64,000 nucleotides of DNA from Podarcis muralis (Eukaryota). This document shows positions 1 to 64,000 of the stretch, piece after piece; the stretch's first letter is position 1; each line of letters begins with the position of its first letter. The position numbers were made by a program, and so were the translations under genes. The notes below the pieces were generated by a model that was given only the letters and a program-made list of their open reading frames with translations, did no database searches and was not told the origin of the DNA. The stretch covers positions 101,742,001-101,806,000 of the forward strand of contig NC_135659.1 in NCBI RefSeq assembly GCF_964188315.1, in the 5' to 3' direction.

Positions 1-1662
1 GAGCCTGGCATGGCTTGCTCTTGGGAAACGTCTGCAGCATCCTTGCCGCAGCAGCTCTTCCAGGGTCTCCCCAAACATCCAAGGACAGGCCCCAGGTCCA
101 AGTGTCTCCCAGAATCCCCACCAATTAGGGGTGGGTGTCCAGGCCCCGCAAGGCATCCATGGGCCCCTGGCTGGCTAGACCTGACCCCCCTCCACTCCAT
201 AGCTGTCAATTTTCAGATTTGAAAATAAGGGATCAGCAGCCTCACCTGTCCCGGGGAGTCTTTGGGATATCTAACCTTCTGGGATAGCAGCAGGAAACAG
301 TGCTGGAATAAGGGAATTTCCCACAAAAAAAAGGGAAGGTTGACAGCGATGCTCCACTCATGAAGTGGCCCAAATTTGGCTGGAATCCAACCAGCCACTC
401 CGAAAAGGGAGCAGGGGCAGGGGGACAACAGGGGTGATTGTGCCCACAGGGTTTAAGCGGAAGCCTTCGATGTGGGGAGGCAAGACACAGCCCCCTGCCC
501 AGCAGGCAGAGAAGGGTTGGGCTGCCCTCGCAAGCAGGGTCTGTGTCCCCAGTCTTCCAAAATCACAGGAAGCCTCACATGCACCCATATTCTGCTCAAA
601 ATAAGACCTGCAAGAGCAGAACCTCCGGTGTTTACTGCCAGTTTTCAGAGGGGAAATGGGACGTGTAGCTGCCCACTCACTTCTCCTCTGAAATCCAGGA
701 TTTTGGCACCATCTTCACCAGGCAGCTCTCACTTCTGCCTGGGGTGGGGGGGTGGGGAGAGGCACTGGCACCCACAAGAAGCAGGCAGCCCTTTCTCCCT
801 CCCAGGGAACAGTCCGCTTCTGCTTCAGCCTGGGCAGTCTTCCCTCCCACAGCCTGGTCTGTGCAAGAAGGAAACAGGAGCCGGCAAAAAGGAGGAAACA
901 GCCTTTAATGCAAAGATCGGGGGGGGGGGGGGAGGGGCATGCCAGGTCCAGCCTGTGCACTGTGCCCCACTGACAGGTGAAAGCAGCTAGGCTGGCAGCC
1001 TTTCTTGGCTCGGTGGGGGAGGCGTCTCAGTGCTCTTCCACCCAGGGGAGCCTAGATGGGGGGGGGGGCAGAAGCTGTACCACGGGCTGCATTTGCCACT
1101 GCTGGGCTCACAGGATGGAGCCCCTGCCTGCCTGGAAAGTAAGAGAACCACGTAATGGTAGAGTTGGAAAGGGTCCCCAGGGGCCACCTCGCCCAGCCCC
1201 CTACAAGGCAGGCCCCAGAGACAGTCATGGATGAGGCTCTGCTGCCAGCCCCCACCTGCCGTGCACCCTTCCCGGGGAAGGCAAGAGCCCCCAGCGGCCT
1301 CAGGCCAAGCACACCAGGCAAAGGCACACCAAGGACGGCTCTGCCACAGACCTGCAGGGAATGCCACGGGGGGGGGGGGGGCTTCAGAGCACGCTCAGCC
1401 CTCCAGCGCAGCCGGCTGATTCTGGAGTAGCTCTGGCTGCCCCCTGCTGCAGGGCGGAGAACAGCTGCCATAGAGGGGAGAGTCTTGTAGCATAAAATAA
1501 AAAACGCCAAACGCGACTGCCCAGCAGGATCCCTCCTTCCGCAGTTGGAGAGGAGGCCCCCTCCCTCCCCCCCTCCCCTAGCAAGAAGAAGAGGTCCTGG
1601 GCATGCGCTGGAGGGGGCCTGAGGTTGCCCCCCCGCCACCCTTCCTCTGCTGCCGAGGGGCG

Positions 1663-4600
1663 TCATCCGTAGTGGTAGACGAAGTCGTAGCTGCTGGGCT
1701 CCTTGGGGACGGGCGGGGGCACCTCCGGGATGGGGATGTTCTCCAGGTCCAGCAGGCGCAGCTTCATCTCCATGCTGAGCAGCGTGTCCAGGTCGCTCTT
1801 GGTCAGGTCGCTGCCCATCTCCTTCCCCAGAAGGGCGTTCAGGCCGTCAATCCAGATGCAGTACTGCGGGGGAGGGGAGGAGGGACCTGAGACCCCAGGA
1901 GGGACCATGGGGGTGGGGGTGGCCTGGCTGCCCCTCCTCATGCCCCCTGACATGTTGCTAGCGGGGGGGGGGGGGGGGGCGCTTCCTTCATCATAGAATT
2001 GTGGGGTTGGAAGGGACCCCCGAGGGTCACGTGCTCACAAACCTCCCAGGAAGGGCTTCCCAGGGAGTCCTCTCCTCTGTGAGAACAGGATGCCGGACTC
2101 AGAGGCCTCATCCAAGAATATCTTCCCATCTAATGGCATCTAATAACCTTCCTTCCTTTCCCTTGAGACAACGGGGTCCACGTCTTGCCCCCTCGCCTTG
2201 TCTCTGCCATTATGCCCCCTTCCATGCACTCACGGACCTGCCGTTTAATTTCTTTGGGTTTTATTTCGTGCCTTGTTTTTACCTGACCGTGATCTATAAC
2301 TGTACATGGACTGTATATTGCCATCAGATCCTGCCTGATAACACTGCAATTTGCAGAATTTTGCATAACCTTTCGTTTTGGAAAGCAATGTACATTATTT
2401 CAGAAGAAAACCAAGCAAGAAAATCAGGCTCCTCAAACCCGGCCACGTCCCTCTCCCCTCAGCCACTGAGCTCCCTTCCATTTTCCATGGCGGGATTCAC
2501 GTCTCTCCCCCCCCCCCCCGACTCCCCAGAGACTGAGCAGCTTTGCAGAGGCAGGCGAGAGAGAGAGGGAGGCAGGAAGGAAGTTGGTGGGCAGCTACAT
2601 GGTCAGCCCTGCAAGGTTTGAGAAAAGGAGCTGAGGTTGACGGAGAGGAAAGAGTCAAGGGCGGGGGGCTGAAGAAAGCAGAGGTGCAGCACAGCAGCTG
2701 GGGGGGAAATGCAGAAAGAGCAGCCCAGATGGGGCAGCCAGACGCAGAGATTGCTCTAAGTATCTCCACATGGAGACCAGGGATGGCTTCCCTAGCTGGG
2801 GGGCAGGGGCACAAGAAAGCCTCCTGGGTAAAAGGCAGGGCCCCCACCCCCTTTCAGTCCTCCTCTCGATTTTCTGGGCCCCAGAGGAAGGAGACAGTCT
2901 CTGCTTCACCCACAAACGCTCTCCCCTGGTTTTGTGAAAGCCCCAAAGCCCCAAGTGGCCTGGGCTTCCTTCAGAGAGAACAGCCCTTTCCCTAGAGGAA
3001 GTGACAGGAGATGTGAGAGCCCTCGTCAAACCTCTCAAGGGCTGCCCCATGTTTTCTCTTGCTCTGGAGGGCAGGACTCGAACCCATGCCTTCCAGTTAC
3101 AAGAAAGGAGATTCCAGTGAAACACCAGGAAGAACTTTCTGGCAGTAAGAGCTGTTAGACTGTGGAAGGGTCTCCCTTCGGGAGGTGGGGGACTCTCCTT
3201 CCTTGGAGGCTGGATGGCCATCTGTCAGGGATGCTTGAGCCGAGATTCCTGCATGGCGGGGCTGGACTAGATGGCCCTTGGGGTGCCTTCCAGCTCTACT
3301 CTCGGAACTGCAGCCAGGAGGAGGAAGCGCATTGCAGGAGCAGGGCCATTTGTTGGGAGGAAGGCAGCTTCCCCTCCCTCCTGACTCACCTCGTACTTGT
3401 TGGGGGCTATGAAGTTCAGGGTCTCATCCGGATCATACAGGATGGAAAAGGCCAACTCCAGAGCCTCCTGTGGATGGGAAGAGGGAGAGCAGGGGCTGGT
3501 GAGCCAAGGAGGCCAGTCCCCACCCCCTGCCAAGGACACCCCCCCCCCGGGTCTTCCTCCCCTCCCCAGCCAGCTACCTTGTTCTGCTTCAGAGCTCCCT
3601 TCTCCTTCATGTGCGGACAGTCCTTCCCAGTGACGACGGCCTTGATGTCTGCAACGGGAACTGGGCGAGAGGGAGAGGGGCTGCTGGTCAGGCTGGGCAA
3701 GAACAGCAGAAGAAGCCCCTTCCCTCTTCCACAGAACCAGAGAGTTGGGAGGAGGTACCCCCGGGGGTCCTGCAAGGCAGGAATCACAGCAGAAGCCCCC
3801 CCGGGGGCTGCTGGCTGCCCTTGCCCAGAGGGCTGGTCATTGAGCCCCTGCCCAGTGCCTCGCCTGAACCCCGCCTGGCACGGCACTCACTCTTTTCCTG
3901 CAGGGCCTCAAAGGTGACCTCCCCCTGGGCGTTGTCCTCCAGGTCCCCGTAGTGAAGCACTTTGTGGTTCAGAGCCAGGCGGCAGAACCAGAACCGCTCT
4001 GCGGGGCGACAACAACAGCACACGGACCATAAGAAGGCTGGGAGGCCCCTTCTCTGAAATCACTGAAAACCTGGCAAGTTGCCCTCTCGGGTGCTCTAGC
4101 GCCCAGGAGGGGTCCCAGACGGAGATGAATGGGGGGTAAGGGGCATGTAGCCCCATACCTTTCAAGGAGATCAAAAGGGCACGACCCACAGTCGTCTGTG
4201 AATGCCCTTTTTGTTTGTTTGTGAGAAGGGATGGAAATCCCCGTCTCCCAGATGAAAAGGCAAGGGCGCTGGGCTCAATGTCTCCATCCTGGGAGAGTCC
4301 CACCAAGCTCCCATGGCGAGCTGTGGAATACCTTTGAATCCGGACATAATTGGCAAGTGAAGAGGCAGCCCTGAAAAGATTCTGATTTACGCTGGAGGAG
4401 AAAACCATCTGTTTGGAAAGGTTTGGAAAGAATGAAAGACACCAAGGGGGGGGGCCATCAAGCCACGGGGGCCAAATGCCTAATTATGATTATTTATACC
4501 CCACCCATCAGGTTGGGTTTCCCCAGCCACTCTGGGCGGCTTCCAACAAAAGATTACAAATGCATTAAAACATCAGTCATTAAAAACTTCCCTAAACATA

Positions 4601-7600
4601 GAATCTAGGACTCAAGGTAGACTGCCTCTGGAGCTGGAGGTTCCATAAGGACATAAGATAGCTCACAGGAACTGTGCAAATGTCCCAGAGGGGGGACCCA
4701 AAGGCAAGAGCAGCCCTCCCCTCCTGCAGAGCCAGCCGTGGCCAGGATTCCCCCCCCCCCAGCCCTCTCCTCCCTGCTGCCCTCACCTTGTCTCCGCCGG
4801 TTCCCGATCTTGCGGAAGCTGCTCCCCTCGCAGAGGCGGTTCAGGCGCTGCTGCTTGATGAGCTCCAGGATCTCAGGCTGGATCTTCTCCCGCAGCTCCC
4901 TGGGGGCGGCCACACAGCAGCCGGTGAGCACCCCCGCTGCCCCTGCCAGGCGCCACCCCCAGCCCTGACCCCCCCAAGCGGCCGCTCACATGATGGGCGG
5001 GGAGTGGAAGTCGTCCTGGCTCATGCGCTCCGACTGGCGCAGGCGCAGGATCTCCGAGTAGCTGAGGCTGCGCAGTTTGCTCTTGAACTGGTCCAGGGAG
5101 CTGGGCTTCGAGGGCAGCGCCCGCATGATCTGCTCCCGCACCACCTGCATCACCTGGGAGAGGGGGGCAAAATTACACCTGGCAGGGAGAACGGGGGGGG
5201 GGGGGAGAGGGAAGCTCTTCTCCCTGAAGTGTGAGAACATCCAACGACCGAGGGAGGGAAGGGCTTCTTCACGCAGAGCATCGTTAACCTGTGGAACTTC
5301 CTCCTGCAGGAGGCAGGGATGGCCAGGATGGCTCTGAAAGGGCTATTGAGACCACTGACCACAGTGGCTCTGCTTTGCCTCCCTGGTCAGTAGCAGGAAT
5401 GCTTCTTGATGGCCATCACTGGAAACCCTAGGTAGGAAAAAGTTCTCTTGCACTCAGATCCTGCTCATGGGTCTCCCATCATCTGCAATGTGGCTGGCCA
5501 CTGTGAGAACAGGGTGCTGGGCTAGATGGATGACCTCTGGCTGATCCAGGAACCTGTTCCACTGATAGAGAATTTCTGTTAGATTCTCAGTGCAAATTTG
5601 GCCAGAGTTGTTTCACGCTTTTATAGGATGATGTGTCAATGTATCCACAAGTGATTGGATTCTCGTGTTCCTGCCTTTGGCAAATCTCACAGGCCTCCCT
5701 CCTGCATGGCACTTCCATGCTTCTCTGACCCTGGAGGGTGGGAAGTTTATTGGTATTACTAGAAGGGCACCAACAGCTGGCCAAGGAGGTGTATTCAGAG
5801 TCAGGAGGGCGAAGCAAGCTTCTCCTTGAAGCATTCCAGGGACATGGAAGGAAGATAAGGGAATGTCAACAGGCCTCTCCTTACTGAAGGCCAGAAGACA
5901 AGTACAAAAGCTGAAAACAGAGCAGAGCCGGACTTTTGGCACTCCTTGACCTGTAATCTCTTTTGATACATGCCATGATGTTTTGTGATGCATACCAATA
6001 AAAGCTTTGTTCAAATGTCCTTTGAGGCAGTCTTTGCTCGCTGGCAAGGCTGCCCTATTGTGCAATAGTTTTAATCAACTGGGTCCTTACAAGGTGATTT
6101 TGCTTGCGAGTCTCTTGGTTTCCTTGCTATTTAAAAGTGTGTTCCCTCGCCTGGGCCAGACCAGTGGGGCATTCTGTTCTTATGGAGGAGGAGGAAGGGG
6201 AGATGGCCCAGCTGGACTGGAAGGGGAGACCCCTGCCCACTGGAGAGCAGCTGCCCCCTCCCACCACCCCCTGCCTCTGCCCCACGGCCACCCCACCTTG
6301 TTGAAGTCCTCTGCCGTGGCCCGCATCTCCTTCCAGGTCTTGTTGAGCAGCTGGATGCAGATGGCAAAGAGCTCCTCAAAGGCGCGGTCGTGGGTGAAAA
6401 ACATGGGGTGGTAGTCGTTGCGTCCCTCGTTGGCTGGGGGGGGGGAGAGGGAGGGAGGTCAGAACAGCCAGGATGGCGCCTCAGGGGAGCGCCAGGGAGC
6501 AAGAGGAAGCCAAGCACGTGGGAGGGGCATCGTGGCCACAGTCAAGCAACGTGAATTCCCTGGTTGGAGGGGGCCCTTTCAGTCCAGGGGCCACTTTCCT
6601 GCACAGGCAGCTGCAGGGGCCACATGTCGCCGGTGGCAACTATCGGGTGCAGCCAGAAAAGCGATTTTCCCCTTTGTGCAGCAGAGCCCACAATCCAGCC
6701 ATGGAATAACGGAAGGGACCTCGAGGGTCAACAAGACCAGTCCCCATAGCCAAATAGCCCCCCGCAGATGCCCCCCAACCTCTTCTAGGAAACCTCCAGT
6801 GAAGGAGCCAAATAGCCCCCCGCAGATGCCCCCCCAACCTCTTCTAGGAAACCTCCAGAGAAGGAGCGCCCGCCATCTTCCCAGGGAGGCTGTTCTGCTG
6901 CCAAACTGTCCTATGGAACAGACAGACCCTTTTCCTTGGGCTGGCTCAGCCTGCCCAGGGGCTTTTTGGGGCGGGGGAGAGGGTCCCCTCTGGCACAAGG
7001 GCTCAAGAGAGAAGACTCTGTGGGTGCTCCCCCCTCCACTTACGCAGCTCCCCGACCTGCAGGATTTCGCATAGCATCTTGGTCAGCTCAATGGCGCTGC
7101 GCCCAAAGGGACACTCGTGCTTATCCTCCCGGCTGCTGTTCTCCAGGACGATCTGTGGGGAGGGCAGGAAGGGAGCAGAGTGAGGGGGTGGGGCTGGTCC
7201 AGGAGCCTCGGCCTTCGCAGGGGGGGCACCCTCCCCACTTACCCGGATGTAGGTGTCCTGGTGGCACTTGGCCAGGTAGAGCATGTTGTCCAAGGCCAGC
7301 ATCCCCGGCGGGGTCTGGGTGAAGTCCAGGGCAGGGTTGATGTGGTTCTACGCGGGAGAAAAATCAGCGCCTGCCGTCAGCAGCAGAAGGAAGGAGCTGC
7401 CCCCACGGGGTCCCCACTGCTGAGGGATTCAGGGCAGCGAAAAGGAAGCAGAAAATTCAACTGTGGAACTCCCTCCCACAGGAGGCAGTGAGGGCCACCA
7501 GCCTGGATGGCTCCAAGAGAGGGCTAGCAAACTTGCCGGCAGGACCAGTGGCCAGCAATAATGGGAACTGTAGTCCAAAAACAGCTGGAGACCCAAGTTT

Positions 7601-10600
7601 GGGAATTTTGTATCGCATTAATAGTTTTGATGAATAATTTCTGATATTTTCTGGAATTTTGAAATACTATAAATTTACTTAAGTGTATTAATCTTTTCAA
7701 TGAATTTGTTGTTGTTTGCTTTACTTACATGTTACTGTGTTTGACAGAATAGCGACTGCAATGTCTATTGTGATGAATGTGAGCTGCTTTGAGCTCCACA
7801 TTTGTGGCTGGAAAAGTGGACCATAAATATGAAACCGAATCAAATATCCGTTGCTGGAACGGCAGGAGGGGAAAGCGCTGCTCTAGTGCTCTGGCCTGGC
7901 CTGGGGTTCCCTCTGGGGCACCTGCCTGGCCGTGGGGAGAACAGGCTGCTGAATGAGGAGATGCCCCCCCCCGGCCTGAGGGTCTTGGGGGGCTGCCTAC
8001 CATGAAGCCCAGCATCTTGTAGTCCTTGGTGTACATGGCTCTCCTCTTCTCTGTCCCGCCCCCAGGGAGGCTGCTGCTCTCCGACTCGGCGTCAAAGGCG
8101 ATCCTGCGCAGCTCAAAGATGATGTCCCTCTGGGCCTGGCAAGCGAGGAGAGAGGGCAGAGCGTGAGCCCAGCGCAGAGGCTGCCGCTCACACAGAGGGG
8201 GGCACAGTCCTGCCAGTCACCTGGTCGCTGGGGTCCATTTTGGTCATCATTCTCTCCTCCAGGAGGTTGAAGGTCAGGACCTGCAGCACGTACAGCTGAT
8301 GGGCCATCTCCGTCTTGATGGGGCGGTTGCCCCGGATGACGTGCTGCGGGAGGAGAGGGAGGGAGGGAGGAGGTGGAAGAGGCTCACCTGCCAACCCCTC
8401 CCTGCGTGAGCAGGGCCAGGTCCCCCTTCTGGCCCCTGACCAGCGAGGGACACACCTGGCTGGGGGGAACAGGAGCCCCCACCGTCCGCGCCCAGAAACA
8501 CCCACAGCCTGCAGCAACGGCGGCTGGCTGGCCAGGCCAGAGACCATGCAGTGGGGGGGCCACAAAGACTGGGTGCCCTGAGACGGGGCTGAGATGGTTG
8601 CCCAGAGGCACGGCTATGTCAAGGTCAAAGCCTTGTCCTACTCACTGCCAGGATGATGGAGCGCAGGTGCTTCTGAGCAAAGGCGTTGGCCATCTCCTGT
8701 TGGGGGTTGACAGAAGAGAGAGAGAAAGAGAAAGAGAGAGAAAGAGAGGAAACTCCAACTGTGCCCCACCTCCGGGGGGGGGGGGAGGGTGCTGAGCAGC
8801 CCAGCAGTGCCGTGACAGCCTGCTCCAAGCACAGGCAGCACAGCCATTCAGCAAAGGGGCCGCTCCCACCCTCAGAGAGTCCTCTGGCTGTCCATCACCC
8901 AAAGCAGCTGCACCCCCAAAGCCCCCACCTCAGCAGCCCCACCAAGGAGCCCAGGCCACCTGCACTCCCTCTGGGCCCGTCCCTGTGCACCCACAGAGCA
9001 CACACCCCACAGGATGCAACAACAACAGACCCAAGCGGTGGCAGGGGTGGGAGGGGGGAAGAAAAAGAATCACCCTGGTTTAGCCCTTTCCAGATTAGCC
9101 AGGAGCTGCAGCCCAGCTTGTCCTCTGGCTTACAGCCCACGGCTTGTCCAGGAGGGCAAAAACGCTGCCCTGAGTTCAGAAGATTCCCTAAGCCTCAGCA
9201 GCCAAAGAACCAGGGAGGAGAAGGCGGCCACAATCTCCTCTCCCTGTGGACACATGCAAGGTGTGCAAGCCAGATAGATGTGTGAGAGAGAGACAGACAC
9301 AGGCAGAGACGGAGACAGACGGAGACGGAGCAGGCTGCCTCTGAGGCGGAGGCAGAGGAAGGGTACGGGGGTCTCTCTCTATTTATTCCCAAGACATTTC
9401 CATCCCCCTTTCTGGCTCTGAAGAGAGAAAACACCAGTGCTCTTAGAGAGGAGCCTCCTGGGCTGAGGGATTTACTTACAGTGCAAGGCAGGTCTAGCGG
9501 GTTAAGGAGCTTCTCCTGCGGACAACAGGAAGCAGAAAGACACAAAGAGAAGCCGGCAGAAGAGTCAGCACAGAGACCCTTCGCAGGGAGGGCGGGCAGG
9601 CGGGGGGGGGGGGGAGACGGGCAGACACAGAGACGCAGTGCCACGCAGCACATCCACAGACTGGCCAGACCTGGGAGGCAGACCTTCCTCCCCCCTGCCC
9701 CCCCTCAGCGAAGGAGTGCAAGGGCTGGTGCCCTGCCCTCCCTCCCCATGGCACCCCCTTGCCCAGCCACCCACCTGCCTCTTGTCCTCCGGGGCCTTCA
9801 GAAAGAGGGCGTTGATCAAGGCAATGGCATACGTCTGGATCTCCTGGTTTGAGCTGCAGGGGCACAAGGGGGGGTGAGCGGCAGGCGGCTCCTCACCTCC
9901 TCCCACCCTGACAGGATGTGGGGTGCGGGAGGCGCCACTCACACTTGCAGGTGGGCAATGAGCTGCCCCACGGTGATCTCCTCGGCAACCTTCTGGTAGA
10001 GGCTCTGGCTGTTGAGCACCATGCTCTCCAGAATGGCCAGGGAGCGCTGCAGGATGGAGACGTCCACCGTCGGCTGGCTCACGTAGCCCGCAATCTGGGG
10101 GGGGGGGGAGGCAGAGGCCGCTGAGCGCCAGAGGCATGCATGCCCACTGCCCCGCCCAGGGAGCCCCCCTTCTCCTGTGCCGCCTGCTAGGACTGTTGCC
10201 TAAACTGGTTTGAAGTCCATTTTGTGATACAGTGGGACCTTGGTTCTCAAACACCTTGGTACTCAAACAATTTGGAAACCAAACATGCTCCATTTTGAGT
10301 GCCACGCTTCCCTTTTGAGTGTTACACTGAGGTCTGTCTGTTTTTGCTATTTATTTTGTTTTGTTTTTGCAGCTCTTTTTGTGTGTGACTGTATGGAACC
10401 CAGTTCAGCTACTGATTTATTGTGTGACTGCAGTACATTATTTACTGCTTTCATTTTATGGATCAATGGTCTCGTTAGATAGTAAAATTCATGTTAAATT
10501 GTTGTTTTGGAGGTTGTTTTTAAAAGCCTGGAACAGATTACTCCATTTTGCATTACAGTGGTGCCTCGCAAGATGAAATTAATTCGTTCCGCGAGTTTTT

Positions 10601-13600
10601 TCGTCTTGCGATTTTTTCGTCTTGCGAAGCACGGTTTCGGAAAAGTTTTGGAAAAGCTTCAAAAATCACCAAAGTCTTCAAAAACCTCAAAAAAGGCTAC
10701 CACACCACGTGCTATGAGTTGCTCCTCAAAGTCAAGTCGCAACTGTATTAACGGTTTTAAGAAAAAGGAAACAAACTTGCAAGACGTTTCCGTCTTGCGA
10801 AGCAAGCTCATAGGGAAAATCGTCTTGCGAAGCAACTCAAAAAACCAAAAACCCTTTTGTCTTGCGAGTGTTCCGTCTTGCAAGGCATTCATCTTGCGAG
10901 GTACCACTGTACCTTCTATTGGAAAATGTGCCTTGGTTTTGGAACGCTTTGGTTTTGGAACGGACTTCTGGAATGGATTAAGTTTGAGAACCAAGGTACC
11001 ACTGTATCAGTTTCCTTGTTTTTGACCTGGCAATATATCGTGAATCACGGTTGCTATGCAAAAATCACGATGCAGGAAAAACCACGAAGCCAGCCAAGGC
11101 TTCTCTCAGTTCCCGCAGCCCCTGTTAACTCTGCCAGCTGAGCTCTCCCCTGCCTCATGCAAGGGCAGCGGATCCCAAGAGCAGGAGCCAGCAAAAATCA
11201 CAATGAGGGGGAAACTGTGAAGCCAGCCGATGGCTCTGCATAGCTCCATCCTTATTTCCGACAGGGCAATATACTGGTCCATCGTGATGTTTAGTGGGTG
11301 AGATGTTGAAAAGCAGCGATCGCCCAGCGCTGCCACCTGCTATGGCGGAGTCTGTACCTGCTTGATGAAACTGATGGACACCATGTCCCAGGAGATGATG
11401 CCGTGGTCCATGAGCTCCAGGAAGGCTGTCAGGGTGAATGCCAGCATCTCACTGTAGCTGCAGGGGGCACAGGGAAGGCGGATCAGTGGGGGGGGGGGAG
11501 GGCACCCTCAGGGCTCCCTCTCCCCCCACTCATGGCTGGCCAAGGCAGCCCTTCCAGAGAGTCACTCTGCTGGGCGACGCAGAGCGGCAACCGGGCACCG
11601 TCTTGGCGGTCTCACGTCAGCACTTAGTGGGCAATGGGAAAGGGAGCCGCCTGCTTCTGGGGCCTCCTAGTGTCCTCAGCACCTGCAACCCACAGAGGCC
11701 AGAGGCAGGAATTTGCGCTCCCTCCATGCTCTGCGGCTCCACCATCCGCCTGTCTGGAGAACCAGAGCAGAGAAGGGAAGGGCAAAGCAGGCCGGGCACT
11801 CAGAGCGACCAGCCAGCCAAGGCCTGGCAGTGACAGAGGAGGATTTGCTCAGGCCCTGCGCTTCCCAATCAAAGCCAACTTGGATATTGAATTAACTATT
11901 CAGCAGTTTTAAAAAACCATATTAAACGGTATATATAATACCATAAAATATTCATTACAAACAGCAATGAAAACAGACTTCGAAAACAGCAGGCAGGATG
12001 CCATTGCCAAAATGCAGATAAAACCAAGTTTAAAAAGCCGAACCAAGTTATGCATCTAGGAAGGCTTGGCTAAGGAAAGGGTGGCAGCGTTTGGGCCTCT
12101 TTAGAGAAAATGTAGGAGGCAACACAATGGAAGTTTGTAAAATCATGCATGGCATTGAGAAAGTGGAGAGAGGAACGTTTTCCTCCCTGTCTTCTAACGC
12201 CAGGGCTTGTGGATATTCCACGCAACTGAATGCTGGAAGATTCAGGACAGTGCAACTAAACTGATGGCCATCACCTTAGAAGGCTTTCAGAGTGGATCAG
12301 ACCAGGGCCTGGAGGCGAAGAGGACACTGGGTGGCTCGGCTTTGCCAGTCAGAGACAGCCATGCTTCTGAACCCCAGTTGCCGATAACCGCAGGGGGGCA
12401 CCTGGTTGGCCACTGTGAGAACAGGCTGCTGGACTTGGTGGGCCCCCTTGGGCCTGATCCAGTGGGGGGGTCTGTCTTATGTTCTTACATTACAACACTA
12501 AGTAATGGGGAGAAGACCCTGGCCTGGAAGGACTGTCTTCTAGCCGGTGGCCTTTCCCCTCTCTGTGCCCCAGTGACCAGCATCAAATCCCAGCTGCCCC
12601 CACCCATGGCAGGAGAGAAACAGAGCACCCAAGCCAGGCCCTGCGGAAGAGCAAAGAGAACACTGCCAAGGAGGTGGCGCCCAAGTCTCTGCTGCCTCCC
12701 CTGCCCACTTGGCAGCCCTGGGGCAGCTGCCCCCCCCCAACCAAAAGCGCCCTGCTCCAGAAGAGGCCAGGGGGCTGCAAGTGGCTGCAGTGCTGGAGCA
12801 AAGAGAAGGCCAGAACTGTCAACATTAAAGGACAGCCCCTCAGGGAAGGGAGCGCTGCTGGTGCTGGATGCCCACTTACTGGGAGAGGAGCTTGGTGCCG
12901 CTCTCCACGAGGCGGGTGAGCACTGAAATGCCGTCCATGTTGATGAACTCTGTGGCAAAGGTCACGTCCGCAGAGAGCTTGGCCAGCTCCTTCATGGCCT
13001 CCAGCCGAGCCTCCATGCTGTGCGACTGCGTCCGGTCCATCAGCTGGCGGGCGGCCCTGGACTGGGGGGCAGGGCAACAGCTAGTCCCTTGCAAACCCCC
13101 AACCCCTCCAGGGGGCTCCCCTCAGCCGGGCAGGAGAGAGAGAACAAGAGGAGGTGGCCTCGTGCCCTGAGCCCAAAGCCAGCCAGCAGGCTTCAAATCC
13201 TCAAAGGGGGGTAAAGAACCCACCCACCCCCCAGAGGCAGCCCAGACCTACTGGAGAAACTGCCAGCTGGAGGATGGTCCCGTTCTTGATGTCACAACGG
13301 GTCTGCAAGGCAAGAAGGGGGGGCTGCTTAGCACGACTGGGAGAGGAGCCGAGGCCCCCCAGCGGGGTTCCTGGTCTGCTTCTGTGGATTTCCTCCAAGG
13401 CCCCCACCCTGATCAGAGTTGCAAGGAGCTGCATGGCACCCCATGGCCCGCTCCCTGCTTTTTTAGATGGGGGGTTAGGAACCAGCTCCCACGCACCTGC
13501 TCTGTAATGTACAGCTGGGCCCCATCTGCGTAGCGCAGCGTGTAGTACTCTGGGTTGGGCAGCGACCACCTAAGGGGGGGGGAAGGACCATGTCAGCCTC

Positions 13601-14329
13601 CTCCCTCAGGAAGCAAGCTAGCGGGGGGGGGGGTCAGGTGAGCCACACCCAGGAGCCGGAAGAGCAGCTGGGGGGCTCAGAGGAGGGGATCCAGCAGCTC
13701 CAGAGCCCCAAGCAAGCAGCTGGGTGGAGTTGGGGGGGGGGAAGAGGCTAGCGTGGCCCCCAGGAAGCCAGTCGTGGTTCCCACTCACCCGTCACAGACC
13801 TCCTTGATGATGGACGCCAGAGGCCGCTTCTGAGAGAGGCAGGGGGGAGAAAGAGAAGCCTGAACTGTAACTCTCCTCTGGACGGCAGGTGATCAGCCCC
13901 CCCCCCCCGGCCCACCCACCATTCAGCACTAGAAGGCCTGGACACCCCAGGAAGCTGACAGTTGAAAGAGTCAGGGCCGAGAAAAGAAAGCCCTTCTTAG
14001 CAGAGAGCAGAGTGGAACTCTGGAACTCCCTCCCACAGGAAGCAGCTTGGCCAGCAGGGCTTTCCAAGAGGGTCAGAGGACAGGGCTCTCAATGGCTACC
14101 AGCCACGTGGGCTCAGCTCTGCCCCAGCCCACCCCCAGTAGGAGGCAGCCAGGCTTCTGAACCTCAGGTGCTGGTTGGCCACTGTGAGAACAGGATGCTA
14201 GATGTGGTCCCTGCCCCCCCCCGGCCCGATCCAGCAGCCTGCGCCCGTCACCTGGTCAATCTCCAGCAGCTGAGCATTGGCCCCCGGCCACTCCACAGCC
14301 ACCTTGACAATGTCCGACGGGGGTGGCAT
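1663..14329 (-). CDS. ELMO2: Engulfment and cell motility protein 2, 20 coding exons, 720 aa
   Basis: Exons 14252-14329, 13789-13829, 13497-13569, 13252-13302, 12880-13061, 11358-11457, 9943-10094, 9775-9853, 8646-8696, 8221-8343, 8001-8135, 7243-7347, 7044-7152, 6297-6433, 4990-5153, 4787-4899, 3891-3998, 3578-3660, 3390-3467, 1663-1863 sum to 2163 nt. All introns GT-AG. Starts [16 protein letters not shown], ends [12 protein letters not shown]; matches recalled ELMO2. Confidence 0.97.
3045..3305 (+). mobile_element. CR1-type LINE 3-prime fragment
   Basis: GAGATTCCTGCA...GGACTAGATG...CCTTCCAGCTCTAC terminus shared with copies at 25365, 47800 and 52365. Confidence 0.7.
6748..6864. repeat. 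Tandem duplication, ~58 bp x 2, in an ELMO2 intron
   Basis: AGCCAAATAGCCCCCCGCAGATGCCCCCCAACCTCTTCTAGGAAACCTCCAG(T/A)GAAGG twice, differing by one substitution and one C. Confidence 0.9.
9480..9515 (-). CDS. ELMO2: 36-nt in-frame cassette exon of ELMO2 ([12 protein letters not shown])
   Basis: ccgcag/GAG...ACT/gtaagt, phase 0-0, between the KAPEDKRQ and EMANAF exons. Resembles the recalled DKHLNPLDLPVT insert of longer mammalian Elmo2 isoforms. Confidence 0.85.
10230..11004. mobile_element. Tc1/mariner (Tigger/pogo-like) MITE, outer element
   Basis: 23-bp TIRs CAGTGG(G/T)ACCTTGGTTCTCAAAC with 1 mismatch; TA on both flanks. Confidence 0.85.
10556..10909. mobile_element. MITE nested inside the 10230-11004 element
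   Basis: 22-bp TIRs CAGTGGT(G/A)CCTCGCAAGATGAA; TA flanks; internal GTCTTGCG repeats. Confidence 0.85.
12070..12485 (+). mobile_element. CR1-type LINE 3-prime fragment (second family)
   Basis: GGTTGGCCACTGTGAGAACAGG...ATGTTCTTA terminus. Related pieces at ~5210-5550, ~7440-7545, ~13925-14235, and in antisense at ~20390-20540 and ~24530-24720. Confidence 0.6.
13925..14235 (+). mobile_element. CR1-type fragment next to the first ELMO2 coding exon
   Basis: GGAACTCCCTCCCACAGGA and GGTTGGCCACTGTGAGAACAGGATGCT shared with the 12070 copy. Confidence 0.55.
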
Positions 14330-16439
14330 CCCTCCTGGCTGACGGCCACCTCACAGGGGGGGGGGGGGCGAGGAATGGGCCTCCCAAACCTAGCCAGAGG
14401 GGAAAGGCAAGTCAGCTCCAGGGCAGAGGGGATTCTGGTCCCTCAAGCGGGCACTCCGAGGACCCAGCAGCACCAGCCTCTGCACAGGCCCAAAGCCCTG
14501 GCAAGAAGAGCCAGCCCCCTGGCTAGGCAAGCTCTTTGCCCCCCACCCCCCAACAAAGACCTGGCAAGGAGGGGCCCTGCTCTCAGAGGCACCAGCACCA
14601 CCTCCTGCTGTCCTGGCCAGGTCAAGTTCTGGGCTGCCCCCAAAGACTGCCCAGCCCCACCTTCCTAGAGCTGGGAAGCCGCTGGGAGGGCAGCCTGGCA
14701 AGGAAGCAGGGCAGCGCTACCGGATGCCCCAGCTCTGCTCTTCTGCCAAGGAGTTGCCCCAGAGGAAGCGTAGGCGAGTGAGGGGCCCCTCTCCTGACCA
14801 CAGGAGCCAGCCAGACCCCCTCCCAAGGGATGCCAGGGAGGACACGGGCTCAGCACCTCTTTGCCTTGCAGGGCCAGAGCAGCTGGTGCCTCTGCCTGCC
14901 TCCCCTTCACCACCAGCCTCCTATTCAAGGCCAGGCGCACTTAACCCTCTCCTGGCTGCTGCTCTGGGAGGGCTGGGGGATGTGCCACCTCCTTCCCTCT
15001 CTGCTCAGGAGGGCAGCAGCAGGAGGAGGAGAGGGAACCGCCCAACAAATTCCCTGCTGGAGGTCCAGTTCAGTAGCTTTATTTGACCGACTCTTAGTTT
15101 TGCTAGGAGATGTGGGTCATTATGTGCTGTGCAAGTTTTTGAACGGGTCTTTTTTTTTTTTGGAGGGGGGGAATAAAGCACGCTGCAACATACACAATAC
15201 ATCCGACCCAACCTGTTTTTCCAAGAAAAGTTGAATATATTTTAAGGGCATCACAGTTGACCATTATGATCTGCCCTTTAGTTTTTAAGAGAGGTGAAGA
15301 TGAAGGCGCTAAACTATTTCATGTTAGTGAGCCCAGGGAGCTGGGTCTCCCAGGGATGGACCCCTGAACTAAAGGGCACTGCAGATCAAACCCGGGATAT
15401 AGCTAGCGCTGCATCTGTTCCGGATGCCCACATGCATGCATTCTGCTGGCTCTTTTTAAAAGAAGGCTCTGTTTCTCCAACGTCCCGCCCTGAATGCTTG
15501 GGCAGAGGCTTCCATCAGGCATGGCAAACCCTATATGCTGGCAAGCCCACCAGGCAGCTGCCCCACACCAAGTCCCTTCCTTTGCCTCTCCCCCAACTGC
15601 CCCTCTGCAGCGCCCCACCTGTCCATTGCACTGGGGGGGGGGCTCAGGGTGCTGCCCACCCCAGGCAAGTCCGGGGTTGTGGCTCCCCATCCAGGTTCTG
15701 GTAGAGCAAAAGCAGCAGCAGCCCATGAGGAAGCCGCCTCCTTCTGGGAAGGGAAGAGGAACCAGCCTCCTTCTGCAGAAGAGCCTGGCGACAGGAAGCC
15801 CGGGGGCATTTCGGGGGCTATTGGTGGGGGGGGGCCTGCAGCCCGTGGGGCAGCCCCCTCCTCTCCCGCAGGAACTGGGGGTCTGGGCAGCGCAGGACCA
15901 GGCGCTCTCGCCCCCCCCCCCAGGCCCTCCTACCCACAGACCCTGCCTGGGAGGGGGGAGCAGAGATGGGGCACCAGATGGGCCAGGGAGGCGCCGCTGC
16001 CCCACTGGGGGCAAAAGCAGGAGTCCCCCCCCCAAAGCTGCGGCTTATGGGAAGGTCCCAGCGGGGGGGGGGGATGCTTGCCGGGCGCCCAGTTGGGGGA
16101 AGAAGCCGAGCAGCTCCTCCAGGCCAAAGGAGGGGTCGCCCCCTCCCTCCCTCCCTCCTCCCAGCAGGCGGCCTCCAGGCGCCCCCCCCACGGGCCTCTC
16201 CAGAGCAGCAGGAGGGGGGGGGGAGGAGGCGGCCCGCGAGGGCCTCTGTCCGGAGATGGGGGGCCGGCCGGTGTCCCGCAGAGCGGCGTCCGGGGGGGGA
16301 GGCTCCCTTTGAAGTCGCCGCCCCCCCCGCGTGACCAACAGACCGAGGGGGCGGGGGAGGGAGGGGGAAACGGAGCCCCGAGAGTCGCCGCTCCGCCCCC
16401 CCCCCGCCCCCGAGGCCGGCCGCCCTCCCCGCCCCGCGC

Positions 16440-16906
16440 TCACCCGGCTGCCGGGACCCTCCGCTCCGCCGCCGACGCCGCTCTCCCTCCGGCCGCGGAC
16501 CCGGCTGCGTCCCGCCCCTCTCGCCCGGCCGCGCAGCCCCATTGGCCAGCGGCGCCCGCCACTCAGGAGCGCGCCTCGTCCCCCATTGGCGCCGGCTCCG
16601 CTCCGTCTCTCTCCAGCCCGGGAGGCGGGGCCTCGTCGCCCGGCGCCGGCTGCCATGGAGACCGCGCAGCTCCGCCCTCCTCCGCAGCCGCCGCGCTGGG
16701 CGGTCGCCCGGGCAACGAGCCCCGCCTCCGAGGGGCGGGGCCGGGCGCCGGAAGTGTGGCGGGGAGCGTCCGGTCGGCGGGCGCTTCCGGTTCCGCTCAG
16801 GCAGCGCGAGGCGCGTCTTTGGTTCGTGAGGCGGCGGCGGGAAGGAAAGAAGGCAGGAAGGCCGAGGGGAGCCGCGCCGGGAAGGAGGACCGACGCCACC
16901 GCCACC
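16440..16906. promoter_or_regulatory. CpG-island bidirectional promoter, ELMO2 / SNRPB
   Basis: Very CpG-rich. ATTGG (CCAAT) boxes near 16541 and 16585, GC boxes, ETS/GABP-type CCGGAAGT near 16748 and CTTCCGG near 16784. Kozak GCCACCATG at 16901-16909. Confidence 0.8.
16444..16520 (-). other. ELMO2: Probable non-coding first exon of ELMO2 (5-prime limit approximate)
   Basis: Minus-strand donor CCGG/GTGAGC at 16443 inside the CpG island, just downstream of CCAAT boxes. Confidence 0.55.
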
Positions 16907-20167
<3,261 letters not shown>

Positions 20168-20299
20168 GAGGTGACACTGTGAAGGGAGCAAAATTTGAGC
20201 CTTTGGACTTCTGTCTTGTTCACCCTGAGGGAATGATGGGGTGGGGGGGGGGGTTGTGTGTATGTTTTATATTTTGGGGGTTGTCATGTTGCCCTTTCT

Positions 20300-20305
20300 A
20301 ATAAA
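20300..20305 (+). terminator. Poly(A) signal of SNRPB
   Basis: AATAAA 133 nt after the stop codon, followed by GT-rich sequence. Confidence 0.75.
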
Positions 20306-21406
20306 CACTGGGAAATTTCCTGCTGTGGTGGTGCAAATTCATTCTGAGATTGAGCAAAGCAAACAAGTCTAGGCTTCCTGGAGGGCTCTTCACCTGGGCT
20401 CAGGAACTGAAGAAGAGCCTGCTGGATGAGGCCAGTGGCTCATCTGGTCCAGCATCCTCTTCTCACAATGGCTGACCAGATGCCCCAGTGGGAAACCTGC
20501 AAGTGGACCTGAGCACAAGAGCAGCCCTCTCTCCTCTTCAGAAGCTAGTCACCAGCTTAGGTTCAGTGCGGGGATCTCACGCCAAAGCCTGGGGGAGGGG
20601 GACGTTGCAGCCTTGTCCCTGTGGTTGCTGCCAAGGCATCAAACTGCTCAAGCATTCCTGAAGCGGAGGAGGTTGACCTTTTGCTAATCTGCAGCTAGGA
20701 GGCAGGCAGGAAAAGCCCCAGTTGAGAACTTGCTTGCTGTTTGGATAGAAAAATCCCCAAATAACATGGGTTGTGGGCAGTGTTACAGTCACCAAAATGG
20801 AATGTCTACGTGCCATTTTGAGGCAAGACTAAAGTCTTTTCCAATGATGGACTGACTGATTATCAGTGAAACATCTGGCTAGGATGACAACCAGGAGCTA
20901 GGTTAAGAACTTAAAAGTCGCTTGATCTATGGACAGTCCAGAGTTTTCTTGATGGTGACACAGACCATTCATAACGTAAGAATATCTTTCACAACTGAGC
21001 AGTGGGGTGTGGTAAGGGAAGACAAGCTACAACAATTAACTAACATTGTTCACGGCTCCTGCACAGAAAAAGCATATTGTGGAGAAAAAAAATAAAAGAA
21101 TTTCTTCCTCTCAACATTAGAGGCATATGTATTTTTCTTGTTTTGTCCCATTCTGGACAATTCTTTTGAGACCAGTTATAAATGCAAATAATTGAGCTGT
21201 AAATAAATCATGATTTATAGCAAGATTTCTGCCATCTTATTACACAGTTCTGTCCTGACACTGGGAATTTTTGACTTCATATTTCACAGCACACTTGAGT
21301 GATACATTTCCCCAATTCCACACAGAAGTAGAGGTTCTCTACCATCACCCACACCTTTTTTTTAGAAAGTTTCACATGAGACCTCTAGTTTGTCAAAAAA
21401 GTCATT

Positions 21407-21412
21407 TTTAAT
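21407..21412 (-). terminator. Probable poly(A) signal of DDX27
   Basis: ATTAAA on the minus strand ~300 nt after the stop codon. Confidence 0.5.
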
Positions 21413-21710
21413 GATAAACGTGTAGAATAATCTACAGTTTCTCAGAACATGAAGAGTTTCTTCCTCGGTGAGAAATGTTAGAAAGCAAATGGGGCTGCAA
21501 TACGCAGGCAAGCCAGGCACTGGTGAATTCCGATTTTCAGGCCGCAACAGTGGGAAGCGGTCTGGCTTGTCCTTCCCAGGCCAAAGCTGCCTCCAGCTGC
21601 CCGGATGTGGCTGGTGCTGCTGCCTCCAGGAAGACTCACTTGGATTCCAAGCCTCAAAAGGGCCTCCACCATCCAGAAACCCGCAAAGGCAGCCCAGGAG
21701 AGCTCCTCCC

Positions 21711-24700
21711 TCACTTCTTCCTCTTGTACCTGCACAAGGACAGGAAGCAGAAAGCGCGTCAGTCCTCTGGTGGGAGAGGCAGAAGAGAGCCGGAGGGAGA
21801 GACATGGGTGGAAAAGGCAGGGAGCCCAGGAGCCTCACCTGGAGCTGGCTGCTCTGAAATTCCCTCCCTTCCTCCTTGAGCCAAGACCCAGGCGCTTGCG
21901 GTCTTCAAACGAGGGCCTGCAGGAAAGAGATGTCAGGATCACGGCCAGGCACGGCCTCTGCTGACGGGGGGGGGGGGGGGGCTGGCACAAGCCTGTCCCC
22001 CCAAAGAGGTGGGCGTGATTCCTTTACTGAAGGGGGTTGGACTAGATGATTCCAGCTGGGGAACTTCTGGCCCATTTTAGCAGCTGGTTTTGATGCCCCT
22101 TGCACTCTGGCTCCCAAGCCCCCAACAACTTTCTCGCTTGGGGCGCTCTGCACAACAAAGATTGCCTTTGTTCCTCATCTGTGGACTGGAGAGGTCACTC
22201 CTAGCCCTGGCAAGAGGATCACCAGGACCGTGAAGGAAAGGGATGATGGGGGGGGGCATGCACAATACTCACCCCGCCCGATACTGCTTCAGGGCTCTCC
22301 GGCTGGTGTTGGTGAGCTCCTCATCAAAGACGGACGTCTTCTTCTTGTGCTGCTGCTGCCTGGGCCCTTGAGGAATGTGGCAGAGAGGGAGACCCCCGGT
22401 TAAAGCCAAGGCGACCTGCAGCCCTCTGGCAGCCCCCCCCCCCCCGAGAAGTGGCGCTGCTGCTTACCTCCCTTGGCCGCTGCGGACGGAGCCTCCTCGG
22501 GGATGGCCCTGGCACGCTTGGGCCGGCGATTCCTCTTGGCCAGGCGCTCGGCGTACATCTGGGACTTCAGGATCTCAAACTGGGACCGCTCCTCCGGCTG
22601 TAGGGGCAGCACAAAGGGGGCTAGCAGTGCTTCCTCCCCCAACTCACTCACTAGCCCCTCAAAACAACCGCCCCCCCCCCATACACACACACACTCAGCC
22701 ACTGCTCACCGTCAACTGGGCCGCCTTCTTCTGAGACTCCTTCATGAACTTCTTCCGCTTCTTGGTGCCTCGCAGCGCCAAGTCAAACTCCTGCAGGGCC
22801 TTGGCAACTGGGCGAGAAGAGAGATCCCAGAGGCAGAAGGTGAGAAGCCAGGAAAGGAAAGAACCCCCTTTCGCGGCCAAGGCCCCCCCCTGCCCCCTCT
22901 CGCTCTCCCGGCCAGGCCCTTACGCTTCTCCTTCTTCCTCTCCTCCCGGCTCTGGAACCAGCTGCGGGCAGCGCCCTCCGCCCCTTCCTGAGCACTCGTC
23001 TCCAGTTTCCGCTTGGCAGTGTTGATCTAGGAGGAGAGCAAAGTCAAGGGGCTGCTGTTGGGAGAGCCCCTCTTTGGGCACAGCCTCAATGCCCAGGAAC
23101 CTCGGCAGGGAGCCAAAGAGGGCTGCCCCATGTTCCCTCATCCACCTGGCGGGGTGGCGTCCCACGGGGGAAGTTACCACAGAAGGAGCCAACTAAAGGG
23201 GAATCCCAGAGGGCCAAAGCAGGGAGGCACTCAAACCAAATTGCTCTGCAGGAACTTGCTTGCTCCCTTTTGCAAAGATAAGCACTTCCATGAGCCCAGG
23301 CACCCCTAAGGCCTCCTCCCGCCCCCCCCCCACCTTGCTGCCGCCTCTGCCTCCTCCTCCTCCTCACCTGGGCCTCCGAGTGCTGCAGCTCCCTCTCCTC
23401 GCGCTCCAGGCGCAGCACAGCATAGACGTCCGACTCCAGCTTCTCAATCTTCTCCCGGAAGCGCAGAATCACATCTGGGGGCAAAGGGCAGCCGCTCAGC
23501 CTCCCACAGCGCCACCCCTGGCCTAAGGGTGCCCGTCCCCATGCCCTGCTCCCCAACCCCGCCCTGCTGCCACCATGCTTACCCTGGGGAAGGACCCTGG
23601 CCTTGACGGGCGCCTTGGCGGCTTTCACGATCTCCTTCAGCATCTTGCGCTCCTCCTCGCCCACCAGGGAGACGGAGCGGCCGGCCCGCCCTGCACGTGC
23701 TGTGCGCCCCACGCGGTGCACATAATGCTTGGTGGTGTTGGGCATCGTGAAGTTGATCACCTGTGGCGAGACAGGAGAGCCTCAGGAAAGCACCTGCGGG
23801 ACTGGGGCAAGAGCCCACCTGGTCTGGCATCCCGCTCTCCCAGTGAGAAGCTGAGCAGGACCCAAGCTGGCGGAGGGGGAGAGCCACTGACCGTTTTGAC
23901 ACCTTCAATGTCCAGTCCTCGCGCCGCAACGTCCGTGGCCACCAGCACATCAATCTGCTCGTCCTTGAAGCGCCTGCAGACAGCGGCAGCATCCGCAGAG
24001 AGGGAGCGTCAGGGGCAGCCGGACTCTCTTGCGCCACCTCCTCCCCCACCCCGCGCTCCCAGCCCTGCCTACCGGAGCCCTTCCAGGCGCTGCGCCTGTG
24101 AGAGGTCACCATGCAGCTCCCCGACACGGAGGCCCATCAGGCCCAGGAGGATGTGCAGGCGGTGCGCTTGCTTCTTGGTCTGCGTGAAGAGCATCACGTG
24201 GTCCAGGAACGTCCGAGTCAGCAGGGCTGAGGAGGAGAGGGATGGGAGGACACAAAACTCACAGGTGGCCTGTGGAACTCACTCCCACAGGGGGCAGTGA
24301 CGGCCACCAACCTAGAGTGCTTTAAAATAGCATGGGGGAGGAGAGGGCTTTCGGTGGCTCTTAGCCAGGATGACCACGCTTGGCCTCCACAGTCGTATCA
24401 GCAGTGCTTCTGAATTCCAGCAGCTGGGAACCACAGGAGGGGAGAGGGCTTTTGGGCTCAAATCGGGCTTATGGGCTTCCTCCCTGGGGCATTTGTTTGG
24501 GTGCTGGGCTAGATGGGCCTCTGACCTAATCCTGCAGGCTCTGCTGATGTTCTTAAAAGCCTGATGGATCAGGCCAACAGCCCATCTAGTCCAGCTTCCT
24601 CTTCTCATAGCGGCCAAAAAGAGGCCCCTATCAGGAAACCAGCAAACAGCATCTGAGCACAAGAGCGACTCTCCCAGCAACTCATATCCGGCAGAGCAAC

Positions 24701-27074
24701 CATTATGGCTATGTGCTATGGGGTCATAAGCTACCCCTGAGGGCTGCTGGACCCCCACTCCAGGCTCCCACCTGCCACAATTGCCTCCCGGTCTCCCTCG
24801 CGGCTGGGCCGGATGCGGACAAACTCCTGGCGCAGAAACGGGGCCACATCTGTGTTGCTGTTCACAAAGACCCGGACAGGGTTCTTCAAGGAAACGGAGG
24901 CCAAGTCTTTCACCTGCCAGAGAGGGGGAAGCTTTGTCAGCCCTGCCAAGAAGGTCACCCTAACACTCCACTCCTCCCAAGAGAAGCAGGACATCCGGGT
25001 CCAAGGGAGATCACAGCAGTTCTGCAGCAGAGCACCAAGATTCAAATACATGACAAGATTCCTGAGGCCACTTCCTATCCGCCCAGCGCACTGTCACAAC
25101 TGCACCCTCCCCAGTCTCCTCTCTGAGTCTCCCTTGGTACCTCGTCTGTCATGGTGGCAGAAAAGAGCATGGTCTGGCGATGTCGGGAACACAGCCGGAT
25201 GATCTCCTTCATCTGCTCCTCAAAGTACTCATCCAGCATCCTGTGGGGAACGGGAGAGGCAGGTGAGCAAATAGGGCAGAGGGTGGGGCTCCTCCTCCAG
25301 GCACAAAAACTGACAACGCAGCCAGCCTGTGCCAAAAATCTTAAGGGCTGTCACATGGCAGAGAGAACAGCCTTGTTTTCTCCCGCTCTGGATGGGAAGA
25401 CTTGAACCCATGGCTTCAAATGACAAGAAAGGAGATTCTGACGGGAAAACTCTCTGACCGTAAGAGCTGTTCGACAGTGGAACGGTCTCCCACGAGAGGT
25501 GGTGGACTCCTTCCTTGGAGGTTTTTAAGCAGAGGTTGGGTGGCCAGCTGTCAGGGATGCTTGAGCTGAGATTCCTGCATTGCAGGGGGTGAACTAGATG
25601 GCCCTTCTAAGTACCTTCCAACTCTACTGTTCTCTGACAGCTCTGTTCTTCCTCCAGTGCCCAGGGCAGCCTACCTCTGAATATGGGGTTTTGGGGTTCA
25701 CAGATGGGGAGAGCATTGCTCTTGTGCTCAGGCCCTGCTTCTGATGGACCGCTGTGAGAGCAGGATGCTGGCCTGGGTGGGCTTCCTTTGGCCTGATCCT
25801 GCAGCCAGGCCTCTTGGTGTTCTGAGGGCCTCCCCCCCCCCCGCCCCGCCTGTGCCCAGAGATTCCCCTCACCGGTCAGCCTCGTCCAGGATGAGGACCT
25901 CAACGCTGTCCAGGTGGAAGGAGGGGCAGTTGTGCAGGTGGTCAATGAGGCGTCCGGGGGTCGCGATGAGGATGTCGGGGCCCGAGCGCAGCGCCGCCTC
26001 CTGGGTCTTCAGGTCCAGGCCCCCTACAAGGACACAAACCGGGCGGGGGCATGAGCTCCCCTGGTGGGCAGGATGGGTGCAAACAAAGTCACCCTCTCCA
26101 TCTCCAGGTCCTGCTCACTCACCCACGGCCAGGCAGGCGGTGACACTGGTGAACTGCGCCAGCTGCTTCGTGACAGAGTGCACCTGAATGCCCAGCTCCC
26201 GGGTGGGCACCAGAACCAGCACCCGCGTCACTGGGGCTTGGCGGGGCTTGTAGATCAGGCGCTCCAGCACAGGCAGAATGAAGGCCGCTGTCTTCCCTGA
26301 AGACAAAGACATAGATCAGCCTCCTGGCCCACCCCAAGCCTTTGCCCCACCCCCACTCCCTTGAACCCGGGGCTTACCTGTCCCTGTAGCCGCACATGCG
26401 CAGATGTCCTTCCCCAGGAGCCCCACAGGGATGCAGGCCTTCTGGATGGGGGTCGGCTGCTTGAAGCCCAGGGCGGTTATTGCCTGCCAATCACAGCCGT
26501 TGGGAAGAAGCCAGTGTGAGCAGGTCTCTGCCCTGCAACTATGCAAACACTTAACTTGGAACGCGCTGCTCTCTGGCCTCTCAGAGGGACTGGGTCTCCA
26601 CACTGACATGGGCAGTAATCCCAGCATATGATCATTTCAGGGGAGATGAATGGGAAAGTGGCCATTTCTAGCTCAGCCCTGTTAGCTACTGCCCATACAC
26701 AGCCAAGGGGAGTCTTCAGTGCAGGAAGGCAAACTACGTCACCCAAGGTGCTTGGCATGGCGTGCTGGTTGACCTAGCAGATTCCAAGAGAGAGAGACCG
26801 ATCTACTCTCAGACTACAACTTATTTGAACTCAGGGGTAACATTTTATCATCTCGAGGCAATACTTCAGGTAATTTTGCTGATAGCCTACAAAGGCAGTA
26901 ATTCCAGTCTTTCTGCAATCTAATACCGTATTTTTCTGTGTATAACACGCCCCCTATTTTTTGGGACTCCAAATAAAGCAATCCCCCATATGCACTATCC
27001 ATGTATAAGACGACCCCCAATTTTAAACTTGAAAAAATAGGGGGGAAATATAGTCTTATACATGGAAAAATACA

Positions 27075-27114
<40 letters not shown>

Positions 27115-30100
27115 TTACTACTACTACTACTACTACTACTACAGCCCCAGAAAGTGAAATACTTGATTCTGGTGGCTGGTTTGATTCTGAACATCAGGTG
27201 GCTAAGCGCTCTCAGGATCTTTAGAAAATAATCAGAATTTTTAGGAAAGTGGTTTTTTTATACCAGAGGAACCAATTGCAGAATGTGGTAGAATTTCTTA
27301 TTTCAGCTTTGGACATGTAATAATGGAGAAGAATTCAACTAGATTTCAGAGCATTGAATTGTGTGGACTGAGGGAAATGAAATGTCCCACTGAAGCAGCA
27401 GGAACCAATCTAGACAGCTGCTTTGACGGCAAATTGTGCATGCACAAAAGGTCAACACGGTATCTTCTTGTAGCATTTACAGATCTACCTTTAGCTTTTG
27501 ATTTGATAGACAGAGTTTGGTCTAAGCTGTTCAATACATATATTGAAAAAAGACCATTGATTTTAATTTAAAACCCACATTCTTATGCTCATCTTAAAGT
27601 GAAAGCAAGTTAAATGTCCCCCTTACTAACCCCTTTTTTAGCAAATAAACAGGACTGACTGACAACTGACAAGGACCCCCTCTCCCCACATGAAGTGACC
27701 CTGACCCTGTGATCATCACCTGAGGACCTTCTTCTGATGCCCTCCTCCATGAGGTCCAGAGGGCGGGCAAAACCTTTTCTGCTGTGGCTCCTCATTTGTG
27801 AAAAGCTCTCCCCAGAGAAGCTCGCCTGGCGCCTTCATTACATATCTTTTTTTGCCAGGCAAAAACAACTTTTCTTCAACCAGGCCTTTGACTGATTAAC
27901 CTTCTACAGCTTTTTTAATGTGTTTGTGGGAGGAGAGTTATGGGTTTGTTTTTGTTTTCTTATGTATTTTGTGGTCTCATTTTGTATTTTTGTGAACCGC
28001 CCTGTGATCTTCGGGTGAAGGCTGGCATACAAATTTAAATATAAATAAACAAGAACTTTCTTCTTCCATCCTCCAACTACAGGCTCATTTAAGGTCCATT
28101 TACCCAGAAGCCTCGAACCCTGTTAACAGTACAGTGGAACCTCGGTGAAAACGTTCGAAAACCAAGAACCAATGGGAGGTCCATTGAGAAAAAAGAAAAA
28201 CACGCAGCGGACCTATTTGAAAACAGAAGCAATTACTTCCGGGTTTTCGGCATTCAGATTCCGAAACGTTCAGCTTCCAAGATGCTCAAAAACCGAGGTT
28301 CCACTGTATGATGAACATCCTAATGTTATCTTTGCTGCTAAACAGTAGTTTTTTGTTTTGCTGTCCTTCCAATAAGAGATACCAAACAGCCACTTTCGCC
28401 ATCTCCCTCTGAAAGAAAGCAGGATCTGGCTACCTTCAGCAAGGGCCGGGAGAGGTTCATATCTTGGAACGACAGGCTGTCATCGTACTGTGAAGCATCT
28501 TCAAAGAACTGCTCAGGTTCCTAGAAAGGAGGATCAGAAAGAGAAAGCCTGGAACACAGACTCACAACATGAGGGAAGGACCCCTGTTTCTGCAGGTACT
28601 CCTTCTCACCCAGCACCACCCAGCATCCAAAGGCTCACCTCCTCTCCACCTCGCTTCCTTTTCCGTCGCTGCTTCACCTTGAGTGTATCTGTAAAAAACC
28701 ACACGACCCCCCACCAAAAGATGATCAGAACACCTTACAAATCAGAGAGTAGCACCTCCTACTAAAACCTCGATTCATGCAACTAGCTGCAAAAAGTATG
28801 TCAGCTGCCCCACTGTAAGGCACAGAAGATGCACACTTGCTCTCTTCTGCCCCGGTGCCTGCACAGCACATCCATCGCCATGGTTACCAGCTTTTGTGAA
28901 GATGCTCTCATCTGCCGAAGAGTACTCAGACTCCAACTCCTCCTCCTCCTCCTTTGCATCTTCCTCCTCACTTCCTCCAGCATCCACCTTGTCTACATTC
29001 TCCTGTGTAGCCTCCCCAGCATCTTCTTTTGCTGGCCCTTGTTTAGCTTGCTTTTCCTGGAAAAGACCCCCCAAATGGGACATTGTTTTTTACTGCCCAG
29101 CCTCCTTCTCTATGGCCAAAGAGTTTATTGTCTTGACCAAAGACCCAAACGATTTCATTACAATTTACCAAACTGTAACAAACAACGTACAACAACTACG
29201 TACTCCAAAGCATCAAGCATATAAAGAAAGGGAGTCAGAGTCTGTATCATCTGCTAGCTCATACCTAGCTTAACTTCCACTAGACCTCTGAATTTCCAGC
29301 GCAACTTTTTGCAATATTGTTTCCTTTTCTCATCTTTCTTGCAGCCAGAACATAAAGCACCACTTTATGTGACACAAATCCGTTAGAGTCAAATATGTTA
29401 GGGAATTGTTTCTGCCATTGTAAGCCTGCTTCTAAACTTCCTTCTCTAAGATTCCACGATTAAATAATGTTCCACAGAACCAGAAAAACTGCTTGAAGAT
29501 TCTCTAAGGGTCCCTACAGAGATGCAATCACACTGCAGGCACCTTATGCAAAAGGCAAAGCCCACACAGCTCTTTCATGGGTTACACATGCCGCCCCATC
29601 CAGAAGCTGATCTTGCATTAAGCAGAGGATTGGGCTAGAAGACCTTCCAGGTCCCTTTCAAATGTATGGTGTTATGAATAGCCACCTGCCCTGACTTTGG
29701 GGTCCTGAAAATGGGAAGTTCTGTTGTGCTTAGGTGAGTCATTCTGCAGTCACAGAGGTTCCCCTGCACGTGAAACAGACCAGTTGGACACTTTGTTTTG
29801 GAGGACACTACTTTTGGAAGGCTACACAACATCCACACACAGGTGCAACAAGTGGTGGGGACTGAGGGGTATTCAGCACCCCCAAATTTTTCAAGGAGGG
29901 GACGGGGCTGCCCCAAATTCCTGTGGCCCTGCTCCACCTCCTCCTCCCTGCCGATGTCATGTGGGCAAGAGTGTGGAGCTGGCAGCCCTGCCTCGCAGCC
30001 TCCTCCTCCCTGCCTGAGGTCGCGTGGGGAGGAGGAGGCCAAGCATGGAGCCCAGCTCTGCGCTCCCCATTCCGCACCCAGCGCTCGAGTACTGGCACAT

Positions 30101-31020
30101 GGCGTGTAACATGATGCATCACATGATGTGCCCCTGCAATGTCGAGGGCAAATTGCTGCCCTTATCCACGCAGATACAGGAACCCAGAAGATTCCAAACC
30201 GGTGGGAATTTCTAACCTGGGCTTTCCTTTTCTTTCTGACAGTTGCAATCTTCTCGTCCAGGCTGGTAGCGGATCTCTGCATAAGAGAAAACAAACAAGG
30301 TGAGTGCAGGAGTGGAACCCCAAAGATCAGAAGCTCCAGCAGGATGACCTCATGGGAACCCTGAGGCACGGAGCAACCTTCCCATCTGGACTTTGCAGGT
30401 CTCAGAGAGCAGAGCAGGGGGGACAGAGAGAAGGCCCAGAAACCTTTTTTGCTCCAGAGGAGGATGAAGAAGAATTGGCAGTGGCTTCGGAGAAGCTGCC
30501 CTGCTGGATCAGACCAGAAAGTGGTGGTGGGAGGGGTTTTTTTGGGGGGGGGAGTAATAGCGCAGAGTATGGGCCCCTGCGGAGCCCCCCCCCCCCCGCT
30601 CTCACCTTCCCCTTGAGCTGCCTCAGCACCTCCGCCCAGGGGCCTCCGCTGGGCCCCGCCGACGCCTCGGCGAACGCAAAGCCCGCCGCGAAGTCTCCGC
30701 CGCGGCCGCCTCGGCCCACAGACACCTCCTAGGGGGAGACGAGACAAGAGAGGTGAGCGGAGAAAAGACGGAGCGAGTGAAGAAGGGAGAGAAAGAGGGA
30801 GAAAGAGAGAGAGCGAAAGGGGGAGAGGGAGAAAAGAGGGCGGGAGGGAGAGCAAGGCCCCGCCGGAGAGGAGGAGGACGAGCGGGGCAGGCGCTGCCCG
30901 GCTCTCCCTCCCCGCCGCCCCCTCGCCTACCTCGGTCTCGGAGCCGCTCTCCTCCTCCTCCTCGGCCTCCTCGCCGCCGGGCCCGCCCAGCCTCGCCCGC
31001 CATCCTTCGCCGAGCTCCAT
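21711..31020 (-). CDS. DDX27: DEAD-box RNA helicase DDX27 (Drs1 family), 21 coding exons, 764 aa
   Basis: Exons 30931-31020, 30606-30728, 30217-30276, 28888-29056, 28639-28688, 28434-28520, 26378-26483, 26123-26296, 25873-26023, 25141-25240, 24772-24913, 24073-24226, 23892-23973, 23583-23760, 23368-23474, 22924-23026, 22710-22807, 22468-22597, 22273-22366, 21839-21916, 21711-21729 sum to 2295 nt. Motifs [35 protein letters not shown]; N-terminal FxF motif (GFAF). Confidence 0.96.
25365..25632 (+). mobile_element. CR1-type LINE 3-prime fragment
   Basis: Same family as the 3045 copy; CCTTGGAGGTTTTTAAGCAGAGG, CTAGATG, CCTTCCAACTCTAC. Confidence 0.7.
26926..27075. mobile_element. Degenerate Tc1/mariner-type MITE
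   Basis: Imperfect TIRs CCGTATTTTTCTGTGTATAA / TTATACATGGAAAAATACAA; TA on the left flank. Confidence 0.6.
27078..27140. repeat. Compound microsatellite (AAT)n(ACT)n
   Basis: Read directly from the sequence. Confidence 0.95.
27320..28050 (+). mobile_element. Decayed L2-like LINE (RT remnant plus 3-prime end)
   Basis: Translation [21 protein letters not shown] resembles the LINE RT AFxDLxxAFD region. 3-prime tail TGTGAACCGCCC...ATAAATAAAC. Confidence 0.5.
28132..28306. mobile_element. Tigger-like MITE (175 bp)
   Basis: Perfect 15-bp TIRs CAGTGGAACCTCGGT; TA duplication on both sides. Confidence 0.85.
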
Positions 31021-31311
31021 CGTGGTCTCGGAGGGACCGGAAGTGCAGGGCGCCGGGTGCGCCACGCAGAGCTCCGCCCGTCCGGCGCCCTTTCCCTTCC
31101 GCCGGGGACGGCGACCGGGGCGCAGGGGTTCCTCGGCGGGGCGGGGCCGCCTGGGGGGGGGGGAGAGAAACGAAAGCGAAAGCGGGGGCGGAGCCAGCCG
31201 GGAAGGGGAAAGCGAAAGTCGAAAGTGAGCCGAAAAGGCGGCGGCGGAGGAGGAGGCGGCGCAGAGCCCGGAGGCGCCTCGACGGGACGGAGCGCAGAGC
31301 GGAGAAGAGCC
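31021..31311. promoter_or_regulatory. Compact bidirectional promoter DDX27 / ZNFX1 with tandem IRF/ISRE motifs
   Basis: 291 bp between the two ATGs. GAAACGAAAGCGAAAGC at 31167-31183, GAAAGCGAAAGTCGAAAGT at 31208-31226, CCGGAAGTG (ETS) near 31038, GC boxes; within a CpG island. Confidence 0.8.
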
Positions 31312-34300
31312 ATGGACGGGCGCGGGCGAGGAAGGGGGCAGCAGCAGCGGCGGCCGCGAAGAGGCGGAGGAGCGGGAGGCAGAGGCACAGGTGACAGCCA
31401 CAATTTAATAAGAATAATAATAAGAAGAAGAATTATAAGAAGAATAGTTTATTATTTCTACCCCGCCCTTCTGGCTGGGATTCCCCAGCCACTCTGGGCG
31501 GCCTCCAACAAAAGATTAAAAATACAGCGGTACCTCGGGTTACATACGCTTCAGGTTACAGACTCCACTAAGCCAGAAATAGTGCTTCAGGTTCAGAACT
31601 TTGCTTCAGGATGAGAACAGAAATTGTGCTCCGGAGGCGCGACAGCAGCAGGAGGCCCCATTAGCTAAAGTGGTGCTTCAGGTTAAGAACAGTTTCAGGT
31701 TAAGAACGGACCTCCGGAACGAATTAAGCACTTAACCCGAGGTACCACTGTACATTGACACATCAGTCCTTGAAAGCGGCTGGCCGGGCCAGAGCGGAGG
31801 AGAAGCGCAGCTTTCCGGGACCGGAGGCTCCGCTCAAAGGCTGCGCTTCTCGCCAGAAGTGGGAAGAGGGAGGGGATCCCCAGGGGTCATCTAACTCAAC
31901 CCCCGCAATGCAGGACTCGGAGCATCCCCGACGGATGGCATCCAGCCTCCGAGGAAGGAGGGTCCACCCCTCCCGGAGTCCAAAGAGGGGCTTCTGCGCC
32001 TCGCCTCGCAGGGCGACCACGGGCTGGCGGGGGGGGGGCGTCTCCGCCTTGGTCAGGTTCGGCGTGAGCGGAGAGCCCCGGTCTTCTCCCTTCTGCCGCA
32101 CCGGGATGAGAAAGCGAAAAAAGGAGCCGAGCAATTGCTTCAGCTTTGGCGGCTGGATCTGGTCCAGCGTCCCCTTCCCGCCGCCGGGGAAACCCCGTCC
32201 TGCGGCTCCGGCTCTTGGCAACGGGAGGTTGGGCCGCCCCGCCCGGCCCGGCTCTCCGCCCCCGCCCCCGCCCCCGGTCCATCGTTTCTGGGGGAGGAGC
32301 CGCCAAATGGGAGGAGGAGGAGGGAGCCGCCCAGTTCCCTCCCAGATCCCTCTGGATGCGGCCCCTGGGTGGAGAATTCAGCCCCTGCCTAACTTTGGAG
32401 GGGCGAAGCCAAAGTTATCCCCTGAAGGGGGAGGGGGGCAGCACTGGGGCGAAGCACAGCTTGGGCTTCTGCCCAGAGACTCCCTAACTTCCCTCTTTTC
32501 CTTCTGCAGAGCCTCAAGATGGAGGAGCCTCCCAGCAGAACGCAAGTGGGCAGCGTGAGGGGGTCCCTGGCAGAGCTGCAGAGCGGAGGGCTGGCTCTGG
32601 CCGGACCCCCCACCAGGACGGGGCACGCAACCCCAGCAGGCCGGCTGAGGGGGCACCCAGGTGGCTGGGGGCAGAGGGGAACCGTTTCCCTCGCAGAGGG
32701 GGCGTCTGGCCTGGGGCTGGGGGACAGAACCAGGGAGGGCCGGCCAGGGATGGCCCAGGAAGGCAAAGAGAGGGGGCCCCAAACGCTGACCCCACCCAGC
32801 GGCCCCACGCAGGGCCAGGAGGCTCTCCGCAGCAGCGGGGCCCAATGATCGGCACCCGCTTCCTCCGTGAACTCCTCGAGAAGGACCCTTCGGAGGTGGC
32901 CATCACGCTGGCTTCCAGCCCCCGCCTGCGGGAGGCGCTCTCCCCAGTTGCCATGAGGCCAGACTTGGTACAGCTGCTCTGCCAGGTTCTCCGCAAGGCC
33001 TGCCTCTCCCACATGGACCGCCAGAGCATTCAGCGGCTGCTGGAGACGGTGAAGGAGTCCTCCTTCCTCCGGGTCTGCCTGCCCCAGTACTTGGCCGACA
33101 TGCTGACGGAGGCCCGGCCGGAGGTGCGGCACCAGTGCCCCCAGCACATTGCCAGCGTAGTGGCGCTGGTCCAGGAGCTGGTCAGCATCTTCCCGGCCAG
33201 CTCCCTCCAGAAGGTGGCCCTGCTGATGTCCGTCCTGCCAGGCTCCGTCAACGGCCTCCGGGCCCTGGGGGTGGACTTTCCGGTGGAGCTGGACCAGAGT
33301 CTGGAGAAGCTGCAGGGCTTCATCCAGCACCTCCAGGAGCGCCGGCGCGAGGGCACCTTGCGGGTGGACAGCTGCACCCTCCTCCAGCCCACCGCCCCTG
33401 GCGAGGAAGGGGAGTACCGCGCCATGTCCATCTACCCCACCTACGAGGAGGTGAACCGCGGCCAGAAGCCCTTCCTGCGCCCCAACCTCATCAGCCAGCC
33501 CTACGAGAGCCCCGCCGTTTACCTGGACACCCACTTTCGCCTCCTGAGGGAGGACTTTGTCCGGCCGCTGAGGGAGGGCATCCTCCAGTTCCTCCAGAGC
33601 TTCGAGGAGGCCGGCCCGGGCAGGAGGAGGTTTGACGACATCCGCGTGTACCTGGACGCCCGGATCCTGGCTCCACTCTGCTCCCGGACCGGCATTGACT
33701 ACAAGGTGCACTTTGATTCCACGCCGCTGGGCGCCGTCCGGTGGGAGAACTCCAAGCGCCTGCTGTACGGCTCCCTGGTCTGCCTGTCCAAGGACAACTT
33801 TGAGACCTTCCTCTTTGCCACGGTCTCCGACCGGGAGCCCCAGGAGCTGCGCAAGGGCTTTGTCCACCTCTCCTTCGCCACCCACAGCCAGGCCCTGCTG
33901 GCCGAGGTCCAGCCCTCTGACTCCTTCGTCATGGTGGAGACCACCGCCTACTTTGAGGCCTACCGACACGTCCTGCAGGGGCTGCAGGAGCTGCGGGAGG
34001 AAGACGTCCCCTTCCAGAGGTACATTGTCCACTGCGAGGCCCAGGTGAGGGAGCCGGCTTACCTGCGGAGGGAGCCGGGAAGCAGCCTTTACGACCTCAG
34101 GTGCCTGATGGCCAAGCCTCCCCCTGCTGGGGCGGAAGGAGCCCCTGAGGGCCGTGTGGACGTGCTGGATGCCTCCCAGTGGCCGACCCAGGAAGCCGTG
34201 GGCCTGGATGAGTCCCAGCTGCAAGCCCTGAAACTGGCCCTGACCAAGGAGCTGGCCATCATCCAGGGGCCTCCGGGGACAGGTGAGTCGGGCGTCCCAC

Positions 34301-37100
34301 CCTCCGAGGAAGAGGCGTCTGTTGCAGGAAGTGGGGTTGGGAGGGGGAGCCTTTCACCGCAGAGGAGTTCCAGGATCTCTCCTGGGCCCGAAACCGTATG
34401 TATTTATCACATTTACGTCCCTTGATAGCGGAGTCCCATATAAACTTCGACACACGTCTGAAAGATAACATGCACACGTTGGCAGAGTCAGCAAAAGCAG
34501 GGCTGTGGTGGAATTGTAGCATCAAGCATCTTTATTTACAGCAAAGAAATAAAAGCAACAGTTGTGTGAGCTTCCTCACACATCCTCTCTGTCGGAGATA
34601 GAAAGAACAAAGCAGTTTATCAGCCTGACTTCCATTCGCACATTCATAACAAATGAAATCATCCGGTCTTGTGACCCTTTGCAAAACAGTGAAAAATACT
34701 GACAATTTCCTCCCAGGAGCTCAGGGTGCAACACGCAGAATTCTCCTTCCTGTTTTATCCGCACACCAACCCTGTGGGGTAGGCTAGGCCAAGAGGCAGC
34801 AACTGGCTGCCGAGGTCACACCAAGTGAAGCGCAAGGCCGACATAGGAATTTGAACCCCGGTCTCTCCCAGGTCCTAGTCTGACGCTCGAGAGCCAGTGT
34901 GGTGCAGTGGTTAAGAGCGGTAGTCTCGTAATCTGGGGAACCGGGTTCGCTTCTCTGCTCCTCCACCTGCAGCTGCTGGGTGACCTTGGGCCAGTCACAC
35001 TTCTCTGAAGTCTCTCAGCCCCACTCACCTCACAGAGTGTTTGTTGTGGGGGAGGAAGGGAAAGGAGATTGTGAGCCGCTTTGAGACTCCTGAAGGGGAG
35101 TGAAAGGTGGCATATCAAATCCAAACTCCTCCTCTTCTTCTTCTTCTAACCACTGCACCATCATGCCTCTCCAGATGGAGGCTCAGATTTCTGCCTGAAA
35201 CTGGGGTGGGTGTGTAGTGGAGCCGGCTGGCCGGCTGGATCCTGACACCCCACAAGACCCACTTTTCCGACCCCCCGTCAGTCTGGAATCGGGTGTCTTC
35301 CTTTGCCTCATGGGGTTTGAACCCGAGCCAAGCCACTGCTTGCCTGCAGATCCTGCTTGGAATGGCAGTGAATTGGCTGTGGCATGGGGGATGTGGCTTG
35401 TGACCCCCCCCCCCCAGCTGCTAGCCTTTTATTGCTGGTGGGGGGAAAGGCTGAGGCTGCAGGGGGGCCCTCTGATGCCCCTTGGGGGTTGGCAGTCAGA
35501 GCTTCCTGCTTTGACAGGGCTTTTCCCACAGGGAAGACCTACGTTGGGCTGAAGATCATGGAAGTCCTGCTGAAAAACAAGGCCGCCCGCGGAGAGACCC
35601 CCATCCTCGTGGTCTGCTACACCAACCATGCCCTGGACCAGTTCCTGGAAGGTGGGGGGTTTGCCTGCCCTGGGCAGCAGCACCTTGGCCGGGGGGGGGG
35701 AAGGGGGGGAGAGGAGAGAATAGAGATTGGCGGAATTGGAAGGGACCCTCAAGGGCCATCCAGTCCAACCCTCTGCATTGCAGGAATTACTGAGACTCCT
35801 TTGCAGGGGGGGTCATTGTACGGGTGGTTGCCCATTGTCCTGGCAGTGGCGGGAGGGTGTGGGTCCCCTGCTTAGGTATCCCACCTTGACTTTTACGTCT
35901 CTCCCCCCCCCCAAGGAATCCAGGCGTTCCAGCCGACAGACATCGTGCGGGTTGGTGGCAGGAGCAACAGCGAGAAGTTGAAGCCGTTCACCCTGCAGCA
36001 GCTGCGGGGCAGAAGCGACTTCTGGAGAGGCCTGCCTGGCCACCTCCGGTGGTCCTACAGTGATGTACGTGCGAGGGAGGGGGAGGGGGGCTGGTTTGGA
36101 GGGTGTCATTCGGGGGGGGGGCCTTTGCCCAGGAGAACAGCCAGATCAGCAAAGCACAGGGAAATGGAGGGATCCCCAAGAGTCATCTAGTCAACCCCTG
36201 CAACGCAGAAATCGCAGCCCAAGAACCCCTCCAGTGTAGCCACCCAGCCTCTGTTTAAATACCTCCAAGGAAGGAGAGAGCGCCCCCCCCCTTCTGGGGG
36301 AGTCTGTTACACAGCCAGACACCTCTTCATCTTGGATGCTCAGGCCATTGCCAGAGCTGAGGGCTGCTTTGTCACTGGAGCGCAGCACCTGTGGAAATGC
36401 TGCCTTGGTGCTGAAAGGGAGCTCCACGCTGCCTCCCCAGACCAGGGCCAGAGCTGGAGGTTGGGCGGAGCAGAGGGACAGAGCAGGGCGCCCTTGGGGG
36501 GAGAGCAGTTGGAGGCGCCAGCAGAGGAAGGGCGGGAGCGGAGCTGCCCGGCCGGGCGCCCCCAGCTGTCCTCTGCTGGGTCTTGATCCCTTGCTGGGCT
36601 TTGTCCGCTGGAGGGGCTGACCTGGCCTCTTTTTCCCGAGGGCAGATCACCTGCGAGATGCGGGAGGCCGAGTTCGAACTCAACCGAGGGGCGGCTCAGC
36701 TGGAGTGTGGGCTGCACGGGATTCTGCACGAGAAGCACCTGCGGAGCTGCATCTCCAGCCGGCACTGGGAGAGCCTCGTGAGGGGCCTGGTAAGGAGCAG
36801 GAGGGGCGCACCGGGGGCGGGCATCAGAAGGCGGCCCCGCAAGAAGACACCCCACCAGGATCTCTCCGTCTTAGGGAGCAAGTGCCCCTGGGAAAGCAGA
36901 GGGGGAGCCCCCCAACTCCTCAAGGGCTTCTCCAGCCCCTCAGCTGGAAGCAGCAGAGCAGGGGCCAAAGTCTTGGGCGAGAGTGTGAGCTGTTTGGCTG
37001 CTCTGATGAGTAGGAATTCCTCCCTCAAAGGGGGGGGGCTGATGGGGACTCCAGTCATGGAAGAAACCACCCTATCTATCTATCTATCTATCTATCTATC

Positions 37101-37154
<54 letters not shown>

Positions 37155-40100
37155 TTATTTATTCCATGCAATCGATAGATGCACCTGCTTGAAATTTGTG
37201 TGTGTGTGTGTGTTTATATACAAAGAAACAATCCATAAAAATTCAGAAGGTTGAAAGTTTCTAACCGTCGAGGTTAGGCTTGTCTAAAAAGGAAGTTTTC
37301 AGCAGGCACCAAAAAGAGCAAAGTGGCAGCGTCTGATTGACGTCAAGGGGCAGGGAGTTCCCAAGGGCAGGTGCTGCCACACTAAACCGTCAGCACCCAT
37401 GAAAGACTCATCGCCCTGGAGGGAGATTTTCCCAGGAGAACCTCCTGCTGCAGAGAGACCTCCTGGCTCTCTGGGAGCACGAGGCGGTTGCAAGGGTTCC
37501 CCGCCTGCCCCCGCCCCTCTCGTGGCCCCCGGCTCCTGCTTGCCTTCCTGTCTTGGGGTCCCTGGGACTGTGGCACCTGCCCACCCACCGCTGAGCCAGT
37601 CTGACCTGCTCCTTCTTGCTCCAGGAAGAGGACTGGATGGATCCAAAGCACTCTCTGATCCTGGAGTGGCTGGGACTTGGCGTCACGCCGGTTGAAAACA
37701 TGGCCGATCCAGGATGGCCAGAAAATGCAGGTAAGGGGCTTTCCTTTGGGCAGCTTCTGGGTGGGACAAGGATGAGGTGGCGAGTTTGAGACACGGAAGG
37801 AGCCTGGGGCCTGCCCACTCTCTGCCGCCACCTACCGGTCTCTGTGTGGCCCTTCAGGCGTTGAGGAAGACCAGGAGGCGGAGGAAGGCCCACAGGCAGA
37901 GCCAGAGCTGCTGCAGGTCGTGGAGGAGGCAGACTTGATTCAGCGCGAGCGGCTGCTGGACCACGATGAGGAGGGGCAGCTGCGGAGGAGGAAACCCCCC
38001 AGGCACAACCTGGACGACCTGTTTCTGGCCATGCGGTTGGATGATGAGGAGAAGGGGGAGCAGAGAGCCCCACATGGGGCAGAAAACGCTGGGTTTCAGG
38101 TATTGGGGGGGACGACACAGTGCGTTGCATTGGAGGGGGTGAAAGCTCTGTGGTCGCTGCCCCTGAGGCGGGCAGGACAGGGGTGGCCCCGGCCTCCTCC
38201 TCACCTGCCCGCTTGGGGTTCTCTCTGCAGCTGCAGCGGGGCCGGAAGAAGAAGATGAAGCGACAAGCAAAGGCGGAACTGAAAAAATGGCAGGCGATGA
38301 CCAAAGAGGAGGCTGAGGCCGTCCTGGATGTGTGGCAGCTGAACCTCAGCTCCCGCTGGAAGCTCTACAGGTAATTTCTGCTGCAGGGGCCTCTGGTGCC
38401 CATGCCCACCCCCCTACACCTCCTCTGCTTAAAAACCTCCAAGGATGGAGAGTCTACAACCTCTCGAGGAGACCATTCCAATGTCAAACAGCTCTTATGC
38501 TCAGAAAGTTATTCCTGATGTTGAGTCAGAGTCTCATTTCTTGCAACTTGAAGCCACAGGTTCAAATCCTACCCACCGGAGCAGCAGAAAATAAGCTTGC
38601 TCCCTCTTCTCAGTCCTTGAGATATTTGAAGAGGGGTCTCATATCTCCTCTCAGCCTCCTCTGTTCCACGCCAAACATCCCCAGTTCCTCATAAGGCTTG
38701 GTTTACTGACCCTTGATCATCCTTTTAAAATTGTGGTGCCCAGAATTGGACACAGCATTCCAGGTGTGGTCCGACCAAGGCAGCATAGAGTGGGACTATG
38801 ACGTCCCTTGATCTGGACACTCGACTTCTGTGGATTCACATTTTTTGCTGCTCCATCACACAGTTGACTCGTGTTCAGCTTGTGATCCTTTTCACACGTG
38901 CCACTAGTAAGCCAGGTGTCCCCCCTCCTATGTTGGTGCCCCTGGTTCTTTCTGCCTAAGGGCAGAGCCTGATCTTTGTGCCGCACAGGTACTGGTTGCA
39001 GAAGCACCAAGCTGAGATCCAGCGCGAGATGCTGCAGTACAAACAGAAGTACCAGGCGGCAGCCGACAGGCTGGCTGAGCTTCGCCAGCACCAGGACCTC
39101 TGTGTCTTCAGGACAGCCCAGATTGTGGGCATGACGACCACAGGTGAGGAGGAGGCTGTGTAGCAAGCTGCCCCCCACACCCTGGGGTGCCCACCTGTGA
39201 CGGGGGGGGGGGGGAGAGAAGAGGAGCCTCTCTCACCTGCTTCCTTGCCCAGCTGCAACACAACACGCCTGCAGTGCTGCCTGTGGGCCTTACTCTCCGG
39301 TAGTTGCTGCCGTTGCCCTCACACTTCCTCCAGTTGGAGAGGGGGCTGGGAGGCAGAAGCCTGGCAGACTGGCTTGGAGGCAGAGGGGGCAGAGATCAGG
39401 GCGTCCCCTCACCCCCCCCTCTCACCCCAGGAGCCGCTCGGTACCGCCAGGTCCTGCAGCAGGTGGCCCCTCGCGTGGTCATTGTGGAAGAGGCGGCCGA
39501 AGTCCTTGAGGCCCACGTCATCACCACCCTGAGCAGGGCCTGCCAGCACCTCATCCTCATTGGAGACCACCAGCAGGTAGGTGGGAGGGTGGGCCAGCTG
39601 AGGGGCGGGGTCTGCTGGCCTTGGGCCCCACCCCTTCTCCCCCGCCCCCCACCCCACGGGCTCCATCTTCCTTGTTTCCTTGCAGCTGCGCCCCAGCGCC
39701 AACGTCTACGACCTGGCCAGGAACTTCCACCTGGAGGTATCTCTCTTTGAGCGGCTGGTGAAGGTCGGTCTTCCCTTCGTCCGCCTCGCTTTCCAGGTGA
39801 GGCACAAGCAGGCCCCCCCCCCCGGCCCCCTCCCCTCCCTCGCTCTGTGGAGGCTGCTGGATCAGGCCAAAGGGGGCTCAGCCGGTCCAGCGGCCTCTTC
39901 TCCGAGAGGCCCAGCAGATCTCCAAAGGGACACCCACAAAGTCGGGATCTGGGTGCAAGAGCACTGGCTCCCCTTGGGGGTGTTGCAGGAGCTGGGATTG
40001 GGAAGCATTGACAGCCTCCAAATGGGGGTTTCTCTCTTTCACGCACAAGCGAGGAACGAGGGGAGAAGAGCTGGGAGCCTTTCCTGCCTGGCTGGGGGCA

Positions 40101-42933
40101 GCCCCAGACCCTGGCTGCTCTCCTCTAGGGTGGGCGGCCCAGAGGCAGCCAGACATGGTTCCCCCCTCAGACCTTGAAGCAGAGAAGGGCGGTGGCCGCC
40201 TGAGGCAGCCCCTCTTTTCGTGAGGGCGGTTGCCTTCCCCTCTCCATCACCTCTCCCTCGGCTTGCCCTTTTTGCAGCACCGCATGAGGCCAGAGATCGC
40301 CCAGCTGCTCACCCCGCACATCTACCAGGACCTGGAGAACCATCCCTCGGTGCTCCGCTACGAGAACATCAAGGTGAGCATCTCTCCCCTCCCCTCGCCT
40401 CCGCCTGGCTGGCTGGCAGCCTTTGGCCAGGAGACTCTGCCCTGCCAGCTCAGCAGCCTCCTCTCCTCTCCTCCTCTCTGCTCAGGGCGTCTCCTCCAAC
40501 CTTTTCTTCGTGGAGCACAGCTTCCTCGAGCAGGAGATCCAGGAGGGCCGCAGCCACCAGAACCAGCACGAGGCCCAGTTTGTGGTGGAGCTGTGCCGCT
40601 ACCTGCTGCGCCAGGGCTACCAGCCCTCCCAGATCAGCATCCTCACCACCTACACGGGGCAGCTCTTTTGCCTGCGCCGCTTGCTGCCGGCCAAGGAGTT
40701 CCAGGGCGTCAAGGTCCACGTGGTGGACAAGTACCAGGGGGAGGAGAACGACATCATCCTGCTCTCCCTGGTGCGCAGCAACCTGGCGGGGCGGGTGGGC
40801 TTCCTGCAGATCCCCAACCGCATCTGCGTGGCCCTTTCCCGCGCCAAAAAGGGCCTCTACTGTGTGGGCAACATGGGCATGCTCAGCCAGGTGCCTCTCT
40901 GGAGCAGGATCCTGCACACTCTGCGCGAGAAGGGCCACGTGGGCCGGGCGCTGCGCCTGGCCTGCCAGAACCACCCGCAGACCAAGACGGACGTGGTGCA
41001 GGCAGAGGACTTCCGCCAGGTGCCTGAGGGGGGCTGCAGCGTCCCTTGTGACACCCGCCTGGGCTGCGGCCACGTCTGCCCCCGGGCGTGCCACCCCTAC
41101 GACCCGCAGCACAAGGAGCTCCGCTGCTTGAAGCCCTGCCAGAAGGTGCTGTGTGACAACGGGCACCGCTGCCCCGGGCTGTGCTGTGAGCCCTGCGGGA
41201 AGTGCCAGGTGAAGGTGCCCAAGACGGTGCCCAGCTGCGGCCACCAGCAACAGGTCCCCTGCTCAATGGCCGCCGAGGATTTCTGCTGCAAGGAGCCCTG
41301 CGGGAAAACCTTGGAGTGCGGGCATGCCTGCCGGCTCACCTGCGGCCAGCAGTGCGAGAGGCGCTGCCCAGAGCTGGTCCTGGCGACGCTACCATGTGGG
41401 CACAGCCAGGAGGTGCCATGTTCAGCAGCATCAGAGATGGCATACGGGCGTCCCATCCGCTGCAAGACGAAGTGCGACAGCATCCTGGAGTGCGGGCATC
41501 CTTGCCCAGGCTCGTGCCACACATGCTTTGGGGGCCGCTTCCACCAGCCGTGCCGGAGCCCCTGCAAGCGCCCGCTGGTTTGCGGCCACCAGTGCCGCCA
41601 GCCCTGCACCAGGGACTGCCCCCCGTGCCGCCAGCCCTGCCAGAACCGCTGCGTCCACAGCCGCTGCCCCAAGCAGTGTGGGGCGCCCTGCTCGCCCTGC
41701 ATGGAGCCCTGCGAGTGGCGCTGCCAGCACCACCAGTGCGGGCGCCTGTGCTCCGAGCCCTGTGACCGGCCGCGCTGCGACGTGCCCTGCCCCAAGCGCC
41801 TCCCTTGCGGGCACCCTTGCGCCGGGCTGTGTGGGGAGCCCTGCCCGCAGAAGTGCCTGACCTGTGACGCGGAGGAGCTGACGCAGATCTTCTTTGGCTG
41901 TGAGGATGAGCCGGACGCCCGCTTTGTGCAGCTGGAGGACTGTGGGCACATCTTCAGTGCGCTGGGCCTCGACCGCTACATGGATGGCGACGAGGAGGAA
42001 GAGGAAGGGGCTGTCCGACTGAAGGTGTGCCCCAGCTGCCAGACGCCTGTCCGGAAGAGCCTGCGCTACGGCACGTTGGTAAAGAGGAGCCTGGCAGAGG
42101 TGGAGGTGGTGAAGGGACGCATGCAGGGCAGCTCGGCGGAGATCGCCTCGGGCGCCCTCCAGCTGATGAGGGCGCTCCAGCAGGAGACCACCCTGAGGCG
42201 CCACCTGACCAGGCAGCACAAGCAGCTGAGGGAGAGGCTGGAGGACGACTCCCTCTCTGCCAGCACCCTGGGGCTGGTGGAGACCCTCTTTGGCTTCTAC
42301 GCACAGGTGGCAGGCCTGATGGCCGCTGTGGGAAAGCTGGCGCAGCAGGAGCAGGAGGGCGTGAGGAGGCGCCTGGCCGAGGTGGCCGGCTGGCTAGACC
42401 AGCCCCGCGACAGCTTCAGCGGGCAGCAGGTGTCTGAGCTGCGGACCGAGCTGCGGCGGACGACCTACCTGGTGGAGCTCCTGGCGAGGTGCAACACCGC
42501 TGGGGAGAAGGCGAGCCGGGCCCCGGGCACAGCGGAGCTGGTCAGCGCGGCCCGGAAGGTCCTGGAGGGGCCTGGCAGGTTCACCCCCGAGGCCGAGAGC
42601 GAGGCGAAGGCCAAGCTGAAGGAGCTGGAGGCTGTTCGGCCCACCGTCGCTGGGCTGGGCATCTCCGAGGAGGAAAGGAAGCAGATTGTGGCGGCCGTCA
42701 GCGGAGCCACCCGCGGGCACTGGTTCAAGTGCCGCAACGGGCACTTCTACGTCATTGGCGAGTGCGGGGGGGCCATGGAGACGACCCGCTGCCCGGAATG
42801 CCGGGAGACCATTGGGGGCGAGCGCCACACGCTGGAGTCCAGCAACCGGCTCGCCCCTGAGATGGACGGGGCAAACCACGCAGCCTGGTCCGAGGAGGCC
42901 AACCGCTTGAACGTGAATAATTACCTGCACTAG
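31312..42933 (+). CDS. ZNFX1: NFX1-type zinc finger-containing protein 1 (SF1 RNA helicase, NFX1 fingers, RZ finger), 13 coding exons, 1902 aa
   Basis: Exons 31312-31390, 32510-34282, 35532-35651, 35916-36064, 36646-36789, 37625-37730, 37858-38099, 38231-38370, 38989-39143, 39431-39576, 39686-39796, 40278-40373, 40486-42933 sum to 5709 nt. Motifs GPPGTGKT, EEAAE, GDHQQL, QHRM, VALSRAK, Cys-rich NFX1 repeats, C-terminal [21 protein letters not shown]. First exon inferred from phase match. Confidence 0.95.
31525..31750. mobile_element. Tigger-like MITE in ZNFX1 intron 1
   Basis: TIRs CAG(C/T)GGTACCTCGGGTTA; TA flanks. Confidence 0.85.
34700..35170 (-). mobile_element. Older Sauria-type SINE split by the younger SINE
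   Basis: ...GGTCCTAGTCTGACGCTC (ends 34888) continues as TAACCACTGCACCA (from 35147), the reverse-complemented tRNA-like head. Confidence 0.6.
34889..35146 (+). mobile_element. Sauria/Squam1-type tRNA-derived SINE, near full length
   Basis: A-box-like GTGGTGCAGTGG, B-box-like GGTTCGCTTC, body GGGTGACCTTGGGCCAGTCAC, (CTT)n tail. Inserted into an older antisense SINE. Confidence 0.8.
37070..37212. repeat. (CTAT)n tetranucleotide repeat followed by short (GT)n
   Basis: Read directly from the sequence. Confidence 0.95.
38420..38890 (-). mobile_element. CR1-type LINE fragment, antisense to ZNFX1
   Basis: Reverse complement of the CR1 ORF2 C-terminus and 3-prime UTR (GTGCCCAGAATTGGACACAG, CTTAAAAACCTCCAAGGA). 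Confidence 0.65.
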
Positions 42934-43388
42934 GAGGCCGCCCCCCCCCCTCATGGGAGCTGCTTTCCATAAAATATTTTAATATTTTTATCACGTATTA
43001 ATATTTTTTACCACATTTGGTCACCCTATCATGGTGGACTTGGTTCAATGAAAGAGTTGCAGAGCTTTTAACATGGCAGGAGTGGGTGAGATGAAACAAA
43101 CAGTAAGGTGAGCAGGTAAAGGCAACTCAGGGAGCTTCTCCTTGCTGTCTCTCGTCACCTGCCCTGCAGCTCCAGGAGCCACGTTCTGCTCCCCGCCTGC
43201 TCTGTCTTTTCCAAAGAAGCAAGATGACCAGTGTCAAAGTGCTTTTACAATCAAGTAGTATATCGCTTTTGTGAAACGTAATCACCCTGGGTGTCGGAGG
43301 GGCTGGGAATGGGCAGCGCAGGGCCCCACTCTCTGCTCATGGCGCCCCTGTCCTGACAACCCTCTGCCTGCCAGATTTTACTGTTGCA

Positions 43389-43394
43389 AATAAA
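43389..43394 (+). terminator. Probable poly(A) signal of ZNFX1
   Basis: First AATAAA I noted after the stop codon (~455 nt). Confidence 0.5.
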
Positions 43395-45189
43395 TTTGTC
43401 ATAGCGGATCCCCCGTTGTGCTTCTGAGTGTCTTTTCTGTGGGAGGACGGCACCCTTCTGTGGGGGCCAGCAAAGGGCTTGTGTCCTGGACGATGCCAAA
43501 GGTCCCCTCTGGGTAGGGCCGGAGCTGCTCCTGGGAGGGTGCCTGTGCCCGTGGGGCTCTCCCGGTTTGCTCCTGGAGCCCCCATGAAGAATGCCCTGTA
43601 GCTGGAGAGGGGCAAGACGGGGCTGTGGCCACAAGGGCCTTTCACCAGCTTCACCTGCTGTGATAGCTACGGCCATAACTGGGTCAGGATTGCTTGCCCC
43701 CTCTAGGCCATTGCCTGGTAAACTTGAGGCGGGATTACTGCAATGGGTTCTCTGCAGTGCGGCCCTTGGGAGGGCGCAGAATTCAGGGGACAAAACCAGC
43801 AGTGTGTGACATATCTGTTAAACAACGCATCTGGGATGGCTGCTCACATGCTACTGCATCCTGACTCATGTGTATATGCAAACCTTGAGCAACTTGAGCT
43901 CTGGCACCTCAAACTCCATCACAGATCATGGTGGGGGGGAGAGCTGTCCATTGTCCCCCATGATCCAGAGGCCCGACTGGGATCCCCCGGAAGCCAGGCA
44001 TGTGGTGTCTCTGGACCACTGCTGGGAAACTCCCAAGAGAGATGCAGCAGGCACCCTCTCTTTGCACTTCCAGGCATCTCTCAAAGGCACTTTTTGTGCC
44101 ACTGTTTACTATGTATTTCGAACAGCCAGTTACCTATATTTTGGTTTCTGAAATGGCGTTTTATGTTTTAACATTGTAACAGGGAGCACCCCACAATCAC
44201 CTAACCTTGACTCTCTTAGGTTCAGGTCGGGGTCACACACAAGAGCCTTCAGCCAGGAGATAGAAGCAAAAAAGCAGCCAGAAGCCCTGATCAATGGGTT
44301 ACATCCGTATTCCAAAGTTTCCCATAATACAAGAAAATGTGTGGTCTCAGGTAGAACCTGAGATCCAGGCATGCCCCTGTCAATTGCAGTACAAAGGAAA
44401 GCATTTACAGTTTCCAGATCCCCGAATCAAGTCAAATACACCCCTTTGTCTTGATGGGGCTTCATCCCACTGTGGGGCAGGTAGGCATTGTGATTGAGAT
44501 GGTTATCTGTCTGACATTCTTGGGGCAGCATATCACCAATCATGACTCCTGCGGATGTGACTGTACATCTTGGGGATTATGGTGGGCTCTCTCACCCTTC
44601 CCCTAATACCTCACTTCCCTGGGTCCTAAATACCATTGGAACTGAGAAGATTGATGCAGCGAGTGATTTCTTGTGAATTTCTAAAGATTTCCCATTGTAC
44701 CCAGAAACATTTATCCGTGAATTGCTGCATTTGGTATTGACACTTGCCCTGTTGGAGACCTAGGGCTGGGCAGGGAGTCGCGGGCTCCTGAGCTGAGCTC
44801 CCCTATCACCTTGCAGATGCGATCCCTTTGCAGAGATGTTGCTGTTCTTTTCTCTTGACGCGAGGGGTGGAAGGCAGGGAAATGCCTGTGTGTGAGTGAA
44901 TGGTTTGGTGATGTGCAGCGGAGAGACTGTGGCTTTGCCTGGTGGTGTGGAGAGGCAAGGCTCCGGGGGGGGGGGGGAGTCTCTCACCCCCTTCCAATTT
45001 CCCGGGAACAACATGGTGCACCATCCAGATAAGAAGGCAGGGCAGCCTAGCAATACTTTCGCAGGCACAGAAGGGTAGAGCTGGGAGGGACCCCCGCCCG
45101 CCCGCCCGCCCGCGCATCTGCTCCCCGCTTTGCAATGCAGGAATCCCAAGGAAGGAGCCGCGCAGCGAAGGGCTCTGCTCGGCCGGGCG

Positions 45190-45832
45190 CACGTGGAGGC
45201 GACTGCGCATGCGCCCCTCCCCTCCCGCAACTGCCTCGGCGAAGAGACTTCCGGAAGTGGAGCCGCTCGGCGTCGAGGGTTGCGGTGGCGAGGCTTCTTC
45301 ACCCACAGCTCCGGTTCCCTGCCGCGGGATGTAGGAGCCGCCATGTGCGGGGCAGGAGCGAGGGGTCGCACGGAAGGCAGCCCGGCAGCCGCTTCCAGGA
45401 AAGGCCGGCTTGGCTCCATCGTGTGGCTCATGGAGAACATTCATCTATTAATATTATTATTATTATTATTATTATTCTACATACATGCATACCCCCAGCC
45501 ACTCTGGGCGGCTTCCAACCAAATATAAAAAATGCAGTAAACCCTCAGACATGCCAAACTTCCCTGACTTTCCAGAGCGCGGGGATGCGCGGCTGGGGCA
45601 GCATCACTCCCAGGCGGGGCGGGGCGAGGCTGCCAGGATCCCCCCTTCCCTCCCTTCCCTCCCTCGGTGCCAAAGGTCCCTTGGCAGGCGGGCTGCATTA
45701 AGCGAGGGGCCGGCGAGGGCGCCCTGGGCTCCAGCCGCGCGGCAGCTCGACCAGTTGCCTGCCTGCCTGGCGGGCGGCGGGGAGCCGGAAGTGCGGCGCT
45801 GCTCCTCTTGGGCGCGGGCTGCTGGGGCGGCG
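45190..45832. promoter_or_regulatory. CpG-island promoter region upstream of CCNDBP1
   Basis: NRF1-type TGCGCATGCGC (~45204), palindromic ETS ACTTCCGGAAGT (~45247-45258), second CCGGAAGTG (~45785). Island interrupted by a retroposon tail at ~45450-45560. Confidence 0.7.
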
Positions 45833-46499
45833 ATGGCGGCGTCTCCCGGGTCTCCGGCGGGGCTGCGTCGGGTGCGGGAGGCCCTGAGCGCGGCGCTGGG
45901 CGAGCTGCGAGGTGCGCGCGGCCTCCGGGGCGGGCGGGGGCGGGGCTTGGCGGCGCTCTGCAGGCGCTCAGAGGCACGCTTCTCTTTCAGGCGGCGAGAG
46001 CCGGGAGGGCGCCGGAGGCTTCGAGGCCGGGCGCTTCTGGGAGGCCCTGGGTAGGTGCCGCCTTCGCGGAGACCCCTCGGGGCGGGGGGGGGGGAGGCTG
46101 CAGGGACCCCCCCCGGGATGGGCTGCCCCCCTTGGCCAGGGGGGGGGCCTCCCCTCGACACTCCCCCCCCCCGCCTCACCCTCCCGCCCTTCTCCGCAGA
46201 GGAAGCCTTCCAGGCCGCCTCGCAGGAAGCCACCAAGCTGAGCCTGGCCTTCTCGAGACCCCCGCCGCCTTCCCTCCAGGTGGGTGAGACCCCGTCCCTC
46301 TTTCCCCCTCCCATCCGGGGCATCTCTCACGCGGCTTATTCCCTGCAAGATTTTTCTGCCGGGGGGGGGGAGGGTTCAGTGACATAGGAAGGGGGTGCGG
46401 TGGGTGCAGGCCGCCCACTAAGGGGGGGTGTGACAAAAGGGGGGCATGGGGCTAGGGGAGTCTGAATTAACCTGACAGTTAAAAATGCCACAGGGAATA

Positions 46500-46530
<31 letters not shown>

Positions 46531-49500
46531 GTGGTGGTGATGGTGATGGTGATGATGTTGCTGGGTTGCCCCAGCCACTCTGGGCAGCTTCCAGCAGAAG
46601 GTTAAAAATACATTGAAACATCAGTCATTAAAAACTTCCCTAAACAGGGAATCTGCCTTCAGACGTCTTCTAAATGTCACATCGTTTTTTATTCCCAAAA
46701 TGAATGCCGAACAGAACAACACTCTATATTCCTGGAATCACTCAAGAGCAAAGGCGTGGCGGGGGGGGGGGGGACACACTGGGTGCCACACCGCGGGGCC
46801 TGCAGCATGCCCAAGCCATGTGTCTCTCCTGGGGGTGACTTGGTGGCTGGGGCGCCTGCAGGCTCCACGCTGGGGCGGTCCGGGTGGCCAGGCTCCATGC
46901 AGCGGCCCTGCCCCAGCTCACCCCACCCAGTGGGTGGCTTGCCCTGCCCCTGGGCAGAGGGCGCATCCAGCGCTCCAGGCACCTAGCAGCTGGCGAGGCC
47001 GCTGGGGGGGGGCGGGTCCTTCATTTGATCCATTCTTTGCTTTAATTTCACAGGCTTCCAATAATTCTCCCTCGATGCTCCCCAATCTCTCCCCCCCCCA
47101 TCCTGCCCAGCCTAGTTGTCGGAGCCCAGGGCCCTTTTTGCGGGGTGGGGGGAGCTGCCTTGTGAGCCAGGTAACCTTTGGGTGCTGTCCCCTTGCAGGA
47201 GCAGGAGAGCCTGGCGGGAGGGGTGCACAGCGCTGTCCTGGCAGCCGCCTCCGTGTATTACCAGCTCCCCAAGGGCCAAGGTGAGCAAGATGGGGCCCCG
47301 CGAGGCAGGGACAAGGGGGTTCTCTGGGGGGCAGCGTGTGAGGAGCAGGCCAGGGGGCAGGCACTAGCTTGGGCTCCTGCACCTTGTGCTGGCGAGAAAA
47401 GAAGAGTCCGAGAATTGTAGGGTTGGAAGGGGCCCTCGAGGGTCATCCAGTCCAGCCCCTCCAGGGCAGGAATAAAAGACGGAGAGGTAGCAGGGGAGGC
47501 GTCTTCGCTTCTCTGAAGGGCTGCCCCATGGAAGAGGAAGCCGGCTGGTTTTCTCCAGCTCTAGAGGGCAGGACCCAAAGCAGTGGGTTCAGTTGACAAG
47601 AAAGGAGATTCCGACTCAGCATTCAGAAGACCTTTCTGACAGGAAGAGCTGTTGGGCAGTGGAGCCGTCTCTCATAGAATTGGAAGGGACCCTGAGGGTC
47701 ATCCAGTCCAACCCCCTGCAGCTGTCCCTTACGGGGATCGAACCTGCCACCTCGGCCTTCTCAGCACCAGGCAGCTGAGCTATCCAGCTCAGACTCGCCT
47801 TCCTTGGAGGCTTTGGAGCAGAGATGGATGTTGCGGGTTCTGTAGCCGAGATTCCTGCATTGCAGGGGGTTGGACTGGATGACCCTCAAGGTCCCTTCCA
47901 ACCAGAAGCCTGAGATTTTATGCGAGGTCTTGGGGGGGGGGGGCTGCCTGCAGTCTCTGTGCGTGAGTGCCAAGGAGGCAGGGCAGCGGTGATGGGGCTC
48001 TCTTTGCCCCCTGCAGGGACCACCCTGCGCAGAGCAGTGCGCGATGCCACCGTGCAGGTGGTGGAGGGGATGATTCAGCTGATTGACGTCATCCTTCGGA
48101 CCCCCCTGCAGAGGTGAGCTGCTGCTTCCCGCCCTCACCTGCCCAGGGAATGCTGGGGGGAGGCAGGAGGTCCAGGACGTCTCTCCCCAGAGAGTGGGGC
48201 AACCTCCTCTGCCGCCCCCGTGGGCCACAAAAGTGGAGGCCCCCCTGGGCCTGGGGCCCCCTCCTGACGCTTCTCCGCTCTCCCTTGCAGCCTCTCGCAG
48301 GAGCAGCTTGTCTCGACGGGAGGCGTCTGGGAGGCCTGCAGCCGAGTTTTCAGGATGCCTCGAGGTGAGTCAGGGGTCACCCCAGGGCAGCCTGGGGGCA
48401 GGGCGGGGCAGAGCGAGGGACGCCCCCCCGGGCGCTGCCATTGCTGCTTCCCCTTCTTGCCTTGCTCCTCCTCCCTTTCTTCTCTCCCCACAGATAACCA
48501 GGCGGCTGTGACCCTGGCCATTACCCAGGCTCTGGGGATTGTCAATGACGCACTGGAGGAGATGAAGCAGGTGCGCAGGGAGGGGGGCTGTCGGGGGGGG
48601 CTGTCTGCCGGCTTCACTTGCAAGAGAGCAGGGGGTATCACTATCCCTATTCTGCAACTGGAAAGCCTCTAAGTTTGAAGCATCAGACCAATGGGTTTAA
48701 GCACAACATTTAGGTATCCTGAAATTGCATTTGCCTTTTCAGACGCTGCGTCACACGGTGGGCTCAGGTCAGAATGCAGATTGCCGGAATGTAAAGTCTT
48801 CTGAAATTGGGGTGGGGGTGTTTGTGCAGGGGGAGTAAATGGGCTCATGCCTTTCACGAAAGCCATATTGACCCTTGACGGAGCACCTCATTCTTTCCTG
48901 TTACTGGGCCCAGATAGTAAAATCTGCCTGTTTCTTAGTCCAAGCCCCCCCCCCCCCATAATGCAGCCTGCTCAGCCCATACTTAAACCTGGCACTGCCC
49001 CCCCCCCCTCTGGATGTGCCAATCTCCCCTCTGCCTCTTCTGCTGTGTGGCTTCTGGGGGCAGATAAGGGCATTTGGCCGCCCCACGCAGGCTAGAGGCA
49101 GCCCCTCCAGATAAGGGCTCCTGCCTTGCCTGGGCTGCCCTGATAGAGCCCCCACCCCTGGGCTTCGCCCCTCTGCTCTGGGCTCTTAATAGCTTATGCA
49201 GCCGCCATGAAAAACTGGCTTGGCTTTCCTGTAAATCTGCTCTACTGAGATATGAAGGGTTGTCAGAGGGAGCCTTTGGCCTAATAGAGGTTTGGGGTTT
49301 TTTTACATTTCATTAATTGACAAAATAAACCAAAGATAAGGCGCATACAGAAATACTCAGCAAGCTGAACGCAGCATGAGGATGGGCGTTAGCACTGAAC
49401 TTGTTATTCCAGAATAACAGGTTTATGGGAGAAAGGGGTAAACTGCTTTATATGTGTTATTTTATACTAACTTGGCTTGATCATAGCTACTACTGTCCAA

Positions 49501-51587
49501 ATTTTCTCAACCCATTCAGATACAGAAGGAGATATAATAGCTAAAAGTTAGGGGGGGGGAGCATAATTAAGCAGCAGGTCCAAGGTGTCACACCGCTCCT
49601 TGATCTAGTAGGGTTTTGACTGGATTCCCTCTTGCGCTGCAGACCTGGGAGTCCCCAGATGCACTGTGGTTGCCTCCACCTCCCCCCCCCCCCCGCCTGC
49701 ATTGGGAGCTGCCAGGCAGCATTGCAGGGGGCTGGACTAGATGACACCTGGAGTCCCTTCCAACTCCACAATCCTATCAGTCTTATTTCCTCCCTCCTTG
49801 CTTGTAATGCCTGACTGGGGAGGTTAGCAACTTGGTGGCCCCCCTGGTATTCCCGTGACTGGGACGGTGGATGCCCACCCCCTTCCCTGCCTGGGGGGGG
49901 GGGCGGGATGAGAGTGTGACTGGCACGTCCCTTTCGCTCAGGCGCAGACTGAAGGTGGAGACCCGTACAGTGATGTCCTGGAGGATGAGGACTTGGGCTC
50001 CCGGGCAAACAGGGACACTTACTGGTCAGCGGCTGACCGGCAGCTGCTTGGCCCCTGCCTGGGGCTGGTGAAGGCCGCCAAGATTTGCCTGAAGAGGGTC
50101 CAGGGGGCCGTCAGAGGCCGCGGAAGGACCGACAAGGCTGAGCAGCTGGCACAGTTAGACGACCTGGCCGACATTGCAGGAGACGTCAGCCCCAGGTGAG
50201 GCAGCCGGGGGAGCCTTGGGGGGATTGCTGTGGCCTAGGGGGTGGGCCAGGGCAGCAAGACCAGTCCCAACGCCCTCCCTGCAGGGTTGCTCCACTCTGT
50301 CCTTGGAAAGGCCCCCCCCCCAAGAGGGTTGCATGAGCCTGAGGAAGGGGGCGCCCAGGAGCCTTGCAGCCGAGTCCAGCGCATGCTGTGCTCCCTCAGG
50401 CTGCCTCTCTTTTGGGTTGGGGGCTGGGGGGGGGCAGGAAACGGCAAGGCACCCTCCCCTGACCCCTCCTCCCTTCCTGTTTTATTCTGCAGTGTGGACG
50501 AGTTGGTGCTGAGCACCTACCCCCCTGTGAACCAGCTGGCTCTGCGGCTGAATGTGAGTTGCCCATTGGGGCCGATGAAGCTTTTTAGGGGAAGCCTCTG
50601 GTCCTCTGCAGCTTTTGGGAGATCCTATTTCCCCACTTCAGCCCATGAGGGTGGGGGGCCTGGGACCCCCAAGATGCCTGCGGGAGAGAAGACTGTGCGA
50701 GCGGAGAGTTGCCCCTGGGGCTGTGGGGGCCTCTCCTGCCCCCTGGATGCCCCGTGGCAGATCGCCCTTCCCTTCCTCCTCTACCAAGCTGGGCTCCCCT
50801 TCCCTTCTCGGCCCTCGGCAAAGGCAGCCGTGTCTCTCTTGCGCAGAAATGGAGGAAGCTGTCGCTGAACCAAGGACGGCCCACGCTGTCTGGCCAGGGA
50901 GTCTCTGCGGTTTGAGGCCAGAGGGCCTCTTCCCCAGCCCTGCGTGGAGGTGCTGCTGGTCCTCCTCCCTGAGTTGGGACAGCCCTTCCCTCTGTTCAGG
51001 GGTGAAAGGTCAAGGCTGTGTCCGAGGGGCCGTACGGTGCCAGCCAGGGAGTGCCAAAGGGAGAAGCCCTTTTAAGAAGGCCTCACACTTGCCTGCCGGA
51101 CCTTGTGGCCAGCGGACCAGAAACCACCTGCTCCTGTTGGACTGTTTGTTTTCCTAGAAAAGGTGAAGTTCCAGGAGCGGCGGCTCTGGGCTTGACGTCT
51201 TGTTTCTTTCTAGGCTGCAAAGTTGGCGTCTGTGCTAAAGAAGATGTTGGAACTGACCAGGTGAGCAGGGCAGCCTCTCCTCTGTCTCTGCCACTTCCGC
51301 CTGGGGGGGGGGGCGGGCAGAGGGGCACAGCTGGTGGGTAAACGGTTTCCGTCTTAAAGACATAGCCAGCCTTTTGCTGCAGTGCAATCGCCCTCGATGC
51401 TGGGACTGGGGGCCTTGTCAGGGTGGCCCCCCATCGCTCACCTGCATCTCTCTCTTTCCCTCTCTTCTCCCTCCCCAGCGCCAGCTTTGTCTGCCCTCCG
51501 TCGGAAGAGAACTGGGTGCAGTTCCTGGCCGGGGCAGTTGACCACAACATGGACAAAATCAAAGAGCTCACCCAAGGGCTCCTTTGA
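45833..51587 (+). CDS. CCNDBP1: Cyclin-D1-binding protein 1 (GCIP), 11 coding exons, 339 aa
   Basis: Exons 45833-45911, 45991-46050, 46200-46279, 47199-47280, 48017-48113, 48291-48364, 48494-48570, 49942-50195, 50493-50553, 51214-51260, 51479-51587 sum to 1020 nt. Motifs VYYQLPKGQGTTLR, DTYWS, SPSVDELVLSTYPP, AVDHNMDKIKELTQ match recalled CCNDBP1. Confidence 0.93.
46498..46690 (-). mobile_element. L2-like 3-prime tail with (GAT/GGT)n microsatellite
   Basis: CCCAGCCACTCTGGGCRGCTTCCA motif also at ~4520, ~31485 and ~45495, most with a simple-repeat tail. Confidence 0.6.
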
Positions 51588-51712
51588 TGGGACCCCCTGT
51601 GCGAGGGGTGCTGGACCCATGGGTGCCTGCTTCTGTGGCTGCCTGCAGAAGAGGGAGGAGGCAGGACTCCTGCGGGGCCCCATAGCTGCTGCCCCTGTGC
51701 TCTGGGGTGGGC

Positions 51713-51718
51713 AATAAA
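51713..51718 (+). terminator. Poly(A) signal of CCNDBP1
   Basis: AATAAA 126 nt after the stop codon. Confidence 0.75.
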
Positions 51719-52073
51719 GTCCCCCCTGTGCTTGTGCTGGCCAGGCTCCTGCGCTAGAGAAAGTCTTGTGTGCTCCTGATCATTTATAGCGCCTCACCCA
51801 TGCCCCTGGGGCTTCACAAAGCACCGGAGGAAGCCAGGTCTCTGCCCCAAGGAGATTGCAGGCCGAGACGTAATGCAGAGGGAGGAGGGAGCCGCACAGG
51901 CACCGCTTGTCCTTTGGCTCTACCTGCTAAACAGCAGTGCAGGAGAGCAGCCAGCTTGCTTTCGGGACAGGGGAGTTGCTGCTTTTGGAAAGAGCTCCCC
52001 CACAGCCCCTCTTCTGCTGGTGCTGGGCTGATGAAGAAGGAGCCACGGTCTGAGGGGTGTCACTCCAAGTGCA

Positions 52074-52079
52074 TTTAAT
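52074..52079 (-). terminator. Probable poly(A) signal of EPB42
   Basis: ATTAAA on the minus strand ~42 nt after the stop codon. Confidence 0.55.
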
Positions 52080-52120
52080 GGTAATGCGGGGGGTGGGGGT
52101 CCTGTTGCTTTGGAGAAGCT

Positions 52121-55100
52121 CTAAGCTGCTGCCCCCACCTGGATGGTCCTGCAGGCCTTGAGGGGCTGGAGCAGGGGGCTCTCTACCTGCACTGTCAGCC
52201 TCCGGGGCCCGGCCTGGGTCGGCGTGAAGGGGATCCTCAGCGCTGTGCTGCTGCCAGCTGGGATGTCTCCAAGCCTGCAGAGAGGAGGAGGAGAGGGGGC
52301 TGTTAGGGGCAGAAGGGGGTCGCCAGCTCTCCTGAGGAGGGGCAGCTCAGGAGGAGGATGGAGCAAGCTGGTTTTCTCCTGCTCCAGATGGATTCACGGA
52401 ATCAGAATGGTCGACTGGCAAGGGGCACCAAGGGGCACCTCGGGCCGGACTCAAGTTCCAAGACAGGAGATTCCATGTCAACACCAGGAAGACCTTTGGA
52501 CAGGAGGACCTGTTGGATGGTGGAAGGGACTCCCTGGGGAGGTGGGGGGGGGCTCTCCTTCCTGGGAGGTTTCTGAGCAGAGGCTGGATGGCCAGCTGTC
52601 AGGGATGCTTGAGCGGAGATTTCTGCATTGCAGGGGGCTGGACTAGATGGCCCTCGGGGTCCCTTCCAACTCTACAATTCAACGATTCTAAGAGCAGCTC
52701 CTCACCTTCCCCCCCCCCAGCCTATAAACACCACCCCGCCGTCTGTTATCAGAGGTGCCAAGCAGGTGAATCCAGCTGGCACCTCAGCAGAGAGCCCTTC
52801 CCCCTCAATCCTGGCAGACAAGAGGGGCTGGGCTGGCACAGTCCCACCCCCTCCCACCTCCACTTGCTCTGATCCAGCCGTGGGGAGTGTGTGCCTTTGC
52901 GTTCACCTGGAATGCCAGGGAGCCTTCTCTCCTTCATGGAGAGGGCTTGATCCCCCCAGCCCAAAGAAAGCAACCCTGCCCAGGAGTGCCCTTCACCTGT
53001 AGCTCCTGGTCTTGTGGATGAGTCCCCAGCCTGACACGGAGACGAGGCAGCCTGGGAGGGCCTCCGGGAGGGGGTTGTGGAGCTGGATCTCGGCTTGGGT
53101 GGCCTGGAACTGGGCTGTGCGCTCAGGGACCTGAGAAAGCAGGACAATGGCAGCACAGGGACTGGGGGGGTCTGGGGGGCAGGGGTGGGCTGAAGCCATA
53201 GACCCACTGGGCTTGCTAATGGGGAGGGGGCAGGGCTCTACCCAGCCTGCTTTGCTGTGGCACCCCAAGTCTGAAGAAACAAGGACCTCCTCCTCCCCTT
53301 GAAGGGCTCACAGTCAGGAAAGGGGACTGGGGGCTCACTCCCCAAAAAACAGGCATTGGAGGAGGCCTTTCTTGAGATACTGTGGTGCAACAGCTAGAGT
53401 TGCTCCAGGACCTGGAAGAGACCAGGGTTCAAAGGCCTACTCAGCCATGAAGCTCCCTGGGTCACCTTGGGCCAATCACTGTTCCTCAGCCGAACCTACC
53501 TCACAGGGCGGTTGTGCAGATAAAGTGGGGAGGAAGAACCCGGTGTACCACCGTGAGCTCCGGGGGTGGGGTATGAAAGTAGTTGATTTTTCTCTGCTCT
53601 GCCTTCATGTGTTAGTGGGGCTCAGCTGTGTCTGTGCAGTTAGCTGGAGAAACGGGGGGGGGGGTGTTGCTCTGGCCTCCCACTGACCTGGATGTTGAGT
53701 CCGGGGGCACAGAAGTGGATTTCCTGCCAGGCCAGGTGGTTGCTATGGGAGGCCGTGTCTCTCAGCAGCGCCGTCAGCTTCAGCAAGAGGGAGTTGTTGC
53801 GCAGGGCTGGGCCGTATTCTGCGTAAGGCAGTGTGGTGCTCAGGGCTTCCTCTGGAAAACAAGGCAGGGGGGCTCAGGGAGATTCACAGAGGGCACCCAA
53901 GGACTTGTCCATCACAGGCTGTGATGCCTCTGCAAGGAACCCGGCACGCTTGGACTAGATGGGAGGGGTGTTTGCAGGATGCATCCTCCTCCTGAGCCAG
54001 ACCAATGGCCCATCTAGCCCTACAGGGTCAGCACTGGCTGCAGGGCACTTTCTCTACCCAGAGGTGCCAAAGGGGCTAGATGCCCCTTTGGACCCCTTCC
54101 AGCTCTCTGGTTCTCTGTGTAGGAGAGTAGCAGCCAATCTTAACAAAAGCCTCTTATTTCTAAACAAATTATATGACAAATTACAGATAGGTAGCCGTGT
54201 TGGTCTGCCATAGTCAAAACAAAAAAAATTCCTTCCAGTAGCACCTTAAAGACCAACTAAGTTAGTTCTTGGTATGAGCTTTCGTGTGCATGCACACTTC
54301 TTCAGATACACAGAAGTGTACATGCACACGAAAGCTCATACCAAGAACTAACTTAGTTGGTCTTTAAGGTGCTACTGGAAGGAATTTTTTTTGTTTTGAC
54401 TATGGCAGACCAACACGGCTACCTATCTGTAACTCTTATTTCTAGTTAGCATAAGAAGGGGTTAAGACCACAGAGACTCAGACCATAGAAATACATTTGG
54501 TAGAGAGGGCTCTGTGTGATGTCACTTCCCCTCATCTCTCTTCCTTTGACCAGCCAAGAGGGCAGACATGCCCTTTATCTGCTCCAGCTCAGGCAGATGC
54601 CAGAAGCTGATTATACTGTAAACGGAAGTATTTTGCTTGCATAGCTTTTGCTGCTACTGTTGAGGTTAACCAATGCAGGATTTTAAGTAAATTCTATTTT
54701 TAAACTTACTTCCCAGGCTGTTCCCAGATTCTTTGTTAAATCAGGGTAAGAAAGGGAGAGCCAGCTTACTTCATAGTTGGATTTAGCCTAATTCCCGTGC
54801 TTTTAATTTTGCTGCCAAGGATGGGATTTTGAGAAACTGTTCAGCCCACACATGTGGGCGCCTGAAGAGATAAATTGCAATCAGCAAATCCTCCCCAGCA
54901 AGCTTACCGTGCCCGCTGGGGAGAGTGAAGTGATACTCCTCCTTCCAGAACTGTGGCAGGGCCTTGCCATCATACTGCAGTGGCTGGGCACCCAGAACCA
55001 GTGCCAGGCTCTTCTCCTCCCCAGTCCGGTTCACCACCAACACGGAGACTGGGGCGTCTTGCCCCAACGGCCAGGAGCTCTTGGCCTGGATGTGGGCGAA

Positions 55101-58100
55101 GAGGAGAGGTTCTGTGTCGTCTTCCTGGGCCGGAGGGGCGAGTGGAGGCTGAGGGGGGCAGCTGTCCCCCTCAATCTGGGCTTGGAGCCGCTCCTGTTCG
55201 TGAGAGACCTTGCTCAGCACAGCCCTCTCTGCAGCAGACCCTGCAAAAAACCCAGAAGCCATTTCCACTTTGCTCCTCAGGGAAGCAGGTGATAAATTTC
55301 CTCCTTGACTGGCTGAGAATGGGGGGGGGGGGGGGGCCGGGGTCAGAGATTTAGAGCCCACCCCAGGATGGGGGGGCCAAGCAGAAAGCAAGAGCTCACC
55401 TGCCCCGCTTACCTTCCGGGTGCTTGTAGTGTTGTGTGAGGTCCTCGCACCGGTCGCTGCCCACTGCCTTGGTGCTGAGGTTGTTGCCCACGAACTTCGT
55501 GGAGGAAAAGGCACGCTGGAAGTCGCCGTTGTCCTGTCGCACCCAGGCAGCGCAGGTGGCATTGGTGGCTGCGAAGAAGGTGGCGACGTCGTAGGGCAGG
55601 TCCAGACGACCTTCCTTGATGGCCCGGACAGGGGCTGGCCCGCAAAACGAGGAGTCTGGAGAGGAAGGGGAGGACGACAATTGGGGTAGGGGTGGCCCCT
55701 TTGGCCCAAGGTACCCCTGTTTTAGCCTCTGGTGGTGGTCCAAGCAGAAGCCCCCCTCTGGCTTGTGGAGGTGGAGGCGAGGGGGCTACACAGTGTGGCT
55801 AAAAGGGCAAGCTAGTCAGAATCACGGCAGACCTGTAGAGAAGGGTACCCCAACGGTCATCTAGTCCAACCCCCTGCAATGCAATGATCCCACCTAAGGA
55901 ATCCCTGACAGATGGCCTCTTTCCCATCAATCACCCCCCTCTAGGGGGAAGCTGCTCCCCCATCCCGCTCTCTCCATATTGTGGCTGGGGGTCAATGCCA
56001 GTGTCCCTTGAGCCCCCCACCCGCCCGTGGGACCTACAGCTGCCCTCTTCCTGAGGCGTGGCATCCACGGCTTGCCATCCGTCGTAGCCGGGGGGCAGAT
56101 CCCGACGGGCCATCCAGCACTCGTTCCAGGCGTGGAAAGGCCTGCGGGAGACGCGGAGGGAATGTCTTAGGGGTGGGGCCGTCTTGGGGGACCCCGAAGC
56201 CCGTCCGTCTCCCCACTCCAGTATTCCGGCGCCTCACCAGACGGCAGCCTCGGAGAGGCCGGGGATCAGGGCGGCGCTCTCGTCGAAGTATTCGTCCACG
56301 CGCAGGCGGCCGGCCGTGTCTTGGGCGGAGGCGAAGCTGGTGACCACGCGGGTGGGGATGCCCAGGCTCCGCAGCACTGCAGAGAGAGGGGCAGCGGGAG
56401 CTGGGCGGCGAGAGGGCTCCCGGGGGAAGGGACCCCCAGGGCCATCCAGTCCCACCCCCTTCCGTGCAGGAATCACAACCCTTTAGCCTTAGGGAACGGC
56501 AGGTTCGCCCACGCCCCGTTAGGAGGGCGACATTTACACCGGCTCCCTCGACACTAAACCCCTTTCAGCAGGAGGGGGTCCAGTTCCTCAGAGCTAGCAG
56601 AGTAGGCATGGTGGGGGGCAACCATCTCAGGCAGCAGGGGCCCCTTCCTCGCCTGGGGCCCATCCCTGAACAGGACCCTGTACCTGTGCACAGGACCCCC
56701 GCGAAGACCCAACACTGCCCGTAGCGGACAGGCTGCCCTCGCGCTGCCAGCCACCGGCGCAGGATGGGGGCGCTGCCCGGCCACTGGAAAGGGGACGTCC
56801 CGTCGCTGTAGTCCCCGGTCCAGCCACCCTCCAGGATCGCTTGGTGCGTCTTGCTGTTCAGCTGGAGTGGGGGTGGGGAGAGAAAAGTGAGCAGCACCAG
56901 GAGAAAGCCCCCCCCCCCAACATAACAAGGTAGAGTTAGAAGGGATTGTGGGAATTCACAGTCGAAATAACGTTGCAGGTATGAAAGGGTTAAGACTCCG
57001 AGTTCCTCCTGCCTCAGGACTCTTCTCTTTTCCGCGCTGCTTCCGAGGCAGCCAGACATCTATGGAGACTTCCTTTTTAACTCTGCATTTTGCAAGGAGC
57101 ATTTTCCTTCTTTTTGTTACTGTTGCTGCTGGAGTGGAACGCGAGACGTATGCACGTAAATGCTGTTTTCACGCTTGGTCTACAGTCTGCTGTGTTATTC
57201 TTTTCATTAAGAGGGAAAAGGGGGAAATCCAGACTGTTCCCCCAGCCTGGAAGAATGGCAATAAGGCTACACAGCCGAGTCCCGAAGTTTCCACTTTAGT
57301 GCTGCAAAGGGTGGGGTTTGGAACTCTGCTAACTAATTGTTTTAACTTTAAACGTTCTGCTCACACATGTGAGTAATAGCGAGGATAAATTGTAAAACAT
57401 ATCCGACCCGCTGCCTATCAAAAAATATCCAGCAGGACCCCCAAGGGTCATCGAGTCCACCCCCCCCTGCAAGGCAGGAATGGCAGCTAAATGCACCCCG
57501 TGGCCAGCAGGGGGCGCTACCGGCCCGGCCCGGTCCCGAGGGTTCCTGAGCATGTGCAGCTGCTTCCCCTAAGCCGGCAGGGTCTGCGGGCGACTCTGCC
57601 TCCTGCTCACCTACCATGGAGCTGACCAGGCGGCAGACGTGGAGAGGGTCGCTGCGCTGGGCGCAGGGCGCGTCCTGCAACCAGAAGAGGCCGATGGCCG
57701 GCAGGGCCAGGCTGAGGTCCACGATGTCCTCTTGGAACTGAAAAGGGAGGCGGAGAATTGAAGGCTGGAGGATGGGGGTCCCCCGACCATCCCGACCCCT
57801 CCGCTCCGCGCGCGCCTTCCGCAGCAGTAAGGAGCAGCCCCGCACGTGGACGGGGCGGCCATCTCCCTGCAGGTGCGGCCGCCCACCTGGCCCAAACCGG
57901 CCAGGCGCAGCCGACCCCTGGGCTGAGCGGGGATGGGTCTCTCGCTCACCTGGCCGTAATCCCAGGGCTGCTGCTGGGGCGCCTCCTCCAGCCCCCAGTA
58001 AACGGTGCCCTCCTCATTGCACACGTATTCCTGGCGCTGCGCCTCGTTGGGCAGGAAGACGCTGTCCTCTGCGGGAGACGGGCCGTCAGGGGGGCGGCAG

Positions 58101-60447
58101 CACAGCCTGGGGAGGGGCTGCTCTGGTTGGCAGGGGTCCCCCTGCGCCGCCCCCTCCCGGCAGCAGACCTTCCGACCCCACCCACTGCCCTCTTGGCTCC
58201 GGCATCCTGGCCTTGGTTGGCACCGACGCGTCTTGCCTACCTTGGCACCAGGGGTTGAAGAGGAGCGTGAAGGTGCCCAGCGGGCGCGGAGCCCCTCGGC
58301 CATGCTGCAGCAGGAGGGAGTATCGGCCGATGACGGCGTCGGCGGGCGAAGTCACGGTCAGCGTCCAAGAGAGGCTCTCGGGGGCGTCCACGAAAGCCTG
58401 CCAGCCGCTCTGGCGGCCCTGGCGGGAGATGGGGAAGCGCACCAGGGACCCGTCCTTCTGGGATGGCCGCTGCCCTGCAGCCAGAAACGCGAGATGGCCC
58501 AAAGGGGACGCAAGGCAGCGAGGGGCGGGGGACAGGTCTGCTGGAGGGGCTGGCTGGAGAAAGGAACGGGGGCGCAGGTAGGCAAGAGAGGGGCCACGAG
58601 GCCCTGCGGGGGTCTCTGAGTTCTCCTCGACAGTCCTGTCAGACGGGGGTGGACGGCGAGCCTCCGCAGGGCCAAATTCAGGGCTTCATTCAGGGCAAAC
58701 TGATTTTAACCGGGGTGTAAAAACATCTAGTGCAAACATATGACACACCTCCCAGCTGTTTTAGGAGACGGTGCTACACAATTACTTTTCTGCATTCCTT
58801 CCGAGAAGGGCATTCTAGCTCTGGGGGAGAGTTAGTTGCTTTGCAAGCAGAAGGTCCCGGGTTCAAATCCTGACAGCATCTCCAAGTGGGGCTGGCTCCC
58901 ACCCCCCCACCCGCTGAACGCGCTGAAGGATCGCTGGCAAGCAGTCTAGAAAATCCTAAGCGAGGTGGCCCAGGGCCCTGACCTCATAATCGTAGCGTTG
59001 GAAGGGACCCGAGAGTCATCTAGCTTCCTGAAAACGGGTCCATGGGCGTGTCCTCCCTGTCCCCACCCCCGGCTGGGGCACTGCTGCTGGCGAAGGTGCA
59101 AGTCCCGCCCCTCGTGTGCCCAGCAAAGCGGACCCACTTTACAGGACCGCTGAAATGATTGAGAAAGTTAATGGGACGCTCTCAATTGTTCATCTCGCCT
59201 TCATCTCTGACCCGCCTTACTTTTTTGGAGGGGTTGTAATTTCCTCCAGGCGCCGCGCAAACTTAGCTGCCGCTCCTTTTCTCCCCTGTGATGCTTAACT
59301 CCCCCCTCCCGCTCTGCTCTGCAACTGCAGACGGTGCGTCTCCTGGTGGGCTCCCGCCGCTTCTGCCAGCCGGCAACCACCCCCCTCCCAGCCGGAGGAG
59401 CGCGAGAGGCGCGCCGGGGCTCCTGGTGCGGCGGGGCCGTCGGGGAGCCGCGGGTCTTCGGCCTCCGGATCTTCCGGAGCTTACCCGTCTGAGCGACCAG
59501 GCAGGTCTTGCGCAGGTACCTCCGGGGGGCTCCGGGCAGCGGCTCTCGGAAGTGGAGGGTGAGCGCAAAGGGCTGCCCGCGCCGCACCACCAGGCGCTCG
59601 GTGCTGACGGCCGCCGTGCGGTGCGCCGCGTTGTTCCTCGACGGCTGCAAGTCGCATCTCGACACCTGCAGGGCTGCGGGGCGGGAGGGGGGCGGGCGGT
59701 GAGGGGGCAGGCGGCACGCAGGGCGGGGTCGGGGGTCGCTTCCGCTCCCCTCCCGCTCTTCTGGCAAAGGAACGAGGGCGCAGGTAGGCAAGAGAGGGGC
59801 CACGAGGCCCTGCGGGGGTCTTTGAGGCCGGCGTCTGGACAGTAGTGACTGACCGCCCGACTGCGGCAGCCAGGAATGTCCCTCTCTCCCCTGAAAGGCG
59901 CTTAGGGGGCTGCTCACGACCCCTGAGAAGTGGGACTCTGCTGAGGGTGCTGAGGTCTGTTTGGAATGGCGGGGGGGAGCCATGTTGCAAAAGTGCGCGG
60001 GAGGGGGGTCCTGCCTGACGCCGCTGGGTGTGACAGAGCAACGCACACGCCGCACGTGAGAACGGGGCTGGTCCCCGAACTCCTCCTGGTCACTGAGGTT
60101 GCTGCCCAAAGCTCTGCTCCTGCTCTTGGCTGTAGAGGAGTCCTTTCGACAGGGCCGCTCTCGTCAGCCCTGCTCTTTTGGCTCCCCTCCCACTCCCCCC
60201 GCTTTAGCCGGGCCTAAACGCCCCCCCCCCCTTGAGACGCACCCAGCTTGCACCCAGCACCCTCGCCCCGCTTCGTGGCTCCCTGCCGGCCTCCTTCCTA
60301 CAAGGCCAGGGGCTCCCGCCCGCCTGGCCGGCCTCCGTTGCGCCGCGCTGTGATGCTGCGCCGAGGAGCCTAGCAGACGCCTCTGGGATGGCACCGGGTT
60401 TGGACCGCTTGGCAGTGCCCAGGGAGTCCCCGCTCACCTTGGCCCAT
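52121..60447 (-). CDS. EPB42: Erythrocyte membrane protein 4.2 orthologue (transglutaminase family), 13 exons, 707 aa, catalytic triad intact
   Basis: Exons 60438-60447, 59485-59673, 58241-58474, 57950-58068, 57615-57737, 56684-56861, 56238-56376, 56038-56141, 55413-55655, 54908-55240, 53688-53851, 52997-53130, 52121-52274 sum to 2124 nt. 10-nt MGQ first exon, [28 protein letters not shown] and [10 protein letters not shown] resemble protein 4.2. Position between CCNDBP1 and TGM5 matches human; GATA/E-box promoter. Confidence 0.88.
52365..52692 (+). mobile_element. CR1-type LINE 3-prime fragment
   Basis: GGACTAGATGGCCCTCGGGGTCCCTTCCAACTCTAC...GATTCT terminus. Shorter pieces at ~1150, 1990, 29640, 31860, 35720, 36160, 47410-47910, 49690, 55840, 61660-61830. 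Confidence 0.7.
53370..53580 (+). mobile_element. Diverged Sauria-type SINE
   Basis: GGGTTCAAA B-box-like motif, GGGTCACCTTGGGCCAATCAC, ACCTACCTCACAGGG core. Confidence 0.6.
54163..54432. mobile_element. Palindromic Penelope-like element remnant in EPB42 intron 10
   Basis: Arms 54181-54301 and 54312-54432 (121 bp, 1 mismatch), 10-nt spacer. Flanked by a 12-bp direct repeat CTCTTATTTCTA (54151-54162, 54433-54444). Contains a PLE-type hammerhead motif. Confidence 0.75.
54272..54309 (-). ncRNA. Minimal type I hammerhead ribozyme motif
   Basis: Minus strand GTAT-CTGAAGA-A-GTGTG-CATG-CACAC-GAA-AGCT-C-ATAC: stem I GTAT/ATAC, core CUGANGA...GAAA, stem II, palindromic AGCU stem III, CUC cleavage triplet. 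Confidence 0.7.
54447..54880. mobile_element. LTR/DIRS-like terminal-repeat fragment, copy 1
   Basis: Extended similarity to 62410-62785 (GACCATAGAAATACA...GGGCTCTGTGTGATG...GTATTTTGCTTGCATAGCTT...GCTGCCAAGGATGGGATTTTGA...CATGTGGGCGCCTG). Weaker relative at ~56935-57400. Class assignment is inference. Confidence 0.5.
58560..58620. repeat. 61-bp dispersed direct repeat, copy A (EPB42 intron 2)
   Basis: 59/61 identical to 59766-59826. Confidence 0.9.
59766..59826. repeat. 61-bp dispersed direct repeat, copy B (EPB42 intron 1)
   Basis: 59/61 identical to 58560-58620. Confidence 0.9.
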
Positions 60448-60600
60448 GGCGCTTTGCGGGCCGCGGGCTCCGTCCCTTCCTCCTCTTGCCTCGGGCTGGC
60501 GGCGGGCGGGCGGGCGGGCGGGCGGGCGGTCGGGGCCGAGGATGGCGAGGCTGCCTCTGCCGGGCACGTCGGGTGGGGCCCCCTCGCCTCTCCCGGGCTC

Positions 60601-60644
60601 CTTATCAGGCTGGCGTCACCTGCCGCCCTTATCTCTGCCACGTG
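60601..60644 (-). promoter_or_regulatory. Erythroid-type GATA / E-box composite upstream of EPB42
   Basis: On the minus strand: CAGGTG-N9-TGATAAG (60601-60622), AGATAAG (60628-60634), CACGTG (60639-60644); 150-200 bp upstream of the ATG. Confidence 0.65.
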
Positions 60645-61012
60645 CGGCTGGCAGGGCGGTTCCGACGGGCCTTTCCAAGCAGCTGCCCGTTACGGGGCGG
60701 GCTGCTTTCTGCTGGGTTCGCTTTCTCACGCTTCGTGCGGTTTTTCCCATTCGCGGGACGCGGCTCAGGTGTGTTCCCTGCAGGCCACAAAGAGCAGGTG
60801 GCGCCGCGCAAACTGTCATGCATTTCTAAAGCCGATCTCTCAGTGCGGCAGCATTTGCCCTCTGGAACTCCCTGCCCCTTGACCTCAGGCAGGCGCCTTC
60901 GCCGCCCTCTCTCGCCTCGCTGGGGAGAGCAGGGTGCGCAAGACATTCTGGTTCAGGAAAGCCTGTGCACACGCGTGAGTTTATTGCCGATTTTATGTTC
61001 TAAAGAGTTGCT

Positions 61013-61038
61013 TTTATTGACAGCCTAATTGTTTTATT
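61013..61038 (-). terminator. Tandem poly(A) signals of the TGM5-like gene
   Basis: AATAAA on the minus strand at 61013-61018 and 61033-61038, ~300 nt after the stop codon. Confidence 0.6.
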
Positions 61039-61332
61039 CTCTTTGTAAGCCGCAGTTTTTTATGACATTGATTGAATAATTACGGGAAGTGTCTCTATCC
61101 CCACGAGCGACAGTGTGTCTGCGCGGGACTGGGGCGCAGGATAGCGAGGCGTCTTCCCCGGAAGAACTGCTGCCTGCGCTTCCCGCCCGGGGAGACGGGG
61201 GTCTGCGGCGGCAGAAGGAACCGGCGAGGCGGCGGCGGCGGCGGCGGGTGGGACTGCAGACTTTTATAGGAGGGGGCAAAGGGGGTCTGAGCAGTCGTGG
61301 CCCTCCAGGCGCTGCCGGGGGTCCCGGCTTAG

Positions 61333-61910
61333 TCAGTCCCTGCGACACCTCCATCCCGAGCGGGGGGCCACTTGCAGCTGCTTGTGGCCCTTGACTGGGG
61401 GGAACTGGCTGCTCTTGAGTGTGACGTGCAGCTGCCGGGGGCCGCTCTTGTAGGGCGTCAGCTGGAGCCGGATGCTGGTCTGCTTCCGGGGGCCCAGGGG
61501 CCCCAACCTGCAAAGAGAAGAAGAGCCTGGCAGGGAGGTGGCCAAAGGGACGGCACACTTTCCTTTCTTACCTGCTGTGAGGCAGTGATGAGCCCCAAAT
61601 GGGCGGGGGGGGGAAGGGGGGGCACTTACAGTGCCAAGGAGGCATAAACCATAGCAGCGTAAAGCTGGAATGGAACCCAAGAGTCATCTAGTCCAACCCC
61701 CTGAAGTGGAGAAAACAAATAAATCATCTGTCATCAAGGATGCTTCAGTTGAGATTCCTGAATTGCAGGGGGTTGGACTAGATGACCCTCAGGGGTCCCT
61801 TCCAACTCTACAGTTCTATGATTCTGTCCCTGACAGGTGGCCATCCAACCTCTTGACCAAAGAGAAGGAAGATATATGGAGGCCCCTGTGGGAGAGGGTC
61901 TTCCTCACCT

Positions 61911-61951
<41 letters not shown>

Positions 61952-63912
61952 CCTTCACCCCCTTCACGACAATATACAGCATTTCCCTCCCTGACTGGCA
62001 ACAAAGGCCTTGGCCCCCAATGCTACGCTCCTGTAAATCAGAAAGGAGGCTAAATCTTCCAGTTTGTATGGTTGCTTATTCCTTTTTTTCTAAAGACTCT
62101 TTAGGCACCTATTTTCCTGCTTGTAGGTCTCCCTGCTGTTTGTAGTTCCAGGTGCCAGAGAGGCAACTGAATGTGTTGCTGGGCCCCTGACTTCCAGGGA
62201 TGCTCCTGCTCAGAAATGGCTCCAGGGCCACGTGCAGATTCACTCACACATGGAGCAGGGGGAGGATCCTGCCCCAATCATCCTTTGGCCGGCACTTCCT
62301 CCAGGAGATCAAGCCCTGGGAGTGGAAGCCTCCCCGCAAGGGGGTAGCAGCCAAACCTAACAATGCCTGAGAAGGAGCTAAGACCACCGAGATGTATTGC
62401 TGACCGGCAGAGACGCAGACCATAGAAATACAATGGGTAGAGAGGGCTCTGTGTGATGCCATTTCCCCTCCTCTCTAGGAGAGGGAGGAGCATAGAGTAC
62501 TTCCTCTTCCTCCCTCTTCCTTTGACCACAAAGAGGGCAGATGTCGCCTGTGCCAGGCAGATGCCAGCTGGTTATACTGTAAATGTAAGTATTTTGCTTG
62601 CATAGCTTCTATTACTGCTGTTGCTGTGATCCAGTGCATGGCTATAAAGTAAGTAAGTCTTATTTTACTTCCTTCCCAAGTTGCTGCCTGAACAAAGTTT
62701 TACAGTTTGTGATTTTAAATTTTGCTGCCAAGGATGGGATTTTGAAACCCCACGCATGTGGGCGCCTGGAGGGATGACTTGCAAGCAGCCTTCCTGCCCC
62801 CCTGCCCCCTTACTCACTGTATCTGGGGCTGGCCCTTCACCAGCCCACTGCCTTCCATGGTCAAGACGCAGTTGCCCACGGGCTCCGAAAGGGGGTTGGC
62901 AAACACCACCTGGATCGGGAAGGGCTGGTTCACCACCACGGAGGCCAACACCTGTGCCAGGGACCAAGCGGTTAGGAGCAGAAGGGAGGGGGGCTCTTTG
63001 GGACAGGGGCCCACCCCCCAGCCCTCTCTTTGCCTGGCCTGAAACTTGGGCGGTGGGGGGGGGCAAGCTTGTTCCCCACTTTGAAGAAGGCTGGGATGTT
63101 TCTTGCTGAGCCTGCATGGCTTTAGCCCACCCAAACCACATCGGAGGGAGGCAGGTGGGTCGCAAGGTGTGTGCCGGGGGGGGGGGGGGGGGAGCCGCTC
63201 CTTTGCCCCCAGGAACAGAGCCTTTGGAAACCCTGCACTCGACCCCACAGTAGCGAGCAGCCCCCTATCCCCCCCCCGCCCCCCGCCAACCCAGAGGCGA
63301 TGTGCCTACGTGGATGTCCAGGCTGGGGCTGGCCATGGTGATGGTTTTCTCTGCCAGGGTCTTCAGCCAGGTGGTGTTCTCCTCGCCCAGCACGATGACG
63401 CGAAGCTGCTTATCCTCTCCCAGCTGCTGCCCGTACTGCTGGTAGGAGATGGTCCAGGGAAGCTCCTTCTCTGCAAAGAGGCCCGTGTCAGAGGCGGGCG
63501 GCTCTCCTTCACCCGGAGACAGCGCCTCGGGAGGCCTGCCCGCTCCCCCTCCCGCTCGCCTTACCTTCCCTGGGGCGGAGGGAGAGGTACAGGGTCTCCT
63601 GCCAGAAGGGCGGCCGCGGGTGGCCATCGTGCAGCACGGCCTGGGCGCTGAGGCTCAGCTTGAGCTCCTTGTGGACAAACTCCAGGTTGCAGGCCGCCAG
63701 CACCAGCTGGATGTCCTGGCCCACCTCAGGACTCTCCACAAGCTGGAGCTTCAGAGAGGTCTGGGCCATGGCCGGCGGCGGCTCCCGGGTCCTGTCCTCC
63801 ACAGAGGCAGAGAACGCAACCGGAAGGACTCCCGACCTGTATCGCACTGGGGGGCTGAGCGGCTGCCTCTGGCCGAGGGCCTTCAGGAACACACGGCGCT
63901 CTGCCAGGGAGC
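61333..63912 (-). CDS. TGM5: Transglutaminase 5-like, last four exons only (gene continues beyond window)
   Basis: Exons 63565-63912, 63310-63470, 62818-62951, 61333-61507 with consistent phases. [47 protein letters not shown] resemble TGM5 beta-barrels more than TGM7. Catalytic core lies outside the window, so paralogue assignment is tentative. Confidence 0.7.
61910..61948. repeat. (CT)n dinucleotide repeat
   Basis: Read directly from the sequence. Confidence 0.95.
62410..62785. mobile_element. LTR/DIRS-like terminal-repeat fragment, copy 2
   Basis: Colinear similarity to 54447-54880. Confidence 0.5.
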
Positions 63913-64000
63913 CTGTGGGGAGCAAGGAAGGACAAGGCAAGGCCAGTGAGTGCACGAGGTGAGGCACCCCCCCCCCCCCCGGGTCCGGAGCTTGGCTAAG

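Follow-up and report, generated by a model that had tools for sequence, protein, structure and literature searches.

Podarcis muralis EPB42 (protein 4.2) retains the transglutaminase catalytic triad next to an eroded calcium site

EPB42, the gene encoding protein 4.2, is the textbook case of an enzyme turned scaffold. A locus of the common wall lizard, Podarcis muralis, raises the question of what a complete transglutaminase triad means in such a protein. The original prediction had recognized, in a 64 kb window (the whole stretch of DNA analysed here, which is free of N runs), an EPB42 orthologue with an intact triad, and had proposed that nucleated red cells of lizards may carry an enzymatically active, membrane-anchored protein 4.2. 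The finding is modest, as the gene is annotated and the basic claim has been published. What is added here is that the triad taken by itself misleads, because calcium site S3 is eroded in the amniotes sampled and birds are devoid of the oxyanion tryptophan.

The gene model has been obtained by aligning to the window a protein 4.2-like sequence from Sceloporus, found by using exon 9 as query, and by subsequent direct reading of the splice sites. EPB42 is made of 13 exons on the minus strand (60447-52121), has GT-AG introns throughout, and features an open frame of 707 amino acids. The spliced product is identical at every residue to the P. muralis RefSeq entry XP_028591569.2 (protein 4.2-like isoform X2), and the coding sequence shows no difference from that of assembly GCA_964188315.1; RefSeq annotation of the P. 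muralis gene thus exists already. The region singled out by the original prediction, 56038-56861, corresponds exactly to exons 6, 7 and 8.

Exon 1 (60438-60447, ATGGGCCAAG) codes for Met-Gly-Gln and the first base of Ala4, and is the MGQ exon that had been announced. It is followed by exons 2 (59485-59673, 189 nt, N-terminal beta-sandwich), 3 (58241-58474, 234 nt), 4 (57950-58068, 119 nt) and 5 (57615-57737, 123 nt). Trp239 and the catalytic Cys275 are encoded by exon 6 (56684-56861, 178 nt). Exon 7 (56238-56376, 139 nt) hosts the FASAQ motif with Gln303 and the S3 positions Asp304, Ala306, Arg308 and Glu327/Ala328, and ends with the first two bases of Trp331. Exon 8 (56038-56141, 104 nt) starts with the last base of Trp331 and encodes His334, Asp357, Thr359 and Glu362, while the end of the catalytic core and Asn397 of calcium site S2 are found in exon 9 (55413-55655, 243 nt). 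Exons 10 (54908-55240, 333 nt, linker and beta-barrel 1), 11 (53688-53851, 164 nt) and 12 (52997-53130, 134 nt) have been defined by protein alignment and splice sites, exon 13 (52121-52274, 154 nt coding, stop codon TAG at 52123-52121) by splice sites. An ATTAAA sequence is located at 52079, beyond the stop codon.

Transcription has been monitored in two stranded bulk RNA-seq runs with the same species label, for which tissue is given as a code. The examination covered the region of exons 1 to 9, the 3' end of EPB42 lying outside. Seven of the eight splice junctions in this stretch were seen in RNA (exons 1/2, the 59673|60438 junction, 2/3, 4/5, 5/6, 6/7, 7/8 and 8/9); their positions coincide exactly with the model, and almost all reads share one orientation. 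Missing from the junctions listed for the two bulk runs is that of exons 3/4, which the RefSeq model and three other lizards have in identical form. No read of one single-cell RNA run supported any exon junction in the stretch examined; reads from this run map only to an intronic repeat (55738-55906) and, in small number, at about 58.8-59.1 kb. Ten exonic differences from the reference were listed in the RNA-seq animals, nine of which are silent, the other being V114A. The Cys275 codon reads TGC instead of TGT in these animals, which is silent. EPB42 is a real expressed gene, and a chance match of motifs is excluded.

The GATA/E-box promoter mentioned in the original prediction is found 125-187 bp upstream of the ATG, as an erythroid-type module on the minus strand (60571-60634). 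This comprises AGATAA (60634-60629, at -187 from the ATG), a composite CAGGTG-N10-GATAA (60622-60602, with CAGGTG at -175 and TGATAA at -160) and CACCC (60575-60571, at -128). The composite element occurs once in the window, where 0.24 occurrences are expected. Zootoca and Lacerta share the module. Elgaria retains the upstream AGATAA unchanged and has lost the E-box, its second GATA being displaced. Mammalian EPB42 promoters feature E-box-GATA elements to which the TAL1/LDB1/GATA1 complex binds. Erythroid expression of P. muralis EPB42 is putative, and is suggested by promoter motifs and orthology.

The assignment to EPB42 has been examined in a maximum-likelihood tree of 46 sequences (LG+C20+F+G4). 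The P. muralis protein falls within the EPB42 clade (support 100/99), inside an amniote subclade that includes opossum protein 4.2 and the platypus sequence (100/99); squamate EPB42 proteins cluster together (100/100), and the protein is nested among those of lacertids (100/100). The branching of archosaur and squamate sequences reproduces the species tree. Sequences named TGM5, TGM2 and TGM3/6-like are all outside the clade, so that the protein groups with EPB42 and not with TGM5/7/3/6, in a tree in which amniote paralogues are sparse (only koala TGM5, bird TGM2 and one unnamed turtle transglutaminase) and TGM7, TGM3 and TGM6 are represented by amphibian and fish sequences. Among solved structures, the full-length protein best matches human protein 4.2 (595 bits), followed by TG2 (493) and TG3 (407); human protein 4.2 is part of ankyrin-1 complex structures such as 7TVZ (chain E).

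Gene order leads to the same assignment. As had been predicted, EPB42 is located between a TGM5-like gene, of which the last exons are in the window (61333-64000, minus strand, upstream of EPB42, 738-aa product), and CCNDBP1 (45590-51587, plus strand, 433-aa product with GCIP_N and GCIP_C domains), which is convergent with EPB42; ZNFX1 follows beyond CCNDBP1, from 42933 downward. The TGM5-like/EPB42/CCNDBP1 order is found also in Zootoca, Lacerta and Elgaria, and mammalian EPB42 has the same CCNDBP1 and TGM5 neighbours, along with a GATA/E-box promoter and an N-terminal Gly2. The mammalian gene, which is orthologous, similarly has 13 exons and a first exon coding only for MGQ and one base; the opossum protein shares 43% identity with that of P. 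muralis. The MGQAL N-terminus is common to squamate, alligator, caecilian and opossum EPB42, and is not found in TGM2 or TGM5. On the grounds of tree, gene order, MGQAL and structure match, the P. muralis gene is confirmed by sequence comparison as an EPB42 orthologue. A lineage-specific TGM5/TGM7-type duplicate adjoining TGM5 would fit the exon 6 match, as over this exon human protein 4.2, with 34 bits, is the solved transglutaminase structure that matches least well (TG2 and a fish enzyme reach 60-64), and would fit the TGM5-like name borne by one Podarcis raffonei isoform. The weak match is however expected, because the active site of human protein 4.2 has diverged. The position inside EPB42 with a species-tree-like topology, the full-length structure match, the MGQAL terminus and the slot flanked by the TGM5-like gene and CCNDBP1, shared by four lizards, make such a duplicate extremely improbable, and a paralogue of TGM5/7 type has been rejected on tree, gene order and structure match.

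The N-terminus bears on membrane anchoring. Gly2 of human protein 4.2 is myristoylated (bioRxiv 10.1101/2022.02.10.480008), and Gly2 is present in the lizard protein. Residue 6 is Gln in P. muralis EPB42. In the myristoylation consensus (PROSITE pattern) this residue is preferably Ser, Thr, Ala, Gly, Cys or Asn, and Gln is outside this small-residue preference. The consensus is incompletely met, and this counts against the lipid-anchor part of the scaffold reading discussed below.

The peptides that the original prediction had quoted for triad and tryptophan region are all in place on the minus strand. These are GGWTGDY (56828-56808; Trp239, the equivalent of TG2 W241, at 56822-56820), YGQCWVF (56723-56703; Cys275 codon TGT at 56714-56712), HAWNE (56134-56120; His334 codon at 56134-56132) and AVDATPQ (56071-56051; Asp357 codon at 56065-56063). 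The longer WPFHAWNE arises through the exon 7/8 splice, Trp331 resulting from TG at 56239-56238 and G at 56141. P. muralis EPB42 hence retains Cys275, His334, Asp357, the tunnel tryptophans W239 and W331, Thr359 and Glu362. TG2 mutants W241A and W332A have undetectable activity (PMC2140088), and both positions are filled in the lizard protein. At the triad positions human protein 4.2 has Ala268, Gln327 and His350, versus Cys275, His334 and Asp357 plus both tunnel tryptophans in the lizard. Mammalian protein 4.2 binds band 3 and ankyrin in the membrane skeleton; such binding is putative for the lizard protein. TG2, TG3, TG5 and TG6 have the same fold and Pfam domains as P. muralis EPB42 (38-40% identity), and share with it triad, tunnel tryptophans, the equivalents of Thr360 and Glu363, and S2 ligands. 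Triad, tryptophans, Thr359 and Glu362, all invariant across lacertids, and the silent nature of the sole Cys-codon difference seen, are in favour of an active transglutaminase, anchored to the membrane of nucleated red cells, which would cross-link or deamidate proteins of the membrane skeleton and perpetuate the ancestral enzyme state. Such an enzyme is possible, yet we would bet against it, for reasons residing first of all in the calcium sites.

Thioester formation in TG2 requires calcium at site S3 (D306, N308, N310, E329), E329A by itself leaves activity barely detectable, and site S2 is dispensable (PMC11252922). According to the alignment, the S3 positions of P. muralis EPB42 are Asp304, Ala306 (TG2 N308), Arg308 (N310) and Ala328 (E329), the last in a column that adjoins a loop of variable length and is uncertainly aligned. 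At least two of the four ligands (A306, R308) are lost. Glu327 is one residue before the E329 column; Zootoca has Ala there. The site drifts within lacertids, as Lacerta features D304N and Zootoca E327A, while catalytic motifs are invariant. Site S1 (TG2 N229, D233) keeps the Asn and has Thr for Asp, beside a one-residue gap. Site S2 is intact (Asn, Glu, Glu), with Thr at the position of TG2 D400. Compared with active TG2, TG3, TG5 and TG6, the lizard protein thus differs at Ala306, Arg308 and Ala328 of S3, at the S1 Asp, and at the position of TG2 His305, which is Gln303; the equivalent of TG2 Glu363 is kept as Glu362. The FASAQ motif (56335-56321, exon 7), to which Gln303 belongs, had been proposed as an EPB42 hallmark. 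It does not qualify as such, as archosaurs and amphibians have the usual SAH or WAH there, and Gln replaces TG2 His305. Since the calcium switch is degraded, enzyme activity of P. muralis EPB42 is doubtful. The step from intact triad to active enzyme, as made in the original prediction, ignored the calcium sites, and is not supported in that form, given the degraded S3 and the loss of Cys in two of five squamate families. It should be added that the S3 argument is transferred from TG2 mutants, and is an analogy for EPB42.

The same residues have a bearing on a partial or non-canonical enzyme, of the deamidase or isopeptidase type, which would form and hydrolyse the thioester, perhaps free of calcium, and would not cross-link. 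TG2 mutants at H305 and E363 lose transamidation and keep deamidation (PMC11252922), and Gln303 of the lizard corresponds to H305. Arg308 moreover occupies the place of a calcium ligand and could, speculatively, replace the cation. This arginine is however lacertid-specific, being replaced by Asn in Elgaria and Ser in Sceloporus, and S3 occupancy is needed in TG2 for the thioester step itself; an enzyme of this kind is regarded as improbable. Almost equally unlikely is a working lipid-anchored erythroid transglutaminase in lacertids with an activation free of the canonical S3 switch, constitutively open or otherwise regulated. If real, it would be a case of natural calcium independence among vertebrate transglutaminases, and a surviving intermediate towards the mammalian pseudoenzyme.

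S3 is eroded in all the amniote EPB42 proteins sampled (squamates, alligator, birds, opossum, platypus), and the E329 column has Ala in all sampled sauropsids and Ser in mammals. By contrast, the orthologue of the salamander Ambystoma has kept every catalytic and calcium-site residue, and the ancestor was therefore probably active, which adds to the case for a working enzyme. The ancestral enzyme state envisaged by the original prediction is hence plausible for the ancestor; its extension to the lizard protein is weakened by the degraded S3 and Gln303. Comparison of the sequences suggests that decay of the calcium switch took place early in amniote history, ahead of separate triad losses.

The extent of these losses has been evaluated by aligning 129 sequences and reading the key columns. 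The full set (W239, C275, W276, W331, H334, D357) is found in Podarcis, Elgaria, Sceloporus, alligator, Rhinatrema and three salamanders, and is invariant in all five lacertids. The triad is not kept everywhere. Cys is replaced by Ser in Anolis, by Gly in Pogona, which has also Arg for His, by His in frogs, and by Arg in sunbittern and kagu; Geotrypetes has Arg for His, and triad residues are lost in mammals too. No snake, gecko or turtle EPB42 was found among the best 120 matches listed. Overall the catalytic Cys is missing in two of five squamate families, which indicates that catalysis is dispensable in squamates, and its independent loss in Anolis and Pogona is at odds with a working enzyme in P. 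muralis. Birds retain Cys, His and Asp, and in 95 of 103 sequences have Gly or Glu in the column equivalent to W241. In the bird core (103 sequences), 49% of the columns are at least 97% conserved. Triad conservation in birds was accordingly rejected as a sign of specific selection, since about half of the core columns are equally conserved, and triad retention alone is weak evidence for an enzyme.

Constraint has been measured in lacertids, where EPB42 as a whole has a dN/dS of 0.25-0.34, and the core the lowest values (0.18-0.24). These ratios denote, at the sequence level, a functional protein, in which catalysis itself is not singled out. As a control, dN/dS of the neighbouring TGM5-like gene gave 0.19-0.66 over 81-114 shared codons, a range too noisy for comparison. 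A core value of about 0.2 is nonetheless among the points in favour of a working enzyme.

The best reading, which we favour with some reservation, is that of an expressed EPB42 orthologue acting as erythroid scaffold, with an ancestral triad and an eroded calcium activation. The P. muralis protein would act mainly like mammalian protein 4.2, scaffolding the membrane skeleton of erythroid cells from a lipid anchor at its N-terminus. Its triad would represent the ancestral state, held by structural constraint or by weak, non-canonical chemistry, and would not serve calcium-switched cross-linking. The change into a pseudoenzyme seems to have proceeded in steps, the amniote calcium switch being eroded first, and the triad being lost later, independently, in several lineages. 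Some observations are against the scaffold reading. The full set, inclusive of the oxyanion tryptophan, is invariant in the five lacertids and extends to Elgaria, Sceloporus and alligator, and constraint is strongest in the core; both fit retained chemistry. S2 is moreover intact, and an acidic residue near the E329 column is kept in squamates.

Triad retention in non-mammalian EPB42 and the idea of an active ancestor were already in the literature, and earlier reports of this retention are what the original prediction had named as removing its novelty. Avian band 4.2, which diverges fast, was described by Thomas et al. 2011 as containing the triad, and as a protein that "may function as active enzyme" (PMC3535377). 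Sachslehner et al. 2024 found that some amphibians and sauropsids, and no mammals, conserve the catalytic residues of EPB42, and concluded that EPB42 was originally active (PMC11152450). Both suggestions add to the case for a working enzyme. No activity assay of any non-mammalian EPB42 was found in the searchable literature. Figure S9 of the latter study reports the triad in chicken, alligator and a caecilian, which belong to the same orthologue group and retain the same Cys, His and Asp as P. muralis; the sole lizard included, Anolis, reads YGQSW (PMC11152450). The only novelty in triad retention is that lacertids, unlike Anolis, keep the Cys, as do Elgaria and Sceloporus. Lizards with the full catalytic set, beside the losses in Anolis and Pogona, offer a natural comparison for timing the loss of activity. 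The two published analyses left aside tryptophan and calcium sites. S3 erosion and the loss of the tryptophan in birds imply that the published suggestion of an active sauropsid EPB42 needs a biochemical test. The W241-equivalent tryptophan is missing from bird EPB42, and is retained in lizards such as P. muralis and in alligator.

Among the EPB42 relatives of the Podarcis muralis protein (related proteins are designated by P-numbers), the sequence from the axolotl Ambystoma mexicanum (P0246) is annotated as TGM5-like, yet is placed within the EPB42 clade. It features the complete Cys-His-Asp triad, both tunnel tryptophans and every ligand of the S1, S2 and S3 calcium sites, and because all these residues are retained, P0246 is the best candidate, as judged from sequence, for a truly active EPB42.

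In bird EPB42 (P0158-P0268) Cys, His and Asp are similarly retained at the corresponding alignment columns, and the column of TG2 W241, the oxyanion/tunnel Trp, is occupied by Gly or Glu in 95 of the 103 sequences. Since the W241A substitution abolishes TG2 activity (PMC2140088), the replacement of this Trp is at odds with the description of avian band 4.2 as possibly active (PMC3535377).

The triad has been lost independently at least six times in the EPB42 sample, proteins lacking it being found, among others, in Eurypyga (P0228), Rhynochetos (P0249), Pogona (P0154), Anolis (P0152) and Geotrypetes (P0244). The sunbittern Eurypyga and the kagu Rhynochetos have in common a Cys to Arg change, and were counted as one loss. 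The losses in Anolis and Pogona are separate events within iguanian lizards; Sceloporus, which is also iguanian, retains the catalytic Cys. The 120 best-ranked relatives obtained for a lizard EPB42 included no EPB42 from snakes, geckos or turtles, which may reflect gene loss, strong divergence, or only the limit of 120 on the ranking.

P0153 and P0302 are two RefSeq versions of the same EPB42 protein of P. muralis, and seven residues distinguish them (V114A, Q440H, S456N, A467D, C474S, P542A and A636P). This protein variation within the species is sizeable, and none of the substitutions falls at a catalytic position.

Within the lizard gene, a (CCCG)n run at about 60470-60505 of the window separates the promoter module from the ATG; compared with Zootoca and Lacerta, P. 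muralis has this run in expanded form. Intron 8 hosts an interspersed repeat (55738-55906), at which RNA and contig depth are very high on both strands, and the loose ends of reads continue into many other sequences. In RNA-seq run X1, one assembled contig passes straight from exon 1 into exon 9 (window 55655 to 60438), skipping exons 2-8. This contig represents either an artefact of assembly or an aberrant isoform that is rare.

CCNDBP1 is directly followed by ZNFX1 (window 42933-51587). As the human counterparts are on chromosomes 15 and 20, two human synteny blocks are joined here in the lizard. On its 102.2 Mb chromosome record, the locus lies close to one end, at a distance of about 0.4 Mb.
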